From the NCBI GenBank assembly GCA_028824295.1, contig JAPPED010000033.1, positions 21,224 to 85,223 of the forward strand: a DNA stretch of 64,000 nucleotides. Reading direction: 5' to 3'. Each line of letters starts with the position of its first letter. Positions within the stretch are counted from its first letter, which is position 1. Positions 1 through 64,000 of this stretch are shown piece after piece. Position numbers and translations under genes: made by a program. The notes below the pieces were generated by a model. That model saw nothing but the letters and a program-made list of their open reading frames with translations, did no database searches and was not told the origin of the DNA. This DNA comes from Rhodospirillales bacterium. GTDB lineage: Bacteria; Pseudomonadota; Alphaproteobacteria; TMED109.

Positions 1-1081
1 GTAAAGGCTGCCTGGCTTCCAGCGGTTCCACCAAGGTTGCGTGAATCACGATGGCATCGATCCCGAATCCAGGATCCACGGTTTCGAGTTTGCCTGCGAA
101 CAGGCGCTGGAGATGATCCTTGTCCCGCGTCGGCCGGGAGGCCGCCACGGTGCGTTCGGCCATGCTTCCGTCGATCCCGAAACACCAGAGCGCAAGCCGT
201 CTTGCGCCATGCTGGCCGCGTTTCAGCGCAACCGTGAGCCGGGCCATCATGTTGGCCAGCGCCGTTTCCAATCCCTCTCGGTGCATGACCGGTTCCGCGA
301 AGTCCAGACGCCACCGATAAACCGGTGGCGGGGCCAGGAGGGAGAGATGTTCGTTCCGGTTGCCGAGCACCTGGTCGAGGCGCTGAAGCAGCCCGTTTTC
401 GGCGCCGCAGGGTGGGAATCTGCGCTCCAAGGCTGCGCGTGGCAATCGAGTGATCGCGCCGATGGTGCTTAGCCCCAGGTGACGCAGTGTCAGGGTGTGG
501 CTGCGCGTCACTCCGAGGGCCTCAACGGGCAGGGTCTTCAAGGCTGCCCGGACCTTGCCGGGTTTGACGATGCGTTGGTGCTCAAGGGCAAAGCGAGCCA
601 AGGCTCTGGCGGCACCGGGAGTATCGGCGAGCCCCAGGCGCGTCTCCAGCCCGAGCCTCGTCAGCCGTTTTGAAACCGTTTGCATCATCGCCTGCTCGCC
701 ACCGAACAGATGGGAGCAACCTGTGACATCGAGCAAGAGACCGTCGGCGCCGTCGCATGCGACGCGGGGTGTGAAACGGCCGCACCACAGTCCCAACTGC
801 ACGAGGGCTTGTTGGTCAGCGAGGGGATCCGCCTTTTCGACGGTGATTCCTGCCACCAGGGCACGGGCGTCGACCAGACGCATCCCCGGCATCAGGCCGG
901 TGTGTTCGGCCCGCTCATCGACGGCCGTCAGCACCATTCCGCGTCGACCGGGGGCCGCCAGTACCAGCGGAGGAGAGTTAACTCGCTCGAAGGACTGCGG
1001 GGCGGAATGTATTCCGCTCGTGGATAGCCGTCGCCGGTCGATGGCCCAGCGCGGCAGCCACACAGAAAGCACCCGCTTCAT
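1..1081 (-). CDS. imuB: ImuB, Y-family polymerase-like subunit of the ImuA-ImuB-DnaE2 mutasome (N-terminal ~360 aa; the 3' end lies beyond the left edge)
   Basis: Absent from the ORF track because it runs off the window. My reverse-complement translation from ATG 1081-1079 stays open to position 1. It reads MKRVLSVWLPRWAIDRRRL...LLLDVTGCSHLFGGEQAMM..., a typical ImuB N-terminus. It lies directly downstream of imuA. Confidence 0.85.
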   Translation of the reverse strand, partial: MKRVLSVWLPRWAIDRRRLSTSGIHSAPQSFERVNSPPLVLAAPGRRGMVLTAVDERAEHTGLMPGMRLVDARALVAGITVEKADPLADQQALVQLGLWCGRFTPRVACDGADGLLLDVTGCSHLFGGEQAMMQTVSKRLTRLGLETRLGLADTPGAARALARFALEHQRIVKPGKVRAALKTLPVEALGVTRSHTLTLRHLGLSTIGAITRLPRAALERRFPPCGAENGLLQRLDQVLGNRNEHLSLLAPPPVYRWRLDFAEPVMHREGLETALANMMARLTVALKRGQHGARRLALWCFGIDGSMAERTVAASRPTRDKDHLQRLFAGKLETVDPGFGIDAIVIHATLVEPLEARQPL

Positions 1082-1802
1082 GGTGCCACTCCACATTGCA
1101 CCGCGCTGGGCGACCGCCCCGGCAGCGGACGAGTCCGAGGCGCCACCGGGGCGCTCCGGGAGCGCGGATGTCGAGCGAGTCGTGAGCGGAGGGGAGAGTC
1201 CTGACCAGCCATCGCGTGGCCGCTGCGCTGGTTGGAACGAGTCCATCGTCGCGCAGCAGCAAGGCGGGGGTCATGCTTTCCTGAGCGGCCAGCGACAGCC
1301 GTCGGGTCATGGTGAAACCAATGCTCCTGATTTCGGCGAAAACCGCCGCCAGGGCGCCGGAGCGCAATCCTTCCTCCATGGCCCATAGGACCTCCTTGTC
1401 ATGCCGGGCTCGGACGATCAGCAGTGCGTCCGGATCCCCCCCGAGGTCGCGCCATCCCCAGCCATGTAGACGGCCGGATCGACTTGCATCGCTTTCACAG
1501 ATCAGGACGGTGTCACGTCCGGCCCGGTGCGACAGTCGATGCAGGAGGGCAACGAGAAAGGCTGCAGCCGACGGTCCGTCGGTGCCGGTGGTACCGGATG
1601 CTTCGTGCAAGGCGCCCGGCGTTAGCCCGTTAGGGGGGAGTGCGTCATCCAGCGTCTTGATTCCCGGAAGCCAGGCGGAATCCGGCTCGACAGGTGTGTG
1701 CTTCTTCGGTGGTCCTTCCAGCGCCGTGATCCGTTGCCGTAAGGTTGCCAGTGCGACGAAACGGGAGCTGTTATCCACGACGTGTCCGCCCGTTTCGTTC
1801 AT
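978..1802 (-). CDS. imuA: ImuA, RecA/SulA-like SOS mutagenesis protein
   Basis: 274-aa ORF (MNETGGHVVDNSSRF...GLTPGALHEASG...AAFLVALLHRL...). It sits between a LexA-type box and imuB. Its last ~34 codons overlap the imuB start by 104 nt. Confidence 0.8.
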   Translation of the reverse strand: MNETGGHVVDNSSRFVALATLRQRITALEGPPKKHTPVEPDSAWLPGIKTLDDALPPNGLTPGALHEASGTTGTDGPSAAAFLVALLHRLSHRAGRDTVLICESDASRSGRLHGWGWRDLGGDPDALLIVRARHDKEVLWAMEEGLRSGALAAVFAEIRSIGFTMTRRLSLAAQESMTPALLLRDDGLVPTSAAATRWLVRTLPSAHDSLDIRAPGAPRWRLGLVRCRGGRPARCNVEWHHEAGAFCVAAALGHRPATAIHERNTFRPAVLRAS

Positions 1803-1815
1803 TGGAGACCAGAAT

Positions 1816-1830
1816 GTTCTTTATATGTTC
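1816..1830. promoter_or_regulatory. Candidate LexA (SOS) operator of the direct-repeat type, GTTC-N7-GTTC
   Basis: GTTCtttatatGTTC lies 14-28 nt upstream of the imuA start codon in an AT-rich patch. It matches the alphaproteobacterial-type LexA box as I recall it. Confidence 0.6.
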
Positions 1831-2024
1831 TCTTAATGATATGTCAAGAACTGGATGTCGGATACAGAAGCCGGTCCTGGTCTAGCTTTTTTCGTGGTTT
1901 CTGTGCCCGCAAGGCCCGCTCGCCGGCTGCCCGGATGTTCTGCGGCAGCCAAGACCCCGTGGGGAGCGGGCACGCGTGTCTTGCCGCCATTCGCGGCCGA
2001 AGGATCCGCCAGGCCGCTTCCGCG

Positions 2025-2813
2025 TCACGCCTGGCGCGGATCTGGCTGTGAAGTCGGGCGGGACGTCCAGTGAGACACGACGCGGACCACGACGGCGGAC
2101 ACGGCAAAACAGAGTACGAGGAACGGTCCGGCCGGAAGATCAGCGGCAGCCGATGCCAGGATTCCTGCGATGACCGCCACGCCGCCGCTCAACAGGGCAC
2201 GCAACAAATTGTACGAACCATCCGCCCGTCGCCCGGCCAGCGCCGGCAGAATCAAGCTCGCGAAGACGACGTACACGCCCAACAATTGAACGGATGCGGT
2301 GATCGCAAGTGCAAACAGAAGAAAGAACCCTTGTCCGCTCCGGAGATTCGGGTACCCGAGCCACAGTCCCGCGACCAGCAGATACACCGGCAGGAATGCG
2401 GCCAAATCTGACCATGACGTGAACAGGATCTGCCCTGAGAGCACGTGCTCGAGCTCTTCCCCTCCATGCGGGCTGTTGGCGAGCAGCAGCAGTGTCACCG
2501 ACGCCGCAACGATGAAGCAGCTGCCGATGACCGCCTCCTGCTCGGCGGGCATGATCTTTTCCACCCACCGGAAAAAAAACGCAAACGTCGCCGCCGATCC
2601 GAATGCCGCGACCTGGATTCCGGCCCACGACGGCTCCATTACCCAGACGTTCAGCGCGACGATCGCGACGCCGGCCACCTGTGCCGTGGCAAGATCGATA
2701 AAGACGATTCCCCGCTTCAGGACCTCAATGCCAAGCGGCACGTGCAGCGCCGTACACAGGAGACCGGTCACGAACGCCGGCATGATGATCTCAAGGATCT
2801 CAGTATTGATCAT
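2025..2813 (-). CDS. Metal ABC transporter permease (ABC-3 / ZnuB-TroCD family)
   Basis: Taken from ATG 2813 (MINTEILEIIMPAFVTGLLCTALHVPLGIEVLKRGIVFIDLATAQ...). It gives 262 aa and is strongly hydrophobic and multi-pass. The first 103 aa of track ORF 2025..3122 overlap the upstream binding-protein gene and were dropped. Confidence 0.85.
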   Translation of the reverse strand: MINTEILEIIMPAFVTGLLCTALHVPLGIEVLKRGIVFIDLATAQVAGVAIVALNVWVMEPSWAGIQVAAFGSAATFAFFFRWVEKIMPAEQEAVIGSCFIVAASVTLLLLANSPHGGEELEHVLSGQILFTSWSDLAAFLPVYLLVAGLWLGYPNLRSGQGFFLLFALAITASVQLLGVYVVFASLILPALAGRRADGSYNLLRALLSGGVAVIAGILASAAADLPAGPFLVLCFAVSAVVVRVVSHWTSRPTSQPDPRQA

Positions 2814-3729
2814 GTACTTCTTCCAACAGCGCGAGCGTGACGTCAAAAAGGTCAAACAGGTTATCGACCCCCTCCAAGCCGCCGACGGTGAAGGGTAGCT
2901 CGACAATCGGGATTCCAGCCCTGTTGGAAAGCCACTCCATCCCCTTGGTCGGTTCATACGGGGCGCGGAGAATAGCCCGGGCTCCGGCACTCCGGGCCAG
3001 TTCCAGGACCTCTTGCAGATGGCTGACGGTCGGCGGGACACCGGGGAGGCGTTCGATCGCTGCGGCCTGTCTGATACCGGTCCACTCGTACAGGTAGGCC
3101 CACGATTCGTGGTACGCGACAACGGGCATGCCCGCTAGGCGCGACGACCGTTCCATCCATACTGCCGAGGCGCCCCGCCAACGCTCCTGGAATGCCGACA
3201 ACTGCTGGCGATAGGTTTCGGTGTTCTCCGGATCGATCACGACCAGCCGGCGGGCCAGCTCCGAGGCCATGTAGCCAATGTTCTCCGGCAGGAGTTGCAC
3301 GTGCGGATTCCCCTCCGCGTGCACGTGTCTGGGTCTGCGGTCGACGACGCTCGGAGGATCCAGCAATCGGACATGCTCGCTGGCGATCAGGTGTCCGGGC
3401 TGACCATGCTGGAGGGACGCACTCGCGCCAAGCTGCAGGAGAACAGGGAGCCAACCGTCCTCCAGGCCTGCCCCGGTGCAGAACAGCACATCCGCCCGGC
3501 GCACGTGTTCGATGAGACTGGGGCGCATCCGGATGTAGTGTGGGTCTTGACGGCCATGCGTTCCCGCGTAGACGCTGACCGCATCGCCCCCGATTTCCGA
3601 GGCCAGGGCCGCCCACTCGGGTTCGCAGGCAAAAATCCGCACCTCGGCGACGGCCGGGGATGGTTCGACCATCACCAGCACGGCCAACGGGGCGCCCCAG
3701 ATCGCCCACGCAAGTGGTTTCAGCAACAT
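2800..3729 (-). CDS. Periplasmic metal-binding protein, TroA/ZnuA family (copy 2)
   Basis: ATG 3729 gives MLLKPLAWAIWGAPLAVLVMVEPSPAVA (signal), then AEVRIFACEPEW...QDPHYIR...GNPHVQ.... By eye it is about 50% identical to the copy at 4524..5444. It overlaps the permease start by 14 nt. An alternative start at 3753 is possible. Confidence 0.85.
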   Translation of the reverse strand: MLLKPLAWAIWGAPLAVLVMVEPSPAVAEVRIFACEPEWAALASEIGGDAVSVYAGTHGRQDPHYIRMRPSLIEHVRRADVLFCTGAGLEDGWLPVLLQLGASASLQHGQPGHLIASEHVRLLDPPSVVDRRPRHVHAEGNPHVQLLPENIGYMASELARRLVVIDPENTETYRQQLSAFQERWRGASAVWMERSSRLAGMPVVAYHESWAYLYEWTGIRQAAAIERLPGVPPTVSHLQEVLELARSAGARAILRAPYEPTKGMEWLSNRAGIPIVELPFTVGGLEGVDNLFDLFDVTLALLEEVHDQY

Positions 3730-4442
3730 TGCTCGGCCCCAATTGTTACGCATGGCCGCATACGTTCCCAAACTCATGATGGGCTGCAGGTACACTTGGG
3801 CGTCAGTCTCAACGTGGGTCAGGGATCCCCGGCCGAGCTGCAACGGCGTCCGTCCGAAGCCACTGTTGGCCCGCTCGGCCGTCGGCGTGATGGTGGAAGG
3901 ATAGTGTTCGACCTTGTACTCGTCGCGCATCGCGTCGGTGGCCGAACTGACCGGACTAAGGCGTGTGCGACGGGCACCAATCCGCCGAGCGTGGTTGAAC
4001 GCGTAGGTGTGTGGCAACGTGTCAGCCGGCCCCTGCGCCCTCGACTTCGTGTATGTCCAGTTCTTCTTCGACTGCGCAGTAGTCGTTTCCGATTCGTCAG
4101 AAAACGTCACCCGGCAGGGTGAGCCCCTGTTTGCGGAGAATGCCGGTGGGCGCAAATGCGCCGTGGACATTAAAATCGTGGGAAGGCGTGTCCGCGGAAA
4201 ATGGGCCTTCTGCGAGCCGATCATGATGCTCATGCTCGTCGTCATCGGCATGGTCATCCCGTGGTCGTCGCCACTCCTGCGCCCGGCAGTGATCCGCTCG
4301 ATCCATACGCACTGATCGGAACCGACGGGTTGCGGCTGAATTCACCCGCAAGGCCGACGTTGCCGAGAACGCGCCAACAACGTTGCCGGAAGCGGGGAAG
4401 GGAACGTCGTCCCGGAAAAGCCCCACTCCGGCTTCCGCGCAC
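3730..4442 (-). pseudogene. Decayed, N-terminally truncated copy of the His/Asp-rich outer-membrane barrel gene (paralog of 5456..7114)
   Basis: Similarity to residues ~320-552 of the intact protein is spread over three reading frames. GLFRDDVPFPASGN matches GLFRGDDVPFAGSANG. WRVLGNVGLAGEFSRN..ISAY matches WSVFGRMGGDFGRNGAWRIGAY. DDHADDDEHEHH..VHGAFAPTG..LTLPGDVF matches the HD repeat ..VDARVTWAPTGN..ILQGEVFW. RRIGARRTRLSP matches FRIGARYARLTP. VYLQPIMSLGTYAA matches ILLQYIMSLGAHAA. The terminal Phe and stop codon are lost, so the frame runs into the binding-protein ORF. Confidence 0.65.
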
Positions 4443-4523
4443 GAAGCGATCAGAAACGCGGACGCAAACTCGAGTCTGGTATCGCTATCGGGTTTGTCGC
4501 TGAAGCCCCGGTACCGAAGCAGA

Positions 4524-5444
4524 CTAGTCGGGAATGGCCTCCAGCCGGGTCAGGATCTCGGAGAAGTACGAAAAGAGGTCCGTGACCTCGGGGAAGGAAC
4601 CCACCGTGGAGGGCAGCTCCACGAGCGGGAGGCCACTTCGCTCCGACAGCCATTCCGCGGCGTCGGTGGGCTCGTAATTAGCACGAACGATGGCCTTGAC
4701 TTCCGTCGAACGGGAATGTTGGAGCACTTCCTGAAGGTATGGAGCGGACGGCGGGATGCCGGGCACGCGCTCCATGGAGGTGACCTTTTCCAAGCCCAAC
4801 CAGTTGAAAAGGTAGGCCCAGAAGGCGTGCTGAACGATCAGCGGGGTGCCACGGAGCGCTTCCGCGCGGGGCTCCCATTGCGCCATTGCGTTGTCCCAGC
4901 GGGCATGGAAGTCCGCCAGCCGGGACTGGTAGGCATCGGCACGATCAGGATCGATTGCGCCGAGGCGTGCGGCGACCTCGCTGGCAAGCACCGTGATGTT
5001 GCGGGGGTCAGCGTGGACGTGCGGATTGCCGCTTGCATGGACGTCACCCATGCTGCGGTCGATGACCGTGGGACGTTCCAGGACCTCCACGTGTTCGGCC
5101 GCCATCAGGTGGCCCGGCTGTCCCGGCTGGATGCCCAGTCGTCCGCCCCGTTGCATCAGGACCGGGAGCCAGCCGACCTCAAGCTCGGCCCCGGAGCAGA
5201 ACAGGAGGTCCGCCCGGCGGATCTGGGCGATCAGGCTCGGCCGGGCGCGGATGTGATGGGGGTCCTGCCCGCCGTGCGTCGCGGAGTACACGGTCACGTC
5301 ACTGCCGCCCACTTCCTGGGCAAGGGAAGCCCACTCGGGTTCGCAGGCGAATACCCGCACCTCCGCCGAGGCCGGGAGCGTGGACAGGGCTGCCGCTGCC
5401 GCCAGGCAGCCCGCCACCAGGGTGCGTGTAAGGAAACGATGCAT
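4524..5444 (-). CDS. Periplasmic metal-binding protein, TroA/ZnuA family (copy 1)
   Basis: 306 aa. Signal peptide MHRFLTRTLVAGCLAAAAALSTLPASA. Motifs ACEPEW, QDPHHIR and SGNPHVH are typical of cluster-9 metal-binding proteins. GGAGGG lies upstream of the ATG. Confidence 0.9.
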   Translation of the reverse strand: MHRFLTRTLVAGCLAAAAALSTLPASAEVRVFACEPEWASLAQEVGGSDVTVYSATHGGQDPHHIRARPSLIAQIRRADLLFCSGAELEVGWLPVLMQRGGRLGIQPGQPGHLMAAEHVEVLERPTVIDRSMGDVHASGNPHVHADPRNITVLASEVAARLGAIDPDRADAYQSRLADFHARWDNAMAQWEPRAEALRGTPLIVQHAFWAYLFNWLGLEKVTSMERVPGIPPSAPYLQEVLQHSRSTEVKAIVRANYEPTDAAEWLSERSGLPLVELPSTVGSFPEVTDLFSYFSEILTRLEAIPD

Positions 5445-5455
5445 CGCGCCCTCCG

Positions 5456-7114
5456 TCAGAACGTGTGGGCCGCGTGGGCGCCGAGGCTCATGATGTACTG
5501 CAGCAGGATCTGGTCATCCTGCTCGACGAATACTGGGGCATCTTCGCCGTGCGCGTCCAACCTGCCATGGACGAAATTCTGGACTTCCTCGCGGTTGTAC
5601 TGCAGCCGAATGCGGCTGAACTCGCTGTTGGTCCAGTCCGCCATGACCGCGTAGCCAACGGAGTCGTCGAGTGCAGGAGTGACAAGGTCATGTTCGCAAT
5701 GGTCGCCGTGCAGCACGCACCCAGGGATGTCCGGTGGGGTCAGCCGCGCGTAGCGGGCACCAATCCTGAAGTTGCGATTGAGTTTGTAGATGCCCTGCAC
5801 GTAGAACCCCATGGCGGTCGAATCGGTGAATGTCGGGGTGTCGTACTCGCCAGGAAGGCTGTAGTAGCCGTCCTCTACCCGCCAGAACACCTCGCCCTGA
5901 AGGATCACCTCCTGTTCGCGGGGATTGCCCGTGGGCGCCCAGGTCACACGGGCGTCGACGGCATACATGGTCGCGTCGCCCGAAAACTCGCCGTCGGTGA
6001 ACGCGTCGATATTTGCCCACGCCGCGAGACCTTCGTCTTCAGCGTGGTCGTCGTGATCGTCGTCGTGCGCGTCATGGTCGTCGTCATGCGCGTCGTGGTC
6101 ATCATCGTGTGCGGCGTGATCGTCATCATGCGCGTCGTGGTCGTCGTCGTGTGCGGCGTGATCGTCATCATGCGCGTCGTGGTCGTCGTCGTGCGCATCG
6201 TGGCCGTGTTCGTCTTCCTCCCCGCCATGCGCGTGGTCGTGGCCGCCAGCGCGGTTGTGAGCTTCGCCTGCCATCATGTAGGCGCCGATGCGCCACGCAC
6301 CGTTGCGGCCGAAGTCACCGCCCATCCGCCCAAAGACAGACCAGGCATTGCGGCCGTTCGCCGAACCTGCGAAGGGGACGTCGTCGCCGCGGAACAACCC
6401 GCCGCCGACCTCGGCGTAGATGTCGGTCGGCAGGACGTAGGAGAGCTCAAGGCCGTCGTCGTTGAACGAGTGGTCAAGGAAGGCCCGGTAGGGGATGGGA
6501 CGGTCGGAGAAATCGTCGGCGTGCAAATGGATCTCGTTGAGGTACCCGAAGGTCCACAGCGCCCGCCCGGCCTTGATTCGTGCCCCGTCCGGCAGACCGG
6601 CGCCCGGCAGCGTCTGGATGTAGAACTCCTCCACCTCCAGTTCGACCGACTCGCCCGGAGGGACTTCCAACGCGATCGTCGCGGCCCCGAAGAACTTGTC
6701 GTCCACATTCCCGGTCAGCGTGAATTCGGGGTGGCCCAGCGAGAAACCTTCGACAGGACGTTCGGCACCGTGTCCCACCTGGAATCCGGCAGGCGCGAAG
6801 GCCTCAGATTGGGTCGAGTACCGGGGATCCAGGACCATGCCGATCGCGGGATTGAAGACATTGTCCGTGGTGAATGCCTTGCGCCCCATCGGGGAGACCG
6901 CTGGCTGTGCGGGCTGGGCCGGGGTAGTCGTCATGGCCTCGAGCTGCCCTTCCAGGGCCTGGATGCGGGCCTCGTATTCCTGCTTGATGGCCTGGATCTC
7001 GGCAGCGAGTTCCTCTGCCGTCGGTGCCGAATCCTGGGCGTGCGCCTGAAGCGCGATGCAGACCATGATGGACGAGAGGCCTGCTGTCCACAGAGCCTGG
7101 ACGATGGTGCGCAT
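5456..7114 (-). CDS. Putative outer-membrane beta-barrel (porin-like) with an N-terminal coiled coil and a His/Asp-rich repeat loop
   Basis: Trimmed to ATG 7114. Signal peptide MRTIVQALWTAGLSSIMVCIALQAHA, then a heptad-like segment AEELAAEIQAIKQEYEARIQALEGQLEAM. An NVFNPAIGMVLD motif and alternating beta-strand-like sequence follow, and the protein ends ...SLGAHAAHTF. An internal ~70-aa run reads HDHAHGGEEDEHGHDAHDDDHDAHDDDHAAHDDD.... Confidence 0.75.
   Translation of the reverse strand: MRTIVQALWTAGLSSIMVCIALQAHAQDSAPTAEELAAEIQAIKQEYEARIQALEGQLEAMTTTPAQPAQPAVSPMGRKAFTTDNVFNPAIGMVLDPRYSTQSEAFAPAGFQVGHGAERPVEGFSLGHPEFTLTGNVDDKFFGAATIALEVPPGESVELEVEEFYIQTLPGAGLPDGARIKAGRALWTFGYLNEIHLHADDFSDRPIPYRAFLDHSFNDDGLELSYVLPTDIYAEVGGGLFRGDDVPFAGSANGRNAWSVFGRMGGDFGRNGAWRIGAYMMAGEAHNRAGGHDHAHGGEEDEHGHDAHDDDHDAHDDDHAAHDDDHDAHDDDHAAHDDDHDAHDDDHDAHDDDHDDHAEDEGLAAWANIDAFTDGEFSGDATMYAVDARVTWAPTGNPREQEVILQGEVFWRVEDGYYSLPGEYDTPTFTDSTAMGFYVQGIYKLNRNFRIGARYARLTPPDIPGCVLHGDHCEHDLVTPALDDSVGYAVMADWTNSEFSRIRLQYNREEVQNFVHGRLDAHGEDAPVFVEQDDQILLQYIMSLGAHAAHTF
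6044..6214. repeat. In-frame tandem repeat (42-bp unit, 21-bp sub-periodicity) encoding (HDAHDDD)n
   Basis: GTGTGCGGCGTGATCGTCATCATGCGCGTCGTGGTCGTCGTC occurs twice perfectly in tandem (6107-6148 and 6149-6190). It is flanked by degenerate copies at 6065-6106 and from 6191. Confidence 0.85.
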
Positions 7115-7226
7115 GTCGAAAGCCTTTTCCTGTTCCGAGCGAGAGTTGGGCGTCGGTTTCCTCGTCCCGCACAACAGATGTGCCGTTTGAAAGGTCTCCG
7201 GGCGGACTCCCGGAGCGGATGAAACC

Positions 7227-7253
7227 TTATAACAGCTGTTACATAGTAACAAC
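7227..7253. promoter_or_regulatory. Candidate Zur/Fur-family operator (two overlapping palindromes)
   Basis: The site TTATAACAGCTGTTACATAGTAACAAC contains two palindromes, TAACAGCTGTTA and TGTTAC-ATA-GTAACA (7237-7251). The second matches 12/15 positions of the TGTTATAWTATAACA Zur core as I recall it. It lies 113-140 nt upstream of the barrel gene start. Confidence 0.4.
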
Positions 7254-7380
7254 CGTTGCCCTGCCTCGAGTACCGGAAGGTGACCCCTGCGGGCCGCGCA
7301 CGGAATCATTCTCACCTGCTCCGCACGTATCGTGCTCGCGGTCGGTGCGAGCACCAGTTGCCCGGCTCGCAGGTCTCAGG

Positions 7381-7695
7381 TCAGGCGGACATCGGAGGAG
7401 CGCGGATGCGGTTTGCTCGCAGTGTGCGAGTCGCGACCGGAAGCGAGGTGGTCGTGGTTGGCGGCTCGAGAAAGCTGAGTGCGCGATCCTGCAGAGTAAT
7501 AGGGAGAAGAGAAATCTCTGCAGAAACAAGCGGGAACTCGCATGGCCCTTGCTCATCGTGCGAATGCTCGTCGTGGCCGAACTCCACCGCATGGTGGCTG
7601 GCGGCGACTTGCGCAACCAGTAGACCGACAGCGAGCGGGACGCAGAGGCAGCTTCGGGTCAGGGACGTGATCCTGTGACCAGCGTAGCGAGCCAT
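7381..7695 (-). CDS. Hypothetical small secreted His-rich protein
   Basis: 104-aa ORF with a signal-like LCVPLAVGLLVAQVAAS followed by HHAVEFGHDEHSHDEQ. It is on the same strand and upstream of the metal locus. Codon bias weakens in the second half. Confidence 0.3.
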   Translation of the reverse strand: MARYAGHRITSLTRSCLCVPLAVGLLVAQVAASHHAVEFGHDEHSHDEQGPCEFPLVSAEISLLPITLQDRALSFLEPPTTTTSLPVATRTLRANRIRAPPMSA

Positions 7696-8009
7696 TTCGT
7701 CAGACTACATGACCTGTCCAGCCCCCAGCTAGCGGGCTGGCGTGAAGGATCCAGTCGCACCGGCAAGCCTGTTTCCTGACGGCCGCGCCGGGCCCACAAC
7801 CAGAGCGGTGGCTCGTGTTCCGACCCGCCCGATGCTCAGTTTTCCGATGCGGTGTGTGCGCCCTGCGCACTGCTAGCTTCGGATCCACGAAAGCAGGAAT
7901 CCGCATAGATTCCGTGATTTCAATCGTGCTTGCTATCGGCGGCCGGCGGAGCGCCAGCATTGCGGACGGTGGTCGGCCAAGTACACTGGCTTGACGAGGA
8001 GGATTGCGA

Positions 8010-8249
8010 ATGAGTTCCCCAATCGTTGCCCAAGAGGAGCCCTTCTGCGTCGAAGTCGAGGCTGGAAAGAACTACGCCTGGTGTGCCTGTGGCAGAAGCG
8101 AGAAGCAGCCCTGGTGTGATGGCTCACACCGGGACACAGAGTTCTCGCCGGTCGTATGGAAGGCAGAGAAATCAGAAACGGTGTTCCTGTGCGGGTGCAA
8201 GTCGACCGGCGACAAGCCGTACTGTGATGGCACCCACAACATGCTTTGA
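8010..8249 (+). CDS. CDGSH iron-sulfur domain protein (two CDGSH motifs)
   Basis: CACGRSEKQPWCDGSH and CGCKSTGDKPYCDGTH. GAGGAGG lies 7 nt upstream of ATG 8010; the track start at 8004 is TTG. Confidence 0.9.
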   Translation: MSSPIVAQEEPFCVEVEAGKNYAWCACGRSEKQPWCDGSHRDTEFSPVVWKAEKSETVFLCGCKSTGDKPYCDGTHNML

Positions 8250-8251
8250 CC

Positions 8252-9052
8252 ATGTGGACGACTGAGCAATCGGCAGCGGTGCTGCTGGAACACCGGCGCA
8301 AGCTTCGACCCCAGCACGAACTCCCATCGGGAGCGGTACCTGCGGACCGGGATGCGGCGTACCGCGTGCAGGATGCACTGATCCAGCTTCACCTTGATGC
8401 GGGCGACGGCCCGGTGGCGGGGTGGAAGGTCGCGCTCACCAATCCGGCCATGCAGGCAATGTTTGGTGTGGACGAGCCGGCCGAAGGCGCCATCTTCGGG
8501 CCCCTCGTGCATGCATCGGGGAAACGACTGGATCCCGGAAAGTACCGTCATCTGGGTGCGGAGGGCGAAATCGTCCTCCGCATGCGCGAGTCGCTCACGC
8601 CGGACCAGGCTCCGTTTACCGCAGAATCGGTGTCCGAGTCCGTCGGCGGGTACATGGCCGGGATCGAGATCGTCGACGATCGGGATGCGGGCGCGGACGC
8701 GACCATCGGGCTCCTCGTGGCCGACAACGCGATGAACTACGGCTGCGCGCTCGGGCGCGAATCGGCGTACACACCGACGATCGATCTCGCGCGTGTTTCC
8801 GGGCGGTTGACGATCGACGGTCAGCCGGCGGGGGAGGGCGTCGGCGAGAACGTGCTGGGTGGTCCGCTGCACGTCCTGGCGTTGCTGGGGAACTCGCTGG
8901 CGAGACGCGGCCGGAGCCTGCGGGCGGGTGACATCGTCATGACGGGAAGCCTGGCGGTGACCGTCTGGCCGCAACCGGGTGAGGCGATTCGGTGGGAGGT
9001 TGATGGACTTGATCCCGTTGAGTTCTCGCTTGCCCCCGACGGGACGACGTAA
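8252..9052 (+). CDS. 2-keto-4-pentenoate hydratase (MhpD)-like, fumarylacetoacetase-fold hydratase/decarboxylase
   Basis: AYRVQDALIQL...GWKVALTNPAMQ...GAEGEIVLRM...IEIVDDR...AGDIVMTGSL. ATG at 8252; an alternative TTG at 8246 overlaps the CDGSH stop. Confidence 0.85.
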   Translation: MWTTEQSAAVLLEHRRKLRPQHELPSGAVPADRDAAYRVQDALIQLHLDAGDGPVAGWKVALTNPAMQAMFGVDEPAEGAIFGPLVHASGKRLDPGKYRHLGAEGEIVLRMRESLTPDQAPFTAESVSESVGGYMAGIEIVDDRDAGADATIGLLVADNAMNYGCALGRESAYTPTIDLARVSGRLTIDGQPAGEGVGENVLGGPLHVLALLGNSLARRGRSLRAGDIVMTGSLAVTVWPQPGEAIRWEVDGLDPVEFSLAPDGTT

Positions 9053-9054
9053 AC

Positions 9055-9879
9055 ATGGGGATGGTGGAAGAGGTCCGGGTCCACCGACTCGTGGAACATC
9101 TCTTGGCTGGTCGCGCCGACGGCACCGCGTTTGACGGGACATGGGACGACAGCCTGACGCCGCAGACGATGGCGGAGGCCTATCGCGTTCAGGATACGAT
9201 TGTCCGGCGCATGCGCCCTCGGGGGACCGAACCCGGCGGCTGGCGGATCGCGCTGACCACGGATGCCCAGCAGAAGCAACACGGCGTCGTGCATCCGGTG
9301 GTCGGGCCTGTCTGGGATCGGGACCTGCACGCTTCCCCGTTCGGATTGCCTGTCGGCGACACGCATAACCCGCTGGCGGGCGCCGAACTTGCACTGCGAA
9401 TCAAGCAGCCAATGTCGGCCGAGGATGGTCCCTGGAGCCGTGAATCGGCGGCCGCGGCCGTCGAAGCGGCGGCGTTGGCCGTCGTGATTTACGACGACCG
9501 CAACATTTCCGGGCTGGCTGCGTACACGATCGGGCTGGGTATCGCGGACCTGGCCGGCTCAGCCCTGGGCATCCTCGGCCCGGAAACTGATGACCTCGGC
9601 GCGCTGGAACTCGATGGCCTCGAACTCCACACCACCTTGGACGGGCGTGACGTGGGCGTGGCCAGCACGTCGACCTATCTCGCTCATCCGTACGAAATCG
9701 TGTCCTGGGTCGCGACTCATCTCAATGTCCGCCGTCGACAACTTGAGCCGGGCGATGTCGTGCTGCTGGGATCCCCGGGTGATCCGTTTCCACTGGGCCC
9801 TGGCGATCGAATCGCGGTCGCCAATGACGCGCTTGGCATTGCGGAACTGGCGCTTGAGGTTCAACCGGGGGCCGCTTGA
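9055..9879 (+). CDS. Second, more divergent MhpD-like hydratase paralog
   Basis: AYRVQDTIVRR...GWRIALTT...ELALRI...VVIYDDR...PGDVVLLGSPG. It starts 3 nt after the previous stop. Confidence 0.8.
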   Translation: MGMVEEVRVHRLVEHLLAGRADGTAFDGTWDDSLTPQTMAEAYRVQDTIVRRMRPRGTEPGGWRIALTTDAQQKQHGVVHPVVGPVWDRDLHASPFGLPVGDTHNPLAGAELALRIKQPMSAEDGPWSRESAAAAVEAAALAVVIYDDRNISGLAAYTIGLGIADLAGSALGILGPETDDLGALELDGLELHTTLDGRDVGVASTSTYLAHPYEIVSWVATHLNVRRRQLEPGDVVLLGSPGDPFPLGPGDRIAVANDALGIAELALEVQPGAA

Positions 9880-9884
9880 CCCGT

Positions 9885-10199
9885 TCAGAGACTGGGGCGG
9901 CGCTCGCAGAGGAATTGGCTGAACCGGTCCCGGCTGTGGAACAGTAACGTGGACGTCTCGACCGGCGTGTAAGGCGATTGCTTGACGTCGGTCCACTGGC
10001 CGTCGTCGCGAAGTCCACGGCAAGCCAGGTCCGCGTCTTCGGGCCGGTGCACCCGCACTTCGTACTGATTGACGCAGTCGCACGCGCAGACCCGAAGCAT
10101 CTCGAAGCCGTCAACGGGGATCTCTTCACCCGCGTGGGCGATCGCGGTCAGACAGCTAAACGCGACCCAGGCAACTGCGTTTCGGAATGCGGTGTGCAT
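9885..10199 (-). CDS. Hypothetical small secreted Cys-rich protein
   Basis: From ATG 10199: MHTAFRNAVAWVAFSCLTAIAHA signal, then ~80 aa with 5 Cys. GC3 is high throughout. I recognise no family. Confidence 0.5.
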   Translation of the reverse strand: MHTAFRNAVAWVAFSCLTAIAHAGEEIPVDGFEMLRVCACDCVNQYEVRVHRPEDADLACRGLRDDGQWTDVKQSPYTPVETSTLLFHSRDRFSQFLCERRPSL

Positions 10200-10412
10200 G
10201 GGCCTATGGTGCACCGAAGCACCACACTTGCCAAGTGCCAGGGGCAGTGATCGAGAGGGGGGCGGCGCTCCGCCTGCAATCTCTCGAGACCGTCAGCGGG
10301 CTGGCGTCCTCTTGGTCGTTTGGCCGTTGGCCGAAGCACCGAGGATCACCTTCGTCGGGTTGACGCGGAGCACGCAAACGTATCGGCCTTGTTCCAATCG
10401 CGCTGCGCACAT

Positions 10413-10447
10413 GAAAAAAGGCCGGACGGGCATCGCCCGTCCGGCCT
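10413..10447 (-). terminator. Rho-independent terminator downstream of the Mo-hydroxylase operon
   Basis: 13-bp GC-rich stem AGGCCGGACGGGC / GCCCGTCCGGCCT with a 3-nt loop. On the minus strand it is followed by TTTTTT. Confidence 0.8.
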
Positions 10448-10506
10448 CGAATAGCTGACTGGAATGCCTGGACGCGGATGGACCGCGCCCAGGTTCCGGT
10501 TCTAGG

Positions 10507-12795
10507 TCAGGCTGCCGTGATGTCCTCCGGACGGATCGGCAGGTTGCGAACCCGCTTGCCGGTCGCGTCGAAGATCGCGTTGGCCAGCGCCGGGGCAAAC
10601 GGCGGGACCATCGGCTCGCCAACACCACTCGGAATGTGATCGTTCTCGATCCGGTGGAGGTGGACGTTGAGCGGAGCGTCGTCGATCCGCGTCACCGGGT
10701 AGTCGTGGAAGTTGCTCTGCTCCACAGCACCCTGGGCATAGCTGATGATGCCCTGGCGTGCGATGGTGTTGCCGTAAACGGCAGCGCCTTCACACTGGGC
10801 CCGGATCCGTTCCGGGTTCGCGCCCAGACCGCAATCCAGCACCGTGTCGACCCGCGTGATGGAGTAGTTTCCATCGTCCGCGACCTGCACGCGCACCGCC
10901 TGGGCGATGTACGACAGGAACGAGCGGTGCACCGCGAGACCAAGACCGTGCCCCTTCGGAAGCGGTTTCCCATATCCGGAGACGTCACGGGCTTTCCGCA
11001 GCACGCCGGCCAGACGGCCGGTGTCGATCGGGTAGTCCTCGATCGGGTCACCGTAGTTCCAGTAATCCTCGACCTTCTCTTTCGTCAGGTCGATGATTGC
11101 CGGCTCACCGATGAGCTCAAGCTGGAACTCGACCGGGTCGCGGCCGATCTCGTGCGCCAACTCGTTCGCGAAGCTGTTGATCGCGAAGGCGTGCTGGATG
11201 TTGTTCACGGAGCGGTACCAGCCGATCCGGGTGTGCAGGTTCGCATCCCCGTTCTCGATCCGAATGTTCTCGATCGAGTTGTAGGGCATGTCGATCAGGC
11301 CAAGACCGTGCTCAATGTTGAACCCGATCTTCTGTTCCGGGACCCACAGACCCAGGATGGACGGGAACGCCACACCGTGCCGCCATCCGGACACCCGGCC
11401 GGCGTCGATGACCGCGCTGACGCTCTGGGCACTCGCGGCGTGGTAGTAGCCGTTCTGGATTTCATCTTCACGGGTCCAGACCAGGCGCACCGGGGCGCCT
11501 ACCTCGCGTGAGAGGTAAGCCGCTTCCACGGCGTAGTCCGCCTTGGACTTCCGACCGAACCCGCCACCGAGCAGGGTGATGTGCACCAGCACATTTTCCT
11601 TCTCGATGCCGAGTACCTCGGCGATCGTGTCCCGAACCGCCATCGGATGCTGGGAGGCTGCCCAGATCTCGACCTTGCCGTCCTGGTAGTTAGCGACCGC
11701 TGCCGGCGGCTCCATTGGCATGTGGATGAAGTACGGCACGAAGTATTCGCGCGTGAACTCCTTCGCCGACGCCTTGTCACGGGCCAGCTCGTAGCTGCCG
11801 CGTTCACGGATCGTGGTACCCGGTTCGGCTGCCGCCTTGCGGAGCGCAGCGTCGTACGACGGGCTGTCGAGGGCACTGTTCTCCGATTCGGACCACTGGA
11901 CGTTGAGCGCCTTGCGGCCTTCCAGGGCAGCCCACGTGTTGTCGGCGATAACGGCGACACCGCCCAGCTGCTTGAACGCGATCGGCAGGTCCGGCATCGG
12001 CAGCTCGATCGTGCCGCGGACGCCCGTGATCGCCATGGCGGCGGAGTCGTCGTAGCTCTCGACCTTGCCGCGGTACACCGGCGAACGCGCGACCACAGCG
12101 GTCTTCATGCCGTCCAGCATCGTGTCCGCACCGAACATGCCCTTGCCGGTGGTCATGTCGACCAGGTCGACGTACGCGTCCGGCGTGAAGGCGGATTCGT
12201 TGGCGATGTACTTCCAGTCGCTGCGGTCCTTGACCTGGACCGTAGCCGGGTCCGGAGCCTCGAGGCCGGCAGCCGTGGCGACGAGCTCGCCGAAGTCGGC
12301 GGAACGGCCGCTTGTAGCGTGGCTCACGCGGTGGTTCTGCGCAACGCACTCTTCAGCTGGCACGCCCCACATTTCGGCGGCAGCCATCTCAAGCATCTTG
12401 CGCGCGCCCGCACCGGCGGCCCGCAGGTGATTGATGTCCCGACGGACCGAACGGGAGCCGTCCGTGTCGAGCTCTTGGCCGAAGTCGTTCCACTTCTGTT
12501 CGGCGTCCGCCTGGACGACCGAGCAGCGAGCCCAGTCGGCTTCCATCTCGTCAGCGATGATCATCGGCAGCGAGGTGCGGACACCCTGACCCATTTCGGA
12601 CCGGGCGCAGGTGATCGTTACGGACCCGTCACCGTCAACCGCAACGAAGAGGTTGGCTTCGAGTTTCCCTTCCGCCGCGTTTGCGGGAAGGCCCAGCAAC
12701 TGATCGGAACCAAGCCGGGCACCCAGAACGAATCCAGTGGTACCGGCGATGCCCTTCAGAACCGTGCGTCGGCTCAGATTAGTAAGCATGGTCAT
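10507..12795 (-). CDS. Molybdopterin-binding subunit of an aldehyde oxidase/isoquinoline oxidoreductase (IorB)-type hydroxylase, Tat-exported
   Basis: Trimmed to ATG 12795. [22 protein letters not shown] is a twin-arginine signal. The 762-aa protein has the xanthine dehydrogenase-family Mo-binding look. Confidence 0.9.
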
Positions 12796-12797
12796 GG

Positions 12798-13247
12798 TCA
12801 GACCTCCTTCGCGGCCGTTTTCACGGCAGCGAAAATGCGCTGGTACGTGCCGCAGCGGCAGATGTTGCCGCTCATGCCGTCCAGAATCTCCCGATCCGAC
12901 GGATCCGGGTTCTGGGAAAGCAGGGCCGCCGCTTGCATGATCTGTCCAGACTGACAGTAGCCGCACTGGGGAACGTTGTGAGCACGCCAGGCCCGCTGTA
13001 CGGGGTGGTTGCCCTCCGCGTCCAGCCCTTCGATCGTGGTCACTTCCATGCCCTCAGCGGCCGACACAGGCGTGACACACGCCCGCACCGCTTCACCGTC
13101 CACGTGGACGGTGCAAGACCCGCAGAGACCGGTGCCGCACGCGAACTTGCTCCCGGTAAGGCCGAGCACATCTCGGACGTACCACAGCAGGGGCATGTTC
13201 GGGTCGCCGCCGAATTCCTGCGGATTGCCGTTGACAGTCAAATTCAT
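12798..13247 (-). CDS. (2Fe-2S)-binding small subunit (IorA-like)
   Basis: From ATG 13247 with GAGGAGGA upstream. Motifs [11 protein letters not shown] and [10 protein letters not shown]...CRCGTY. Confidence 0.9.
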
Positions 13248-13447
13248 GTCAACTTCCTCCTCGTTGTATCCGGACCCGCGGCCGCGAACCCGGAACTGGT
13301 GGTCGGCGTAGCAACCCCTCCAACTGGGAGCCGCCGCTACGTCGACAGCAGCCCCATGGTACTTTGCAAGGCGCGCAAGTCCAAATCGGGGCAATTCGTA
13401 CGGTCGCGGCTCCAAAGTGGCGGGGCCTGAGGTCGCGCCTGGAGGGA

Positions 13448-14293
13448 ATGATGGACAGTCTCGTCTATGCGGACGGAACCTGGCACGAGGGTGATCCGCC
13501 GCTCATCGGCGCCCTCAGCCAGAGCTACATGCACGGCACGGCCGTATTCGACGGCGCGCGGCTGTTCAACGATTGTGTCCCGGATCTCGGCCGCCATTGC
13601 GAGCGTCTTCTTCGGTCAGCCGCGGTGATGGGATTGGACCAGCCCGTCGATGCAGCGACGGTCGAGAGCCTCGCGCGCGAGGGCGCGCGCCGATTCGAGA
13701 CGGGTGCTGAACTCTACATTCGTCCGTCCCTGTATGCGGCCCGCGGATTCCTCACGCCGGAGCCGGGGAGCACCCGTTTCCTGCTGTCACTCATGCGGAT
13801 GGCGATGCCGGCTGCGCACGGGCGATCGATCACCGTGAGCCCGTTTCGTCGCCCCGGACCGGACATGGCCCCGACCGAAGCCAAGGCTTCGTGTCTCTAT
13901 CCCAACGGATCGCGGGCCCTGCAGGACGCCGAGCGGCGGGGCTTCGACAATGCGCTGATGCTGGATGGCGACGGGAATGTGGCGGAGCTTGCGTCGGCCA
14001 ACATCTGGCTGGGTCGCAACGGAGTCGCGATCACGCCGGTTTGGAACCGGACGTTTCTCAACGGAATCACCAAGTTGCGGGTATCTGCTCTCCTGGGCGA
14101 GCTCGGAATCGATGTCGTCGAGCAGACGGTTTCGCTGGACGACGTGATGGGGGCCGACGAGGTGTTCAGCACCGGGAACTGGGGCAAGGTGCTGCCGATT
14201 ACCCGCGTCGACGATCACGAGTTTCCCGTGGGCCCCCTGTATCGTGCGGCCAGAGAGGCGTACTGGGCGTATGCCAAGACGGAGCCGTTGTAG
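13448..14293 (+). CDS. Class IV (branched-chain amino acid / D-amino acid) aminotransferase
   Basis: From ATG 13448 with GGAGGG upstream: [15 protein letters not shown]...[13 protein letters not shown]...YIRPSLY...NIWLGRNG...TP....NGITK. Confidence 0.85.
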
Positions 14294-14388
14294 GACGAGA
14301 CACCTCGGCGGTCCTCGCAGTGCCGGCCCCCGGAGGGTCATGGCGTCTCTGGACCGGTGCCGGTTGCTAGGGACAGATCGGTGAACTT

Positions 14389-14408
14389 GCGGGCCGGCGC
14401 CGGCCCGC
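14389..14408. terminator. Perfect 20-nt GC palindrome (hairpin without a U-tract) between the aminotransferase and VOC genes
   Basis: GCGGGCCGGCGCCGGCCCGC. It could be a weak terminator or a protein-binding site. Confidence 0.3.
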
Positions 14409-14438
14409 CAGAATGCCGAGCTTCAAGGGGATGTCGCC

Positions 14439-15203
14439 ATGCAGTTGAGACTTCGGCAGATCTGCCTCGTCGCCGGCAATCTGGATCCCGTCGTGGATGC
14501 GTTGTGCCGGGTCTTTGGGCTCGCGGTCTGCCACGTCGACGACGCCGTTGCCGAATACGGGCTCGTGAACGCCTTGATGCCGGTCGGCAGCCAGTTTCTG
14601 GAAGTAGTGGCGCCGACCCGGCCGGGAACCGCGGCGGGCCGCTACTTGGAGCGGCGCGGCGGGGACGGCGGCTACATGGTTATTACCCAGTGCGACGATT
14701 TGGATCGCCGCCGGAGCCGGGTCGATGAACTCGGCGTCCGTGTCGCCAACCGCCTTTCCTACGGCCAGTTTCAGGGCATGCAGCTTCATCCCAAGGACAC
14801 GGGCGGCACGTTCTTCGAGATCGATCGCCAGGAGGACGGTGATTCTGGGGACGGCGCGTGGCATCCGGCGGGCCCTGATTGGCAACCGTACGTCCGCACG
14901 GGTGTGGTGTCGGCGATCGCAGCGGCAGAGATTCAAAGCCCTGATCCTGACGCCTTGGCGGCGCGCTGGAGTGAGATCGCGCAAATCCCACTGATCCGGG
15001 ACGCGGCGGGGGTGGCGACCCTGCCCCTTGCCAACGCGGATCTTCGCTTTGTCGTCGCGTCCGACGGGCGGGGCGAGGGACTGGCGGGACTGGATCTGGC
15101 CGCCGCGGATTCTGACGCGGCGATCGCCAGCGCACGCAGCCAAGGCTTCCCTCAAGATGGGAACGTGATTCGGGTCGCTGGAATGCAATTTGCACTCGTG
15201 TGA
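14439..15203 (+). CDS. VOC (glyoxalase-like fold) family protein
   Basis: MQLRLRQICLVAGNLDPVVDALCRVFGL...FLEVVAP...GGYMVITQCDDL...MQLHPKDTGGTFFEID. The antisense ORF 14367..15188 was rejected. Confidence 0.75.
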   Translation: MQLRLRQICLVAGNLDPVVDALCRVFGLAVCHVDDAVAEYGLVNALMPVGSQFLEVVAPTRPGTAAGRYLERRGGDGGYMVITQCDDLDRRRSRVDELGVRVANRLSYGQFQGMQLHPKDTGGTFFEIDRQEDGDSGDGAWHPAGPDWQPYVRTGVVSAIAAAEIQSPDPDALAARWSEIAQIPLIRDAAGVATLPLANADLRFVVASDGRGEGLAGLDLAAADSDAAIASARSQGFPQDGNVIRVAGMQFALV

Positions 15204-15296
15204 GGCATTGGCGAAGGTGGCGCGCCACGATGCCCACTGACTGCATTCCTGATGGGTCCCGCTAATTCAGACCAAAGGCTCCGGAGGCTATAGGCA

Positions 15297-16088
15297 ATGT
15301 CTGATCATCTTTTGGAATCACGCGACAACGGCGTGGCATGGCTCACCCTGAACCGCCCGGATCGCCTGAACGCGATGAGCAACGAGATGCTGGATGGTCT
15401 CCTTGCCTCCATGCTTCGATTGGCTGCGGATGAGGAAGTCGGCTGTGTCGTGCTGACCGGAGCGGGACGCGGATTCTGCGCCGGCGGTGACGTCAAGGGC
15501 ATGGCGCAGGGGTCACTTCGGGAAGCCAGCCTCGAGGGCCGGATGCAGGCGCTGCGGCGCAGGATGGAAGTCAGCCGCGTGATCTACGAGATGCCGAAGC
15601 CGGTGGTGGCCATGGTTCGCGGTCCCGCCGCCGGGGCCGGGCTGTCGGTGGCCCTGGCCTGCGACCTCCGAATTGGCGACGAGACCGCGCTGATGACAAC
15701 TGCGTTTGCACAGGTCGGGCTGTCGGGCGACTTCGGTGGATCTTGGTTCTTGTCCCGACTGGTTGGTGCCGGCAAGGCCAAGGAACTCTATCTCACGGCC
15801 GCCCGGCTCACGGCATCCGACGCTCTTGAACTGGGGATCCTCAATCGCGTGGTGGCCAGTGACGCCCTCGAAGCCGAGACCCGGGCGTTGGCGGAGGGGC
15901 TGGCCTCGGGGCCCCGCGTCGCGCTGGGCTACATGAAGCAAAATCTCAACGGCGCCTGGACGGCTTCCCTATCCGAGACGCTGGACATGGAAGCCCGCAA
16001 CCACACACGTTCGGGCTTTACCGAAGATCACCTGGAGGCCTCCAAGGCCTTTGTCGAAAAGCGGAAGCCCGAGTTCAGCGGCCGCTAG
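15297..16088 (+). CDS. Enoyl-CoA hydratase/isomerase (crotonase) family
   Basis: LTLNRPDRLNAM...VVLTGAGRGFCAGGDVKG...MVRGPAAGAGLSVALACDLRI. Confidence 0.9.
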   Translation: MSDHLLESRDNGVAWLTLNRPDRLNAMSNEMLDGLLASMLRLAADEEVGCVVLTGAGRGFCAGGDVKGMAQGSLREASLEGRMQALRRRMEVSRVIYEMPKPVVAMVRGPAAGAGLSVALACDLRIGDETALMTTAFAQVGLSGDFGGSWFLSRLVGAGKAKELYLTAARLTASDALELGILNRVVASDALEAETRALAEGLASGPRVALGYMKQNLNGAWTASLSETLDMEARNHTRSGFTEDHLEASKAFVEKRKPEFSGR

Positions 16089-16148
16089 CGCTCGGCGTGC
16101 GATTGCCGGATCCGGCGCCCCACCGGGGGCGGGACAGCCGCGGCGGAA

Positions 16149-16685
16149 TCAGAGCATCCGCTTGAGCGTGCCGTGCTTGTCGACAAATTGGTGTTTGAGG
16201 GCGGCGCCGGCATGGATGACCACGACCGGCAGGAGTCCGTAGGCGACGGCCGCGTGCACGCCGATGGCCAGATCCCGCAGGGTTTCCGACTGCGGGAAGA
16301 CGGCCGGGATCACGAACAGGTCGAGAAACGGAAAACCGGCGCCGGCCGAGGTCGAGATCACGTAGCCGGAGGCCGGTAGGGCAAAGACGGCGCACAGCAG
16401 CAGGGCGTGGGTGAGGCGTGCCCCGTGCCGTTCCCAGTCGCGGAGTTCGGCCTGGAGCGGCGGGGACGGCGATACGAACTTCCAGACGGCGAACAGGACG
16501 GCCAATCCCAGCGCGGCCATTCCCAGCGAGCGATGCAGCGACAACGCCAAGTTGTACCGGCTGTCGAGGTAGCTCAGGTCCACTATCCAGGCACCCAGCG
16601 CGGTCAGTCCGATGATCCCGGCCGCAAGGAGCCAGTGAAGAAGTTTGCTCGCCAGGCCGTAGCTGCTTTCGGTGTTGTACAGCAC
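16149..16685 (-). CDS. Cytochrome b561 family protein
   Basis: GTG start. KLLHWLLAAGIIGL..., four hydrophobic helices with conserved His. Paired with the yceI-like gene, as is common. Confidence 0.85.
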   Translation of the reverse strand: MLYNTESSYGLASKLLHWLLAAGIIGLTALGAWIVDLSYLDSRYNLALSLHRSLGMAALGLAVLFAVWKFVSPSPPLQAELRDWERHGARLTHALLLCAVFALPASGYVISTSAGAGFPFLDLFVIPAVFPQSETLRDLAIGVHAAVAYGLLPVVVIHAGAALKHQFVDKHGTLKRML

Positions 16686-16706
16686 GACGTGGTGGCGGGC
16701 GCCGCG

Positions 16707-17297
16707 CTACTGCCGGATCGCCTCGAGCATCAGGTGGATTTCGACTTCCTCTGCCGCCGGCCCCAGGTTGTAGTCCATGCCGAAGTCCCGGCGTTTGAGG
16801 ACATAGGTGCCTTCGAAGCCCGCGCGGTAGCCTCCCCAGGGATCACTCCCTTCACCGATCAGGCGGACGGGGAACGAGATGGATTTCGTTACCCCGAGCA
16901 ACGTCAGGTCTCCGGTCAGGGTGCCGCCGTCCGCGTTCCCCTGGAAGCCGGTGCTGACGAAGGTCACCTCGGGGAACTCGTCCACGTTGAAGAAATCCTC
17001 GTTGCGCAGATGCTTGTCTCGTTCCGCATGATTGGTGTCGAGACTGGTCGCGTCGATGGTGACTCGGATGCTCTGCACATCTGGCCCGGATTGCGGATCG
17101 TAGGTCATGCTTCCCTCGAAGCGATTGAAGCGACCGACCAGCCAGCTGAAGCCTAGGTGCTGGGTCCGAAATTGAATGAACGAGTGGCTTGGGTCGACCG
17201 TGTATTCCGCCGCACTCGCTGGAATGCCCGGACCCGTGGAGAGGAGGGCAGCCAGCACGGCGGCAAGGAAGACGGGCGTGGTGGTTCGATACGTCAT
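16707..17297 (-). CDS. YceI family periplasmic (polyisoprenoid-binding) protein
   Basis: From ATG 17297: signal peptide, then AEYTVDPSHSFIQFRTQHLGFSWLVGRFNRFEG...HAERDKHLRNEDFFNVDEFP. Confidence 0.9.
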   Translation of the reverse strand: MTYRTTTPVFLAAVLAALLSTGPGIPASAAEYTVDPSHSFIQFRTQHLGFSWLVGRFNRFEGSMTYDPQSGPDVQSIRVTIDATSLDTNHAERDKHLRNEDFFNVDEFPEVTFVSTGFQGNADGGTLTGDLTLLGVTKSISFPVRLIGEGSDPWGGYRAGFEGTYVLKRRDFGMDYNLGPAAEEVEIHLMLEAIRQ

Positions 17298-17425
17298 GGG
17301 AGGCACGGCGGTTCCGGGAGAAGATGGCGTGAGAGTAGCAAGCAGGCAGGCGGCGGGCACGGCGTCCCGACGCTGCCCCGTTAACCGGCGCAGGTCGGTT
17401 CGGCGAATGGGCAGTGGTATGCTAG

Positions 17426-17638
17426 ATGCCTATGTCTTTTGCTGGACCAGTTGTGCGTCTATTGCTTCGTCGGGCGGCGGCGGACCCGCGTGTTCGGAAG
17501 GCAGCCGCGGAGACTGCTGCCTCGGCAGTTCGCGAGGCGCGCGATATCGTCAACGACCCGTCGCCGGCCCGAAAACTCGGACGCCTTGCCGGCCGCGCGA
17601 AGCGGCGGCTTTCGGAGGCCGTGCGGAGCGACCACTAA
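17426..17638 (+). CDS. Hypothetical 70-aa Ala/Arg-rich protein (weak call)
   Basis: The ORF ends 2 nt before the proposed GTG start of the outer-membrane efflux gene. GC3 is moderate to high. There is no good SD and no recognisable family. Confidence 0.3.
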   Translation: MPMSFAGPVVRLLLRRAAADPRVRKAAAETAASAVREARDIVNDPSPARKLGRLAGRAKRRLSEAVRSDH

Positions 17639-17640
17639 CT

Positions 17641-19000
17641 GTGCCGGGTCAGGTTGGAGTGTACTGGAGGCTCGGGCAGGCAGTGGCTTGCGCGCTGGCC
17701 CTCGCTGCATGCAACAGCCCAGAGGTACCGCCCAAGCCCCTAAACCCTGAGGTCGCCGCATTTGATCGTCTCCAGATGGCGTTGCCTGGCGGAGATGGGC
17801 CGATCGACGCGGAAGCCCTGGTGCTGGCCGCTATCGAGTACGCACCCTCCCGCCGCCGGGCGGAGGCCCGTTTGGCCCACATGGCTGCGTCCGTGCAGTT
17901 GACGGAGGTTAACCAGCCGTTCCTGTACGCACCGGAAGTCGAGTACCACACGGAAGGGGCGCCCTGGACTTTGGGATTGTCGGTCGAACGACCCTTTACC
18001 CGCGAAACCCTGCGGACAGCCCGAACTGACGCTGCGGTTGCCGAACGCGTAGCGGCGCAATGGGCTCTCGAGCGCGTGGGATGGGAGGTACGCGACCATA
18101 TCCTGAAGGCTCTTGTGCGCATCGAGCACACGCGCCTTGAAATCGCCTTTGCCGAGGAAGATGTCGAACTACGGACGCAGGTGGAGGCGATGCTGCGGCA
18201 GGGGCTTCAGGCCGGCGTGTCGCGTCTGGCAGACGCCCAGCGAGCGGCCGCCCTTGCCCAGCAGGCCAGGCTCGCGCTCGACGCGGCGCGCTCGCGGGCG
18301 GCGGAGGCCGAGACCGCACTTGCGGCTGCTCTTGGCGTGTCGCGAATGGCGGTTCTGGGACGTGGAATCCGGCCACCGGTCGGTGAGTTGCTGCCGTCAC
18401 AAGTCGACCCCGCCCAGTTCGACGCGATGCTTCGCCGGGCCCTGGTGCGCCGCTCCGATGTACTGGTGAAGATTGCCGCCTATGGTGCGGCCGAGGCGAG
18501 GCTCCGCGTGACGCTGGCCGAGCTGACTCCCGATATCACCATGGGGCCAGGCATCCTTTGGGACCAGAAGGACCTTGTGCTGCGTCTTGCCGGCGCCATC
18601 GTTCCGGTGCCCGAGATTACGGATGCGCGGGTCGCGATTGCGCTGGCACACCGGGACGAGGCTCGTCTGGCCTTCGAAGAGATGCAGGCACAGGTCCTCG
18701 CCGATGCCGAATCGGCATGGTCCCAGTTGGCCACGGCGGGCCGGGAATCCGCATCGGCGGAAGCCGAAATCACCGCCGCCAGCGAGTACGCTGCGCAAAC
18801 CGCGACTGCAATCCGTCAGCGCACGTTGCCGGCTGCCGCTAAGCCTGACGCGGATCTTCGGTTGCTTGCGGCTCGCAGGGCGGCGGCAGCGGCGGAGTTG
18901 CGCAGGCAAATGGCCTTGATCAATCTGGAATTTGCGATGGAACGGATATTCAGCGACGATTCGGTTCCACGCGGAGCCCCCTGGCACCGCCCATCGCGGG

Positions 19001-19011
<11 letters not shown>
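17641..19011 (+). CDS. Outer-membrane efflux protein (TolC/CzcC family) lipoprotein
   Basis: The C-terminal ~455 aa of track ORF 17176..19011 were kept. A lipobox-like LALAAC|N follows a GTG at 17641 (alternative GTG at 17659). Long Ala/Arg-rich helical repeats are typical of OMF proteins. The first ~155 aa of the track ORF are antisense to yceI. Confidence 0.7.
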
Positions 19012-20164
<1,153 letters not shown>

Positions 20165-20168
20165 ATTC

Positions 20169-23100
20169 GTGCTCGCTCTGATCGTCAAATTCTCGATCCG
20201 GCATCCGGGCGTGGTGGTGACGCTTGCTGCCGCGTTGGTTGCGGCGGGGTTGTGGCGTCTGTCCGAGGGCGCCTTCGACATATTTCCGGAGTTTGCTCCT
20301 CGGCAAGTCATCGTTCAAACCGAAGCACCCGGCTTGACGGCCGAACAGGTGGAAACTGGTGTCACTCGCCCGCTTGAGGAGGTTCTCAGGGGACTGCCGC
20401 GATTGGTCGGGACGTTCTCCGAATCGATCAGCGGCCTGTCGATCGTGAACCTGACGTTCGAGGACGGTACCCGGGACGAGATCAACCGGGCAGCCGTCGC
20501 TGCGCGGCTCGCGGTCGCGTCCGGTCAGCTTCACCGCTCGGCCGCCACGCCAACGATCGTTCCGCTTTCCTCCAGCGCGGCCACCGTCATGACCGTCGGA
20601 TTTACCGCCGAACGGGCGCCCGAACGCCTTCGGTCCACGGTCGAGCGGGTCGTGCTGCCGCACCTGCTGGAGATTCCCGGCGTGGCCGACGTCAATGTCT
20701 TCGGCGGCCAGATCGAAGCCCTCCAGATTCGGCCCGACCCGGAGCGCCTGAGGCGTGCGGGGGTAACGATTGGCGAACTGACGGAAGCAGTACGGGCCGC
20801 TGGCTATCGGGGCAGCGGGCGGGTCGACACGCCCAACCAGACCCTTGCCGTCGTGGTGGGCGAGGGCGCGCTGTCGGTGACAGCCCTCCGGGCTCTCAAC
20901 ATCGCCCGGGCCGACGGGACGCGCATTTCTCTCGCCGACATCGCCGACATCGGGTTTGGCGCCTCTCATCCGATCAGCATGGCGACCGTCGGCGGCGAGC
21001 CCGCCGTGCTGCTCATGATTATCGGTCAGTTCCAGTCAAGCACCGTGGCCGTGACCCGCGGGCTGGACCAGGCGCTCGACGACCTGACACCGGCCCTCGC
21101 CTCGATCGGAATCTTCATCCATCGCGACCTCTTTCGCCCGGCCAGTTACGTTGAACGCTCGGTTGCCAACATCTCCGCCCATCTCGCGATCGGTGCCGGG
21201 CTGGTTGTGCTGGTGTTGCTGGTGTTCCTCTTCGACGTACGGGCCGCAATCATTACCGCCAGTGCGATCCCGGTGTCCCTGATCGCCGCCGGGCTGGGGA
21301 TGCTGGAGACCGGCACGACCTTCAACATCATGGTCATCGGCGGGCTGGCCATCGCCTTGGGCGAAGTGGTCGACGACGCCATCATCGATACGGAAAACAT
21401 CATGCGGCGCCTTCGCCAGGCACTGACGCGTCCAGCGCCGCCCCGGGCCGACGACGTGGTGTTCGATGCTTCAATGGAAGTCCGGAGTTCGATGGTGCAT
21501 GCAAGTGCCATCGTCATGCTCGTGTTTGTGCCGTTATTTGCGGTCTCCGGCGTGGCGGGCCGCATGTTCGCCCCGCTGGGTCTGGCCTACATCCTCGCAA
21601 TCTTTGCTTCCTTGGTGGTCGCGCTGACACTGACCCCGGCACTTTGCCGGGTACTGCTGGCTTCACGTGGCGCGTATCGGGTGCCCCCGCTCATTCGGTG
21701 GATCACGCCTGTCTACGCGTCGACCCTGCGCTTGCTGGGCAGGGTTCCGGGCCTGACAGTTGTGCTAGCGCTTGGCGGCTCGCTCTTCGGCGTGGCGCTT
21801 CTGCCCGGGCTCGGCAGCGCGTTCCTGCCCGAGTTGCGCGAGGGTCACTACATGATTCACACATCGGGGCTGCCTGGGACCTCGCTGGAGGAGACCATCC
21901 GCACCGGTACCCGACTTACGCGGCAGGTGCTGCAGGTCGAGGGTGTACGGTCCATGTCGCAGTGGGCAGGGCGCGCGGAGCGAGGTGCCGACACGTATGG
22001 GAGTCACTACGCGGAATACGAGGTCGAACTGGATCCGCTGTCCGGCGCTGAACAACAAGCCGTATTCGACCAGATTCGGGAGATCCTGGATGGCACGCCC
22101 GGCATCGCTGCGGAACTCAACACGTTCCTGATCGAACGCGTGGATGAAACGGTCTCCGGTTACGCGGCCCCCCTCGTCGTCCGCATCTTCGGCCCGGACC
22201 TGGATGTGCTTGACGCCGCTGCCGCCCGGGTCGCCAACCTGCTCGACGACATCGCCGGCCTCACACAGGTACGCGTGCGCGCAGCGCTCGGACGCCCGCA
22301 AGCCGAGGTGCACCTCGACTGGCAGCGCCTCGGTCAGGCGGGAATCACGCCGGCCGAAGTGGTGGAGGCCGTCGAAGCGGCCTACGGCGGGCTCCAGGTC
22401 GGCACAGTGTTCCGCGACGGCATCCCGGTACCCGTGACGCTTGTGTTCGAAGCGACTGACCGTGCCAATCCGTTCGCATTGGGTGACCTCATGGTGCGAC
22501 GCCTCGACGGGATCCTGGAGCCGCTGAGCGCGTTCTCAGACGTCCGTATGGGACGGGGCCGTTACACCATTCTCCGCGACGGGGGCCGCCGGTTGCAGGT
22601 GGTTACCGCGCACATGGCGGACGCGGACGTGGAAACGGTGGTACGGCGCGTCGAGGCGGCGCTCGTCGAGGCGGACGTTCTTCCCAGGGGCGTGTACTTC
22701 GATTTGGCGGGAACGGCACTGGAGCAGCGCCGCTCGCGGTCAGAGCTGGTGTTTGCCGCGCTGCTGGCCGGAATCGGCATCATGGTGCTGGCCAGAATTG
22801 CGCTGGGACGGGGGCGGGCGCTCTTGCTGGTCCTCGCCAACCTGCCGTTCGCGCTGGTGGGTGGTGTGGTCGCGGCCTATCTGACGGGCGGCGTGGTGTC
22901 GCTTGGCTCCCTGGTGGGTTTCGTCACGCTGTTCGGGATCACGTTGCGCAATTCGATCATGCTGGTTTCGCACTATCGGCATCTCGTGGTGGTCGAGGGC
23001 GCCCCCTGGACGATCGATACCGTGGTGCGCGGCGCGTCGGAACGTCTCCCGTCAATTCTCATGACGGCACTCGTGACGGCGCTGGCGATGCTTCCAATCG

Positions 23101-23291
23101 CGTTCGATGCGGACAATCCTGGTCACGAGATCATGGGGCCAATGGCGGCAATCATCATCGGCGGGCTGGCGTCGTCCACGCTGCTGAACCTGCTGGTCCT
23201 GCCGCTGATCATGCAGTTGTTCGGGAGCTTTGAAGCCGAGCGCCGGGAGGCGGAGGCGCTCTCCGCAAGCCAGGCAGCTTACGAGGGTTGA
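20169..23291 (+). CDS. RND inner-membrane transporter, heavy-metal efflux (CzcA/CusA) family
   Basis: GTG 20169 lies 5 nt after the adaptor stop and gives MLALIVKFSIRHPGVVVTLAAAL... (the family-typical N-terminus). The protein is 1040 aa with a 12-TM pattern. Confidence 0.9.
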   Translation: MLALIVKFSIRHPGVVVTLAAALVAAGLWRLSEGAFDIFPEFAPRQVIVQTEAPGLTAEQVETGVTRPLEEVLRGLPRLVGTFSESISGLSIVNLTFEDGTRDEINRAAVAARLAVASGQLHRSAATPTIVPLSSSAATVMTVGFTAERAPERLRSTVERVVLPHLLEIPGVADVNVFGGQIEALQIRPDPERLRRAGVTIGELTEAVRAAGYRGSGRVDTPNQTLAVVVGEGALSVTALRALNIARADGTRISLADIADIGFGASHPISMATVGGEPAVLLMIIGQFQSSTVAVTRGLDQALDDLTPALASIGIFIHRDLFRPASYVERSVANISAHLAIGAGLVVLVLLVFLFDVRAAIITASAIPVSLIAAGLGMLETGTTFNIMVIGGLAIALGEVVDDAIIDTENIMRRLRQALTRPAPPRADDVVFDASMEVRSSMVHASAIVMLVFVPLFAVSGVAGRMFAPLGLAYILAIFASLVVALTLTPALCRVLLASRGAYRVPPLIRWITPVYASTLRLLGRVPGLTVVLALGGSLFGVALLPGLGSAFLPELREGHYMIHTSGLPGTSLEETIRTGTRLTRQVLQVEGVRSMSQWAGRAERGADTYGSHYAEYEVELDPLSGAEQQAVFDQIREILDGTPGIAAELNTFLIERVDETVSGYAAPLVVRIFGPDLDVLDAAAARVANLLDDIAGLTQVRVRAALGRPQAEVHLDWQRLGQAGITPAEVVEAVEAAYGGLQVGTVFRDGIPVPVTLVFEATDRANPFALGDLMVRRLDGILEPLSAFSDVRMGRGRYTILRDGGRRLQVVTAHMADADVETVVRRVEAALVEADVLPRGVYFDLAGTALEQRRSRSELVFAALLAGIGIMVLARIALGRGRALLLVLANLPFALVGGVVAAYLTGGVVSLGSLVGFVTLFGITLRNSIMLVSHYRHLVVVEGAPWTIDTVVRGASERLPSILMTALVTALAMLPIAFDADNPGHEIMGPMAAIIIGGLASSTLLNLLVLPLIMQLFGSFEAERREAEALSASQAAYEG

Positions 23292-23468
23292 GGCCAGCGC
23301 GGCGGCGCCCGGCCGGAGCCTGGGCCCCGGCAGTGCCTCAACCGCGGTGGTCACGGCGGCAGAAACAGCGTTTCACCGTCATCCGCTGGTTTCCGATGGG
23401 CAACGGCGTGCCTGCCGGAACGACGGCTTCCCGCCACATCATAAAACTTCTTCCACCTGCCTGCGTCG

Positions 23469-24458
23469 TCACGCGGTAGTCATGTGGCCCAGAGCGTCAT
23501 CCAGCGTCCTGGTTTCCGCCAGTGCCCGGCGCCACCGTCGCGCCTTGGGTTGGTCTCGGTATAGCCCCACCAGCGGCCGGGCAACCCGGTGAAAGGGCTC
23601 TCCATCGGCCAGAACGCGGTCCACATACGGGGCGTGGGCGCGGAGGGCTCCCTCCCTTGTTGGGGGCAAGGAGGAAGCAACCCCGAATACGCGCTGATCG
23701 GCTTCGGTGAACTGCCAAGGATGCTCCCAGGCCGCCCGCCCGATCATGGCGCCGCCCAATCCCTGGGCGAGAAATTGGTTGGCTTCGGCGAGCGACCGGA
23801 TTCCACCGTTGATGATGATGTCGAGGTCTGGCCGCTTTCGGGCCAGACGATGGACTCGGGCGTAGTCGAGCGGCGGGACCGAACGGTTCTGTTTCGGGCT
23901 CAGTCCCTTTAGCCAGGCTGAGCGAGCGTGAACGATGAAGGTCTTGCATCCGGCTTCGGCAACCGCGCCGACGAAATCGTCCAGAAACGCGTCGCTGCGC
24001 TGGGCATCGAGGCCGATTCGGGCCTTGACCGTGACCGGAAGACTCGTGTTTTCCACCATCGCCCGAACGCATTCGGCCGTGTGGGCCGGGGTCCGCATCA
24101 GGACGATGCCAAAGCCTCCGTGCTGGACGGAATGGCTCGGGCAACCGCAATTCAGGTTGATCTCGCGGTAACCGTAGGCTTCGCCGTAACCGGCAGCCTC
24201 TGCCAGGCCAGAGGGGTCGGCGCCCCCCACCTGCAGCGCGACCGGCTGTTCGCGCGGATCAAACCGGAGGCTCCGCTCCCGCGGTCCTTCCAGGATGGCA
24301 CCGAGCGGAATCATTTCGGTGTAGAGCAGGGTGTGCCGGGTCAGCAGACGCATGAAACGCCGGAAGTGAGAGTCGGTGCGCTGCATCATGGGCGCGACCG
24401 ACAGCCGTCGATCCACTGCCGCGAGCGCCGGTGATCGCACAGTTGATTCAGCCATCAT
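23469..24458 (-). CDS. dusA: tRNA-dihydrouridine(20/20a) synthase DusA
   Basis: From ATG 24458: ...LSVAPMMQRTDSHFRRFMRLLTRHTLLYTEM...INLNCGCPS...HARSAWLKGLSPKQNR.VPPL.Y. The upstream 111 aa of the track ORF were dropped. Confidence 0.9.
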   Translation of the reverse strand: MMAESTVRSPALAAVDRRLSVAPMMQRTDSHFRRFMRLLTRHTLLYTEMIPLGAILEGPRERSLRFDPREQPVALQVGGADPSGLAEAAGYGEAYGYREINLNCGCPSHSVQHGGFGIVLMRTPAHTAECVRAMVENTSLPVTVKARIGLDAQRSDAFLDDFVGAVAEAGCKTFIVHARSAWLKGLSPKQNRSVPPLDYARVHRLARKRPDLDIIINGGIRSLAEANQFLAQGLGGAMIGRAAWEHPWQFTEADQRVFGVASSLPPTREGALRAHAPYVDRVLADGEPFHRVARPLVGLYRDQPKARRWRRALAETRTLDDALGHMTTA

Positions 24459-24537
24459 CTTCCTGCAATGTGCGGCGATTGCACGGATCGGGACCTGCGC
24501 GGCTCGTGCTGTGTGCGCAACGCCGCGGAGACGCGTA

Positions 24538-25437
24538 ATGATGGCGCTGGCCGCGATCGTCGTCGACAGTCTTGTGTACGCGTCCTGGCTGTTCATCGTC
24601 TCGATCGGCCTCACCCTGATTTTCGGGGTGATGAACGTCCTGAACGTTGCCCACGGAAGCCTGTACGCGCTTGGAGCGTACACGGCCGCCTGGGGCGTGG
24701 GCATGTACGTTGGCGGGGCGCCGGACGCCGGGTTCGTGCTGCTTGCCATCATGCTGGTTGCCGCCATCGTCGTCGGGGTTCTTGTCGGCATCCTGATTGA
24801 GCGCGGCGTGCTGCGTTGGGTTTACGGACGAGATGAAATCGTAATCGTTCTGGCAACTTACGCGGTCTTCCTGGTCCTCGAAGACGTCATGAAGCTGATC
24901 TTCGGGGCGGAATCCTACATCGCATTTCAACCCCGCTTCCTGTTCGGGACGATATCGGTCGCGGGAATACCGTACGTGGGGTACGACCTGCTCCTCGTGC
25001 CATTGGTGGCGCTGATCGGCGTCGGGATCTGGGCGGCGATCCACCGCACGCGACCCGGGAAGCTCTTGATGGCGGTGATTTATGATCGAGAGATCGCGTC
25101 TGCTCTCGGGATCAACGTGGCCCGGTTCTTCACGGTGACCTTCCTCTGTGGGGCCGTCCTGGGCGCGTTGGGCGGCGCTCTCAGTGCCCCGTTGATTTCG
25201 GTCGTTCCGGGGATCGGCGTCGAGCTGATTGTACTGGCGTTTGCCGTGGTGGTGATCGGTGGGCTGGGCTCCGTGGAGGGAGCCGCGATTGGCGCGCTGC
25301 TGGTGGGACTGGGTCGGACGGCCGCGGTGTTTTTCCGTCCCGAGTTGGAATTGTTCGTCGTGTTCGTGGTCATGACGGTGGTCCTGGCAGTACGACCGGA
25401 AGGCCTGTTCGGCAAGCCGCAAACCCGTCGCATATGA
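24538..25437 (+). CDS. Branched-chain amino acid (HAAT family) ABC permease, LivH-like
   Basis: From ATG 24538: MMALAAIVVDSLVYASWLFIVSIGLTLIFGVMNVLNVAHGSLYALGAY.... Confidence 0.9.
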   Translation: MMALAAIVVDSLVYASWLFIVSIGLTLIFGVMNVLNVAHGSLYALGAYTAAWGVGMYVGGAPDAGFVLLAIMLVAAIVVGVLVGILIERGVLRWVYGRDEIVIVLATYAVFLVLEDVMKLIFGAESYIAFQPRFLFGTISVAGIPYVGYDLLLVPLVALIGVGIWAAIHRTRPGKLLMAVIYDREIASALGINVARFFTVTFLCGAVLGALGGALSAPLISVVPGIGVELIVLAFAVVVIGGLGSVEGAAIGALLVGLGRTAAVFFRPELELFVVFVVMTVVLAVRPEGLFGKPQTRRI

Positions 25438-26396
25438 CGGCGCTTCGGAATATCCGTCCGACGACGGCCGGCATTGCGCTGGCCGCAGCGGTGCTGCTCG
25501 GCCTCTGGCCGCTGCTGCCCGCGTGGGCGGCCCATACTACAGCCGTATCACTTGGCGGGGGTCTGGTCGCCCTCGGACTGATGATCCTGATTCGATTCGG
25601 TCTCGTGTCCTTTGGACAGGGTCTGTTCTTCGCCATTGGCGGCTACGCCGCTGCCCTGGCCAATCAGTTTCTCGGCATCACCGACATGCTGGTCCTGAGC
25701 GTGGCCGGGATCGCGGCGGCCGGCGCGATTGCATGGGCTCTCGGTTATATCGTCCGGGGGCACCGGGGCATCTTTTTCGCGATGCTGAATCTGGCGTTCT
25801 CGATGATCCTGTTCGGGATACTGGCCAAGACCGTGGCGCTGGGAAGCACCGACGGATTCAGCGTGGGCGTGCCGACATTGCTCGGGGTCGCGCCGGGCCC
25901 GGAAGCTGGACGGCTCACCTTCGTGCTGTTCGGCTTCATCGTGATTTCGAGCGCGCTCGTTGCATGGATCGTGGATCGGATCCTGGCCAGCCCGGTCGGC
26001 TATGCCGGCCAAGGCGTGCGGGAGAACGAGCTGCGGCTCCGCTACCTAGGTGTCTCCGCCCGTGGAGCCGTCCACCTGGCCTACATCATGGCGGCGAAAC
26101 TTGCGGCGCTCGGCGGCGTGTTCACGGTGCTGCTCATCGGTCATGTGACCCCCGAGGACACCGCCTACTGGACGAAGTCGGGCGAGTTCGTGTTCGTGGC
26201 GATCCTGGGTGGGGCCGGCAACGTCGCGGCTCCGTTCATCGCGCAGACGGTGTTCGAGCTGGTCCGCACGTTTGCCCTGCAATACGTCCCGGAAGCGTGG
26301 CAGATGTTGCTCGGCATCACCCTCCTCCTGGTCATTCTCTTCCTGCCGGGCGGCCTGTGGTCGCTGGTCGACCGACTGCGGGGACGAAATGCCTGA
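25434..26396 (+). CDS. HAAT family ABC permease, LivM-like
   Basis: ATGA overlap with the previous gene. LVSFGQGLFFAIGGYAAA... and a multi-pass hydrophobic profile. Confidence 0.85.
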   Translation: MTALRNIRPTTAGIALAAAVLLGLWPLLPAWAAHTTAVSLGGGLVALGLMILIRFGLVSFGQGLFFAIGGYAAALANQFLGITDMLVLSVAGIAAAGAIAWALGYIVRGHRGIFFAMLNLAFSMILFGILAKTVALGSTDGFSVGVPTLLGVAPGPEAGRLTFVLFGFIVISSALVAWIVDRILASPVGYAGQGVRENELRLRYLGVSARGAVHLAYIMAAKLAALGGVFTVLLIGHVTPEDTAYWTKSGEFVFVAILGGAGNVAAPFIAQTVFELVRTFALQYVPEAWQMLLGITLLLVILFLPGGLWSLVDRLRGRNA

Positions 26397-27159
26397 AGCG
26401 CTGCTCGAGACCCGCGGACTGGGGAAGACCTTTGGTGCGGTGGTCGCCGCCGAAGACGTCAGCGTGTCGGTTGCAGCTGGCGAGATCGTCGGCGTGATCG
26501 GAGCCAACGGCGCCGGGAAAACGACGTTCTGCAACATGGTGACCGGTTACCTCACGCCGGACCGGGGACGGATCCTTTTCCGCGGCACGGACATCACCGG
26601 TTGCACCGTCGGCGAGGCCACAGCGGCCGGGATCCACCGCTCGTTCCAGATCCCGCAACTGTTTCCGGGTCTCACCGTGTACGAGAACCTGCTGCTGTCA
26701 GTGGGGGTGTTCGGCCACCGCCGGCCCCCCTGGTGGAAGCCGCTCGTCCGGCCGGAGATCCAAGAGGCAGCGCGCCGGGTGATGGAGCAGTATCGCATTT
26801 CGGACTCGGCCGAGACGCGGGTGGACCGGTTGCCCCAGGGCGTGCGGAAGTTGCTCGACATCGCCATGGCGATGGTGGGCGGACCTGCCATGATCCTACT
26901 GGATGAACCGACCAGCGGGATCAGCACCGAGGAGAAGTTCGACGTGATGGGCAACGTGATCGATGCGCTTCGCTCGTCAGGGGCAACGGTCCTGTTCGTC
27001 GAGCACGACATGGACGTGGTGGGACGTTACGCCGACCGCGTCATCGCGTTCCGCGAGGGGCGGGTGTTGGCGGATGGCGCGCCGCAGGAGGTGCTCGAGA
27101 ACCCGGCCGTCATCGAGCACGTGGTCGGCCGCCGCCCGCCACGATCTTCCGATGCTTGA
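26389..27159 (+). CDS. ABC transporter ATP-binding protein, LivG-like
   Basis: From ATG 26389. Walker A GANGAGKTT, signature-like LPQGVRKLLDIAMA, Walker B ILLDEPTSG. Confidence 0.9.
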   Translation: MPEALLETRGLGKTFGAVVAAEDVSVSVAAGEIVGVIGANGAGKTTFCNMVTGYLTPDRGRILFRGTDITGCTVGEATAAGIHRSFQIPQLFPGLTVYENLLLSVGVFGHRRPPWWKPLVRPEIQEAARRVMEQYRISDSAETRVDRLPQGVRKLLDIAMAMVGGPAMILLDEPTSGISTEEKFDVMGNVIDALRSSGATVLFVEHDMDVVGRYADRVIAFREGRVLADGAPQEVLENPAVIEHVVGRRPPRSSDA

Positions 27160-27799
27160 GACCCGGAAACTGACCGTCAAGTTCGGGGGCAGCACGATCC
27201 TGCATGACGTCGACCTGCGGGTCGAAGGGTTCACCGGACTGGTCGGGCGAAACGGCGCCGGCAAGACCACGTTGATGCGGGCGGTGATGGGACTGATTCG
27301 CACCCACTCCGGACACGTGCTCCTGAACGGCCAGGACATCACCGCAGTTCCCGCCCATCGGCGCACGCGTGCGGGTGTCGGGTACATGCCGGAGGACCGG
27401 CGCCTGATCCCGGGCCTGACCGTGGAGGAAAACCTGCTGCTGCCTGCATGGGGATCGCGGCGTCCGGACGGCCAAGACCGCTGCGAACGCGCACTCGCCT
27501 ACGTCTCGGAAGTTGCCGACATGCGCTCGCGCCGCGTCGAGCAGCTGTCAGGGGGGCAGCAGAAGCTGGTGGCGCTGGCGCGCGCATTGGTGTCCGGCGA
27601 GCAGGTATTGCTGCTCGACGAACCCTTTGAGGGAGTGGCTCCGGCCCTCGCGCTGAGACTGTCGGAGGTCCTGGCAAACCTCCAGAAAGAAGGCACGACC
27701 GTGCTGATCTCTGAATCAGAAATGGACAGGGCCGGCAGTCTCTTCGAGCGCACCTACCTGATCGAGCGGGGCGCTGTGGAGCCGTGGGGCTCCGCTTGA
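27152..27799 (+). CDS. ABC transporter ATP-binding protein, LivF-like
   Basis: From ATG 27152. Walker A GRNGAGKTT, signature LSGGQQKLVALARAL, Walker B LLLDEPFEG. Confidence 0.9.
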   Translation: MLETRKLTVKFGGSTILHDVDLRVEGFTGLVGRNGAGKTTLMRAVMGLIRTHSGHVLLNGQDITAVPAHRRTRAGVGYMPEDRRLIPGLTVEENLLLPAWGSRRPDGQDRCERALAYVSEVADMRSRRVEQLSGGQQKLVALARALVSGEQVLLLDEPFEGVAPALALRLSEVLANLQKEGTTVLISESEMDRAGSLFERTYLIERGAVEPWGSA

Positions 27800-27929
27800 A
27801 CCAGTTCGCGGCCGGCGCGCCAACGATCTCGGGACCAAGGTCGGGGAACTGTAGGCGTCCCCCGGTGACGACCCGTCAACGCATCCTGTCTCCAATACGG
27901 TTCACGGAGCTCGCCGGATAGCAGGGGCT

Positions 27930-27960
27930 CCGGGCCCATTGGAAGGGCCCGGAAGTTTCT
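27930..27960 (+). terminator. Rho-independent terminator between the convergent livF-like and binding-protein genes
   Basis: CCGGGCCC-attggaa-GGGCCCGG followed by AAGTTTCT. Confidence 0.65.
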
Positions 27961-28001
27961 GCCGCCCCCGTGAGGCACTGACCGGGGACGGCCGCCGCCA
28001 G

Positions 28002-29348
28002 TTACCCGCGCAGAAACCCTTCGAGTTCGTTTTCGGCCCAGGCGATCGCGTCATCGAGCGCCTCGTTGTGAGAAGTCACACGCGCGACCAGATTCCCGAA
28101 CACGCCCTGAGTGAAGATCTGGGCGGCAACGTCATTGGGAGCGGGCGTGCCGCACAGAATGAGTTGTTCGTCGCCACGCGGCGCGTAGTTGTACAGGGTG
28201 CCCGCTGGTGGGCCGGCCTCTTCGACCACGCCGAAGTCACGGAAGGAATCGAAGATGATCGCTTCATAGCCCTTGCTCGCGGTCACCAGCTGCTCCGCCA
28301 CTTCGCGGGTTGCCATGTGCCGTAGCAAGTCCTTGGCGGCTTCCTTGTTCGATGAAAAATGCCAGATGCCCCAGCCGTTCGGGATCAGGTGCCGAAAGCG
28401 TCCGCGCGGGCCGACGGGCAGATCATGGTGCCAAATCAACGGCGCGAGCTCGGGGGCGTCGCGTTTCGCCACGGCCCACGGGCTCGGCGGATTGATCACC
28501 GCGGAGCCGCGCCCCGACAGCATCCAGCGATTGTTGCTCGCGTCGTCCCATGCATAGACCGAATCGGACATGAACTGACTGAGTTCCTTCATGTACTCGA
28601 GCACGGCGCGGGTTTCGTCACTGTTGACCGTAATTTGACGGTCGGCGTCCACCAGGACCGCGCCGAAAGCCGCGAACAACGGTGCGAGCCAGAACGTCCC
28701 GTCCGGTGTCGGCGACAAAGGGGCACCGAACCCGAAGCCCGCGGCATGCAGTTTCTGTGCGGCGGTCAGCAGGGTGCCATAGGTCCAGGTAGCGACCTTC
28801 GCGGGATCACGCGGGCCAGCCGGAAAGATGTCGGGCAGATCAATCCCGGCAATATCGCGAAAATGGTCGATCCGGCTGTTGAATGCGTGGGTCTGGCCCA
28901 TGACGGCCACCGGTGACGACCGCCAGGCCCCGTCGATGAAGAAGCAGTACTTGGCGGCCGGGTCCATCGGGCCGACGTCGGCCTCGACGTCGGCGATCAC
29001 GTCATCAAGCGGTTCGAGCTTCGTTCGCTGGATGCTCGGGCCCCACAATCCCATCTGGAAGATGTCGTGGCCGGTACCGGCGCGGGCTTCTGCCTGCGCC
29101 GTCAGCGCGAGCTTGTTGCCGACACTCGTGATGAAGTCGACCTTGACGTCAACATTGTTCTGCTGCCCCCATTCGGCGCAGATTCGTTCCACCACGGGGT
29201 TGACGCCAGGCACCCAGTGGTCCTGGACGCCAAGCTCCAGTCGTCCGGCCGAATGGGCGGTCTTGACATAGGGGGCGGCCATCGCGACTGCTGCCGCTGA
29301 GCCCGTTCCGAGAAAACGACGCCTGCTGAGAGCTGGAAGTCCTGCCAT
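28002..29348 (-). CDS. Extracellular solute-binding protein (family 1 type) with a twin-arginine signal
   Basis: MAGLPALSRRRFLGTGSAAAVAMAAPYVKTAHSA. The 448-aa protein has the sugar/polyamine-type binding-protein look. No MalFG-type permease genes are nearby. Confidence 0.75.
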   Translation of the reverse strand: MAGLPALSRRRFLGTGSAAAVAMAAPYVKTAHSAGRLELGVQDHWVPGVNPVVERICAEWGQQNNVDVKVDFITSVGNKLALTAQAEARAGTGHDIFQMGLWGPSIQRTKLEPLDDVIADVEADVGPMDPAAKYCFFIDGAWRSSPVAVMGQTHAFNSRIDHFRDIAGIDLPDIFPAGPRDPAKVATWTYGTLLTAAQKLHAAGFGFGAPLSPTPDGTFWLAPLFAAFGAVLVDADRQITVNSDETRAVLEYMKELSQFMSDSVYAWDDASNNRWMLSGRGSAVINPPSPWAVAKRDAPELAPLIWHHDLPVGPRGRFRHLIPNGWGIWHFSSNKEAAKDLLRHMATREVAEQLVTASKGYEAIIFDSFRDFGVVEEAGPPAGTLYNYAPRGDEQLILCGTPAPNDVAAQIFTQGVFGNLVARVTSHNEALDDAIAWAENELEGFLRG

Positions 29349-29418
29349 GGTGGCGCACTCCTTTCAGAAGATGTGCCTGTCGCCGGTCGACGAACTACGA
29401 CGGTAGCAGCAACACCTC

Positions 29419-31095
29419 CTAGGCCGGCGGCACCCAGGCCCGCGGTGCGATTCCGTCGATGTCGGTCTTTACGTCCACCAACGCCGGTTTCCCGGCAGCG
29501 AACGCCTGCTCGAGTGCGCCTTGCAGCTCCCCTGGCTTGTGGACCGTGATGCCGAAGCAGCCCATCGAACCGGCAATTCCCGCGAAATCCGTCTCGGGGA
29601 ACAGCCAGAGTTCATCGGAGCCCTCTGTTCGCCCTCCGTAAACCCCCTCGACGCCATTCTTCTCCTGATTGAGTGAATGGTTGTTGTTGACGACGGTCAC
29701 GGTGTGGATCCCGGATTTGCGGGCCGTATCCAGTTCCCCGATGTGGTACCAGATGCCACCGTCACCGGTGAAGCACACCACCGGGCGATCCGGTTGTGCG
29801 CATTTGGCACCCATCGCTGCCGGCAGCCCCCAACCCAGCGACCCGGCGCAGCGCAGGTAGCGCTGATCGGGATGCTTCAGGTCGAGCATGGTGCCGGTCC
29901 AGACGCCGGAATGCCCAGTGTCCGAAACCAGAATGGCGTCGGTGGGAAGCAGCTCGGAGAGTTCCGAGCACAAGCGCTCGGGACGCATGGGAACATTGTC
30001 GGAAGCCACCAGTGCGCTGACACCCTGCTTCCAGGTATCGACCAGTTCCTGTACGCGGCCGATCCAGGACCGGCGCGGGGAAACCGGCTCGGCATGCGCA
30101 AGCATGCGACGGATCGTGTCGCGCACATCTCCCTGCAGCCCGACCTTGACCGGATAGTTGCGGCCGATTTCGGCGGGATTGATGTCCAGTTGAATGGCAG
30201 GTGTGCCTCGGGGCGGAATGGTGTAGCCGTTCGTGACCTGGCCGCCGGCGTGGCTGCCGATGAAAAACACCAGGTCCGCCTCGCACAGGGCCTGGTTGGC
30301 ACAAGCACGGGAATAGGATCCAGGGACGCCCAGCGCGAGTGGGTGGTCGCTCGGGAACATGACCTTGGCATTGAGCGAAGTTGCCACCGGGATCGACAGC
30401 TTCTCGGCCAGCGCGCGCAGTTCCGCGGCCGCATCCGATGCGGTTACGCCGCCGCCCGCCACGATCACCGGCCGTTCCGCCTGCATCAGCCATTCGAGCG
30501 CCGCGGTTACCGCGTCGATGTCTGCCTCCGGCCGGAACGGCGGCACCTGCGCGAAGTTCTCGTCGATCATGACGTCAAGTTCGGCTTCGGCGTCGATCAC
30601 GAACTGACCGGCTAGACCTTCCAGGTCTAGGTGAACCGGCCCAGGAGTGCCCGAAGTGGCGGCGCGAAACGCCTGCGGCAGGTAGACCGGCAATTGGTCG
30701 GGCGTTGACAACGTGGCGCTGTACTTCGTGACCGCCGAAAACGGACCCTTGTGATCGACCTCCTGATAGGCGTGGCGCTGCTGGCTGACCTGGCGCTCCC
30801 GGCCCGTGATCGCGATGACCGGTGAACAGGCCAGGTAGGGATCCTGCAGCCCGGCCGCAAGATTCATCGCGCCCACAGACTGCGCCATGCAGAGGCCGGG
30901 GCCGCGCCGCGCCCGGGCATAGGCGTCAGCCATGTAGGCGGCCGCCTTCTCGCCATGGGTCTGGACGCGTTTGATGCCCAGTTTTTCCATTTCCATCAAC
31001 GCTCTGGGCGCGATGTACGGGACGAAAAAGGCATGGGTAATGCCGTAGCCGTGAACGGTTTCTGCGACAAACCGGCCGCCGGTCATTCTTGTCAT
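29419..31095 (-). CDS. Thiamine-pyrophosphate enzyme (acetolactate synthase large-subunit-like family)
   Basis: MTGGRFVAETVHGYGITHAFFVPY...HGEKAAAYMADAYAR...GDGGIWYHIGELDTA..., 558 aa. Confidence 0.9.
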   Translation of the reverse strand: MTRMTGGRFVAETVHGYGITHAFFVPYIAPRALMEMEKLGIKRVQTHGEKAAAYMADAYARARRGPGLCMAQSVGAMNLAAGLQDPYLACSPVIAITGRERQVSQQRHAYQEVDHKGPFSAVTKYSATLSTPDQLPVYLPQAFRAATSGTPGPVHLDLEGLAGQFVIDAEAELDVMIDENFAQVPPFRPEADIDAVTAALEWLMQAERPVIVAGGGVTASDAAAELRALAEKLSIPVATSLNAKVMFPSDHPLALGVPGSYSRACANQALCEADLVFFIGSHAGGQVTNGYTIPPRGTPAIQLDINPAEIGRNYPVKVGLQGDVRDTIRRMLAHAEPVSPRRSWIGRVQELVDTWKQGVSALVASDNVPMRPERLCSELSELLPTDAILVSDTGHSGVWTGTMLDLKHPDQRYLRCAGSLGWGLPAAMGAKCAQPDRPVVCFTGDGGIWYHIGELDTARKSGIHTVTVVNNNHSLNQEKNGVEGVYGGRTEGSDELWLFPETDFAGIAGSMGCFGITVHKPGELQGALEQAFAAGKPALVDVKTDIDGIAPRAWVPPA

Positions 31096-31411
31096 GGTGA
31101 GCCCCTCGGCGCGTACGGATCGGTATCAGACAGAATGCCTTTGACGATTGCAAACTGGCCCTTGCCGCCGGCTGGGTGGCGGCGTCGCATCACGGCGACT
31201 GGCGCGCGTGCTGTTGTTGCTACTGCCTGGTCCGTCAGCCTGCGCACGGTGTGCTGCGGACATTGTCAGGTGACAGACCCGTCACCGACAAGTCGGCAAG
31301 TCGTCGCGATCGACGCCAACTCACCCGGTAAAGGTTTCTGCATCGAACAGACCGCAGCGCGAACTGGAGTCCGGCGAGCTCAATGATCTCCCAGGACCTG
31401 CCGGCTCGGAC

Positions 31412-32329
31412 CTACGTGCCGGTGTCGAGGGGTTTCAGTGCTTTCAGCAACGCGATCAGATTCTCATCGCGCCATCGTTCGAGGGTGTTGGCGTCGCGCC
31501 CGCCCGTCATCTCATCGACCGCTGCAACTGCCATCTCCTTCAGCGCGGCTGGCCCCGACCAACCGAAGTGGGCGATGTTGCCCCTGATGCCGCCTTCGCC
31601 GCCGGTGAAGTGCATGCCGAGCATTGGCCCCATGAACGCCCAGCGCATCCCCGGGCCGTAGACCAGCGCCTCGTCGGCTTGGTGATAGTCGCAGATGCCG
31701 GCCTCGACCAGCGAATCAATCTCCCGCCGCACGACGGATTGCAGCCGGTTGGAGATGTAACGCTCGATTTCCCGCCGCAGCCGGAGCGGACGTTTCCCGA
31801 CGCGGCGATAGAAGGCCATGGCCCAATCCAGCACAGCTCCCGGGGTGGCATCTCCGCCCACGACCTCGACCAGCGGCATCAGGTAGGACGGCGTGAACGG
31901 ATGCCCCACGATGACGCGCGCCGGCACCCGACTTTGCCTGGCCAAGACACTCGGCAAGAACGTCGATGACGAACTTGCGATGACCACATCGTCGGGCAGA
32001 TTTCGTTCGATCTGTTCGATCAGCGCGACTTTCAGATCTTGGTGATCAGGTGCCGACTCCTGGACGAATTGGGCGCCATCGAGCGCGGTTCCGAGGTCCG
32101 CATCAAACATCAGGCGGGACGGGTCCGCGCCGGCGGCCAGCCCCAAACGCTTCAAACTTGGCCAGGCCCGTGCCACCAGCGCCCGCAGGCGGTCCTCCGC
32201 GCCCTCTGCCGGGTCGCTTGCAGTAACGGCCAGCCCTTGGCTCAGGAACAGGGCCGCCCAGCCGGCGCCGATGGTCCCGGCGCCAACGCATGCCACGCGG
32301 TTGACGGTCGCTGGATCTGGCAGGTTCAT
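31412..32329 (-). CDS. 3-hydroxyacyl-CoA dehydrogenase family protein (L-carnitine dehydrogenase-like)
   Basis: From ATG 32329: VACVGAGTIGAGWAALFLSQG (Rossmann fold) ...VQESAPD....K......I....... The C-terminal GPGMRWAFMGP...HFTGG resembles LcdH-type proteins. Confidence 0.8.
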   Translation of the reverse strand: MNLPDPATVNRVACVGAGTIGAGWAALFLSQGLAVTASDPAEGAEDRLRALVARAWPSLKRLGLAAGADPSRLMFDADLGTALDGAQFVQESAPDHQDLKVALIEQIERNLPDDVVIASSSSTFLPSVLARQSRVPARVIVGHPFTPSYLMPLVEVVGGDATPGAVLDWAMAFYRRVGKRPLRLRREIERYISNRLQSVVRREIDSLVEAGICDYHQADEALVYGPGMRWAFMGPMLGMHFTGGEGGIRGNIAHFGWSGPAALKEMAVAAVDEMTGGRDANTLERWRDENLIALLKALKPLDTGT

Positions 32330-32485
32330 GACGGCATTCTCCGGTTCAACGCAGCTGGATGGCTTGGTGGTCGCGACAGGTTCTAGCACGGAGAACACGT
32401 GCTCCCGGGCACACGAAGGAGTGGCGGCGATCGATCCGGCGGAACAGTGATCTCACACAGGCACCATTGAATTGTTCGCCCGGTG

Positions 32486-33298
32486 TCAGATCAGGTAGTC
32501 GATTACTGCCAGCGGCGTTGCTGCCAACAGCCCGGCATCAATGGGCAGGATGACACCTGAAATCCAGCGCGCCTCGTCGCTTGCCAGAAACACTGACGCC
32601 CACGCGACATCCCAGGCGTCGCCCGTGATCCCCAGCGGACCTGCTCTCCGCCGCAACTCCAGCTGCTCCTCAGTCATGGAGGCCACGAACGGCGCGTGGA
32701 TGTGCCCCGGTGCGATGCAGTTGACACGGATGTTGTCGCGGCCGTGATGGACCGCCATCGCCTTGGTCAGCGTGACCAGACCACCTTTTGCAACCGAGTA
32801 GGGGACATTGTGCGACGCGCCGGCGCGCAAACCGTCGATCGATGAGACGTGGATGATGGAGCCGCCGCCGTTGGCTGCCATCTGTGGGACCGCGAACTTC
32901 GACACTAGGGCAGCAGACTTGAGATTTCCGTCGAGGGCGCGGGACCAGACCTCGTCCTCGATGTCCGTGACCTTCCCCGGCCCCAGCGCACCCACGTTGT
33001 TGACCAGAATGTCGATACGGCCGTACCGGTCGGTGCAGGCGTCGATCAAGGCCCTGCAGGCTGCTCCGTCAGTAACGTCCGCTTCGAATACCGAAGCGTT
33101 GCCGCCTTCGTCAGCGATCTGACGTTCGGTCACGCGGGCACGACCCTGGTCCACGTCGGCGAGCAGGACCTCGGCGCCGTGACGGGCAAAGAGAATCGCG
33201 GTCGCCTCCCCAGTGCCGGTAAGTGACCCGCGTGATCCGGCACCGGTAACCAATGCCACCTTGCCGTTGAGGCGTTTCTCGGCCATGTCCGAAATCAT
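32486..33298 (-). CDS. SDR family oxidoreductase
   Basis: GKVALVTGAGS...NNVG...YSVAKGG. ATGA overlap with the upstream SDR. Confidence 0.9.
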   Translation of the reverse strand: MISDMAEKRLNGKVALVTGAGSRGSLTGTGEATAILFARHGAEVLLADVDQGRARVTERQIADEGGNASVFEADVTDGAACRALIDACTDRYGRIDILVNNVGALGPGKVTDIEDEVWSRALDGNLKSAALVSKFAVPQMAANGGGSIIHVSSIDGLRAGASHNVPYSVAKGGLVTLTKAMAVHHGRDNIRVNCIAPGHIHAPFVASMTEEQLELRRRAGPLGITGDAWDVAWASVFLASDEARWISGVILPIDAGLLAATPLAVIDYLI

Positions 33299-34125
33299 TC
33301 CATCACCGCGCCGCCGGCGACCGTGACCGACAGACCGGTCAGGAATTCCGCGTCGGCTGACGCCAGAAACGTGGCGACCCGGGCTACGTCCTCGGCATTG
33401 CCAACACGCCCGAGCGGGGTGTTTGCTTCGGTCCGGGTCTTCATGGCCAGATGATGCTCCTCGGCCGTGACTCCTTCGGGGGCCAGCGCCGCGGCAATTT
33501 CTGCGACTCGTTCAGTTTCGACGTAGCCCGGGCAAATGGCATTCACCGTGATGTTGTGAGGCCCGAGCTCCTGTGCTAGTGCCTGAGTGAACCCGCGAAC
33601 CGCGAACTTGGATGCGCAGTAAGCGGCGAACCGGGCCACGCCGCGTTTGCCCGAAACCGAAGACAGATTGATGATTCGGCCGCCGGTCCCCTGGGCGATG
33701 AGAGCCCGCGCCGCGGCGCGAGAACAAAGGAACGTCCCCTTGGCGTTGACGTTCTGCACCCGGTCCCATTCGGCTTCGTCGAGGTCGACCACGGGCACGC
33801 GATCGCGACCGGCGATCGCTCCAGCATTGTTGACGAGTATGTCGAGATGGCCGAAATGATCGAGTACCCGGCTCACCATCACCTCGACATCACTGGCACT
33901 TGATACATCACCGACGACACTTAGCACTCGCCGGCCGATGGCTTCGATTTCCCGCTCAACGTCCGGCAGGCCCGCCCAGTCCGCTGAACCTCCACGTCGC
34001 GGGACGATGTCGTTGATGCCGACATCCGCGCCGGCCTGCGCCATGCGCCGGGCAATGGCACGTCCCATCCCCTGTTCTCCGCCCGCCCCCGTTACCAGCG
34101 CGACCTTGCCCGTCAAGTCGTACAT
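33295..34125 (-). CDS. SDR family oxidoreductase
   Basis: From ATG 34125: MYDLTGKVALVTGAGGEQGMGRAIA...NNAG...YCASKFAV. Confidence 0.9.
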   Translation of the reverse strand: MYDLTGKVALVTGAGGEQGMGRAIARRMAQAGADVGINDIVPRRGGSADWAGLPDVEREIEAIGRRVLSVVGDVSSASDVEVMVSRVLDHFGHLDILVNNAGAIAGRDRVPVVDLDEAEWDRVQNVNAKGTFLCSRAAARALIAQGTGGRIINLSSVSGKRGVARFAAYCASKFAVRGFTQALAQELGPHNITVNAICPGYVETERVAEIAAALAPEGVTAEEHHLAMKTRTEANTPLGRVGNAEDVARVATFLASADAEFLTGLSVTVAGGAVME

Positions 34126-34642
34126 CGTCTCATTCCTCGTCTCGCCGGCGTGCCAGCCGTGAACGCTGCCTGGTGGTCTCCAGGCCTTTTCGACAAATCG
34201 GCCGTGTCCGCTGCATTCGATTGCCAAACCGGCGGAGCAATGACGCCCAAAGCTGCATGGTGATTCACCGGGAGGGCACTATAGGGATGTTCTGCAGCGA
34301 CTCGGCGGCACTAGGGCTCTCCGGTCCAGCAAAATCGGAAAAAGTTCCTCGCATCGATGAGGGGCAGTTGCTCATCATCCGTCGCAAACTGCATGGCGAG
34401 GCGATCGAACGGCGCAGCGCTTGGGGCGCGGCGCCTTCTAGACGCTTCAGATCTTCCGTAGGGTCGCTGGCCACGGTTGCGGTTTGGGTGCGCTCGCCGG
34501 GACGTCAAGAGCGCGCTGGCCCACGCCGGCAACGGTTCGAACTTCGATGATGACCAACAGTCAATCACGTCTGAACTGAAGACAAGAAGGTGCGAACTAG
34601 AGGTCGACCCGTACTTCCGTGCGTCAGTTGGCGCTGGAAGGA

Positions 34643-36541
34643 CTATTCCTGGGAAAGCAGCAATTGCACCACCGCATCCGCCGCGTCGTCGGCGGAAAGC
34701 ACGGTCGTGTCAATTCGTAGTTCGGGGTTTTGTGGCGGCTCGTATGGCGAATCGATGCCGGTGAAATTCGCCAGCTTGCCACTGCGGGCTTTCGCATAGA
34801 GCCCCTTGGGATCGCGTGCCTCGCAGACCTCCAGCGGGGTATCGACAAAGATCTCGACAAACTCTCCTTCCTGTAGCAGCGTTCGGGCCATGGTCCGTTC
34901 GGATCGAAACGGTGAGATGAAGGAAACGATGACGATGAGCCCGGCGTCCACCATCAGCTTTGCAACTTCGGCGACCCGGCGAATATTCTCCACCCGGTCC
35001 CGGTCGGTAAAGCCGAGATCCCTGTTCAGGCCATGTCGGACGTTGTCTCCGTCGAGCAGGTAAGTGTGTTTTCCCATCGCCTGGAGCTTCTGTTCCAGTC
35101 GATCGGCGATCGTCGACTTGCCGGCCCCGGAGAGGCCAGTCATCCATAGGACACAGGGCTTTTGTCGGTTGACCCGCGCTCGCTCCGCCTTGTCCACCTT
35201 CATCTGCTGCCAAATGATGTTGGTCGCGCGGCGAAGCGCGAAGCTGATCACGCCGGCGCCGACCGTGGCATTGGTGAACCTGTCGATAAGTACGAAACCA
35301 CCCGTTTTGCGATCCTTTGCGTAAGCATCGAAGGGGACTGGGCGGTCGAGCGAAATCTTGCAGTACCCAACTTCGTTCAGTTGGAGTGTCTTGGCAGCCA
35401 ATCGGCCCAGGGTATCCATGTCGATACGGTGGGTAAGGTCCGTGATCTGGGCGACGGCAGAGGCGCTGGCAAAACGAGCCAGATAGGGCCGTTCCGGCAG
35501 CATGGCATCCGTGTCCAACCAGATGAGGTGAGCAGCAAACTGATCGGCAAGCGCTGGCGGCTGTCCGTTGTCGGAGATCATGTCGCCGCGGCTAACGTCG
35601 ATTTCGTTGGCGAGCACGAGCGTGATCGCCTGGCCCTCGATCGCCCGGTCCAGGTCGCCGGACGGCCCGAGGATGCGCTCGACGGTCGATCGCGAGCCGG
35701 ACGGACTGACGACAACTGTCATCCCGCGTTCCACTGAGCCGGAGACCACGTTGCCGCTGAGGCCTCGGAACTCCGAATTGGGGCGATTGACCCACTGCAC
35801 CGGTAAACGGAATCCCCCCGTCACCTCGTTCCTGGGGAGTCTGCAGGCGTCCAATACTTCCACGAGCGTCGGCCCGAGGTACCAGGGCGTATCTTCGCCA
35901 GACTCGAAGACGTTCACGCCGGTCAGTGCGGACAGCGGAATTGCCGTCACGGATTCGATTCCCAGTTCATTCGCAAACGCTTCGTATGCCTCGACGATGG
36001 ACCGGAATACGGAGCGGTCGTATGCGACCAGATCCATCTTGTTGACCGCCAGGATCACTTGGCGGATGCCCATGAGCGACACGATGTAACTGTGTCGGCG
36101 AGTCTGGGTCAGAACCCCCTTGCAGGCATCGATCACAACTATTGCGAGATCAGCCGTGGAGGCACCGGTGACCATGTTTCGCGTGTACTGTTCGTGGCCG
36201 GGCGCATCGATCGCGATGAATCTTCTGCTGTCCGTCTCGAAATTGCGATGCGCGACGTCAATGGTGATGCCTTGTTCGCGTTCCGCCTGCAGGCCGTCGA
36301 CCAGTAAGGCGAGATCAACCGCATCACCCTGGGTACCGTAGGTTGGACTCTCCGCCTTGGCCGCCGAAAGCTGGTCTTCGAAGACCGTCCTGGAATCGTG
36401 CAGCAGCCGCCCTAGAAGCGTTGATTTGCCGTCATCGACGGAACCGCAGATGATGCAGCGGACATGCCCTTTTTCATTCTGCGTTGAAAGGGCGGCATCG
36501 ATGTCTTTTGACGCGGCCGGCGCACTCCCGCTGGCCGGCAT
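34643..36541 (-). CDS. cysNC: Bifunctional sulfate adenylyltransferase subunit 1 / adenylylsulfate kinase (CysN-CysC fusion)
   Basis: GTPase motifs GSVDDGKST and DAPGH. The C-terminal APS kinase has the P-loop GLSGAGKST. 632 aa. Confidence 0.95.
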
Positions 36542-37437
36542 CAGAAATACCCTTCCTGCTTCTTTTTCTCCATCGAGCCGAGTTGGTCGTAGTCAATGAC
36601 CCTGCCCTCCCTTTCGGAGGCGCGGCTCTGCCGTAGTTCGGCCATGATTTCCGGGACCGAGGCAGCGCTGGAGGGGATTGCGCCCGTCAGCGGATAGCAC
36701 CCCAGGGTACGGAACCGGACCAACATCTCTCTCGGCGTCTCACCGGGGTCAAGCGGCAACCGTTCGTCGTCAACCATGACCAGAAGGCCGCCACGCTCCA
36801 CGGTGGGGCGAACGGCGGCGAAGTACAGCGGCACCACGGGAATGTCCTCCCGTTCGATGTATTGCCAGACGTCGAGTTCGGTCCAGTTGGACAGCGGGAA
36901 CACCCTGACGCTTTCCCCGGGCAACACGCGGGTGTTGTAGAGGTTCCAGAGTTCGGGCCGCTGGCTCTTCGGGTCCCAGCGATGCGTGCTGCTGCGAAAG
37001 GAGAAGATCCGTTCCTTGGCGCGCGATTTCTCCTCGTCGCGTCTCGCACCTCCGAATGCGGCGTCGAAACCATGTATGTCAAGGGCCTGTTTGAGTGCCT
37101 CGGTCTTCATGACCTCAGTGTGCACTCTGGACCCGTGGGTGACGGGGCTGACGCCCCGCTCCAAGCCGTCCCGGTTCACGTGAACGATCAGATTGATCCC
37201 GTGACGGGCCGCCGTCACGTCACGAAACCGGATCATGTCGCGGAACTTCCACGTCGTGTCGACATGCAGCAGCGGAAAGGGGAGGTTTCCGGGCGCGAAG
37301 GCCTTGAGCGCCAAGTGAAGCATGACGCTCGAGTCCTTGCCGATCGAATACAGCATCACCGGGTTGCGGAATTCGGCGACGACCTCCCGCATGATGTGAA
37401 TGCTTTCCGATTCCAGGCGGTCCAGATGTTTCAGCAT
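36541..37437 (-). CDS. cysD: Sulfate adenylyltransferase subunit 2
   Basis: [42 protein letters not shown]... (PAPS-reductase fold). 1-nt overlap with cysNC. Confidence 0.95.
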
Positions 37438-38242
37438 CGATCAAGAATGCGGGGTTTCCATTGTCGTTTCCATCGGACACCGACACCCGGCGCCAACTCT
37501 TGGCCGCGTGGACACTCAGGTACTGTTCGGCGGACGTGGCGCGTAGCCAAGCTCCCCCGGCAGTGTGGCTACGGCCCAGCGTGCCCTGCACGATGGCATG
37601 AAGTCACGGCACCGCTGAAAATTCGATTCAAGTGCGTGATCGCCGAGGCTGTTTCTACCATTGCCGCTCGCTGCTGACACCTGCAGTCAGGCAACGCATC
37701 CCATCGGGCGAAGCGAACGGGCCCGCGCGGAAGACGCGGCCTACGAACACGGTGTACGGGGACCTGCATTCGATATCTCAAGGCGTTCGTTTCTCGGGCC
37801 ACTCGTTTGCATGCGGCACGGGGATACTATCTATCAAGAGATTGACGTCGCTTGACTGCCTGTCGACGGGCGCAATAGACACCCATTTGCGAAGTTTGCG
37901 GTTCGCCGACTTAGAGAAGAACCTCTGAATTCCTCGCACTTGTCGCGCTCGGTGCGGTTCCTGTTCGTTGAACAGAAGTCAGGGAAATTGATTGGGAGGT
38001 TCGATCATGGTCGGCTCAACCGGTTGGAGCCGACTCAATCACAGTCGTATCCGACCATAGGCTTGGCCGGCACTTTGGACCGCCCAAAGCAGGAAACTCT
38101 CATTTGAACTCCAGTGCAATGGGCGCGCTGGCCTAAGGAGTCGGAAGTCGTTCCAATGAGGCTGATCAACGGAGGCACCGGGCCAGGTACGAACAATTGC
38201 CTCGCAAGAGGGGTTGAAGGTTTGCCGCCGTTCCCAGTGACG

Positions 38243-38521
38243 CTAGTTGGCGTCTCCCACCACCTCCTCAAGACCTTTCTTGCCAGGGGAAGCCGTTTTC
38301 AGTTGTCGGGCAACCCCCTCCAACAGGTCGGCTAGTTGTCCCTGTACCTGTTCTTCCTCGGATCCGTTCGGGAGATAGACGGTAGCTGCCAGGATGCCTG
38401 GGGATTTTCTTCCGTCGCCTGAGTTCGTGGACCCGGAAACCAAGACATCAAACCTTGCCGTCGGGCTTCGGTCATCAGGAAAAGTGTGAACATCGACATA
38501 CTTGATTTCAAATTCCTGCAT
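38243..38521 (-). CDS. Hypothetical 92-aa protein in an AT-richer island
   Basis: GGAG lies 7 nt upstream of the ATG. GC3 is clearly lower than in neighbouring genes. I recognise no family. Confidence 0.5.
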   Translation of the reverse strand: MQEFEIKYVDVHTFPDDRSPTARFDVLVSGSTNSGDGRKSPGILAATVYLPNGSEEEQVQGQLADLLEGVARQLKTASPGKKGLEEVVGDAN

Positions 38522-39214
38522 ATCGAAGCTCCATCGGTTCCATTTGGCATCCTAGCATGAAGCCGGAAGGAATCATTTATCGAACGTAGTATCACGGCCC
38601 GAGACATCCGGGGCAGCAACAGTCTCGTGAAAAAGTTTTGGAAGCCCGAAATTTATCCGGACAAATGTTGACGCGACACCGAAACGAAAGGGTTCCGTTC
38701 GAAACTCTGGTCAGCAGCAGCAAGGCGAACCGATCTACATTGCGACGATTAATGGAAGTTCCCCAGCTCTGAGAATCACTTGTCAGGCCGGTGGTGCTTC
38801 ACGAAGGTACCGTTCCCCGCCCATTGGCACGGAGACACGCGTGGCCGGCGAACCGGTCCGCATTGCCGCGATGACACGGAGCCTCGCGCCACACGCGCTG
38901 GACTGCAGCATGCCCTCCCCGGCACCGCCTGATCCCCGCAACTCCGGGTGTCAGTCGTGAAGTGGCCGGGATCAGCCTTCAACCAGCGCTAAGCGGCTTT
39001 TCGTGGTTGCTTGTCCGCTGCTCGCGCAGCAGTCGCGAGCGTGACTCACGGGAGCGACTTGACTGTCCCGGTGGATCGGCCGATTCCCGGGATCGGCGGC
39101 GCTTTGGGTCAAGCTGAACACCCGCCAAACTGACGGTCCGCGAAAATCTCGTCTGCCGGCGGCGCTGCGGCCTAATCCCGATGCCTGATCCGCGGGGGCC
39201 CAGGTCCGAGCCGG

Positions 39215-39287
39215 TGCCGACGGAGGGACTTGAACCCCCGACCCACGCATTACGAATGCGTTGCTCTACCGTCTGAGCTACGTCGGC
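39215..39287 (-). tRNA. tRNA-Thr (anticodon CGU)
   Basis: The reverse complement folds as GCCGACG/TA/GCTC-AGACGGTA-GAGC/A/ACGCA-TTCGTAA-TGCGT/GGGTC/GGGGG-TTCAAGT-CCCTC/CGTCGGC/A. CCA is not encoded. Confidence 0.9.
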
Positions 39288-39355
39288 GATGATCGGTGCA
39301 GAAACCTAGCCTAGCACGTCTGGGCCTGCAGCCTTGCCGCACGTGGTCATTCGGA

Positions 39356-40780
39356 TCACAGGCGCTCTGGCTGGCGCTGCGATTGGGTGCCCGGCAACCG
39401 GATCCGGATTCGTAGGCCCGGGACGTTGTCCTCCAGGCTCAGCGTTCCATCGTGGAGCCGGACCACCGCGGCCACGAGCGAAAGCCCCAGTCCACTACCG
39501 GGAAGATCTCGGCTGGAACTTAGCCGGACAAACCGATCGAGGACCCGCTGACGTTCCGTCTCGGGAATGCCGGCCCCGTCGTCGGCGATGATAAGTTCGC
39601 TATCGCCAGACGGGGCGACGCGGACGGCAATGCGGATGCTGCCGCCGGGTGAGCTGTACTTAATGGCGTTGTCCAGAAGATTGGACAGGCTTTGCGCGAG
39701 CAGCGTGCGGTGACCGAAGCACACGCACGGGGCTTCCTCCACGTGGACGAAGAGCGCAAGGCCTGATTCGTCGGCTACGGGTTCATAAATCTCAGCCAAC
39801 TCGCGCACCAACAGAGCGACATCCACGGGTTCGAACTTGGGCTTGACCCCGCTTTCCAGCTGCGCGATCTCCAGCAATCCGTTGAAGGTTTCGATCAGTT
39901 GATCCGCCTCGGCGATGGCCCGGTCCAAGGCGTGCTGCCGCTTTGTGGCATCGTTCGCATCGAGCAGGGCGGCTTCAAGCCCACTGCGCAGCCGATGCAG
40001 GGGAGTACGGAGATCGTGCGCAATGTTGTCGGTGACTTCGCGCAGATTCTTCACCAGCCCCTCGATACGTTCCATCATGACGTTGAAAGTGCCGGCCAAT
40101 CGGTCGAGTTCGTCACCGGAGCCTCGCTCTGGAAGGCGCTGGGTCAGGTCGCCTTCCAGCACATTGCGGGCAGCCGAATTGATTCGGTTTACCCGCACGA
40201 GGCTATGGCGGGCGACGAGCGCGCCGCCTGCAAAGCCAAGGACAAGGACGATGCCGCCGGCCCACAGGAAGGATTCCGTGTAGCGACTTTCGATCAATTG
40301 GAGCCCTTGCACGTCCCGTCCCACCAGGATCCGAAGGTCAGGTTGAAGGAGGACCACCTGAGCCCGCGCAGCTCGGGTTTCGAGCAGCCCGCCGCGCTCA
40401 GGCAGTGAGTAGCTGAAGTTGACCCAACCGTTGGGGTCGGCGGCGACCGTTGGCCACGAATCCAGGTTGCCGGTTGTCATGGCGGGCTGACCTGCAAAGG
40501 AGAGCAGATAGAGACTGGTCGTTTGCCCGTAACTTCGATCCTCTACGATATGACGAAGTGTCCGTGGCCCGCCGCGCCGAAGCTGGACAGACAGGAATTG
40601 CAGTTCGCGCTGAATGCTTTCGTCGGTTTCACGATTCAGCAAACCGACGGACATGGTGTGTACCAGGGTCAGAAGGGCCGAGCCCGTGATGGCCACCAGC
40701 ACCAAGTAGAGCAACGTAAGCTGTACCGCAGCCGTCCGCAGCAGTGAGAAACGCGGGACCGGTGGCACGGTTCCCGCCAT
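39356..40780 (-). CDS. Two-component sensor histidine kinase (two TM segments, HAMP, HisKA, HATPase)
   Basis: From ATG 40780 (TGATG overlap with the regulator stop). H-box NIAHDLRTPL, N-box LLDNAIKYS, G-box DDGAGIP...GSGLGLS. Confidence 0.9.
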   Translation of the reverse strand: MAGTVPPVPRFSLLRTAAVQLTLLYLVLVAITGSALLTLVHTMSVGLLNRETDESIQRELQFLSVQLRRGGPRTLRHIVEDRSYGQTTSLYLLSFAGQPAMTTGNLDSWPTVAADPNGWVNFSYSLPERGGLLETRAARAQVVLLQPDLRILVGRDVQGLQLIESRYTESFLWAGGIVLVLGFAGGALVARHSLVRVNRINSAARNVLEGDLTQRLPERGSGDELDRLAGTFNVMMERIEGLVKNLREVTDNIAHDLRTPLHRLRSGLEAALLDANDATKRQHALDRAIAEADQLIETFNGLLEIAQLESGVKPKFEPVDVALLVRELAEIYEPVADESGLALFVHVEEAPCVCFGHRTLLAQSLSNLLDNAIKYSSPGGSIRIAVRVAPSGDSELIIADDGAGIPETERQRVLDRFVRLSSSRDLPGSGLGLSLVAAVVRLHDGTLSLEDNVPGLRIRIRLPGTQSQRQPERL

Positions 40781-41466
40781 CAGCAGGACGTACTGGAACT
40801 GCGCAGCGAGTAACCGGCTCCCCGGATGGTCTGCAGGAGCGGTTCGGAGTAGCCGCGGTCGATCTTGGCGCGCAGACGACTGATGTGAACATCGATTACA
40901 CGCGTCTTGGGTTCGAAATGGTAGCCCCACACCTTTTCGAGAAGCATGGTGCGCGTGACGACCTGGCCGGCGTTTTCGAGCAGGAATTCCAGCATCCGGA
41001 ACTCTCTCGGCTGCAAGTCGATGGGCTTGCCGGCGCGCATGACGGTTCGTTTCAGGCGATCAAGCTCAAGATCCGATAGTCGTAGCGTCGAAGCGGTAAC
41101 TTCCGAAGAGTGACGCCGTACCAGAGCATCCAGTCGGGCCCGTACTTCTGCGAACGCGTATGGCTTGACGACGTAGTCGTCTCCTCCTGCCTCCAAGCCC
41201 CGTACCCGGTGATCAACTTCCCGCAAAGCCGATAGGAAAAGGACCGGCGTGTCGATCTTCTTGGCGCGCAGCTGCCGGACCATCGCGATACCGTCAAGTT
41301 CGGGCAACATGCAGTCGACGATCAGCGCGTCAGGCCGCGTGTCGAGTGCCCGGTCCAGGCCGGTCAGCCCGTCGGCAGCGTGATCAACGACGTGTCCGAG
41401 CTCTGAAAGACCATTGACCAGGAATTCGGCGGCAACCGTGTCGTCTTCCACAACGAGAATGTGCAT
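40780..41466 (-). CDS. OmpR/PhoB-family response regulator
   Basis: From ATG 41466 with AGGAGG upstream: MHILVVEDD...DALIVDCMLPELDG...KPY; winged-helix LQPREFRMLEFLLEN....R..L...VWG. Confidence 0.9.
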   Translation of the reverse strand: MHILVVEDDTVAAEFLVNGLSELGHVVDHAADGLTGLDRALDTRPDALIVDCMLPELDGIAMVRQLRAKKIDTPVLFLSALREVDHRVRGLEAGGDDYVVKPYAFAEVRARLDALVRRHSSEVTASTLRLSDLELDRLKRTVMRAGKPIDLQPREFRMLEFLLENAGQVVTRTMLLEKVWGYHFEPKTRVIDVHISRLRAKIDRGYSEPLLQTIRGAGYSLRSSSTSC

Positions 41467-41973
41467 TGAAAACGCCTCCTGTCCTTGCACTCGATATAGA
41501 TTTGTCGGAATAGTCGGCGCGAATGCAGTGGGAGCCACCTCCTGTGGCGGGAGCCACACCCCTCGGGAGGGTTCTTCTGTCTTGGCCGCAATCCTAGCCC
41601 GTCGGGCTCGACTTAGCGATTTCGCCAAACGAAGTCCACGCCTCCGGCCCCCCGGTCATCTCTGCACCTCACGGAAGGACGGGTTGCCAAAGCGATGCTT
41701 CGACTTTCCCCGCGAGCGCCAGGACGGCTCCAACGAGTCAATGAGGACATCGGTGGTCGTGGGTGCGGCGAACCGCACAGTCCGCAGGTGGTGCCGATCA
41801 GTCGGCCGTCAAACCACCTGCGGTTGAATGTCCGTCGACACGTATCGTGGCCAGCGGCCGCCAATCCCGAGCGGGATCTCCGTTGCTGCAATCAGCAGCA
41901 GCCGACGGGGCAGGCTGCGGAAATGAAGTAGGGGCGCTGGGCCTTGCGAGTTTGGTAGCTCAAACTCGCCCGT

Positions 41974-42312
41974 TCAATTGACGTTTTCCGGCTTGAGCGT
42001 GTAGCGGCCCTTCTCTGGACCATCGAACAGTCTGGGAATCTGCGGATGCAGGCACGGCTGGCTGCTTGTGTCTGGAAGCAGGTTCTGCTGGCTTACATAG
42101 GCGATGTAAGGACCTTCCTCGCTCTCCGCGAACAGGTGGTAGAAGGGCTGATCCTTGCGGGGACGGAGATCCTCTGGAATCTGCTGATACCACTCCTCGG
42201 TGTTGTTGAACTCCGGATCTACGTCAAAGACTACGCCGCGAAAGGGGTAGATTCGGTGCCGGACCACCTGGCCAAGCCCGAATTCCGCCCGAGCTTGCAG
42301 CAGCTTCTGCAT
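41974..42312 (-). CDS. hspQ: Heat-shock protein HspQ (YccV, hemimethylated-DNA-binding fold)
   Basis: AEFGLGQVVRHRIYPFRGVVFDVDPEF..TEEWYQ......P.KDQPFYHL.AE. A 9-bp-stem hairpin at 41946-41969 lies just downstream. Confidence 0.85.
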   Translation of the reverse strand: MQKLLQARAEFGLGQVVRHRIYPFRGVVFDVDPEFNNTEEWYQQIPEDLRPRKDQPFYHLFAESEEGPYIAYVSQQNLLPDTSSQPCLHPQIPRLFDGPEKGRYTLKPENVN

Positions 42313-42399
42313 GATCGTGTCCCTACGCCTGTACCGATAGGTACTGAACTACCGGTAGTTTACCAGATGGGGTCTGGCCCATACATGTTCAAGCGGGAC

Positions 42400-42987
42400 C
42401 TATTCGGCCAGTGCCTCGCGGACGAACTCGAGACGGTCCTGACCAAAAAACATTTCGTCGTTGACGAACATCGTGGGGATTCCGAATAGGCCGCGTGCCA
42501 CGGCAGCGTCCGACTGTTGCCGCAATTCCAACTTCACGTCGTCCTCTTGCGTGCGACGCATCAGGAACTCGGCATCCAGATCGCCCTCTCGAAGGCAGCG
42601 CACGACTTCTTCCGGTTTGCTGAGATCGACGTCCCGCGCCCAGAACGCTGGATAGATGACATCGAGGTAGGCCTCCAGCTGGCCGGACTGTTGGGCGGCC
42701 ACGGCGCCACGCATCAAACCAATGGTGTTGATCGGGAAAGCGCTGTTGTAGACGAGTGGAACGTCGTAGCGACGGGCAAACCGGGCAAGATCCATGGACA
42801 GGTACCGGCCCTTGGCCGGGACCTCGGCAGGGGAAGTGTTTCCCGTTGCCTTGAAGATTCCGCCGAGGAGGATCGGCCGGTAGTCGATTGCTGCTCCAGC
42901 TTCGCGGGCAATCGCTGGCAGTTGTGTCCACGCGAGGTAGCCACTTGGACTCCCGACGTCGAAATAGAATTCCACCCGTTTGGCCAT
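42400..42987 (-). CDS. 2-hydroxychromene-2-carboxylate isomerase / DsbA-like thioredoxin-fold protein
   Basis: From ATG 42987: MAKRVEFYFDVGSPSGYLAW...GIFGIPTMFVNDEMFFGQDRLEFV. Confidence 0.85.
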   Translation of the reverse strand: MAKRVEFYFDVGSPSGYLAWTQLPAIAREAGAAIDYRPILLGGIFKATGNTSPAEVPAKGRYLSMDLARFARRYDVPLVYNSAFPINTIGLMRGAVAAQQSGQLEAYLDVIYPAFWARDVDLSKPEEVVRCLREGDLDAEFLMRRTQEDDVKLELRQQSDAAVARGLFGIPTMFVNDEMFFGQDRLEFVREALAE

Positions 42988-43078
42988 GAATGCATCCTCC
43001 GTCGTCGATGGGCCGGTCGGCGAACATATACTCACATTTCGCCTCTTGCGATCAGATCCACTTCGAGGACCGGCACCG

Positions 43079-44359
43079 ATGTCCAGCCTTACCGAGCAAC
43101 TCGTTCAATTCATTGAGGCCAAGCCGATTGCCGACGCTGACCTTGCGAAGGCCTCCGACTACGTTCTCGATGCCCTGGCGAACACTCGGGCCGGCCAGTC
43201 GACCGAACCGGGGCGGATCATCAAGGCCTGGGGCGAAGCTGCCGGTCGCGATCCTGGCCGCGAAGCGTTTCAGCTTGGCGCGCTGACGCACATCCTCGAA
43301 GCCGACGACCTGCACCGCGAATCGGTCACACATCCTGGGTGTGTTGTCGTGCCGGCGGCGTGCGCGCTTGCCCGCTCCACCGGTGCCGATGGGCGAACCT
43401 TCCTGACGGCCGTCCTAAAGGGCTTTGAGGCCATGTGCCGGATTGGTGCCGCAGTCGGACCGACGCACTACCGCACCTGGCACAACACCGCGACCTGCGG
43501 GCCGTTTGGTTCCGCCTATGCGGCCGGTACCCTCTTGGGGCTTGATTCGCAGGCGATGGTTCACGCACTGGGGAACGCCGGTACGCAGTCGGCTGGGCTG
43601 TGGGAGTTCATTGCGTCCGGTGCGATGAGCAAGCACCTCCATGCCGGTCGCGCCGCGGAAGCAGGGGTCGTGGCAGCCGAGCTCGCGGCACATGGCTTCA
43701 CCGGCGCCCCGTCGATTCTGGAAGGGTCCCGCGGCTTCTTTGCTGCCGCCTGCCCGGATGCTGATCCCGAGGCAGTGCTTCGAGCCCCGGATCAACCCTG
43801 GCAACTCCATCTGACGTCGATCAAGCCGTGGCCGTCCTGCCGACACACACATCCAGCCATTGATGCTGCCTTGGAACTGGCGCCGCATGTGGACCGGTTC
43901 CGGAAAGTCGAGGCGTGGACCTACCGGGCGGCCATCGATGTTTGCGACAATGTTCAGCCGAAGACCGAATACGAAGCAAAGTTTTCGCTGCAGCATTGCA
44001 TTGCCGCGGCGTTGATGGACAAGGAGGTCGTGTTCGCCAGCTTCGAGGCAGCCGCCCGCGAGCGACATGCCGATCTTGCAAACCGTGTCGTGCTGGCGTC
44101 CGGTCCTCCGTACGACGAGGCATACCCTCGCGCGTGGGGGGCGTCGGTCCGCGTCGAATTGGTTGACGGGCGCGTGCTGGCGGCGGAACGGGAGCATGCG
44201 CTCGGCGACCCGGACGCCCCGCTCTCGTCACGGCGGCTGGAGGCCAAGGCGCGGGACCTTCTGGCACTCGGAGGAGTGGATCCGGAACCGGTGGTCCGCC
44301 AAGTGTATGGGCTTCGTGCTGGCGGATCGCCGGTCGGCCTTGCGGACCTCGTAACTTAG
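43079..44359 (+). CDS. MmgE/PrpD family protein
   Basis: From ATG 43079: ...DALANTRAG...THILEADDLHRES.THPG.VV.PAA...TWHNTATCG.FG...KPWPSCRHTHP.IDA. Confidence 0.9.
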   Translation: MSSLTEQLVQFIEAKPIADADLAKASDYVLDALANTRAGQSTEPGRIIKAWGEAAGRDPGREAFQLGALTHILEADDLHRESVTHPGCVVVPAACALARSTGADGRTFLTAVLKGFEAMCRIGAAVGPTHYRTWHNTATCGPFGSAYAAGTLLGLDSQAMVHALGNAGTQSAGLWEFIASGAMSKHLHAGRAAEAGVVAAELAAHGFTGAPSILEGSRGFFAAACPDADPEAVLRAPDQPWQLHLTSIKPWPSCRHTHPAIDAALELAPHVDRFRKVEAWTYRAAIDVCDNVQPKTEYEAKFSLQHCIAAALMDKEVVFASFEAAARERHADLANRVVLASGPPYDEAYPRAWGASVRVELVDGRVLAAEREHALGDPDAPLSSRRLEAKARDLLALGGVDPEPVVRQVYGLRAGGSPVGLADLVT

Positions 44360-44739
44360 TCAGCCTCGCGCGCTAGACCGATCCAGACGGAATCTCCGTC
44401 GCGTACCTCCCGCAGATCGGCCGGGTCGCCGTCAGCGTCCGCCCAGACGTTCACGGCGGTCACCAGACGAATCTCGTCTCCGCGCGACGCCGGTGTCCGG
44501 CCGTACCCGATTGCGATCGCCGACCCGCCGGTCCAAAAAGCAATCTCTCCTTTCTCGACGACGTCGCGGGCATCGTCCTCCAATGGTGCTGACACCGGGA
44601 CGCGGAAGTAGACTTCCTCGCCCCACGTTTGCGCGACTGCCTGCAGCGGAAGTTCCTTCAGAATCGCTTTGGCAGTGGGCGTGTCCCGAGCAGTCATCCC
44701 GAGTTCGGTGGCGTTGATCCGGACCACGATCCGTTCCAT
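44356..44739 (-). CDS. Cyclophilin-like fold protein (small, uncharacterised family)
   Basis: From ATG 44739: MERIVVRINATELGMTARDTPTAKAILKELPLQAVAQTWGEEVYFRVPV...GEIAFWTGGSAIAIGYGRTPAS. Convergent 4-nt overlap with the PrpD-family gene. Confidence 0.75.
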   Translation of the reverse strand: MERIVVRINATELGMTARDTPTAKAILKELPLQAVAQTWGEEVYFRVPVSAPLEDDARDVVEKGEIAFWTGGSAIAIGYGRTPASRGDEIRLVTAVNVWADADGDPADLREVRDGDSVWIGLAREAD

Positions 44740-44866
44740 CAGTCGTTCTCCTGAAGCAGTGCGAAATCTCGCAACGTACGGCTCCGTACACCTTGTCCAA
44801 AGCCTGCCGCCCCCTATCATGCAGCACTGAACGGGCGCAAATGGACGCCCCTTGAAAGGAGCTTTC

Positions 44867-47176
44867 ATGGCCCAGTTCGGTATCGGTCAGCCCGTGGAAC
44901 GGGCGGAGGATCCCCGATTCCTGACCGGCAAGGGGCGTTACACCGCCGATCTATCGCTTCCCGAGCAAGCCTGGCTGCACGTGGTCCGCTCGCCGATGGC
45001 CTGTGCCGACATTCGTTCCATCAGCACTGAGGCTGCATCGCAGGCCGAGGGTGTGCTTGGTGTATTCACCGCCAAGGACTTGGTGGAGGCAGGCGTGGGA
45101 AACCTGGCCTGTCTGTACGTCGGCAAGAACCGCGACGGATCGGATAATCTGGTCCCGCCGCGACCGGCGTTGGCTGGTGAGCGGGTTTACTACGTGGGTG
45201 AGCCCGTTGCCATTGTGGTGGCAGAAACGGCAAATCTTGCGCGCGACGCGGCGGAACTGGTGGAGGTCGACTACGAGGAGCGTCCGGCGGTCACGGACAC
45301 GGCTGGTGCCACGGCTGACGACGCTCCCCAGATCCACGAGGGCATCCCCGGCAATCTCTGTTTCGACTGGGCCCTCGGCGACGAAGCGAAGACGGACGCC
45401 GCGTTCGAGAAGGCCAGGCATGTCGTTTCCCTCGACCTGGTGAACAACCGGCTGGTTCCGAACCCGATGGAGTGCCGTGCGGCAGTCGCCAGCTACGAGG
45501 AAGGCAGCGGTTTCTCGATTACCTGTGGTTCGCAGGGAGTCCATCTGCTCCAGGGGCAGTTCGCGTCCATCTTCGGTGTCGAGGCGGACGCAGTCCAGGT
45601 GCGAACCGGCGATGTCGGCGGCGGCTTCGGGATGAAGATTTTTCTGTATCCCGAGTACATCCACGTGCTGTTTGCCGCGAGGGCGCTGGGTCGTCCCGTC
45701 CGCTGGGTTTCCGAGCGTACCGAAGCGTTTCTCTCCGACACCCACGGGCGTGACCATGTCACCCGCGCCGAGCTGGCGTTGGATTCGGACGCGCGTTTCC
45801 TGGGGCTGCGGGTGCACACGATCGCGAACCTGGGTGCGCAGTGCTCCAACTTCGGGATTTTCGTGCCGACACTCGCTGGCACCATGATGCTTACAGGCTG
45901 CTACCAGACCCCCGCCGTGTACGCGAATGTGCTGGGCGTGTATACGAACACGCCGCCGGTGGATGCCTACCGGGGAGCAGGGCGCCCCGAGGCGGCGTTC
46001 GTGGTGGAGCGGATCGTGGACAAGGCCGCGCGCCAGCTGGGACTTGCGCCCGACGAGATTCGTCGCCGCAATTTCATTCGATCTGACCAGATGCCGTACA
46101 CCACGCCCATGGGCGAGATCTACGACTCCGGGAATTTCGTCAAGAACATGGATGACGCTATCGCGCGCTCAGACTGGGCCGGCTTCGAACAGCGCCGTGC
46201 CGCGTCGGAACGCAGCGGCCGACTTCGCGGAATCGGGATGGCCAGCTACATCGAGGCATGCTCGAGCGGCGCGCCTGAAGAGGCGACCATCGAGATTGGC
46301 ACCGACGGCCGCGCGCGCGTGCTGATCGGCACCCAGTCTAACGGGCAGGGCCATGAAACGGCCTATCGGCAGATCGTGTCGGAACGTCTGGGGCTCTCGT
46401 TCGACCAGATCGATATCGTCCAGGGCGACACCGCGACGATTGGCTATGGCGGAGGAACCGGTGGGTCGCGATCGGTTCCGGTCGGCGGTGCCGCCCTTTC
46501 CGATGCGGCGATGCAGGTGATCGAGCGTGGCCGGAGTCTTGCTGCCGACCAACTGGAAGCTTCGATGGAGGACATCGAGTTCCAGAATGGCAGGTTCAGG
46601 GTACCCGGCACGGATCTCGAGGTGTCCCTCGGAGAGGCCTCCCGGCGCGCCGCCGATGCAGGCGACCCGTTGGCGGAGGCTGCCCGATGGACTCCGCCGG
46701 CCGCGACGTTCCCGAACGGCACCCACGTCTGCGAGGTGGAAGTGGCCCCCGAAACCGGGGCGTTGCAGATCATGCGCTACACGGTCGTGGATGACTTCGG
46801 CACGGTCATAAACCCGCTACTCCTGGAAGGCCAGGTTCACGGCGGGATCGTGCAGGGCCTGGGCCAGGCACTGCTTGAGCAAACACAGTACGATTCCGAA
46901 TCTGGTCAGTTGCTGAGCGCGTCCTTCATGGATTACACGATGCCGCGCGCGGACGACGCCCCTCACATCGATTTCACCTACAATGTGGTTCCGTCGACCA
47001 CCAATGCGTTGGGCATGAAAGGGGCTGGGGAAGCGGGTGCCATCGGCGCTCCACCGGCCATCATCAACGCACTGGTCAATGCGCTTCATGGTTACGGCAT
47101 CGAGCACGTCGACATGCCGGCGACGCCGGAGCGTGTCTGGTCGCTCATCGATACTGGCTCGCGTCGAGCCGCCTGA
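44867..47176 (+). CDS. Xanthine dehydrogenase/CoxL-family molybdopterin-binding large subunit
   Basis: ATG 44867 with AAGGAG upstream: [28 protein letters not shown]...[10 protein letters not shown]...GGTGGSRS. 769 aa. No FAD or Fe-S subunit genes are adjacent. Confidence 0.9.
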
Positions 47177-47185
47177 GATATATCC

Positions 47186-48406
47186 TTGTTTGATCCTACT
47201 GAGCGGCCGGGGCGCCCCGGCTGGCAATTCCTGCACACGCCGGGGCCTACGAACATCCCCCGACGGATTGTGTCCGCAATGGCGGCCCCCCAGTCAGACC
47301 ATCGGAGTCCTGAGTTTCTGACAATTGCTGAACGGGCCTACGCCCGGCTCAAGGAGTTGCTTGGTACGAAGTCGCCGGTAGCGCTGATGAGTGCTCCGGG
47401 CCACGGAGCTTGGGAGGCGGCCTTGGTGAATCCGCTGGCTCCGGGCGACCACATCATCATGGCGGAGACCGGTTTCTTCTCTCAACGATGGAAGGAGATG
47501 GCGGAACGGCTGGGTCTCCAGGTCGACTATCTGCCAGGTGACTGGCGTACCGGGGTCGACGCGAATCGGGTCGAGGAATGCCTGCGCTCCGATGCGTCGG
47601 GGAGCATCAAGGCCGTCTGCGTCGTTCACAACGAGACGTCGACAGGAGTACGGAGTGACCTTCCGGCGGTTCGGGCGGCGATGGACGCCGCGGGGCACTC
47701 GGCACTTCTGATCGCGGATGTCATCTCGTCCTTTGCTTCAAGTCCCTACTACCATGATGCTTGGCGCGTGGATGTCTGTGTCGGCGGGAGTCAGAAAGGC
47801 CTCATGTTACCGCCGGGCCTTGCATTCAATGCACTGTCGGACCGGGCACTGGAAGCCGCCCGGACATCAGGGGGCTGCCCGCGCTATTTCTGGGACTGGA
47901 ATGAGCACCTCGGACCAGAGGGCTCCCTGGGCTTCATTTCGACCCCGGCGATTCCGCTCTGGTACGGGCTTGCGACCGCCCTGGAGATGCTGTTTGAAGA
48001 AGGGCCTGAGCAGGTGTTCGCTCGCCACCGGCACCTGGCTCAAAGCGTGCGGGCGGCGGTAGCTGCGTGGAATCTAGAGCTTGTCAGCACCATTCCGGAC
48101 GAACACAGCGACACGGTAACGGCGATCCTGCTTCCAGAGGGCAACGACCCGGATGCATTCCGGACCCTGTGCCGAGAGCAGTACGGGGTTGCACTGGCTG
48201 CGGCCATCGGGCGCTGGGCCACGAACGGATTTCGGATCGGCCACTTGGGCGCCCTGAGCGAAGCGATGATTCTTGGTTCGTTGGGGGCAACCGAACTTGC
48301 TCTGGGGGAAGCCGGAGTTCCGCATGAGGCAGGTGGTGTTGGAGCGGCCCTGGCAAGCCTCCGGGCGAATCATGCCCGGGAAGCACCGCTACGCGCCGTC
48401 GGCTGA
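47186..48406 (+). CDS. Class V aminotransferase (serine/alanine-glyoxylate aminotransferase-like)
   Basis: TTG start. ...FLHTPGPTNIPRRIVSAM...VVHNETSTGV...GSQKGLMLPPGL. Confidence 0.9.
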   Translation: MFDPTERPGRPGWQFLHTPGPTNIPRRIVSAMAAPQSDHRSPEFLTIAERAYARLKELLGTKSPVALMSAPGHGAWEAALVNPLAPGDHIIMAETGFFSQRWKEMAERLGLQVDYLPGDWRTGVDANRVEECLRSDASGSIKAVCVVHNETSTGVRSDLPAVRAAMDAAGHSALLIADVISSFASSPYYHDAWRVDVCVGGSQKGLMLPPGLAFNALSDRALEAARTSGGCPRYFWDWNEHLGPEGSLGFISTPAIPLWYGLATALEMLFEEGPEQVFARHRHLAQSVRAAVAAWNLELVSTIPDEHSDTVTAILLPEGNDPDAFRTLCREQYGVALAAAIGRWATNGFRIGHLGALSEAMILGSLGATELALGEAGVPHEAGGVGAALASLRANHAREAPLRAVG

Positions 48407-48420
48407 CCGACGCCTTCGCG

Positions 48421-49455
48421 TTAGGCGAAAGCCTCGTCCCACGTTCCCCGCGTGGCAGCCCGCGAATATTCCGTGGACCGGTTTTCAAAGAAGTTGGTGT
48501 GCTCAAGCGCATTGAGCATCTCGTCCATCCAGGGAAGCGGATTCGTGTCGGCGGCGAAGAGAGGCGGCTGCCCGAGCCGGTTGAGTCGACGGTTGGCGAT
48601 GTACCGGATGTAGGCTTTTACCTCTGCGCCGGTCAGACCCTCCACGCCGCCCAATTCGAAGGCTCTGTCGATAAACGCGTCCTCGTGGCAGACCACCGTC
48701 TGACAGGCCTCGCGCAGGTCATTGGCGAGCTCGTCGGTGTCGATGTCGGGATTTTCCTGCAGAAAGGTTCGGTAGAGGCGGACAATCGAGTTCGTGTGCA
48801 GGGTTTCATCGCGGGCTGACCACGTGACGATCTGGCCCATCCCTTTCATCTTGTTGAATCTCGGGAAGTTCAGCAATACGGCGAAGCTTGCAAAGAGCTG
48901 GATGCCCTCGGTGAAGGCCCCGAACATGGCCAGAGTCCGGGCGATGTCCTCGCGGGTATCGGTGCTGTAGCTCTGCATGTAATCGTACTTGTCGCGCATC
49001 TCCTTGATGTTGAGAAAGGCCTCGTACTCGACTTCCGGCATGCCGATCGTGTCGAGGAGATGTGAGTACGCGGCGATATGCACGGTCTCCATGTTGGAGA
49101 ACGCCGCCAACATCATTTGAACTTCGGTCGGCTCGAACACGCGCGCGTAATGCCGCATGTAGCAGTTGTTGACCTCGACATCCGACTGTACGAAGAAGCG
49201 GAAAATTTGAGTCAGCAGATTCCGCTCCTCATCGGTGAGCTTTTCGCTCCAGTCCTTGACGTCTTCAGCGAGAGGCACCTCTTCCGGCAACCAGTGAATC
49301 CGCTGTTGCTGCAGCCACGCTTCATAGGCCCACGGGTAGTGGAACGGCTTGTAAACAGGGTTAGCCTTGAGCAAAGACACTGCAGCTACCCAGCCTTGCC
49401 GAAGGCCCGTGCAGCGAGCAGGAGAGATCGCTCGCCACCAGATGATGTTTCCCAC
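48421..49455 (-). CDS. nrdB: Class Ia ribonucleotide reductase beta subunit (R2)
   Basis: NPVYKPFHYPWAYEAW..QQRIHWLPEEV; di-iron/tyrosyl motif ETVHIAAYSHLL. The start is uncertain: both GTG 49455 and GTG 49380 (giving MSLLKANPVYKPF) are possible. No nrdA is adjacent. Confidence 0.9.
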   Translation of the reverse strand: MGNIIWWRAISPARCTGLRQGWVAAVSLLKANPVYKPFHYPWAYEAWLQQQRIHWLPEEVPLAEDVKDWSEKLTDEERNLLTQIFRFFVQSDVEVNNCYMRHYARVFEPTEVQMMLAAFSNMETVHIAAYSHLLDTIGMPEVEYEAFLNIKEMRDKYDYMQSYSTDTREDIARTLAMFGAFTEGIQLFASFAVLLNFPRFNKMKGMGQIVTWSARDETLHTNSIVRLYRTFLQENPDIDTDELANDLREACQTVVCHEDAFIDRAFELGGVEGLTGAEVKAYIRYIANRRLNRLGQPPLFAADTNPLPWMDEMLNALEHTNFFENRSTEYSRAATRGTWDEAFA

Positions 49456-49535
49456 GACCCATGCGGCACAAGATACAGTGTCGCATGGGAATTGTGAAAC
49501 CGGCTCATCCCGTTCGCTCCGGGGTCAGCATCGCC

Positions 49536-50315
49536 CTAGCGGAACGTGGCTTCGACCCGCCCAAGCGGGCCGAAATCGCAGACCGCATGGTCACCCGGCT
49601 TCGCGTGGACGGCCGCGTTGGCGATGTTTCCGGTCGTGACGATGTCTCCGGCATGAAGCGTGTCTCCCCTGCCGGTAACGCGGTTGGCCAGCCAGAGCAG
49701 CGCGTTCGCGGGATCGTCCAGTGCGTTGGCTCCGACTCCGTCGGTGACGGGCTCCCCGTTCACCGTGACTGCCACCGTGAGTCCCAACCGATCGATGTCG
49801 GCCCAGTCCGAACGCCAAATCCCTGCGACAAAGCACGCGTGCACGCCGTTGTCGACGATCGTCTCCGCAAGGGTGGGCGACCAGCCGCCTTCGAACCGGC
49901 AGTCCACCACCTCGATGGCGGGGGCCAGTGCAGCGGTTGCATCCAGAACCTGGCGAAGCGTGAACGGTGCCTCGGCCGGGGTGAGGTCTCGATGGAACCG
50001 GAAGGCAATCTCTGGTTCGACAATCGGCGATGCGAATGCGAGGCCGGCAAGGTCCGCAGGACTGTCGAACGTCGTCTCTTCATGCATGCGGCCGTAGAAC
50101 GGCTCGTCGGTACCCGTCAACTGCTGGGCCCAAGAGTTCGTGCATCCGATCTTCCAGCCGATCACGGTGCCTCCGACGGCAGCGTTCAGTTGGACCTGCA
50201 AGTCGTACGCGGAATCGGGTTCAAGCGGAACGGTCGTCGGGAACTTCGCCATCAAACGACCAGCCCGCCGTGACTCGGCGAGCGCCGATACCAAGGACTC
50301 CGGCGGGGCCCTCAC
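49536..50315 (-). CDS. MhpD-like hydratase (third paralog in the window)
   Basis: GWKIGCTN...EPEIAFRF...IEVVDCRF...AGDIVTTGN. GTG start in a GTGA overlap with the upstream PhyH gene; the start is uncertain. Confidence 0.8.
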   Translation of the reverse strand: MRAPPESLVSALAESRRAGRLMAKFPTTVPLEPDSAYDLQVQLNAAVGGTVIGWKIGCTNSWAQQLTGTDEPFYGRMHEETTFDSPADLAGLAFASPIVEPEIAFRFHRDLTPAEAPFTLRQVLDATAALAPAIEVVDCRFEGGWSPTLAETIVDNGVHACFVAGIWRSDWADIDRLGLTVAVTVNGEPVTDGVGANALDDPANALLWLANRVTGRGDTLHAGDIVTTGNIANAAVHAKPGDHAVCDFGPLGRVEATFR

Positions 50316-51340
50316 CTGGCAGCAACCCGCTTCAACTGCAGCCTCTTGGGGGCAAGCTCTCCGACAAGCTGGGCTTCCGGGTTCGCATTCTGCACGTATG
50401 GGTGTCCGACCCGCCCGTACGCGTTCCAGATGCGAAATCCCAGCCGATCCAAGAGCTCTCTGGGGGCATCTACGAGAAGGTCCGGATCCACCCCAAGCGT
50501 GTAGTTCTCCTGCGGTCGAAACTGCGGACCGCAGAAGGTGGCCAGCACTGCAAGGCGGTGCTCACCCGACTGGTTCGCGCCGGTTCCGTGCCAGATTCTT
50601 CCGTCCCACACGATGGCTGAACCGGCGCCAGCTTCGGCGGGCAGCGTGGGCACCGGGCAGGGGATGCCGGGGGGCGGCTGCAGGCCCGTCAGGTGGCTGG
50701 TCGGAACGAGCCGTGTGGCGCCGTTCGCTTCCGTAAAGTCATTCAGGCAGTACACCACGTTGGCGGCGCAGGGGGGGTTGATCGGGCGCGTCATGTCCCC
50801 GTCATCGGCTCCGTGGAACTCGCCCCGCTGCATGGCTCCGGGCACGTGCGGCTCGTCATGCCGGGGCAGGGGACGCGGCAACCACCATTGGTCCGTATGC
50901 AATCCCATGGCACGACCGCCGGGTTTGGCGATGTTGGCGGTAAGGCTGGACAGGACAAATTCCGGTCCGAGCAGGGATTCCACGAGAGGGGAGAGCCGCT
51001 GGTCGGTGACCAGGTTGCGGAACACGGCGCCCTTGTTGACCAGCATCCAGAGACGCTGATTGATGCCGCCATTGGCCGCCGTGAACACGTTCTCGCGGGA
51101 ATGCCGGTGACGATTGGACCAATCCTGTCCAGGCCCCTGATCCTCGAACGCGACCCCTATCTCGATTTCCGCCTCTGCCTGCTCGACGAGACGTGTTCGA
51201 AGGGCGGCCAGTTCGCTGCCGCCGAGGACGTCCTCGACGATGCAGTAGCCGAATTCCCGAAGGTCACTCCGGGCCTGATCAATGTCCGTTGTCGGAGATG
51301 CGGAGGGATCGCCGGGTTGCCACGGTGCACAAGTTTCCAT
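50312..51340 (-). CDS. Phytanoyl-CoA dioxygenase (PhyH) family Fe(II)/2-oxoglutarate oxygenase
   Basis: LREFGYCIVEDVL...LHTDQWW...NGATRLVPTSH...WDGRIWHGTGAN. Confidence 0.85.
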   Translation of the reverse strand: METCAPWQPGDPSASPTTDIDQARSDLREFGYCIVEDVLGGSELAALRTRLVEQAEAEIEIGVAFEDQGPGQDWSNRHRHSRENVFTAANGGINQRLWMLVNKGAVFRNLVTDQRLSPLVESLLGPEFVLSSLTANIAKPGGRAMGLHTDQWWLPRPLPRHDEPHVPGAMQRGEFHGADDGDMTRPINPPCAANVVYCLNDFTEANGATRLVPTSHLTGLQPPPGIPCPVPTLPAEAGAGSAIVWDGRIWHGTGANQSGEHRLAVLATFCGPQFRPQENYTLGVDPDLLVDAPRELLDRLGFRIWNAYGRVGHPYVQNANPEAQLVGELAPKRLQLKRVAAR

Positions 51341-51690
51341 GCCGAACCTTTACCGGTTGCAGGTCGCAAAAAAGGTCATCGTAACGCTTTGGACCGATGT
51401 ACCAAAATCGGGTCAAGTCGCTGGAATGGCCCCTTCGGACCGTGGATCGCCGAGACGAAAATCTCCGGCCACATCTGGCATTTGCCGTGTACCAGTCCGT
51501 GCCATACGGCGGGCGCGGGACGGTGTCACGCCCGGCTCTTTACCGATCATTATCGGCGACGGACGCCTGCCCTTCGGGGATTGAAGGGGCCCGCCATGGC
51601 CATGAACCCGGCGAGAGCCCCGCGGCAAGCAGACATAGGACGTGCCAGGGCAGGCCTGAAGAAACACGGGCGGCACTGCCGGTTAGCCGG

Positions 51691-52806
51691 TCAGTTAGCG
51701 GGCGCTGGCGGCTCTTCCGTGGCTTCTTCGGAAACCTGCTCCTTGATCAGGTCAGCCATGCGTCGCGAGAACTGCTTGCGCTTGGAAGGCGGCACGGCAA
51801 ACGCCCAATTCGACAACTGGGCGTTGAGTTCGTCGACTTCCAGTTCGACGTCTTCCAACGACGGCATCTCCGGAAGCCCAACAACGTTGGGTCCATCTTC
51901 CGGCAACTCCTTGCGAACCGACGGTGCGTACTCGGCGTCGACCCAGAGCCAATCGATTTCGTCCAGTTCTGCCGTTCTGACAACCAGTCGAAGCCCGTCA
52001 AACGTCTCCACCGTTGTGGCCGGGCCTTCGTTGGGTAGCGCGAGGTCCGATCGTTTTTCAATCGCCACTGCCTTGACCCGCTCGAGCGCCGTTCCGTGCT
52101 GGTTGCCGACGTACGGATTTTCCGGCTCGTAACCCTCAGGAATATTCTGGAGGCCGAAGTACTGATCCGAGAACAGCGCCCGTTCAATCAGGACCTGTTC
52201 GCCGTCTGCATGTTCCGTGATGAAGCGCTGTACGCGCCAGCGGGGCAGGTCAAGAATTGACGAGTCCAGCCAACCCATGGGCTGGCCGGGGAGATCGAAA
52301 TTTCGCCACACCAGCCACGCCTGATCCTCGCCGGCGCGGCGCACATAGCGAGCCCTCTGGTTACCGCTCGCGTCGCGGCCGACGAGCAGCGACGCAAGGG
52401 GGGTTTCCGCCTCGTCGACGAGCGAAATCGATACTGCACCGCCCTCGGATGCCGTGGGATCGTTCAGGCCAAGCGCACCGTGCCGCGCTGGGTCCGATGT
52501 CCGGGGCTCAAGCGTTTCCAGCACCGACATGGAGACGAGGACCTGCTTGACCTTGTCGGTTTCCACCGGGTAGTCGGCGAGCTCTGGCATGATCCAGTCG
52601 CCCGTCTCGCCGCGGATAATTCGGAAGGTCCCGTGTTCGCTTTCCACGCGCACCTCCTGAACCGCGTTGATCTCGTCCATCAGAGACGGAAACACCCGCT
52701 GCGGTTCATTGGTGCTCTGCAGACTTGTGTCACGCCAGATCGTGGCGGCGACGGCGACGGCCACCACCACGACCGTGCCCGCAGCAAAGACGACGAGGCG
52801 CCTCAC
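51691..52806 (-). CDS. DUF4340-like membrane-anchored protein associated with the GldG-type ABC system
   Basis: GTG start in a GTGA overlap. It has an N-terminal TM segment (LVVFAAGTVVVVAVAVAATIW), and this family commonly sits last in such an operon. Confidence 0.7.
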   Translation of the reverse strand: MRRLVVFAAGTVVVVAVAVAATIWRDTSLQSTNEPQRVFPSLMDEINAVQEVRVESEHGTFRIIRGETGDWIMPELADYPVETDKVKQVLVSMSVLETLEPRTSDPARHGALGLNDPTASEGGAVSISLVDEAETPLASLLVGRDASGNQRARYVRRAGEDQAWLVWRNFDLPGQPMGWLDSSILDLPRWRVQRFITEHADGEQVLIERALFSDQYFGLQNIPEGYEPENPYVGNQHGTALERVKAVAIEKRSDLALPNEGPATTVETFDGLRLVVRTAELDEIDWLWVDAEYAPSVRKELPEDGPNVVGLPEMPSLEDVELEVDELNAQLSNWAFAVPPSKRKQFSRRMADLIKEQVSEEATEEPPAPAN

Positions 52807-54707
52807 CGGGACTGCCTCCGGCGGCGTCGGACCAGGGGCACGATCAGGGCTGCAATCACGACCAGTACCGGCATCACGTAGCTATTCAGCGCCTCCAGGC
52901 GTGCGGACAGCGCATCGATGTCACTCCTGAGGTCGTACTGCACGTCCCGCAGGCGTTTGCGGATCGTGACGATCTGCTCGCGGAACTCAGCAATTGTCTC
53001 GCGCTGTTCGGCGGTCAGGATCGGTGCGCCCTCTTCCGCCTCCTGGGCGACGGTGCCCTGCAGCTCACGGAGCTTGTTCTCGGTTTCCTGCAACTGGCCC
53101 TGCAGTGCGCGCTCGGTTTCGCGATAGCGAGTCTCTGCCTCGCGCTCAAGATCCTGGACCACCGTGAACGGGCGCACGGACGAGCCACGGCTTCGGAGGC
53201 CGATGAGTTCGCCACCGCCGGCGAGCGACTCCAGCGCATTGATGACGAACGAGCCATTGTCGGCGGTCGGCACAGCGCTCGTCCGGCCGAAGAACTCCCG
53301 CGTTGCCACCCACACGTTGTCAGCGAGGACGTCGCTGTCAGCCACGACAACTAGGTGACCCGCCTCGGTCGATGCCCGGTGATCCGCCGGTACGGACTCC
53401 GTGTCCTCTCCGGCATTATCGGCGCCCGGCGGGCCGTCTGGAAATGCCGACGGGAGCGTCCCGGTGACCCTGGCCGCCAGCACCCGTGTTTCCGTGTCCG
53501 CCACGAAATCCGCCAGCAACTGGGTGGGGTCGGGCCGGACTTGGATTCGGAAACGCTCAACCGACATCGACTGGGGCGTAGCGCGGACAAGGGATGCGAA
53601 TCCGGGCGCCGGATTTTCTTCGGTGGGTCGCAGCCATCCGGACGAATGCATAAACAGCCGCTCCAGATTGGCGGTGATCACGTCGTCGTTGCTGAACGAT
53701 GGGTCCAAGAGCGCGAGCCAGAGAATGTAATCCACGACCTGTCCGCCGCCGATGCTCACCTTCCGGGCTGCCAAACGGTCGCCCACAACTTCGCCGGGTG
53801 CCAGTTCGAAACCCCAGGGCTGGAAAAGCTCCGACAAATTGGAGTAGGGGATGTAAATGCGGCGCTGCTGCGGATCGATGTATGAGAACTCGATCTCGGA
53901 AAATGGATCGACGAAGAAGATTGCCCCGCGCCCACTCATGACGAATTGGTCGATCAGATAGAGCACGTCCGGTTTCGGAGTCTTCGGGTGCACCACCATC
54001 AGGATGTCGATGTCGTCGCTGATCTCGGTTGGCTCGGGTCCGAGGTTTTCGACATCGAACAACTGCAGCAACTGTCCGTGGATGGCCCACGGGGGTACGT
54101 AGTCGGTCGGGGCGCTTTCTTCCGTCGGAAGCCCGCCAGCCACCGGAAGCGAGGTCACCAGGCCCACCTTCACACGGCGAGGGTTCGCCAAATCGTAAAC
54201 GATCCGCGTCAGGTCGTATTCGAGAAATGCTTCCCGTTCACGCTCGAAAAACGGAATCCGTTCCGTGTCGTCGGTGCTGTTGGTGGCCACCAGTCCGAAG
54301 TACAGGCGTTCGCCGGCCGAACTGACGGGGACTCCCTGCAAGTCGTAGACCACCGCCAGGTCTTCCTGGTCGGAGAAGGGTACCGGGTCGATCCGCTCAA
54401 GCTCGATCAGACCGTCGGAGGACGCAACGTATTGTTCGAGCAGTTCCCGTACGCGCCGCTCGTAATCCCGGACTTGCGGGATATCCCGGCTCAGCTGTTC
54501 GGAAAAGAAGAGGCGAAGGGAAATCGGCTCGGCAAGATTGTCCAGCACATGCTGGGTGCTGTCGGAGAGGGTGTATAGCCCTTCAGCCGTGAGGTCGACG
54601 CGGGCATTCCGGAAGAGCGCCCCGGACAGGACATTTACCGCAACGAATGCTGCAATCGTCAGGGCCAGCCAGGCGCCGGTGGCGAGGGTGCGTTGTTTCT
54701 GGAGCAT
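52803..54707 (-). CDS. GldG-like ABC-transport auxiliary protein
   Basis: 634 aa. It has N- and C-terminal TM segments flanking a large periplasmic domain, plus a C-terminal coiled coil (ETERALQGQLQETENKLRELQ). Confidence 0.8.
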   Translation of the reverse strand: MLQKQRTLATGAWLALTIAAFVAVNVLSGALFRNARVDLTAEGLYTLSDSTQHVLDNLAEPISLRLFFSEQLSRDIPQVRDYERRVRELLEQYVASSDGLIELERIDPVPFSDQEDLAVVYDLQGVPVSSAGERLYFGLVATNSTDDTERIPFFEREREAFLEYDLTRIVYDLANPRRVKVGLVTSLPVAGGLPTEESAPTDYVPPWAIHGQLLQLFDVENLGPEPTEISDDIDILMVVHPKTPKPDVLYLIDQFVMSGRGAIFFVDPFSEIEFSYIDPQQRRIYIPYSNLSELFQPWGFELAPGEVVGDRLAARKVSIGGGQVVDYILWLALLDPSFSNDDVITANLERLFMHSSGWLRPTEENPAPGFASLVRATPQSMSVERFRIQVRPDPTQLLADFVADTETRVLAARVTGTLPSAFPDGPPGADNAGEDTESVPADHRASTEAGHLVVVADSDVLADNVWVATREFFGRTSAVPTADNGSFVINALESLAGGGELIGLRSRGSSVRPFTVVQDLEREAETRYRETERALQGQLQETENKLRELQGTVAQEAEEGAPILTAEQRETIAEFREQIVTIRKRLRDVQYDLRSDIDALSARLEALNSYVMPVLVVIAALIVPLVRRRRRQSR

Positions 54708-54710
54708 CGG

Positions 54711-55448
54711 TCAGCTACCGCGCTTCGCGTCAACGATGACAGTGTTCAGCAAGAGCGCGCCGATGATCAGGGATCCGAAGAACACCAGGTCCCGAAGGTC
54801 AATGACTCCCCGGCTCAAATCATTGAAGTGCGTGAGAAAACTGAACGAGGCAATGGTGTCGAGCAGCGTCTGCGGCGTCCAGGCCGAGAAGAAATTCAGG
54901 ACGATCGGCAGGCCGCTGACGGTGAACAGGAAGCACACGCTCACCGAGACCACGAACGCGATGACCTGATTTCGGGTGAGCGCGGATACACAGGAACCGA
55001 TAGCGAGGTATCCCCCCGCCATCAGGAAGCTGCCGACGTAACTGCCAATGATGACCCCGTGGTCCGGGTCACCGAGGTAGCTCACGGTGATCCACAGGGG
55101 AAACGTGAGGCTCAGCGCGATGCCGGTAAAGATCCACGCGGCGAGGAACTTTCCGACGACGGCTTGTGCCGCCGATATCGGCAGGGTCATCAGGATTTCC
55201 AGCGTCCCGGTCTTGCGCTCTTCGGACCAGAGGCGCATCGCGATGGCGGAGACGAGAAACAGGTACAGCCAAGGGTGCCACTGGAAGAATGCGTACAAGT
55301 CGGCCTGACCTCGATCGAAGAAGTTTCCCATGTGAAACGTCAACAGTGAGGCCAGCAACAGAAAGATGGCAATGAAAACGTAGGCGACAGGCGTGACGAA
55401 GTAGCTCACGAGTTCGCGTCGCAGGACCGCCAGGACCGGAGTTGTCAT
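54711..55448 (-). CDS. ABC-2 type transporter permease (GldF-like)
   Basis: MTTPVLAVLRRELVSYFVTPVAYVFIAIFLLL..., with 6 predicted TM segments. Confidence 0.85.
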   Translation of the reverse strand: MTTPVLAVLRRELVSYFVTPVAYVFIAIFLLLASLLTFHMGNFFDRGQADLYAFFQWHPWLYLFLVSAIAMRLWSEERKTGTLEILMTLPISAAQAVVGKFLAAWIFTGIALSLTFPLWITVSYLGDPDHGVIIGSYVGSFLMAGGYLAIGSCVSALTRNQVIAFVVSVSVCFLFTVSGLPIVLNFFSAWTPQTLLDTIASFSFLTHFNDLSRGVIDLRDLVFFGSLIIGALLLNTVIVDAKRGS

Positions 55449-56176
55449 TCCGTCCTCCCGGTGAGCTTCCGGAACACGTCGTCGAGCGTTCCTGCGCCGC
55501 CGGCATCCGCCAGCAGGTTGGACGGCGTGCCGTCCACCAACTTGCGTCCTCTAGCGATGATCATTGCACGAGTACATACGGCGTCGACCTCTTCGAGAAT
55601 GTGGGTTGAAATCACGATCGCCTTGGTATCCGCCATCGTTTTGATGAGTTCTCGGACTTCGTGTTTCTGGTTGGGGTCCAGGCCATCGGTGGGTTCATCC
55701 AGGACCAGCACACCGGGGTCGTGCAGAATGGCAAGTGCCAGACCTACTCGGCGCTTGAAGCCCTTCGACAGCGTCTCGACCTGCTGATAGAGAACCGTTT
55801 CAAGACGCAGCCGCTCAATGACGTATTCCGTGCGCTGCTGACGGGTGGCGGTGTCCATCCCTCGCGCCGACGCGACGAAGTGGAGGATGGCGTCCACCGT
55901 CATCTCGCCGTACAGCGGGGCGCCTTCCGGAAGGTAGCCGAGCTGGCGTTTGATTTCGCGTGGATGGTCCTGCACATCGAACCCCGCGATACGCGCGGTG
56001 CCGGCGCTCGGCGGCAGATAACCCGCCACCATCCGCATGGTGGTGGTCTTTCCGGCCCCGTTTGGGCCCAGAAAGCCCAGGACTTCGCCTTGTTCAACCG
56101 TAAATGAAATGTCGTCGACGGCAGTGAACGGGCCGAAGCGTCGGGTCAGCCGGTCGATTTCGAGCAATGCAGGCAT
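55445..56176 (-). CDS. ABC transporter ATP-binding protein (GldA-like)
   Basis: From ATG 56176 (the track start at 56266 is TTG). Walker A GPNGAGKTT, signature LSKGFKRRVGLA, Walker B LVLDEPTDGLD. Confidence 0.9.
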   Translation of the reverse strand: MPALLEIDRLTRRFGPFTAVDDISFTVEQGEVLGFLGPNGAGKTTTMRMVAGYLPPSAGTARIAGFDVQDHPREIKRQLGYLPEGAPLYGEMTVDAILHFVASARGMDTATRQQRTEYVIERLRLETVLYQQVETLSKGFKRRVGLALAILHDPGVLVLDEPTDGLDPNQKHEVRELIKTMADTKAIVISTHILEEVDAVCTRAMIIARGRKLVDGTPSNLLADAGGAGTLDDVFRKLTGRTE

Positions 56177-56311
56177 GGCTTTGGGAGAGGTCCGAGGAAG
56201 GTGCGGGGTCGCGGACTGCCGGATGGAACATAGTGCGGAAGGACGCATGCGCAAGGCGTTGGCCAAGTCGCACGTGCAGCGCCCTGCCGCGTATCGAACT
56301 AACGGAGCCGA

Positions 56312-56977
56312 TCAGCCCGTCGCATATAGCGGAATATTCGCGCTACGGATAGCTTGATTCTGTGGGGATGCCAAGAAGGTGATGGCTTGGGCAGCAGCTT
56401 CGAGGGTAACCCAACTCGAGTAGTCGGCATCAGGTTGGGCACGCCGGTTCTCTTCGGTGTCCAGAATCGAGGGGGCAATCGCATTGACGAAGATGTTTTC
56501 CCCGGCCACTTCCTCCCCAATCGCTTCAGTCATCGTGGCGACAGCGCTCTTGCTGAGGGCATAGGCAACCATACCGCCCGCATTCCTGGGCTCGAGGGCA
56601 GCGCGCGCGGACACGTTCACGATTCTCCCTCCACTCCCGTGGAGGCGGAAGATGCGAATGGCTTCCCGGCAGCAAAGGAAGCAGGAGCGGGCGTTCATCC
56701 GCCACATATGCTGGAGCATGTCCTCGTTGGTGTCGCCGATGTCGGCCATCGCGAATCCGCCGGCAAGATTGATGGATGCCCACATCGTCGGATGCCGCCG
56801 GTACCAGAGGTGCACGGCCGACTCCCGGGCCAGGTCGGGGCCGCCGTCAGCCGGGTCCTTCGGTGCCTGAACGTCCGCATTGAGCGTCTTGAGCATCGCC
56901 ACGACTGCTCGTCCGAGGTTTCCTGCCGCGCCCGTGACAACGACTAGGCGACCCTCGAAATCGACACCGATCGGCAT
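56312..56977 (-). CDS. SDR family oxidoreductase (atypical)
   Basis: From ATG 56977: RLVVVTGAAGNLGRAV...YALSKSAV. Confidence 0.8.
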   Translation of the reverse strand: MPIGVDFEGRLVVVTGAAGNLGRAVVAMLKTLNADVQAPKDPADGGPDLARESAVHLWYRRHPTMWASINLAGGFAMADIGDTNEDMLQHMWRMNARSCFLCCREAIRIFRLHGSGGRIVNVSARAALEPRNAGGMVAYALSKSAVATMTEAIGEEVAGENIFVNAIAPSILDTEENRRAQPDADYSSWVTLEAAAQAITFLASPQNQAIRSANIPLYATG

Positions 56978-57086
56978 TGGCTGGCTCCGGAACCGGGGTA
57001 TTCTGGTGGCGCGGGCCTCGTCCCGCGACCCGCCCAATGTCTACCGTCTTGTCCGAAATGCAAGCAGCCGCCAGCAGGAGAAGCTC

Positions 57087-57638
57087 ATGGCCGCCCAAAC
57101 CCCCATCTGCGACTTCGGCTGGAATGCTCCCGATTTCGATCTGCCGGGCATCGATGGCCGAAATTGGACGCTTGCCGACGTGACCGGCCCCCGGGCGACG
57201 TTGGTGATGTTCATTTGCAACCATTGTCCGTATGTCGTCGCGGCGGCGCGGAAGATCGTCCGGGATGCCGCCGAACTCAAGGATCACGGCGTTGGCATCG
57301 TCGCCATCATGCCCAACGATACCGAGGCGTATCCGGCTGACGACTTTCCCCGCATGAAGACGTTTGCGGCAGATCATCAGTTTCCATTTCCCTATCTGAT
57401 CGACCGCACGCAAAAGGTTGCGCGCGCGTACGGTGCTGTCTGCACTCCGGAATTCTTCGGTTTTGATGACAGTGGGGGGTTGCAGTATCGCGGTCGGTTG
57501 GACGATGCCCGCGCGGAGAAGCGCGACGGGACCAGGCGAGACCTCTTCGAAGCCATGAAAGCCATCGCCGCGGGACTGGGAGGACCGCAGGAGCAGCATG
57601 CGAGCATGGGATGCTCGATCAAGTGGAAAACCTCCTGA
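57087..57638 (+). CDS. Thioredoxin-fold (AhpC/TSA-like) protein
   Basis: From ATG 57087: APDFDLPGIDGRNWTLADV...LVMFICNHCPYV. The upstream 69 aa of the track ORF are antisense to the SDR. Confidence 0.85.
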   Translation: MAAQTPICDFGWNAPDFDLPGIDGRNWTLADVTGPRATLVMFICNHCPYVVAAARKIVRDAAELKDHGVGIVAIMPNDTEAYPADDFPRMKTFAADHQFPFPYLIDRTQKVARAYGAVCTPEFFGFDDSGGLQYRGRLDDARAEKRDGTRRDLFEAMKAIAAGLGGPQEQHASMGCSIKWKTS

Positions 57639-57641
57639 CGA

Positions 57642-58706
57642 ATGCGAACGGATACGCGGATTCAGGTCGAGGGAACAGATCTAGCCTTCGACGCGGCTTC
57701 GGACCGGCCGGTCCTCGATTCCGCGCTGGACGCGGGAATTCGTTTGCCGCACAACTGCAGAGGGGGGATTTGCGGGACCTGCCGGGCAACGGTGGTGTCC
57801 GGCACGCTCGAGGCGGAGAGTTCGGTTCAATATGCCCTAACCCAACGGGAGCGTGAAAACGGTGTCTGGTTGCTTTGCCAGGCCCGCCCGACGGCATCAG
57901 ACGTCGTCGTCCGGGTGCACGCTCCGTTGCCTCCGCAGCCCAAGGCAGCCGACGCACGGCCTCAGACGTTTCTTTGTGAAACGGTCGCGAGCCGCCCAGT
58001 CACGCCGCGGGTCCGTGAGCTGGTCTTTGCCCTGCCGAAGACTGCCGGTTTCGTGTTCAAGGCCGGCATGCACGTGGAGATCGCCGTGCCCGGCATCGAA
58101 CCGCCGCGCACGTATTCCATGCTTGATGCGCCGGGTCCGGGCGGAAAGCCCGTGGATGGGCTGCTTCGGTTCCTGGTAGCCCGTCAGGCCCCGGGGGCGG
58201 CGAGCGCCTGGCTGCACGAGACCTTGCGTCCGGGCATGGTGAGCTCCCTGACCGGCCCGTTCGGTACGTTCGGGCTACCGGAGCGCGTGCCAGGGCCCAT
58301 CCTGGGTCTTGCCGGCGGAACAGGAATTGCACCGGTGCTGGCGGTCGTTGAGGAAGCCCTCTCCGCCGGCTTCAGTGCCCCGGTCACGCTGGTGCTGTCC
58401 GTGCGCGACCGGGACGAGATCTTGGCCATGGACGCCTTCAGCCGAATCGCGAGACGGCACGAGAACTTCGCGTGGAAAGTCACGCTGACCCGCGAACAAC
58501 CGCCGCCCGGTACGCGGTTTGGCACTGGCCGCATCCCGGACATGCTCCATCGAGTGCACGGCCAGCTCGCGCACCATACCGTCCTGATCGCTGGCACCCC
58601 GGGGTTCGTCGATGCCTGCGAAGCCTGCGTCCAGGCTTTGGGCGCTGCACCGGATCGAATCGCCGTCGACTCGTTCCTTCCGGCCGACCCCGGCACACCG
58701 CAATAG
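57642..58706 (+). CDS. 2Fe-2S ferredoxin / FAD-NAD(P) oxidoreductase fusion (ferredoxin-reductase type)
   Basis: N-terminal plant-type cluster CRGGICGTCRA...C; RTYS (FAD-binding) and GLAGGTGIAP (NAD-binding) motifs. Confidence 0.85.
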   Translation: MRTDTRIQVEGTDLAFDAASDRPVLDSALDAGIRLPHNCRGGICGTCRATVVSGTLEAESSVQYALTQRERENGVWLLCQARPTASDVVVRVHAPLPPQPKAADARPQTFLCETVASRPVTPRVRELVFALPKTAGFVFKAGMHVEIAVPGIEPPRTYSMLDAPGPGGKPVDGLLRFLVARQAPGAASAWLHETLRPGMVSSLTGPFGTFGLPERVPGPILGLAGGTGIAPVLAVVEEALSAGFSAPVTLVLSVRDRDEILAMDAFSRIARRHENFAWKVTLTREQPPPGTRFGTGRIPDMLHRVHGQLAHHTVLIAGTPGFVDACEACVQALGAAPDRIAVDSFLPADPGTPQ

Positions 58707-58895
58707 GTTGAGTTCATTGCTTGAGCTAGACGATATCTGGCCGATGTCCTGCCCGGCCAACGTTAACTGAAATTTACATTCCGGAAACGTCGCGACAACC
58801 TTCGGGAAATATTCCCTAAATGCAGGGTCCTTAAGTTGGAATCCCGAGGCTCCCGGGTTCGATCGGAGCCTCCGTTTCTCCGATAAGGAACCTGC

Positions 58896-60296
58896 ATGTC
58901 AAGAAACGTTTTTCTGTCAGTAACCGCGGCGGTGGCGGCGTTTGCGGTTGCGTTGCCAGCAATGGCTGCCGTTCCGAGCCTGGCGCCGGTGGTTGAGGTC
59001 GTTCAGCCGGCCGTTGTGGCAATCGAGGTGGAACCGGTTGCGCTGCCAGTTGCCAGAGATGAGCCCAGGACCCTGCCACGAAAAAGCCCATTCGATTCCG
59101 ATTCGTTCTTCAAGAGAGAGTTCGGCCAGCACCTGCCTGGGCCTCCTGGGGTTCCCGCGATCCCTGACGACCAATTTCGAAAGCACGGCGGATCGGGATT
59201 CTTCATTGATGCCGATGGCCACCTCGTCACCAATGCCCACCTGATTGGCCAGGGTCGCGACATTCGGATTCACACCACTGACGGGGACGTGCTGGAAGCA
59301 ACGGTAATAGGACAGGATCGACAGAGCGACATTGCCCTCTTGAAGGTGGACGTTGAGCACGCGGTTCCGTACGTGACATTCGCTGATTCTGACGCCGTGC
59401 GGGTCGGCGACTGGGTGTTCGCAATTGGTAGTCCCTACGGTTTTCGAGGCACGGTGACGACCGGCATCGTCTCGGCGCGCGGCCGGGATATCGGTGCCGG
59501 GCAGTACGACGACTTCCTGCAGATCGATGCACCCATTAACCGGGGGAATTCTGGAGGTCCAACGTTCGACCTGACCGGGCAGGTGGTCGGCGTCAACACC
59601 GCAATTTACTCGCCTAGCGGCGGCAGCGTTGGCATCGGATTTGCAGTGCCGTCCAATACCGTCCGCCTGATCGTCGCCGACCTCATGGATGACGGGAAGG
59701 TGGACAGAGGCTGGCTGGGCGTTCAGATCCAGCCGGTCGACAAGGATCTCGCCGCCGCTCTCGGACTCGACGAGTCGCGCGGCGCGGTGGTTACCGACGT
59801 GTCAGAAGGAAGCCCTGCTGCAACGGCAGGACTACGGCCTGGCGGCGTTGTTATCGCGATCGATGACTCGCCTGTTCGAGGGGCCAGAGACCTGGCTCGG
59901 CAGATCGCCCGCACAGCACCTGGCGAAGAGGTCGCCCTTACGATCTGGCGAAATGGGAGCGAAGACACGGTCTTGGTTCGCTTGGGCCGCCGGCCCGGAG
60001 CCGATCTGGCGACGCTTCCTGCAGCACCGGACGGCCCGGACCTGGGTCTGCAGCTGGGGCAAGACGACGGCGACGGCGCCCTCATTGAACGGGTTCGACC
60101 CAGCAGTCCTGCGGCTGCCAAGAGCCTGCTTCCCGGAGACCGCATTCTGAAAGTGGACGGCATCCCAGTGTTGGACGCACACGACGCGACCAGCCGGTTG
60201 GCGGAGGCGTGGGAGGCCAAGCAGCGGTTCGTTGTGCTTGAAGTGACACGCGGAATCGAGGTCCGTTTCGTGGCACTGCGTTTGCGGTACGCCTAA
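58896..60296 (+). CDS. DegP/HtrA (Do) family periplasmic serine protease with two PDZ domains
   Basis: Signal peptide. Catalytic-triad contexts TNAHL, DIALLKV and GNSGGPTFD. Two PDZ-like C-terminal domains. Confidence 0.9.
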   Translation: MSRNVFLSVTAAVAAFAVALPAMAAVPSLAPVVEVVQPAVVAIEVEPVALPVARDEPRTLPRKSPFDSDSFFKREFGQHLPGPPGVPAIPDDQFRKHGGSGFFIDADGHLVTNAHLIGQGRDIRIHTTDGDVLEATVIGQDRQSDIALLKVDVEHAVPYVTFADSDAVRVGDWVFAIGSPYGFRGTVTTGIVSARGRDIGAGQYDDFLQIDAPINRGNSGGPTFDLTGQVVGVNTAIYSPSGGSVGIGFAVPSNTVRLIVADLMDDGKVDRGWLGVQIQPVDKDLAAALGLDESRGAVVTDVSEGSPAATAGLRPGGVVIAIDDSPVRGARDLARQIARTAPGEEVALTIWRNGSEDTVLVRLGRRPGADLATLPAAPDGPDLGLQLGQDDGDGALIERVRPSSPAAAKSLLPGDRILKVDGIPVLDAHDATSRLAEAWEAKQRFVVLEVTRGIEVRFVALRLRYA

Positions 60297-60403
60297 CCAG
60301 GCGTGCCGCACGCGGGCGGTGATCGGCATCCAGCCCGTCACGATCACCGCCCGCCCCTAGGTTGCACGCGGGCAGTTCCTCCCGTCGCCCGCCTGCTTGT
60401 AGC

Positions 60404-60438
60404 GGCCCCGGTCATCAGGTGACCGGGGCCGTATTTCT
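60404..60438 (+). terminator. Rho-independent terminator downstream of the protease gene
   Basis: GGCCCCGGTCA-tcagg-TGACCGGGGCC followed by GTATTTCT. Confidence 0.75.
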
Positions 60439-60746
60439 CTGCCTGCAGATCTGACGTGACCGCGCTGGGTCCTTCTGTCGCGCCGGGTCGCGTCCGCCAG
60501 GAGGGCCGTAGTCCTCGCACGTGTCTTGGACGGGGCGATGCGATGGTTTGGCGTGATCAGCCCCTGAACACCAATACGGATTCCAGCTCAAGGAAGAGAG
60601 GCCACGTACCTGGCTCCGAAGCTTGGCAACAGATGCGGCCTTGCCCGCGACGTCGACCGCGGGGAATTTGGTGAAGAGAGCTGATCGCGCTTGCCGGCGA
60701 CCGGAGCCAGGAGGGCTGGCCCATTCCGGCAGGGACACTCGTGCGG

Positions 60747-61538
60747 TCAAAGGGCCGGCCGGTCCAGACCGGCCGGCGACAGGGTAAATACCTCGAATCC
60801 TTCGCTGGTCACGCCAAGCGTGTGCTCGAATTGTGCCGACAGGGACCGATCTCGCGTTACCGCCGTCCACTGGTCATCGAGAATCCGTACGTCCGGTCTC
60901 CCTGCGTTGATCATGGGTTCGATGGTGAAGAACATGCCCTCCCGCAACGTCAAACCGGTATTCGGCGTGCCGTAATGGAGGACGGACGGGGCATCATGGA
61001 ACACCCTGCCAATCCCGTGGCCACAGAACATACGGACCACGGAGTATCGCTTGACTTCCGCACAGTTCTGAATCGCGTGCCCTATGTCGCCGAGAGTGGC
61101 TCCTGGACGCACTGCCCGAATCCCTGCCCACATGGCATCAAATGTCGTGTCGGTCAGGATTCGTCCCTGCAGAGACGGCTTTCCGACCCAGAACATCCGG
61201 CTGGTGTCTCCGTGCCAACCGTCGAGAATCACGGTGACGTCCAGATTCAGGATGTCCCCGTCCTTGAGACGGGTGCCGTCCGGAATGCCGTGGCAGACGA
61301 CATGATTGACGGACGTGCACACGGACTTGGGAAAACCCTTGTAGTTCAGCGGCGCCGGGACTGCCCCGCGGTTCACGATGAAGTTGTGGCACAACTGGTC
61401 CAGCTCTTCGGTGGTTACCCCCGCCCTGACCTTCGGCGTGATGAAGTCGAGCACCTCTGCAGCGAGCCTGCCGGCCCTTCGCATTGCGGCAAACGCCTCG
61501 GCATCGTGAATTCGGACGTGTCGATGCAAATCATTCAT
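60747..61538 (-). CDS. map: Type I methionine aminopeptidase
   Basis: GFPKSVCTSVNHVVCHGIP...DIVNIDVT-like LNLDVT...HGIG...FTIEPM. Confidence 0.95.
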   Translation of the reverse strand: MNDLHRHVRIHDAEAFAAMRRAGRLAAEVLDFITPKVRAGVTTEELDQLCHNFIVNRGAVPAPLNYKGFPKSVCTSVNHVVCHGIPDGTRLKDGDILNLDVTVILDGWHGDTSRMFWVGKPSLQGRILTDTTFDAMWAGIRAVRPGATLGDIGHAIQNCAEVKRYSVVRMFCGHGIGRVFHDAPSVLHYGTPNTGLTLREGMFFTIEPMINAGRPDVRILDDQWTAVTRDRSLSAQFEHTLGVTSEGFEVFTLSPAGLDRPAL

Positions 61539-62254
61539 GGGGCGTTTCCCACGGGGTCCGTCACGGCCAGAGAACCTGCGACCCTAATTTCTTCCACCGT
61601 CAGTCGACACCCATACGCTAGCACCTCGATTCCGGCCGCGCGCGCTGCGTGGAATGCCTCCACGTAAGCCGGGTCAATGTCACCGGCGAGACGGAAGGCC
61701 GTACAATCTTCACGCTGTACCAAATAGAGCATGACAGCACGGTCGCCGCTGTCGACCCGCCGGGCGAGCTCGACGAGATGCTTGCGGCCGCGGTCCGTCA
61801 CCGAATCGGGAAATTCGGCGATGCCTGGCTCCCGAGACATGTGTACGTTCTTGACTTCCACGTAGCATGCCCGGCGGCGCGGACTCTCCAGCAGCAGATC
61901 GATCCTGGAGCGGGTTCCGTAACGCACTTCCCGTCGAACCGACGCGTAACCTGCCAGCGGCGCCAATTGGTTTGCGCGGATGGCTTCCTCGGCCAAGGTA
62001 TTCGGGCGGCTCGTGTTGACACCGACCAGGGTCGATCCGAGTCGAAGCATCTCCCAGCCGTAGCGCAACTTCCGTTTAGGGTCGTCGTTCGGCGCGAGCC
62101 AGGTCTCGACGCCGGCATAGGTCAGGCCCAGCATCGAGCCGGGATTCGCGCAATGCGCCGTGACAAGCCTGCCGTCTTCCAGTTTGTGGTCACTGAGGAA
62201 CCGCTTGTAGCGGCGCTGGAGACAGGCTCGGACGAGCGTTACGGGAAACTGCAC
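61535..62254 (-). CDS. sfsA: Sugar fermentation stimulation protein SfsA (nuclease-fold DNA-binding protein)
   Basis: GTG start: VQFPVTLVRACLQRRYKRFLSD...AHCANPGSM...CYVEVKNV. ATGA overlap with map. Confidence 0.9.
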   Translation of the reverse strand: MQFPVTLVRACLQRRYKRFLSDHKLEDGRLVTAHCANPGSMLGLTYAGVETWLAPNDDPKRKLRYGWEMLRLGSTLVGVNTSRPNTLAEEAIRANQLAPLAGYASVRREVRYGTRSRIDLLLESPRRRACYVEVKNVHMSREPGIAEFPDSVTDRGRKHLVELARRVDSGDRAVMLYLVQREDCTAFRLAGDIDPAYVEAFHAARAAGIEVLAYGCRLTVEEIRVAGSLAVTDPVGNAP

Positions 62255-62361
62255 GGGAAGGGTTCCGTCCGGTACCAGGAGGCGGCGTCAGCGGAGACTA
62301 GACGAACGGCGCGCGTCCGATGGCAAACGGCTAGCATGCCGGCGACCGTCCGGAGCCAGCC

Positions 62362-63120
62362 ATGCCGTCCCAACAAGCCCCCACTGCCGCAATGCTCGTG
62401 ATCGGCAACGAGATTCTCTCCGGCCGTACCCAGGACAAGAATGTTGCGCACGTCGCGAATCGGATGTCTGACCTGGGAGTGCGGCTGTCGGAAGTGCGGG
62501 TGGTTCCGGATGTCCGCGACCGGATTGTCACTGCTGTCCAGGAATTGTCATCGGCCTGGGACTACCTGATCACGACCGGCGGCATCGGACCCACGCACGA
62601 CGATATTACGACCGAATGCGTGGCTGCAGCGATGGGGGTCGAGGTGGAGCGGAACGCCGAGGCCCACCGCCGTCTCCGGGCGCATTACAAGGGTACCGAG
62701 CTCGAACTGAACGAAGCCAGGCTCCGGATGGCGGACATTCCAGTGGGGGCAACGCTGATCGACAATCCGGTTTCCGCGGCACCCGGATTCCGGCTGGCGA
62801 ACGTGTTCGTGTTGGCCGGGGTGCCGGCCATCATGAAGGCCATGCTCGCGGTCCTGGAGCCGCAATTGGTGCGCGGTCCGCCGCTTCGCTCGCGTACGCT
62901 CGTGGTGAATCGGCCAGAAGGGTTGATCGCAGACGACCTGGCAGCCGTCGCCGCGGAATATCCCGACGTCGATATAGGCTCATATCCGTTTTATCGCCCT
63001 CCTGATATCGGGACCAGCCTCGTGTTGCGTGCCACCGATACCGAACGGCTCGGCCAGTGTGCTGATGCGGTGCGTCGGTTTCTCACCCGACTGGGAGCAC
63101 CCTTCCGGGAGGAACCGTGA
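62362..63120 (+). CDS. CinA-like competence/damage-inducible protein, molybdopterin-binding (MoCF) domain only
   Basis: AAMLVIGNEILSGRTQDKN....A..L...G.......V.D...I......S...D.LITTGGIGPTHDDIT. Confidence 0.85.
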   Translation: MPSQQAPTAAMLVIGNEILSGRTQDKNVAHVANRMSDLGVRLSEVRVVPDVRDRIVTAVQELSSAWDYLITTGGIGPTHDDITTECVAAAMGVEVERNAEAHRRLRAHYKGTELELNEARLRMADIPVGATLIDNPVSAAPGFRLANVFVLAGVPAIMKAMLAVLEPQLVRGPPLRSRTLVVNRPEGLIADDLAAVAAEYPDVDIGSYPFYRPPDIGTSLVLRATDTERLGQCADAVRRFLTRLGAPFREEP

Positions 63121-63148
63121 GGGATCGTTATGATGTCGCTTGGGGCCT

Positions 63149-63458
63149 GCGGGCGTGGCGGAATTGGCAGACGCGACGGACTTGCAGGAAGTTGAGTGCC
63201 TGCCGGGAAACCGGCAGCGTAGAACCGCTCAAATTCGGGGAAAGCTTACCGGCATGGCCGATGCTGATCCCGAGCCAAGCCTGCTTTCGGGCGGGAAGGT
63301 GTAGAGACTAGACGGGCGGCGCCTGGGGCCGACACATCGGCGACGGCGAAGGGATAGTCCAGACCACGAACGCGCCTTCAGCGCGGCGGCGAAAGCCGAA
63401 GTGGTACGAAAATCCGTTTCTCCGGAGGAGAGTGAGGGTTCGAGTCCCTCCGTCCGCA
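63149..63458 (+). tRNA. tRNA-Leu (anticodon UAA) interrupted by a 225-nt group I intron; exons 63149-63183 and 63409-63458
   Basis: The joined exons give an 85-nt type II tRNA. Its parts are acceptor GCGGGCG/CGTCCGC, D arm, anticodon stem ACGGA/TCCGT, loop C-U-U|A-A-A-A, long variable arm TCTCC-GGA-GGAGA, T arm GAGGG-TTCGAGT-CCCTC and discriminator A. Confidence 0.85.
63184..63408 (+). ncRNA. Group I self-splicing intron (small IC3-like, no ORF)
   Basis: Core strings TCAAATTCGGGGAAAGC, CCGAGCCAAGC, GGTGTAGAGACTAGACGG and GGGATAGTCC match the Azoarcus, cyanobacterial and Tetrahymena group I cores as I recall them. Two GAAA-capped helices are present (CTGCCGG-GAAA-CCGGCAG and CGGC-GAAA-GCCG). 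The 5' exon ends in U, which can pair with GAGU at 63194-63197. The intron ends in G (63408). Confidence 0.85.
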
Positions 63459-63656
63459 CCCCGCCCCGCTCCGGCGACGGATGTCCCCGGAGACTGGAAC
63501 AGGGCGGGCCCGATGCAGCCCCCTAGTCAGTGTTCATGCGCTGGCAGGACCCGCGATCATGGGTCCTGCGAAGACAGCCCAATGCCCCGGCGGCGGTGCC
63601 CCCTGCGAACGATGGCCAACGGCGGGGCGGGCGGCGGGTACGGAACGAATGCCTGG

Positions 63657-63887
63657 TTACCCGAGCTTCTTGCCGTGCGCTTCCAGAACCCCCTTGTAGC
63701 CGGCGATCCGCTGGCGGCCAAGCTCTGCCAGCGCCGCCTCCACTTCCTTGGGATCGAAACCGTGGGCGCGATGAAATGCGTCTTGGTCCTTGAGGTAGGC
63801 TCCCTCCAATTCCGCGTCGTGCTCCATCCGTTCATGGAGGTCACGCAGCCGATCCAGCAAGGGGCGGTCGTCGGAGGTTTGGGACAT
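63657..63887 (-). CDS. Hypothetical 76-aa helical acidic protein
   Basis: From ATG 63887 with GGGAG 8 nt upstream: MSQTSDDRPLLDRLRDLHERMEHDAELEGAYLKDQDAF.... I cannot confidently assign a family. Confidence 0.5.
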   Translation of the reverse strand: MSQTSDDRPLLDRLRDLHERMEHDAELEGAYLKDQDAFHRAHGFDPKEVEAALAELGRQRIAGYKGVLEAHGKKLG

Positions 63888-64000
63888 CTGTTGTACTCCC
63901 TGAGGAATGTCGTCAGTCAGGTGGCAGTCGTTCGCCGTTGCGGTAGCGTGCCAACTCACGGTTCGAGTACGCGGACCGCACGGACAGTGCGTAAGGGACG

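Follow-up and report, generated by a model that had tools for sequence, protein, structure and literature searches.

The coupling helix of E. coli ZnuB spans residues 154-162 and has been named, from the structure, as the main ZnuB contact with ZnuC (PMC12236471). An Asp/His translocation site has been defined in TM2 of PsaC (D46/H50; PMC8346216). In Vibrio, a cluster called omr-znuAII-znuBII is described as Zur-repressed, and ZnuAII as having a minor role in zinc-limited growth, in two reports (PMC3794297, PMC9817125). Zinc depletion induces Vpa1307 (ZnuAII), which supports growth under that condition (PMC3794297), and the V. parahaemolyticus cluster was up 283- to 1034-fold in a comparison tabulated under a Zur-regulon heading (PMC9817125). 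Loss of V. parahaemolyticus ZnuAII alone gave no growth phenotype, and double mutants in zrgA and another binding-protein (SBP) gene, as well as the triple mutant, grew worse under TPEN than the zrgA single mutant (PMC9817125). The available text of the two reports does not remark on a missing ATPase or coupling helix.

We analysed a related locus in a 64-kb stretch of DNA (the window), and all coordinates are window positions (Table 1). With a probability of about 0.6, we read the locus as a self-contained zinc-starvation acquisition cassette, probably importing independently of ATP, in which two cassettes have been spliced into one. Every element of the cassette is on the minus strand, and all the parts listed in a preliminary description of this DNA were found in their places. 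ImuA-like and ImuB-like genes lie downstream.

Table 1. Features of the cassette, in window positions
Feature	Position	Strand	Description
Leader ORF	7381-7695	-	104 aa; signal-peptide-like N-terminus; candidate RAPP-type arrest peptide
Left junction of replaced segment	7338..7344	no strand	End of nucleotide identity to L031
Candidate Zur operator	7237-7251	no strand	Perfect 15-bp palindrome, TGTTACATAGTAACA
Possible extended -10 element	7226..7234	-	TGTTATAAG, putative
Hairpin	7196..7215	-	Conserved, presumed 5' UTR
Barrel gene	5456-7114	-	552 aa, predicted outer-membrane protein
Loop L5 of barrel	5987..6250	-	Residues 289-376, His/Asp-rich
21/42-bp tandem array inside L5	6049-6207		Encodes HDAHDDD repeats
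SBP1	4524-5444	-	306 aa; PF01297, E = 1.6e-39
Barrel pseudogene relic	about 3730-4540	-	Frameshifted 3' part of resident barrel
SBP2	2800-3729	-	309 aa; PF01297, E = 3.1e-34
ZnuB-like permease	2025-2813	-	262 aa; PF00950, 53 bits

Gene order, barrel and binding proteins

Comparative synteny, proposed earlier as a check, showed the order barrel, ZnuA-type SBP and ZnuB-like permease, with the genes contiguous, in 76 of 76 complete related loci, and the same arrangement recurs in four independent genomic contexts. An ATPase or nucleotide-binding-domain gene was found inside or abutting the three genes in none of the 76; the ATPase pair upstream of them at locus L013 is part of a complete Liv-type operon. 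A V. campbellii locus (L090) has this trio of genes, preceded by two perfect Zur boxes, and its proteins are homologous to the three of the window (E = 4e-52, 2e-72 and 4e-39). The shared three-gene order, the homology and the upstream Zur operator, all at the level of sequence, place the window locus in the Vibrio omr-znuAII-znuBII family.

The barrel protein starts with a signal peptide, has a helix predicted for residues 33-63 (a periplasmic coiled coil) and ends in ...GAHAAHTF, in keeping with its earlier description. Its AlphaFold model (mean pLDDT 67, pTM 0.66; strands at pLDDT 70-90) has 16 predicted beta-strands. The top Foldseek matches in the PDB were all outer-membrane barrels (AlgE, OprO, PorB, chitoporin and DcaP; E-values of 1e-9 to 2.5e-11), with TM-scores to known porins that were low, at 0.35-0.41 normalised to the query. 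Searches of Pfam and NCBIfam matched no family, and no porin sequence family such as PF07396. Structure prediction, suggested earlier as a check, thus returned the barrel fold claimed for this protein, and the signal peptide, 16-strand barrel and C-terminal aromatic residue predict a porin-like outer-membrane channel, at the level of a model that is only moderately confident (pLDDT 67). We rejected assignment as a TonB-dependent receptor, a class that we took to need a Plug domain as well as 22 barrel strands in at least about 700 aa: the protein has no Pfam match, hence no Plug or TonB_dep_Rec domain, and 16 strands rather than 22 were modelled. The family comprises 397 representatives at 50% identity at E <= 1e-30, and 1699 at E <= 1e-10, and has a conserved and specific motif, NE-H-H-DDF-DR.

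The His/Asp loop noted earlier is present as L5 between strands 9 and 10, with a length of 88 aa (20 His, 38 Asp/Glu) instead of the roughly 70 aa first given. Strand counting on the model, as opposed to coordinates, suggests that L5 faces outward. A His/acidic loop of 36-110 aa with 6-24 His occupies this position in 58 of 58 aligned family members, and the repeat units differ between lineages. Such a loop is a universal feature of the barrel family, and its expansion took place independently from lineage to lineage.

Profile searches with PF01297 and PF00950, also suggested beforehand, matched both SBPs and the permease. SBP1, of the ZnuA family of periplasmic binding proteins, has a signal peptide and no His-rich loop. 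Its canonical zinc ligands are His63, His142 and His206, and all three align with those of its best PDB match, Synechocystis ZnuA (1PQ4/2OV1); H63, H136, H142 and H206 are invariant across 85 family SBPs. The locus therefore has the cluster A-I SBP (PF01297) with a three-His metal site that characterises ABC-3 importers. SBP2, which has an alternative start at 3753, is 53% identical to SBP1 and departs from the family consensus near the metal site (H144Q, D261K). It groups with the SBPs of loci L031, L017, L022 and L039, apart from SBP1, so the two are not sister genes and the description of the binding proteins as duplicated did not hold. From this grouping, SBP2 is placed as a second functional ZnuA-family SBP, orthologous to the single SBP of same-genus cassettes. 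The dN/dS values of SBP1 (0.14-0.23), SBP2 (0.09-0.23) and the permease (0.12-0.25) together span 0.09-0.25, indicating purifying selection on functional genes.

By blastn, window 9500-7344 was 91% identical to 7727-9885 of the same-genus locus L031. This identity ends about 40 nt past the leader stop codon, and beyond the junction, until 4009, there is weak paralogous similarity to L031 only. The barrel relic covers the 3' part from about residue 235 onward. Its best matches were the same-genus barrels L017, L031, L022 and L039 (130-154 bits, 45-52% identity, C-terminal stretch), against 33 bits for the adjacent intact barrel by direct tblastn, which lay outside the 25 best. The open frame upstream of SBP2 has a dN/dS of 0.63-1.02, and equivalent relics in relatives contain stop codons. 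A decayed barrel had been reported before as a second copy; these comparisons identify it not as a duplicate of its neighbour but as a neutrally decaying remnant of the genus's resident barrel. An incoming segment of Zur promoter, barrel and SBP1 would have replaced the front of a resident cassette of leader, barrel, SBP2 and permease. The result would be two functional binding proteins, a relic of the resident barrel and, upstream, a stranded leader.

Loss of the permease coupling helix

The permease is an inner-membrane protein with 9 TM helices. It has the PF00950 match of a type II ABC membrane domain (cut-off 20.1 bits), in two pieces from which profile positions 137-170 are absent. Alignment with ZnuB of the same genome (hhalign) placed a 17-residue gap at SADLATVAGL, and alignment with E. 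coli ZnuB (9oko; phmmer) placed gaps over residues 150-158 and 163-171. AlphaFold (pLDDT 88, pTM 0.85) placed the end of TM5 at residue 152 and the start of TM6 at 159; the link is of about 6 residues, with a 17-18-residue deletion at the coupling-helix position, and TM5 is followed by no cytoplasmic coupling helix. The cassette permeases of this genome and five others all lack profile positions around 137-170. The ZnuC-docking coupling helix has been deleted throughout the permease family.

The top Foldseek match of the permease was PsaC (7kyp; TM-score 0.65-0.70), and the modelled protein keeps the PsaC/ZnuB fold, the type II ABC transmembrane fold. The ZnuB counterpart of the PsaC translocation site is D36/H40. 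At this site the permease retains an invariant Asp (D39), has Thr or Ala in place of the His, and carries an invariant Gln44 beyond it. With the canonical His absent, the ion path may differ, or there may be no zinc conduction at all.

The absence of any ORF with Walker motifs, noted at the outset, was confirmed: in a search of window 1-9000, G-x4-GK[ST], LSGGQ and the ABC nucleotide-binding-domain HMM were found in none of the six frames. The nearest ABC nucleotide-binding domains in the window are at 26.4-27.6 kb and 55.7 kb. The genome has a canonical znuABC locus (C3:122.9-125.6 kb) and a second ABC-3 system on C1. It encodes two ZnuC/TroB-type ATPases, each adjoining its own canonical permease, and the next-best ATPase matches are generic. 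The genome-wide search for orphan ATPases that had been proposed found no unpaired ZnuC-like ATPase in G001, G002 and G005 or in this genome, whose completeness of 97.9% leaves a small margin for a missed gene.

Zur-type palindrome and leader ORF

The palindrome TGTTAC-TAT-GTAACA begins 123 nt upstream of the barrel start codon and is the single match in the window, against 0.02 expected by chance. The 3.0-Mb genome has only 4 TGTTA-N5-TAACA sites; one lies across the start of a Fur-family gene that precedes a His-loop ZnuA gene and a CobW/COG0523 gene, and another precedes a TonB-dependent receptor. A match of at least 11 of 12 palindrome positions lies no more than 400 nt upstream of the barrel gene in 21 of 79 related loci, compared to 1 in 1.5 Mb of flanking-sequence control. 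The candidate Zur box proposed earlier is thus unique in the window and of a type that also occurs at the zur-znuA-cobW locus of this genome and is enriched ahead of barrel genes; control of the cassette by a Zur operator is well supported at the level of a candidate box.

Directly downstream of the palindrome, TGTTATAAG is invariant in 6 of 6 close relatives, even where the palindrome has decayed. It is possibly an extended -10 element; a sigma-70 consensus promoter scan at TGTTATAAG returned no site, and the promoter assignment for the barrel operon is weak. The stem bases of a hairpin, CUCCGGG-AGUCCG-CCCGGAG, are invariant across the six relatives, and the minimum-free-energy fold contains this hairpin.

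The leader peptide contains a His/Cys motif, SHHAVEFGHDEHSHDEQGPC, and has RANRIRAPPMSA as its last residues before the stop codon. Close relatives conserve the peptide (dN/dS 0.36-0.55), the L012 copy having 2 in-frame stops, and a comparable ORF was present in about 22 of the 79 related loci scanned, in Alphaproteobacteria and Thermodesulfobacteriota/Dadabacteria. In an alignment of 14 leaders, H35, H46 and R-x-P-P were invariant, with an end motif I(R/T)R(A/G)PP located 2-5 residues before the stop. A search with PF11162 (DUF2946) gave no match for the window leader and weak matches for 5 of the 14 homologues (best E = 0.0044). Experiments have shown strong arrest at RAPP and RGPP motifs, one of which is used by CruR (PMC12992588). 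We looked for the properties described for arrest-peptide motifs (PMC12992588, PMC9973294) and found them in the leader: it is a small ORF just upstream in the same orientation, encodes an export signal and a metal-binding motif, and has RAPP/RGPP at its C-terminus near the stop codon. The preliminary description of this ORF as small and His-rich stands, and its N-terminus is signal-peptide-like; the label "secreted" is too narrow for an ORF with the hallmarks of a RAPP-type leader. Judging by these motifs, the leader is probably a RAPP-type ribosome-arrest peptide that senses periplasmic metal.

Proposed route and comparison with known systems

When zinc is scarce, Zur would leave the palindrome and the operon would be transcribed. 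The outer-membrane channel, porin-like, probably trimeric and not TonB-dependent, would concentrate Zn2+ on its extracellular His/Asp loop and admit it to the periplasm. SBP1 and SBP2, with three His ligands each, would bind zinc there and deliver it to the ZnuB-like inner-membrane protein, presumably a dimer. Because this protein has lost its cytoplasmic coupling helix, it could not dock an ABC ATPase; for this reason, we infer that the membrane potential, together with very low free zinc in the cytoplasm, probably drives transport, with SBP docking as the gate. The earlier proposal of an envelope-spanning route, probably for zinc, is supported by the porin-like barrel with its metal-chelating loop, the ZnuA-type SBPs and the ZnuB-like protein.

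That proposal had placed the ATPase elsewhere in the genome. The locus would then be an ordinary ABC importer working with a trans-encoded ATPase, such as ZnuC from the canonical znuABC locus or the ABC-3 ATPase on C1. Each cassette genome examined does have a canonical ZnuBC or TroBCD system, and so one or more canonical ABC-3 systems complete with ATPase, and the permease retains the overall type II ABC transmembrane fold. We nevertheless consider this unlikely, since the main ZnuB-ZnuC contact is deleted across the family, the ZnuC/TroB-type ATPases of four genomes are all paired with their own permeases, and no ATPase gene was recruited to the operon in 76 of 76 loci from several phyla. 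With neither a docking helix nor an unpaired ZnuC-like ATPase, an ATPase in trans is the weaker reading; the missing docking element makes ATP-independent, binding-protein-gated zinc import probably the stronger one. The loss of the energy-coupling module and of the translocation-site His would also fit a locus that imports nothing into the cytoplasm, in which the porin and SBPs serve as a buffer or store of zinc in the periplasm and the ZnuB-like protein is an anchor, sensor or efflux valve; the lack of phenotype of the Vibrio ZnuAII single mutant points the same way. However, conservation within the cassette peaks in the membrane protein (across phyla, a mean column identity of 69%; low dN/dS as given above). 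This protein keeps invariant His, Glu and Asp in its helices, and its gene is translationally coupled to the SBP gene, with a start that overlaps the SBP2 end by 14 nt. Derepression under zinc lack is, moreover, consistent with uptake, and we regard a role other than import as the least probable of the alternatives.

The metal itself could be Mn, Fe(II), Ni, Co or Cu, the palindrome being the site of another Fur-family regulator. Cluster A-I SBP specificities span Zn, Mn and Fe, NCBIfam gave only sub-threshold matches, to both AztC and MntC models, and copper is sensed by the related leader peptides CruR and CutF. The three-His ligand set is, however, a ZnuA hallmark, the same type of palindrome precedes the genome's own Fur-family/His-loop ZnuA/CobW locus, and the Vibrio homologue responds to zinc, so that another metal seems quite improbable. 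The invariance of the three ZnuA His ligands, the Zur-type palindromes and the zinc-responsive Vibrio homologue make zinc the probable metal.

The leader resembles two DUF2946 nascent peptides that sense metal and carry a RAPP or proline-rich arrest motif at the C-terminus, CruR from Bordetella pertussis and CutF from Rhodobacter capsulatus. All are small ORFs directly upstream of a metal-transport gene, with an N-terminal export signal, a metal motif about 50-60 residues before the C-terminal RAPP/RGPP, and a stop codon a few residues after it. The leader differs in its motif, which is His-rich with a single Cys in alphaproteobacterial loci and CxxC/CxxxC in CruR/CutF, in its presumed ligand, zinc, and in its weak or absent PF11162 match; unlike in CruR/CutF, the putative Zur promoter now separates the window leader from the barrel gene. 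DcaP (Acinetobacter) and OprO/OprP, among the top Foldseek matches, share the predicted 16-strand barrel, and DcaP also the N-terminal periplasmic coiled coil, whereas the window barrel has no detectable sequence-family membership, and the His/Asp loop and NE-H-H-DDF-DR motif occur only in its own family.

TRAP/TTT transporters would share with the cassette, by analogy, the logic of a periplasmic SBP feeding an ATPase-free membrane carrier, and ion coupling is established for TRAP transporters; their membrane folds are unrelated and their substrates are organic anions. ZnuABC/PsaABC have in common with the cassette the SBP fold with three His ligands, the type II membrane fold and Zur control. 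The locus is indeed not the textbook znuABC arrangement: it lacks the ATPase, the coupling helix and the translocation-site His, its outer-membrane gene is within the operon, and the His-rich capture element is on a dedicated porin instead of on ZnuA. The omr-znuAII-znuBII clusters of V. parahaemolyticus, V. vulnificus and V. campbellii have the same gene order as the window without an ATPase gene, a two-piece ABC-3 match in the permease, and Zur boxes directly upstream; zinc/Zur control and an auxiliary role in zinc-limited growth are published for Vibrio, with induction by zinc limitation or zur deletion published for V. parahaemolyticus only. The Vibrio outer-membrane protein is of 380 aa, with a short His loop and no N-terminal coiled coil, and there is one SBP only and no leader ORF, in contrast to the leader and two SBPs of the window. 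Although annotated as a TonB-dependent receptor, the Vibrio omr product has no Pfam match or Plug, and is homologous to the porin-like barrel of the window.

Composition and distribution of the cassette

The elements named in the preliminary description of the metal-uptake locus were all recovered by ORF listing and HMM scans, and all lie on the minus strand.

Coordinates of the cassette features in the window
Feature	Position	Strand	Basis or remark
Small (leader) ORF	7695-7381	-	ORF listing
Perfect palindrome TGTTACATAGTAACA	7237-7251		sole match in 64 kb, 0.02 expected by chance
552-aa barrel protein	7114-5456	-	no match to any Pfam or NCBIfam family
Binding protein SBP1, PF01297 (ZnuA)	5444-4524	-	HMM scan
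Decayed barrel fragment (relic)	between SBP1 and SBP2	-	
Binding protein SBP2, PF01297 (ZnuA)	3729-2800	-	HMM scan
Permease, PF00950 (ABC-3)	2813-2025	-	HMM scan, weak but over threshold

Unlike classical ZnuA, neither SBP1 nor SBP2 contains a His-rich loop. The best solved relative is Synechocystis ZnuA, whose three zinc-ligand His residues align with His63, His142 and His206, and these three positions, together with His136, were invariant among 85 family members. The dN/dS values of both genes (0.09-0.23) indicate purifying selection. Beside the metal site, SBP2 and its orthologues carry the substitutions H144Q, D261K and H64Y at positions where SBP1 and most family members have H, D and H/Y, and SBP1 and SBP2 may differ in affinity or metal preference.

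At 90% clustering, the relatives of the barrel protein number more than 1000, and a library clustered at 50% identity held 397 family representatives with E <= 1e-30. A precomputed Pfam domain was absent from 120 of the 120 listed relatives. The barrel was present in 33 of the 46 genomes of the window's order and in 11 of 11 genomes of the same genus, and the host labels covered Alpha- and Gammaproteobacteria, Thermodesulfobacteriota and Dadabacteria. Many of the hosts are MAGs that, to judge by their isolate names, may come from sponges, and the family ranges from such MAGs to Vibrio. The order barrel, ZnuA, ABC-3 permease and nothing more was seen in four genomes with unrelated flanks. Among 80 loci fetched from species-representative genomes, the three genes were contiguous and co-oriented in all 76 loci that held all three, and no ATPase gene lay inside or abutting the cassette in any of these 76 loci. 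The window's locus belongs to a widespread type of zinc-starvation cassette, so far characterised in part only.

An AlphaFold model of the barrel protein (58 sequences) had a mean pLDDT of 67; only the termini, linker and loops scored low. The model contained a signal peptide, 16 strands and, at residues 33-63, a helix. The leading barrel matches of this model in a Foldseek search of the PDB were all outer-membrane barrels (AlgE, OprO, PorB, chitoporin and DcaP). With the short turns at residues 138-140, 228-232, 268-271, 445-448 and 498-499 assigned to the periplasm, strand counting places the 88-residue His/Asp segment (residues 289-376) in a predicted extracellular loop 5 (L5). A His/acidic loop of 36-110 residues with 6-24 His was found at the L5 position in every aligned family member, and its repeat units differ between lineages. 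The HDAHDDD repeats in the window are encoded by an in-frame 21/42-bp tandem array (6049-6207). Recurrent, independent expansion of L5 argues that the loop has probably been selected for metal capture, and suggests that a longer chelating loop is under recurrent selection. Unrelated units such as NGDHAGHEDEDEDE or MHHEDEDEHDHEEE expand the same loop in other lineages.

Elsewhere in the barrel, two features do not vary across the family: an NE-H-H-DDF-DR motif (residues 190-206; window about 6497-6547), which lies in the loop with a helix that joins strands 5 and 6, and the two His residues of the C-terminal GAHAAHTF (residues 547-550; window about 5465-5476). This motif and the C-terminal His pair may form a metal filter in the pore.

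The permease and its source of energy

The permease was modelled with confidence (pLDDT 88, pTM 0.85), and its best structural match was PsaC (TM-score 0.65-0.70), followed by other type II ABC membrane domains. ZnuC contacts ZnuB mainly through the coupling helix of ZnuB and the Q-loop of ZnuC (PMC12236471). A phmmer comparison of the permease with ZnuB left gaps across residues 150-158 and 163-171, profile-profile alignment with the source genome's own ZnuB showed a 17-residue gap at SADLATVAGL, and the Pfam match of the permease broke at profile positions of about 137-170 every time, in the source genome as well as in five others. The model places the end of TM5 at residue 152 and the start of TM6 at residue 159. 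Together, these four observations show the permease to lack the coupling helix. An Asp/His translocation site is conserved among characterised Mn and Zn ABC importers (PMC8346216); the permease has retained the Asp (D39) and lost the His. Other polar residues (H23, E29, E84, E92, Q44 and D224) are invariant, and H115 is nearly so.

The locus had been described as lacking an ATPase, and this was confirmed in six frames of window 1-9000, where no Walker A motif, LSGGQ motif or match to an ABC nucleotide-binding-domain HMM, built from 20 ATPases of the source genome itself, was found. The further proposal that the ATPase is encoded elsewhere was not substantiated. The source genome, which is 97.9% complete, has two canonical ABC-3 systems (on contigs C3 and C1) with an ATPase adjoining in each, and searches with both of these ATPases returned, beyond themselves, generic relatives only. 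Every ZnuC-like gene likewise adjoins a canonical permease in three other cassette-bearing genomes, and an unpaired ZnuC-like ATPase was found neither in these nor in the source genome. It is still conceivable that a ZnuC borrowed from a canonical system powers the permease, but such a protein would need to bind a membrane domain from which the docking helix has gone. The sequence alignments, the predicted structure and the comparison of genomes support the reading that an ABC-type, binding-protein-dependent membrane domain has shed its ATPase, which would be the most unusual property of the cassette.

Nucleotide-binding-domain genes near the cassette were considered as partners and rejected at L013 (L numbers denote related loci from other genomes), where they are livG and livF of a complete Liv-type operon lying upstream; in the few other loci with such genes at a distance of up to 10 kb, these formed similar pairs or lay on the opposite strand. 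At L031, an ABC ATPase gene followed by a weak ZnuA-like match lies 2.5 kb downstream of the cassette (15756-18477), and the two probably belong to a separate canonical system.

Regulation and the joining of two cassettes

The sequence TGTTA-N5-TAACA occurs at four sites in the 3.0-Mb genome, the window's included, and all four fit TGTTAY-N3-RTAACA. On other contigs of the source genome, the site in C13:93062-95566 overlaps the start of a Fur-family gene, with a His-loop ZnuA and a CobW/COG0523 GTPase next in order, the site in C28:32178-34682 precedes a TonB-dependent receptor by about 400 nt, and attempted gene assignment for the site at C26:104758 found no gene. These three sites are predicted to represent the rest of the Zur regulon. 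Across the family, a Zur-type match of at least 11/12 was present within 400 nt upstream of the barrel gene in 21 of 79 loci, compared to one in 1.5 Mb of flanks. A consensus scan for promoters and terminators gave no site, and the leader-barrel RNA fold was not clearly better than shuffled sequence (z = -1.9). Six relatives share, without any change, a hairpin at window 7196-7215 (CUCCGGG-N6-CCCGGAG), in what is presumed to be the barrel gene's 5' UTR.

The small ORF shares 68-94% identity with its counterparts in close relatives, with dN/dS of 0.36-0.55; two stop codons interrupt it in L012. An ORF of 94-154 codons was found at the leader position in about 22 of the 79 loci scanned, in two phylum-level groups. 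These ORFs all have a hydrophobic segment near the N-terminus as well as a His/Cys motif (a 14-sequence alignment shows H35 and H46 to be invariant), and close with I(R/T)R(A/G)PP, 2-5 residues ahead of the stop codon. No arrest motif known in this class is stronger than RAPP and RGPP, which are avoided in proteomes but over-represented at the C-terminal ends of small exported proteins whose genes precede metal genes, and CruR controls a copper receptor via RAPP (PMC12992588); the mode of action of CutF is similar to that of CruR (PMC9973294). PF11162 matched 5 of 14 leader homologues weakly, and the window's own leader peptide gave no match to it. We consider the leader a candidate zinc-responsive addition to the RAPP arrest-peptide regulators, a group recognised only recently.

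Loci with a leader generally have no Zur box upstream of the leader or in the leader-barrel gap, the exception being the window's subclade. RAPP/RGPP leaders and Zur boxes look like alternative modes of control across the family, and both are combined in the window's subclade only, apparently owing to a splice of cassettes. About 22 loci have a leader, almost none of them with a Zur box, and about 18 have a Zur box and no leader, these being counts over related, non-independent loci.

We compared the window with L031, from the same genus, at the nucleotide level. Identity was 91% from 9500 down to 7344, a block that stops about 40 nt beyond the leader stop codon, and 79.6% from 4009 to 1984, a block covering the barrel 3' end, SBP and permease of L031; L017 carries this match on up to 4268. 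The interval between the blocks is 3.3 kb in the window and 1.3 kb in L031. The best matches of the relic were the barrels of L017, L031, L022 and L039 (130-154 bits), whereas the intact neighbouring barrel scored 33 bits by direct tblastn and was not in the 25 best. With dN/dS of 0.63-1.02, the relic is evolving neutrally. SBP2 nests with the SBPs of the same four loci, and SBP1 is placed elsewhere, beside that of L077.

The preliminary description had taken the relic for a decayed second copy of the barrel gene and the binding proteins for duplicates. Tandem duplication was rejected on account of the separate clades of SBP1 and SBP2, the much closer affinity of the relic to barrels from single-SBP cassettes in the genus than to its intact neighbour, and the synteny with L031, which has defined replacement junctions. 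From these sequence comparisons we conclude that a segment comprising the Zur promoter, barrel and SBP1 took the place of the intergenic region and of roughly 235 initial codons of the barrel gene in a resident cassette of the leader type. The intact barrel and the resident-type barrels are sister groups (support 0.92), and the donor would therefore have been a fairly close relative; an old paralogue in place of an incoming barrel is also conceivable. With replacement as the preferred reading, the window is a clear example of a merger of two cassettes. The upstream flank and the resident SBP2-permease part differ in identity to L031 (91% versus 79.6%), so the two sides of the junction differ in history or in evolutionary rate. 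At L079 (9908-13571), a complete cassette lies inverted opposite a truncated barrel gene, with its permease, SBP and barrel on the other strand; the truncated gene may be another resident barrel cut by an incoming copy. The barrel gene of L064 (9950-11519) lies in two overlapping ORFs, reflecting a frameshift or an assembly error.

The Vibrio cluster and a proposed mode of transport

A tblastn search of plasmid records with the permease gave a match on a 2.06-Mb V. campbellii replicon (NZ_CP050465.1), which PLSDB lists among its plasmids. The matching region (L090 3921-6777) codes for homologues of each of the three cassette proteins (E = 4e-52, 2e-72 and 4e-39), an ATPase gene is absent, and two perfect Zur boxes lie directly upstream of the cluster. 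In one report, the cluster is named omr-znuAII-znuBII in V. parahaemolyticus, V. vulnificus and V. campbellii, a table under a Zur-regulon heading lists values of 283- to 1034-fold for the three genes, a znuAII single mutant had no phenotype, and loss of zrgA was partly complemented by znuA and znuAII (PMC9817125). In another, ZnuAII (Vpa1307) is induced by zinc depletion and aids growth under depletion (PMC3794297). The available parts of PMC9817125 and PMC3794297 do not mention that an ATPase or a coupling helix is lacking. Two of the three published His residues of Vpa1307 agree with V. campbellii at a one-residue offset (H68 and H147 versus H69 and H148), and the third disagrees (H211 in V. 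campbellii versus the published H202).

Vibrio omr is annotated in the literature as a zinc-regulated TonB-dependent receptor. The 380-aa V. campbellii omr protein had no match in Pfam, and thus no Plug domain, and the TonB-dependent annotation of this porin-like protein looks wrong. No relevant paper emerged from literature searches on porins with a His loop or on ABC-3 systems described as "ATPase-less".

We propose, at slightly under an even chance (about 0.45), that the ZnuB-like permease represents a third class of secondary transporter that depends on a binding protein, the first two being TRAP and TTT. A type II ABC domain would have dispensed with its ATPase for good and would pass Zn2+ down the electrochemical gradient upon docking of a loaded ZnuA-type protein; it would be served by its own zinc-capturing porin and, in many lineages, be controlled by a zinc-sensing RAPP arrest peptide instead of Zur. 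Since the cassette is small (three or four genes), the proposal is directly testable, and if true it would correct the "TonB-dependent receptor" label of Vibrio omr. To our knowledge, passage of zinc across the outer membrane is well described for TonB-dependent receptors only, and high-affinity import across the inner membrane is attributed mainly to ATP-driven ABC transporters. A zinc-specific porin and an ATPase-free ABC-type membrane domain would, if the proposal holds, change the picture at both membranes, and would provide a natural example of an ABC membrane domain turned secondary carrier.

Follow-up and report, generated by a model that had tools for sequence, protein, structure and literature searches.

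A 225-nt group I intron between U34 and A35 of a tRNA-Leu(UAA) gene in a probably alphaproteobacterial genome

Described group I introns in bacterial tRNA genes

In bacteria, group I introns of tRNA genes are attributed by reviews to the cyanobacteria and to a few alpha- and beta-proteobacteria (PMC4033280, PMC11408192). For tRNA-Leu(UAA), the tRNADB-CE study considered 14 Burkholderia species in which tRNA-Leu(TAA) was 'missing' and reported an intron-containing gene for it in every one of them (Abe et al. 2008; PMC2686568). The locus analysed here, which lies in a 64-kb window (the whole stretch of DNA under study), resembles the Burkholderia genes in its host tRNA, in its proteobacterial host and in being missed by the standard tRNA finders. 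The Burkholderia and Paraburkholderia members that we recovered have the same 18-mer core, GGTGTAGAGACTAGACGG, and the same U34/A35 insertion site. However, their hosts are Betaproteobacteria, whereas the host of the window is probably an alphaproteobacterium, and the Burkholderia introns are longer (244-332 nt) and differ from that of the window in the sequences of P4, P9 and P9b.

Two other proteobacterial types are the Agrobacterium-type intron of tRNA-Arg(CCU) and the Azoarcus-type intron of tRNA-Ile(CAU), both of subgroup IC3 (Reinhold-Hurek & Shub 1992, cited in PMC4033280). Both share with the window intron an identical J6/7-P7 18-mer, a compact architecture and GAAA-capped P2 and P9, while their host tRNA, their internal guide sequence and their insertion point, after position 36/37 rather than after 34, are different. 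In the one Ile(CAU)-type intron that was read, the 3' domain is apparently a single GAAA-capped hairpin, in contrast to the three-way P9 domain of the window intron. Vepritskiy et al. (J Bacteriol 2002) reportedly described a group I intron of about 231 nt in the tRNA-Leu(UAA) gene of the Pseudomonas isolate SMCC D0715; it lies at the same point of the anticodon and is said to be closer to the Agrobacterium and Azoarcus introns than to the cyanobacterial ones. Its host is gammaproteobacterial, unlike the probably alphaproteobacterial host of the window.

The classical tRNA-Leu(UAA) intron of cyanobacteria and plastids lies in the same gene and at the same U34/A35 site, and has the same order of helices, including a three-way P9 domain ending in a GAAA hairpin. 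Introns of the cyanobacterial type are AT-rich, unlike the window intron, and their core, GGUGCAGAGACUCGACGG, shows two changes from that of the window, one of which is the compensated innermost pair of P7.

The split tRNA-Leu(UAA) gene

On the plus strand of the window, a tRNA-Leu(UAA) gene is divided into two exons. Exon 1 (63149-63183) comprises the acceptor 5' strand, the D arm, the anticodon-stem 5' strand and C32-U33-U34, and ends in ...GGACTT (A31 C32 U33 U34). Exon 2 (63409-63458) starts with AAAATCCGT (A35...) and comprises A35-A36, the anticodon-stem 3' strand, a long variable arm, the T arm, the acceptor 3' strand and A73. ARAGORN recognized the joined exons as a canonical tRNA-Leu(UAA) of 85 nt, and its output together with the reading of the sequence gives a cloverleaf with the long variable arm, anticodon UAA, A73, G18-G19 and the T-loop GTTCGAG. 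The junction between U34 and A35 would read ...GGACUU-AAAAUCCG... after joining. When introns were allowed, ARAGORN returned the same tRNA-Leu(taa) gene, with a 225-nt intron at 'gactt-Intron-aaaat'. Both splice boundaries are fixed without ambiguity, since a shift of one base either way spoils the mature tRNA sequence. CCA is not encoded, A73 being followed by CCC; as the tRNA-Thr gene of the window is also without an encoded CCA, the missing CCA is a genomic trait rather than a fault of tRNA-Leu(UAA).

A cinA-like ORF (Pfam MoCF_biosynth/FLAD1_M) ends at 63120, 28 nt before the tRNA gene. This gap agrees with the initial annotation, which had proposed the split gene by reading the sequence; its exon coordinates and end bases were exact to the base, and its joined halves do yield a canonical tRNA-Leu(UAA). 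Its central claim, that a 225-nt group I intron divides a tRNA-Leu(UAA) gene between U34 and A35, is borne out by the agreement of ARAGORN, Rfam model RF00028, a family HMM and covariation.

Default ARAGORN over the 64-kb window made no call at this site, its sole tRNA being tRNA-Thr(CGU), 24 kb away, and Rfam at gathering thresholds left the intron site unreported, with tRNA-Thr as the sole match. Detection of the intron-bearing gene needed intron-aware ARAGORN and Rfam in E-value mode. The meaning of the locus is thus mainly a matter of annotation: because both standard finders miss the gene, the genome could be scored as being without a required tRNA. Simple promoter and terminator scans of 62300-64000 gave nothing near the gene.

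Taken together, the gene anatomy and the intron properties described below make it very probable that this is a chromosomal tRNA-Leu(UAA) gene of an uncultured and probably alphaproteobacterial organism of high G+C content, carrying at U34/A35 a compact, ORF-less group I intron of the Azoarcus/Agrobacterium (IC3-like) kind, which would splice by the standard pathway. The intron is real and, judged from its sequence, almost certainly functional.

Structure and predicted splicing of the intron

The intron (63184-63408, plus strand) is 225 nt long, with a G+C content of 64.4% (window 63.6%). Stop codons occur in all six frames of the 225 nt and no ORF is present; it is therefore a bare ribozyme-type intron, and a mobile intron encoding a homing endonuclease was rejected on the same grounds. 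Its junctions, ACUU / ... G / AAAAUC, are those of the proteobacterial Leu(UAA) intron family.

The RF00028 model (Intron_gpI) matches positions 63174-63374 over its whole length (1-253) with 35.5 bits and an E-value of 2e-7 in E-value mode. The expectation of an RF00028 match was thus borne out in significance and in extent, but not in score, which is under the gathering score of 50, and so the intron is not reported in a standard scan. The plasmid copy and the intron of phage Atu_ph07 described below also score under 50, with 36.8 and 48.9 bits, respectively: the model under-scores this compact intron subgroup. The family HMM, built from 55 homologous introns with the window left out, gave one nhmmer match in the 64 kb, at 63177-63415, with 185 bits and an E-value of 2.9e-56. 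The two E-values and the single match in 64 kb led us to reject a chance resemblance to a group I intron. An assembly artefact was rejected as well, since the same pre-tRNA recurs in two independent metagenome assemblies, with 310/310 and 309/310 identity; the sole difference, G to A at 63188, is in the P1 loop.

We wrote a P1-P9 model for the window by homology and counted its pairs over an alignment of the window intron with 56 tRNA-Leu(UAA) introns found with the 18-mer (n = 57). Standard pairs occupy 96.6% of the 3,184 cells, compared to 26-43% after displacement of the 3' partners by 1-3 columns, compensatory changes are found in 30 of the 56 pairs, and none of 500 shuffles equalled any observed measure. 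The covarying helices are P2, P3, P6, P8, P9 and P9b, along with the anticodon stem of the tRNA itself. P7 is invariable within this alignment, because its 5' strand falls inside the search word. Five of its pairs are invariant, but the innermost one is seen to vary across lineages once the cyanobacterial-type introns (C-G) and the plasmid copy (G-C) are set beside the window intron (A-U). In the window intron no pair of P2-P9 is broken, and where it differs from the consensus, with C-G instead of U-A in P3 and G-C instead of A-U in P8, the change is compensated. The single-sequence MFE fold recovers P2, P4, P5, P6, P7, P8, P9a and P9b; folding energy alone is undiscriminating (z = -1.65). A P1-P9 fold with both P3 and P7 formed, which the initial annotation had made a test of its proposal, is thus well supported across the homologues.

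At the 5' end, P1 (63180-63197) pairs the exon sequence ACUU (63180-63183) with the internal guide GAGU (63194-63197) and places a U34.G pair at the 5' splice site. It was assigned from homologue pairing; the helix is 97.1% paired and the U.G pair occurs in 57/57 homologues. P2 (63200-63217) is a hairpin of 7 bp with a GAAA tetraloop, found in the MFE fold and with compensatory changes in six of its seven pairs. The P3 5' strand, CCGCUC (63225-63230), is followed by J3/4 AAA and pairs with the 3' strand GGGCGG (63314-63319); the helix is 99.7% paired with three of six pairs covarying, and makes the P3/P7 pseudoknot together with P7. P4 (63234-63240 with 63268-63274), 97.7% paired, surrounds P5/P5a (63244-63264), the whole element spanning 63234-63274. 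P5 is 100% paired, with G-C/C-G covariation across homologues, and both P4 and P5 are present in the MFE fold, as is P6 (63280-63295), a hairpin with a UUCG loop in which five of six pairs covary.

The guanosine-binding helix P7 has the 5' strand GAGACUA (63304-63310), with a bulged A and lying inside the 18-mer core at 63298-63315, and the 3' strand UAGUCC (63355-63360), assigned by family pairing. P8 (63320-63348) is a hairpin whose outer 4 bp, CGCC/GGCG, are 99.6% paired, with covariation in three of the four. The P9 domain (63363-63405) is three-way and consists of P9 (ACCAC/GUGGU; 94% paired, three covarying pairs), the P9a hairpin (63371-63385) and the P9b hairpin (63387-63398), which has a GAAA loop, is 99.1% paired and covaries in four of four pairs; both hairpins are also recovered in the MFE fold. 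The intron ends in a terminal guanosine (omega G) at 63408, the 3' splice site, which corresponds to the invariant column G233 of the 57-sequence alignment.

The three strings that the initial annotation took for group I core elements are found at 63229-63245 (TCAAATTCGGGGAAAGC), 63298-63315 (GGTGTAGAGACTAGACGG) and 63351-63360 (GGGATAGTCC). The GNRA-capped peripheral helices that it named are represented by the GAAA loops of P2 and P9b, and the terminal G at 63408 and the GAGT guide at 63194-63197, with its U.G wobble against exon ACUU, are likewise in place. By the established descriptions of the class, the window intron has the characters of IC3, namely an anticodon-loop site, compactness, no P5abc extension, GNRA-capped P2 and P9, and the shared 18-mer. 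The weak points of the helix model are P1, with only 4-5 bp, and P10, with about 2 bp. The internal loop of P8 also departs from the family: CCUGGG...CGACGG stands in place of the usual CCUAAG...UAUGG-like receptor of most relatives, and the L2-P8 tertiary contact may therefore be altered.

Group I introns are spliced by a standard two-step pathway, in which attack by guanosine is followed by joining of the exons. As judged from these elements, the precursor would be transcribed from the cinA-like gene or from just downstream of it, and the intron would adopt the P1-P9 fold, including the P3/P7 pseudoknot. P7 would bind a free guanosine, which would attack the phosphate after U34, marked by the U.G wobble of P1 (ACUU/GAGU). 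The terminal G at 63408 would then take over the G site, and the 3'-OH of U34 would attack the 3' splice site, joining U34 to A35. Since P10 is weak, the exons are probably kept together in part by the anticodon stem of the tRNA. Maturation of the tRNA would be completed by RNase P, 3' trimming and CCA addition. We infer that the tRNA-Leu(UAA) precursor is actually spliced in this way.

It is very improbable that the intron is instead a decaying relic that is no longer spliced, the present copy being a pseudogene and another gene supplying the tRNA. The non-canonical internal loop of P8 and the RF00028 score under the gathering score could be read as signs of decay, and the demand for the tRNA may be low, as UUA accounts for 0 of 144 Leu codons in five neighbouring genes. 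However, every core pair is intact, the departures from the consensus are compensated, the U.G pair is present, as are the terminal G and the residues of P7, and the exons form a perfect cloverleaf. Moreover, the only polymorphism between assemblies sits in a loop, and the equally low score of the plasmid copy indicates that the Rfam value reflects the model and not decay.

The genes flanking the split tRNA gene are of housekeeping type (htrA-like, map, sfsA and cinA-like), and among the loci compared the neighbouring proteins are best matched by those of alphaproteobacterial MAGs, at 47-61% identity. A cinA-like gene lies 0.8-5.6 kb from tRNA-Leu(UAA) in seven 8-kb loci from Alphaproteobacteria or Pseudomonadota. 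No integrase or transposase was called within about 3 kb downstream. This setting bears on another reading, in which the intron-bearing tRNA gene would be non-native, having arrived recently on a phage, a plasmid or an island. Such traffic is conceivable, because a related intron-containing tRNA-Leu(UAA) is present in phage Atu_ph07, related genes occur in tRNA arrays of IMG/VR, and another relative adjoins aac(3)-IId, with matches on more than 1,200 plasmids. For the window this explanation is nevertheless very unlikely: the G+C content of both intron and exons matches the host, the flanking genes are of housekeeping type, with no mobility gene called in about 3 kb downstream, the cinA-like neighbourhood is common to other Alphaproteobacteria, and there is no nearby tRNA, the only other one in the 64 kb being the distant tRNA-Thr. 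Based on the G+C content of the intron, which is that of the window, the housekeeping flanks and the shared cinA-like neighbourhood, we read the locus as a native chromosomal gene.

Relationships and spread of the intron family

We calculated Jukes-Cantor distances from the window intron over 197 well-aligned columns, with 20 Leu introns representing the cyanobacterial type. The median distance is 0.29 (minimum 0.18) to the proteobacterial Leu(UAA) introns, 0.27 to the Arg(CCU) introns, which fall inside the sequence cluster of the window intron, 0.60 to the more distant Ile/Met(CAU) introns and 0.68 to the cyanobacterial-type Leu introns. The cyanobacterial type is separate in 96 of 100 bootstraps, a split that is favoured by the different exact words with which the proteobacterial and cyanobacterial sets were drawn; resolution within the proteobacterial cluster is poor. 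In the phylogenetic placement that the initial annotation had called for, the window intron accordingly clusters with the proteobacterial Leu(UAA) and Arg(CCU) introns, apart from the cyanobacterial Leu introns. An origin from cyanobacteria, with the intron as a member of the classical cyanobacterial/plastid tRNA-Leu(UAA) lineage, is suggested by the common U34/A35 site and the common P1-P9 architecture with its three-way P9 domain, yet is exceedingly unlikely in view of these distances, the bootstrap separation (favoured as it is by the 18-mers), the two differences in the core 18-mer and the very different base composition.

Outside the organism's own assemblies, the nearest introns among the fetched sequences are about 80% identical over the whole length and 87% identical over the aligned columns. 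The window intron is therefore a distinct member of a known family. The family extends widely: the 18-mer GGTGTAGAGACTAGACGG is present in at least 120 species-representative bacterial genomes, and about 79-82 of the 121 matches listed are tRNA-Leu(UAA) genes with a U34/A35 intron. ARAGORN labelled 61 of the 121 listed matches as tRNA-Leu(UAA) with an intron, and the splice-junction signature revealed 21 further ones that had been mislabelled as Ser, Phe or Ile. The host-tRNA labels of ARAGORN are unreliable here (Ser(AGA/GGA), Phe(GAA/AAA), 'Stop(UUA)') owing to shifted intron boundaries, and the mislabelled loci were reclassified by the signature. The remaining listed matches are in Arg(CCU), Ile/Met(CAU), Arg(UCU), Thr and other tRNA genes, so that tRNA-Leu(UAA) is the commonest host of the family among the matches listed.

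Among these matches, the hosts of the Leu(UAA) intron are mostly Alpha-, Beta- and Gammaproteobacteria and Acidobacteriota; they include Bradyrhizobium, Sphingomonas, Paracoccus, Rhodobacter, Brevundimonas, Azospirillum, Burkholderia/Paraburkholderia, Halioglobus and Microbulbifer, as well as Acidobacteriota and Bacteroidota. The exact 18-mer also occurs in the introns of betaproteobacterial tRNA-Ile(CAU) genes of the Azoarcus type and of alphaproteobacterial tRNA-Arg(CCU) genes, in line with the statement in the initial annotation that the J6/7-P7 string is identical to that of Azoarcus. On the other hand, the rarity that it implied, by placing the known proteobacterial introns in other tRNAs, does not stand, since Leu(UAA) makes up about two thirds of the listed 18-mer matches and was reported in Burkholderia in 2008. 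The arrangement is common, has already been reported in Proteobacteria and is an ordinary one that mostly escapes annotation; the window intron adds one member.

A metagenome scan with GGTGCAGAGACTCGACGG, the core variant of Anabaena, yielded at least 120 loci; in at least 73 of them an AT-rich tRNA-Leu(UAA) gene is interrupted by an intron at U34/A35. In 73 cyanobacterial-type genes the junctions read ggactt / intron / aaaatcc, and the claim that the window intron shares its insertion point with the cyanobacterial/plastid intron is correct. The 'few alpha-/beta-proteobacteria' of the reviews may thus be set against at least 120 species genomes, at least 120 metagenome loci (cyanobacterial variant) and at least 120 viral contigs.

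A tentative possibility, which we put forward as less likely than its contrary, is that tRNA-Leu(UAA) is the main home of the compact intron family across non-cyanobacterial bacteria, that this family is almost wholly unannotated, and that it is dispersed together with its host genes, as complete split tRNA genes, on phage tRNA arrays and even on clinical resistance plasmids. In that case, the 'ancient' tRNA-Leu intron of cyanobacteria and plastids would be just one branch of a much larger population that moves horizontally, and the case classically made for its antiquity would have to be reconsidered. More speculatively still, splicing may control how much of a rare-codon tRNA is available in genomes of high G+C content, UUA being absent from the 144 Leu codons of the five neighbouring genes.

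The relatives on plasmids and phages may be worth more than the window intron itself. A 'distant' BLAST of the window pre-tRNA against PLSDB gave full-length matches, at about 78.5% identity, on 1,275 plasmids. A common module of the order IS26 - aac(3)-IId - tmrB-like ATPase - tRNA copy (where no feature is annotated) - two small ORFs - DUF3883 - ISCfr1 surrounds the tRNA copy in pCTX-M3, in a V. cholerae IncC plasmid and in an E. coli chromosome. On an Acinetobacter nosocomialis plasmid, the match is separated by about 1.1 kb from a predicted partial aac(3)-IId, and the flanking element there is IS1006. The plasmid copy is a tRNA-Leu(UAA) gene with a 221-nt intron, in which all helices are intact and the P7 pair is compensated. 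At 99% identity or more, it is present in 636 of 5,426 complete E. coli genomes (12%), and none of the 12 matches listed coincides with an annotated feature. The closest relatives of the plasmid copy, at a distance of 0.12, belong to Alphaproteobacteria, and its exon 1 is identical to that of a Stellaceae MAG. A tblastn search of AAC(3)-IId, TmrB, the two small ORFs and the DUF3883 protein against 364 loci gave no match and no lead to a donor; only the tRNA and its intron are therefore common to the plasmid module and these loci. Our literature search found no paper joining tmrB and a group I intron.

In viral sequences, the 18-mer occurs in at least 120 IMG/VR contigs, and 47 of those listed carry Leu(UAA) with an intron; many of the intron-bearing loci sit within arrays of up to 30 tRNA genes. 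Two cultured phages also contain such genes. In the Agrobacterium jumbo phage Atu_ph07, a tRNA-Leu(UAA) gene that is not annotated carries a 278-nt group I intron (the RF00028 match of 48.9 bits given above), and in the Gordonia phage Daredevil a tRNA-Lys(UUU) gene is interrupted by a 238-nt intron. The intron-containing tRNA genes of both phages contrast with a 2014 review, which places every phage group I intron known at that time in a protein-coding gene (PMC3984707).

Intron-bearing tRNA-Leu(UAA) genes on resistance plasmids and in E. coli

The aac(3)-IId module on plasmids contains a tRNA-Leu(UAA) gene that has escaped annotation and is interrupted by a 221-nt group I intron whose structure is intact. 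In pCTX-M3 (NC_004464.2), this gene lies at 61823–62118 (5001–5296 of locus L124), and further copies of the plasmid type were located at 4001–4296 of locus L246, 4001–4296 of L247 and 1111–1407 of L125. It is flanked on one side by the tmrB-like ATPase gene adjacent to aac(3)-IId and on the other by two small ORFs/DUF3883, and the module enclosing both aac(3)-IId and the tRNA gene is bounded by IS26 and ISCfr1. Altogether, 1,275 PLSDB plasmids carry this gene, with hosts including Escherichia, Klebsiella, Salmonella and Acinetobacter. Its closest relatives are alphaproteobacterial, a kinship that may offer a clue to where the aac(3)-II module came from.

Apart from its phages, E. coli is generally regarded as free of group I introns. 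The plasmid-type gene is present at ≥99% identity in 636 of the 5,426 complete E. coli genomes, where it occupies 589 plasmid and 82 chromosomal places, as exemplified by NZ_CP032204.1 (1089749–1090044, the L247 copy). Among the 12 E. coli matches listed, no annotated feature underlies the gene.

Phages and viral contigs

The 18-mer core, the J6/7-P7 string of the window intron, is present in at least 120 IMG/VR viral contigs. Of these, 47 carry a tRNA-Leu(UAA) gene with an intron; at 32 of the 18-mer matches there was no tRNA call. Some of the IMG/VR contigs are predicted prophages, in which host tRNA genes could be included. Nineteen of the 29 IMG/VR loci with the splice-junction signature of tRNA-Leu(UAA) intron genes are situated inside arrays with 3 to 30 other tRNA genes, an arrangement typical of phage tRNA clusters.

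The Agrobacterium jumbo phage Atu_ph07 has a 278-nt group I intron in an unannotated tRNA-Leu(UAA) gene, inserted at the same U34/A35 site as in the window. The gene (L248, 1496–1857; MF403008.1, ~112.9–113.3 kb) sits in a gap separating hypothetical genes, and its intron matches the Rfam group I model RF00028 with 48.9 bits, slightly below the gathering score. Separately, the ARAGORN call and a reading of the junction identified a tRNA-Lys(UUU) gene split by a 238-nt intron of the window-intron family in the actinophage Daredevil of Gordonia (NC_048021.1, 41852–42084; IMG/VR copy, L295).

Detection in species genomes

The Leu(UAA) intron genes of the 120 loci from GTDB species genomes go entirely undetected by tRNA finders at default settings and by Rfam at its gathering thresholds. 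Intron-aware ARAGORN misplaces the intron boundaries and therefore gives many of them wrong labels: Ser(AGA/GGA), Phe(GAA/AAA), Ile(GAU) or 'Stop(UUA)'. Putative further hosts of the window-intron family among these loci are tRNA-Arg(UCU) in Vibrio agarilyticus and Rhodothermaceae, Thr(GGU/CGU) and other calls.

The window intron and its tRNA gene

A loose form of the CCUAAG...UAUGG-like tetraloop-receptor motif is found in 41 of 57 relatives, whereas P8 of the window intron (63320–63348) instead has the internal loop CCUGGG...CGACGG. L2 remains GAAA. Given this departure from the receptor motif, the L2–P8 contact may be altered. The L088 intron has a CCUGGG variant resembling this loop.

Unlike most relatives' Leu genes, which end in CCA, the window tRNA-Leu(UAA) gene does not encode it (A73 is followed by CCC at 63459–63461); nor does the window tRNA-Thr(CGU) gene (CCG at 39212–39214). 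The organism must therefore rely on a CCA-adding enzyme.

The interval from the tRNA-Leu(UAA) gene to a small, convergently oriented gene (63657–63887) contains a G+C-rich hairpin (63544–63569) with a perfect 9-bp stem, GCAGGACCC / GGGTCCTGC, and an 8-nt loop; it lacks a T-run on both strands, and the terminator scan gave no call there.

In the five genes adjoining the tRNA (57642–63120), UUA accounts for 0 and UUG for 26 of 144 leucine codons. If a tRNA-Leu(CAA) also exists, the intron-bearing tRNA reads a very rare codon.
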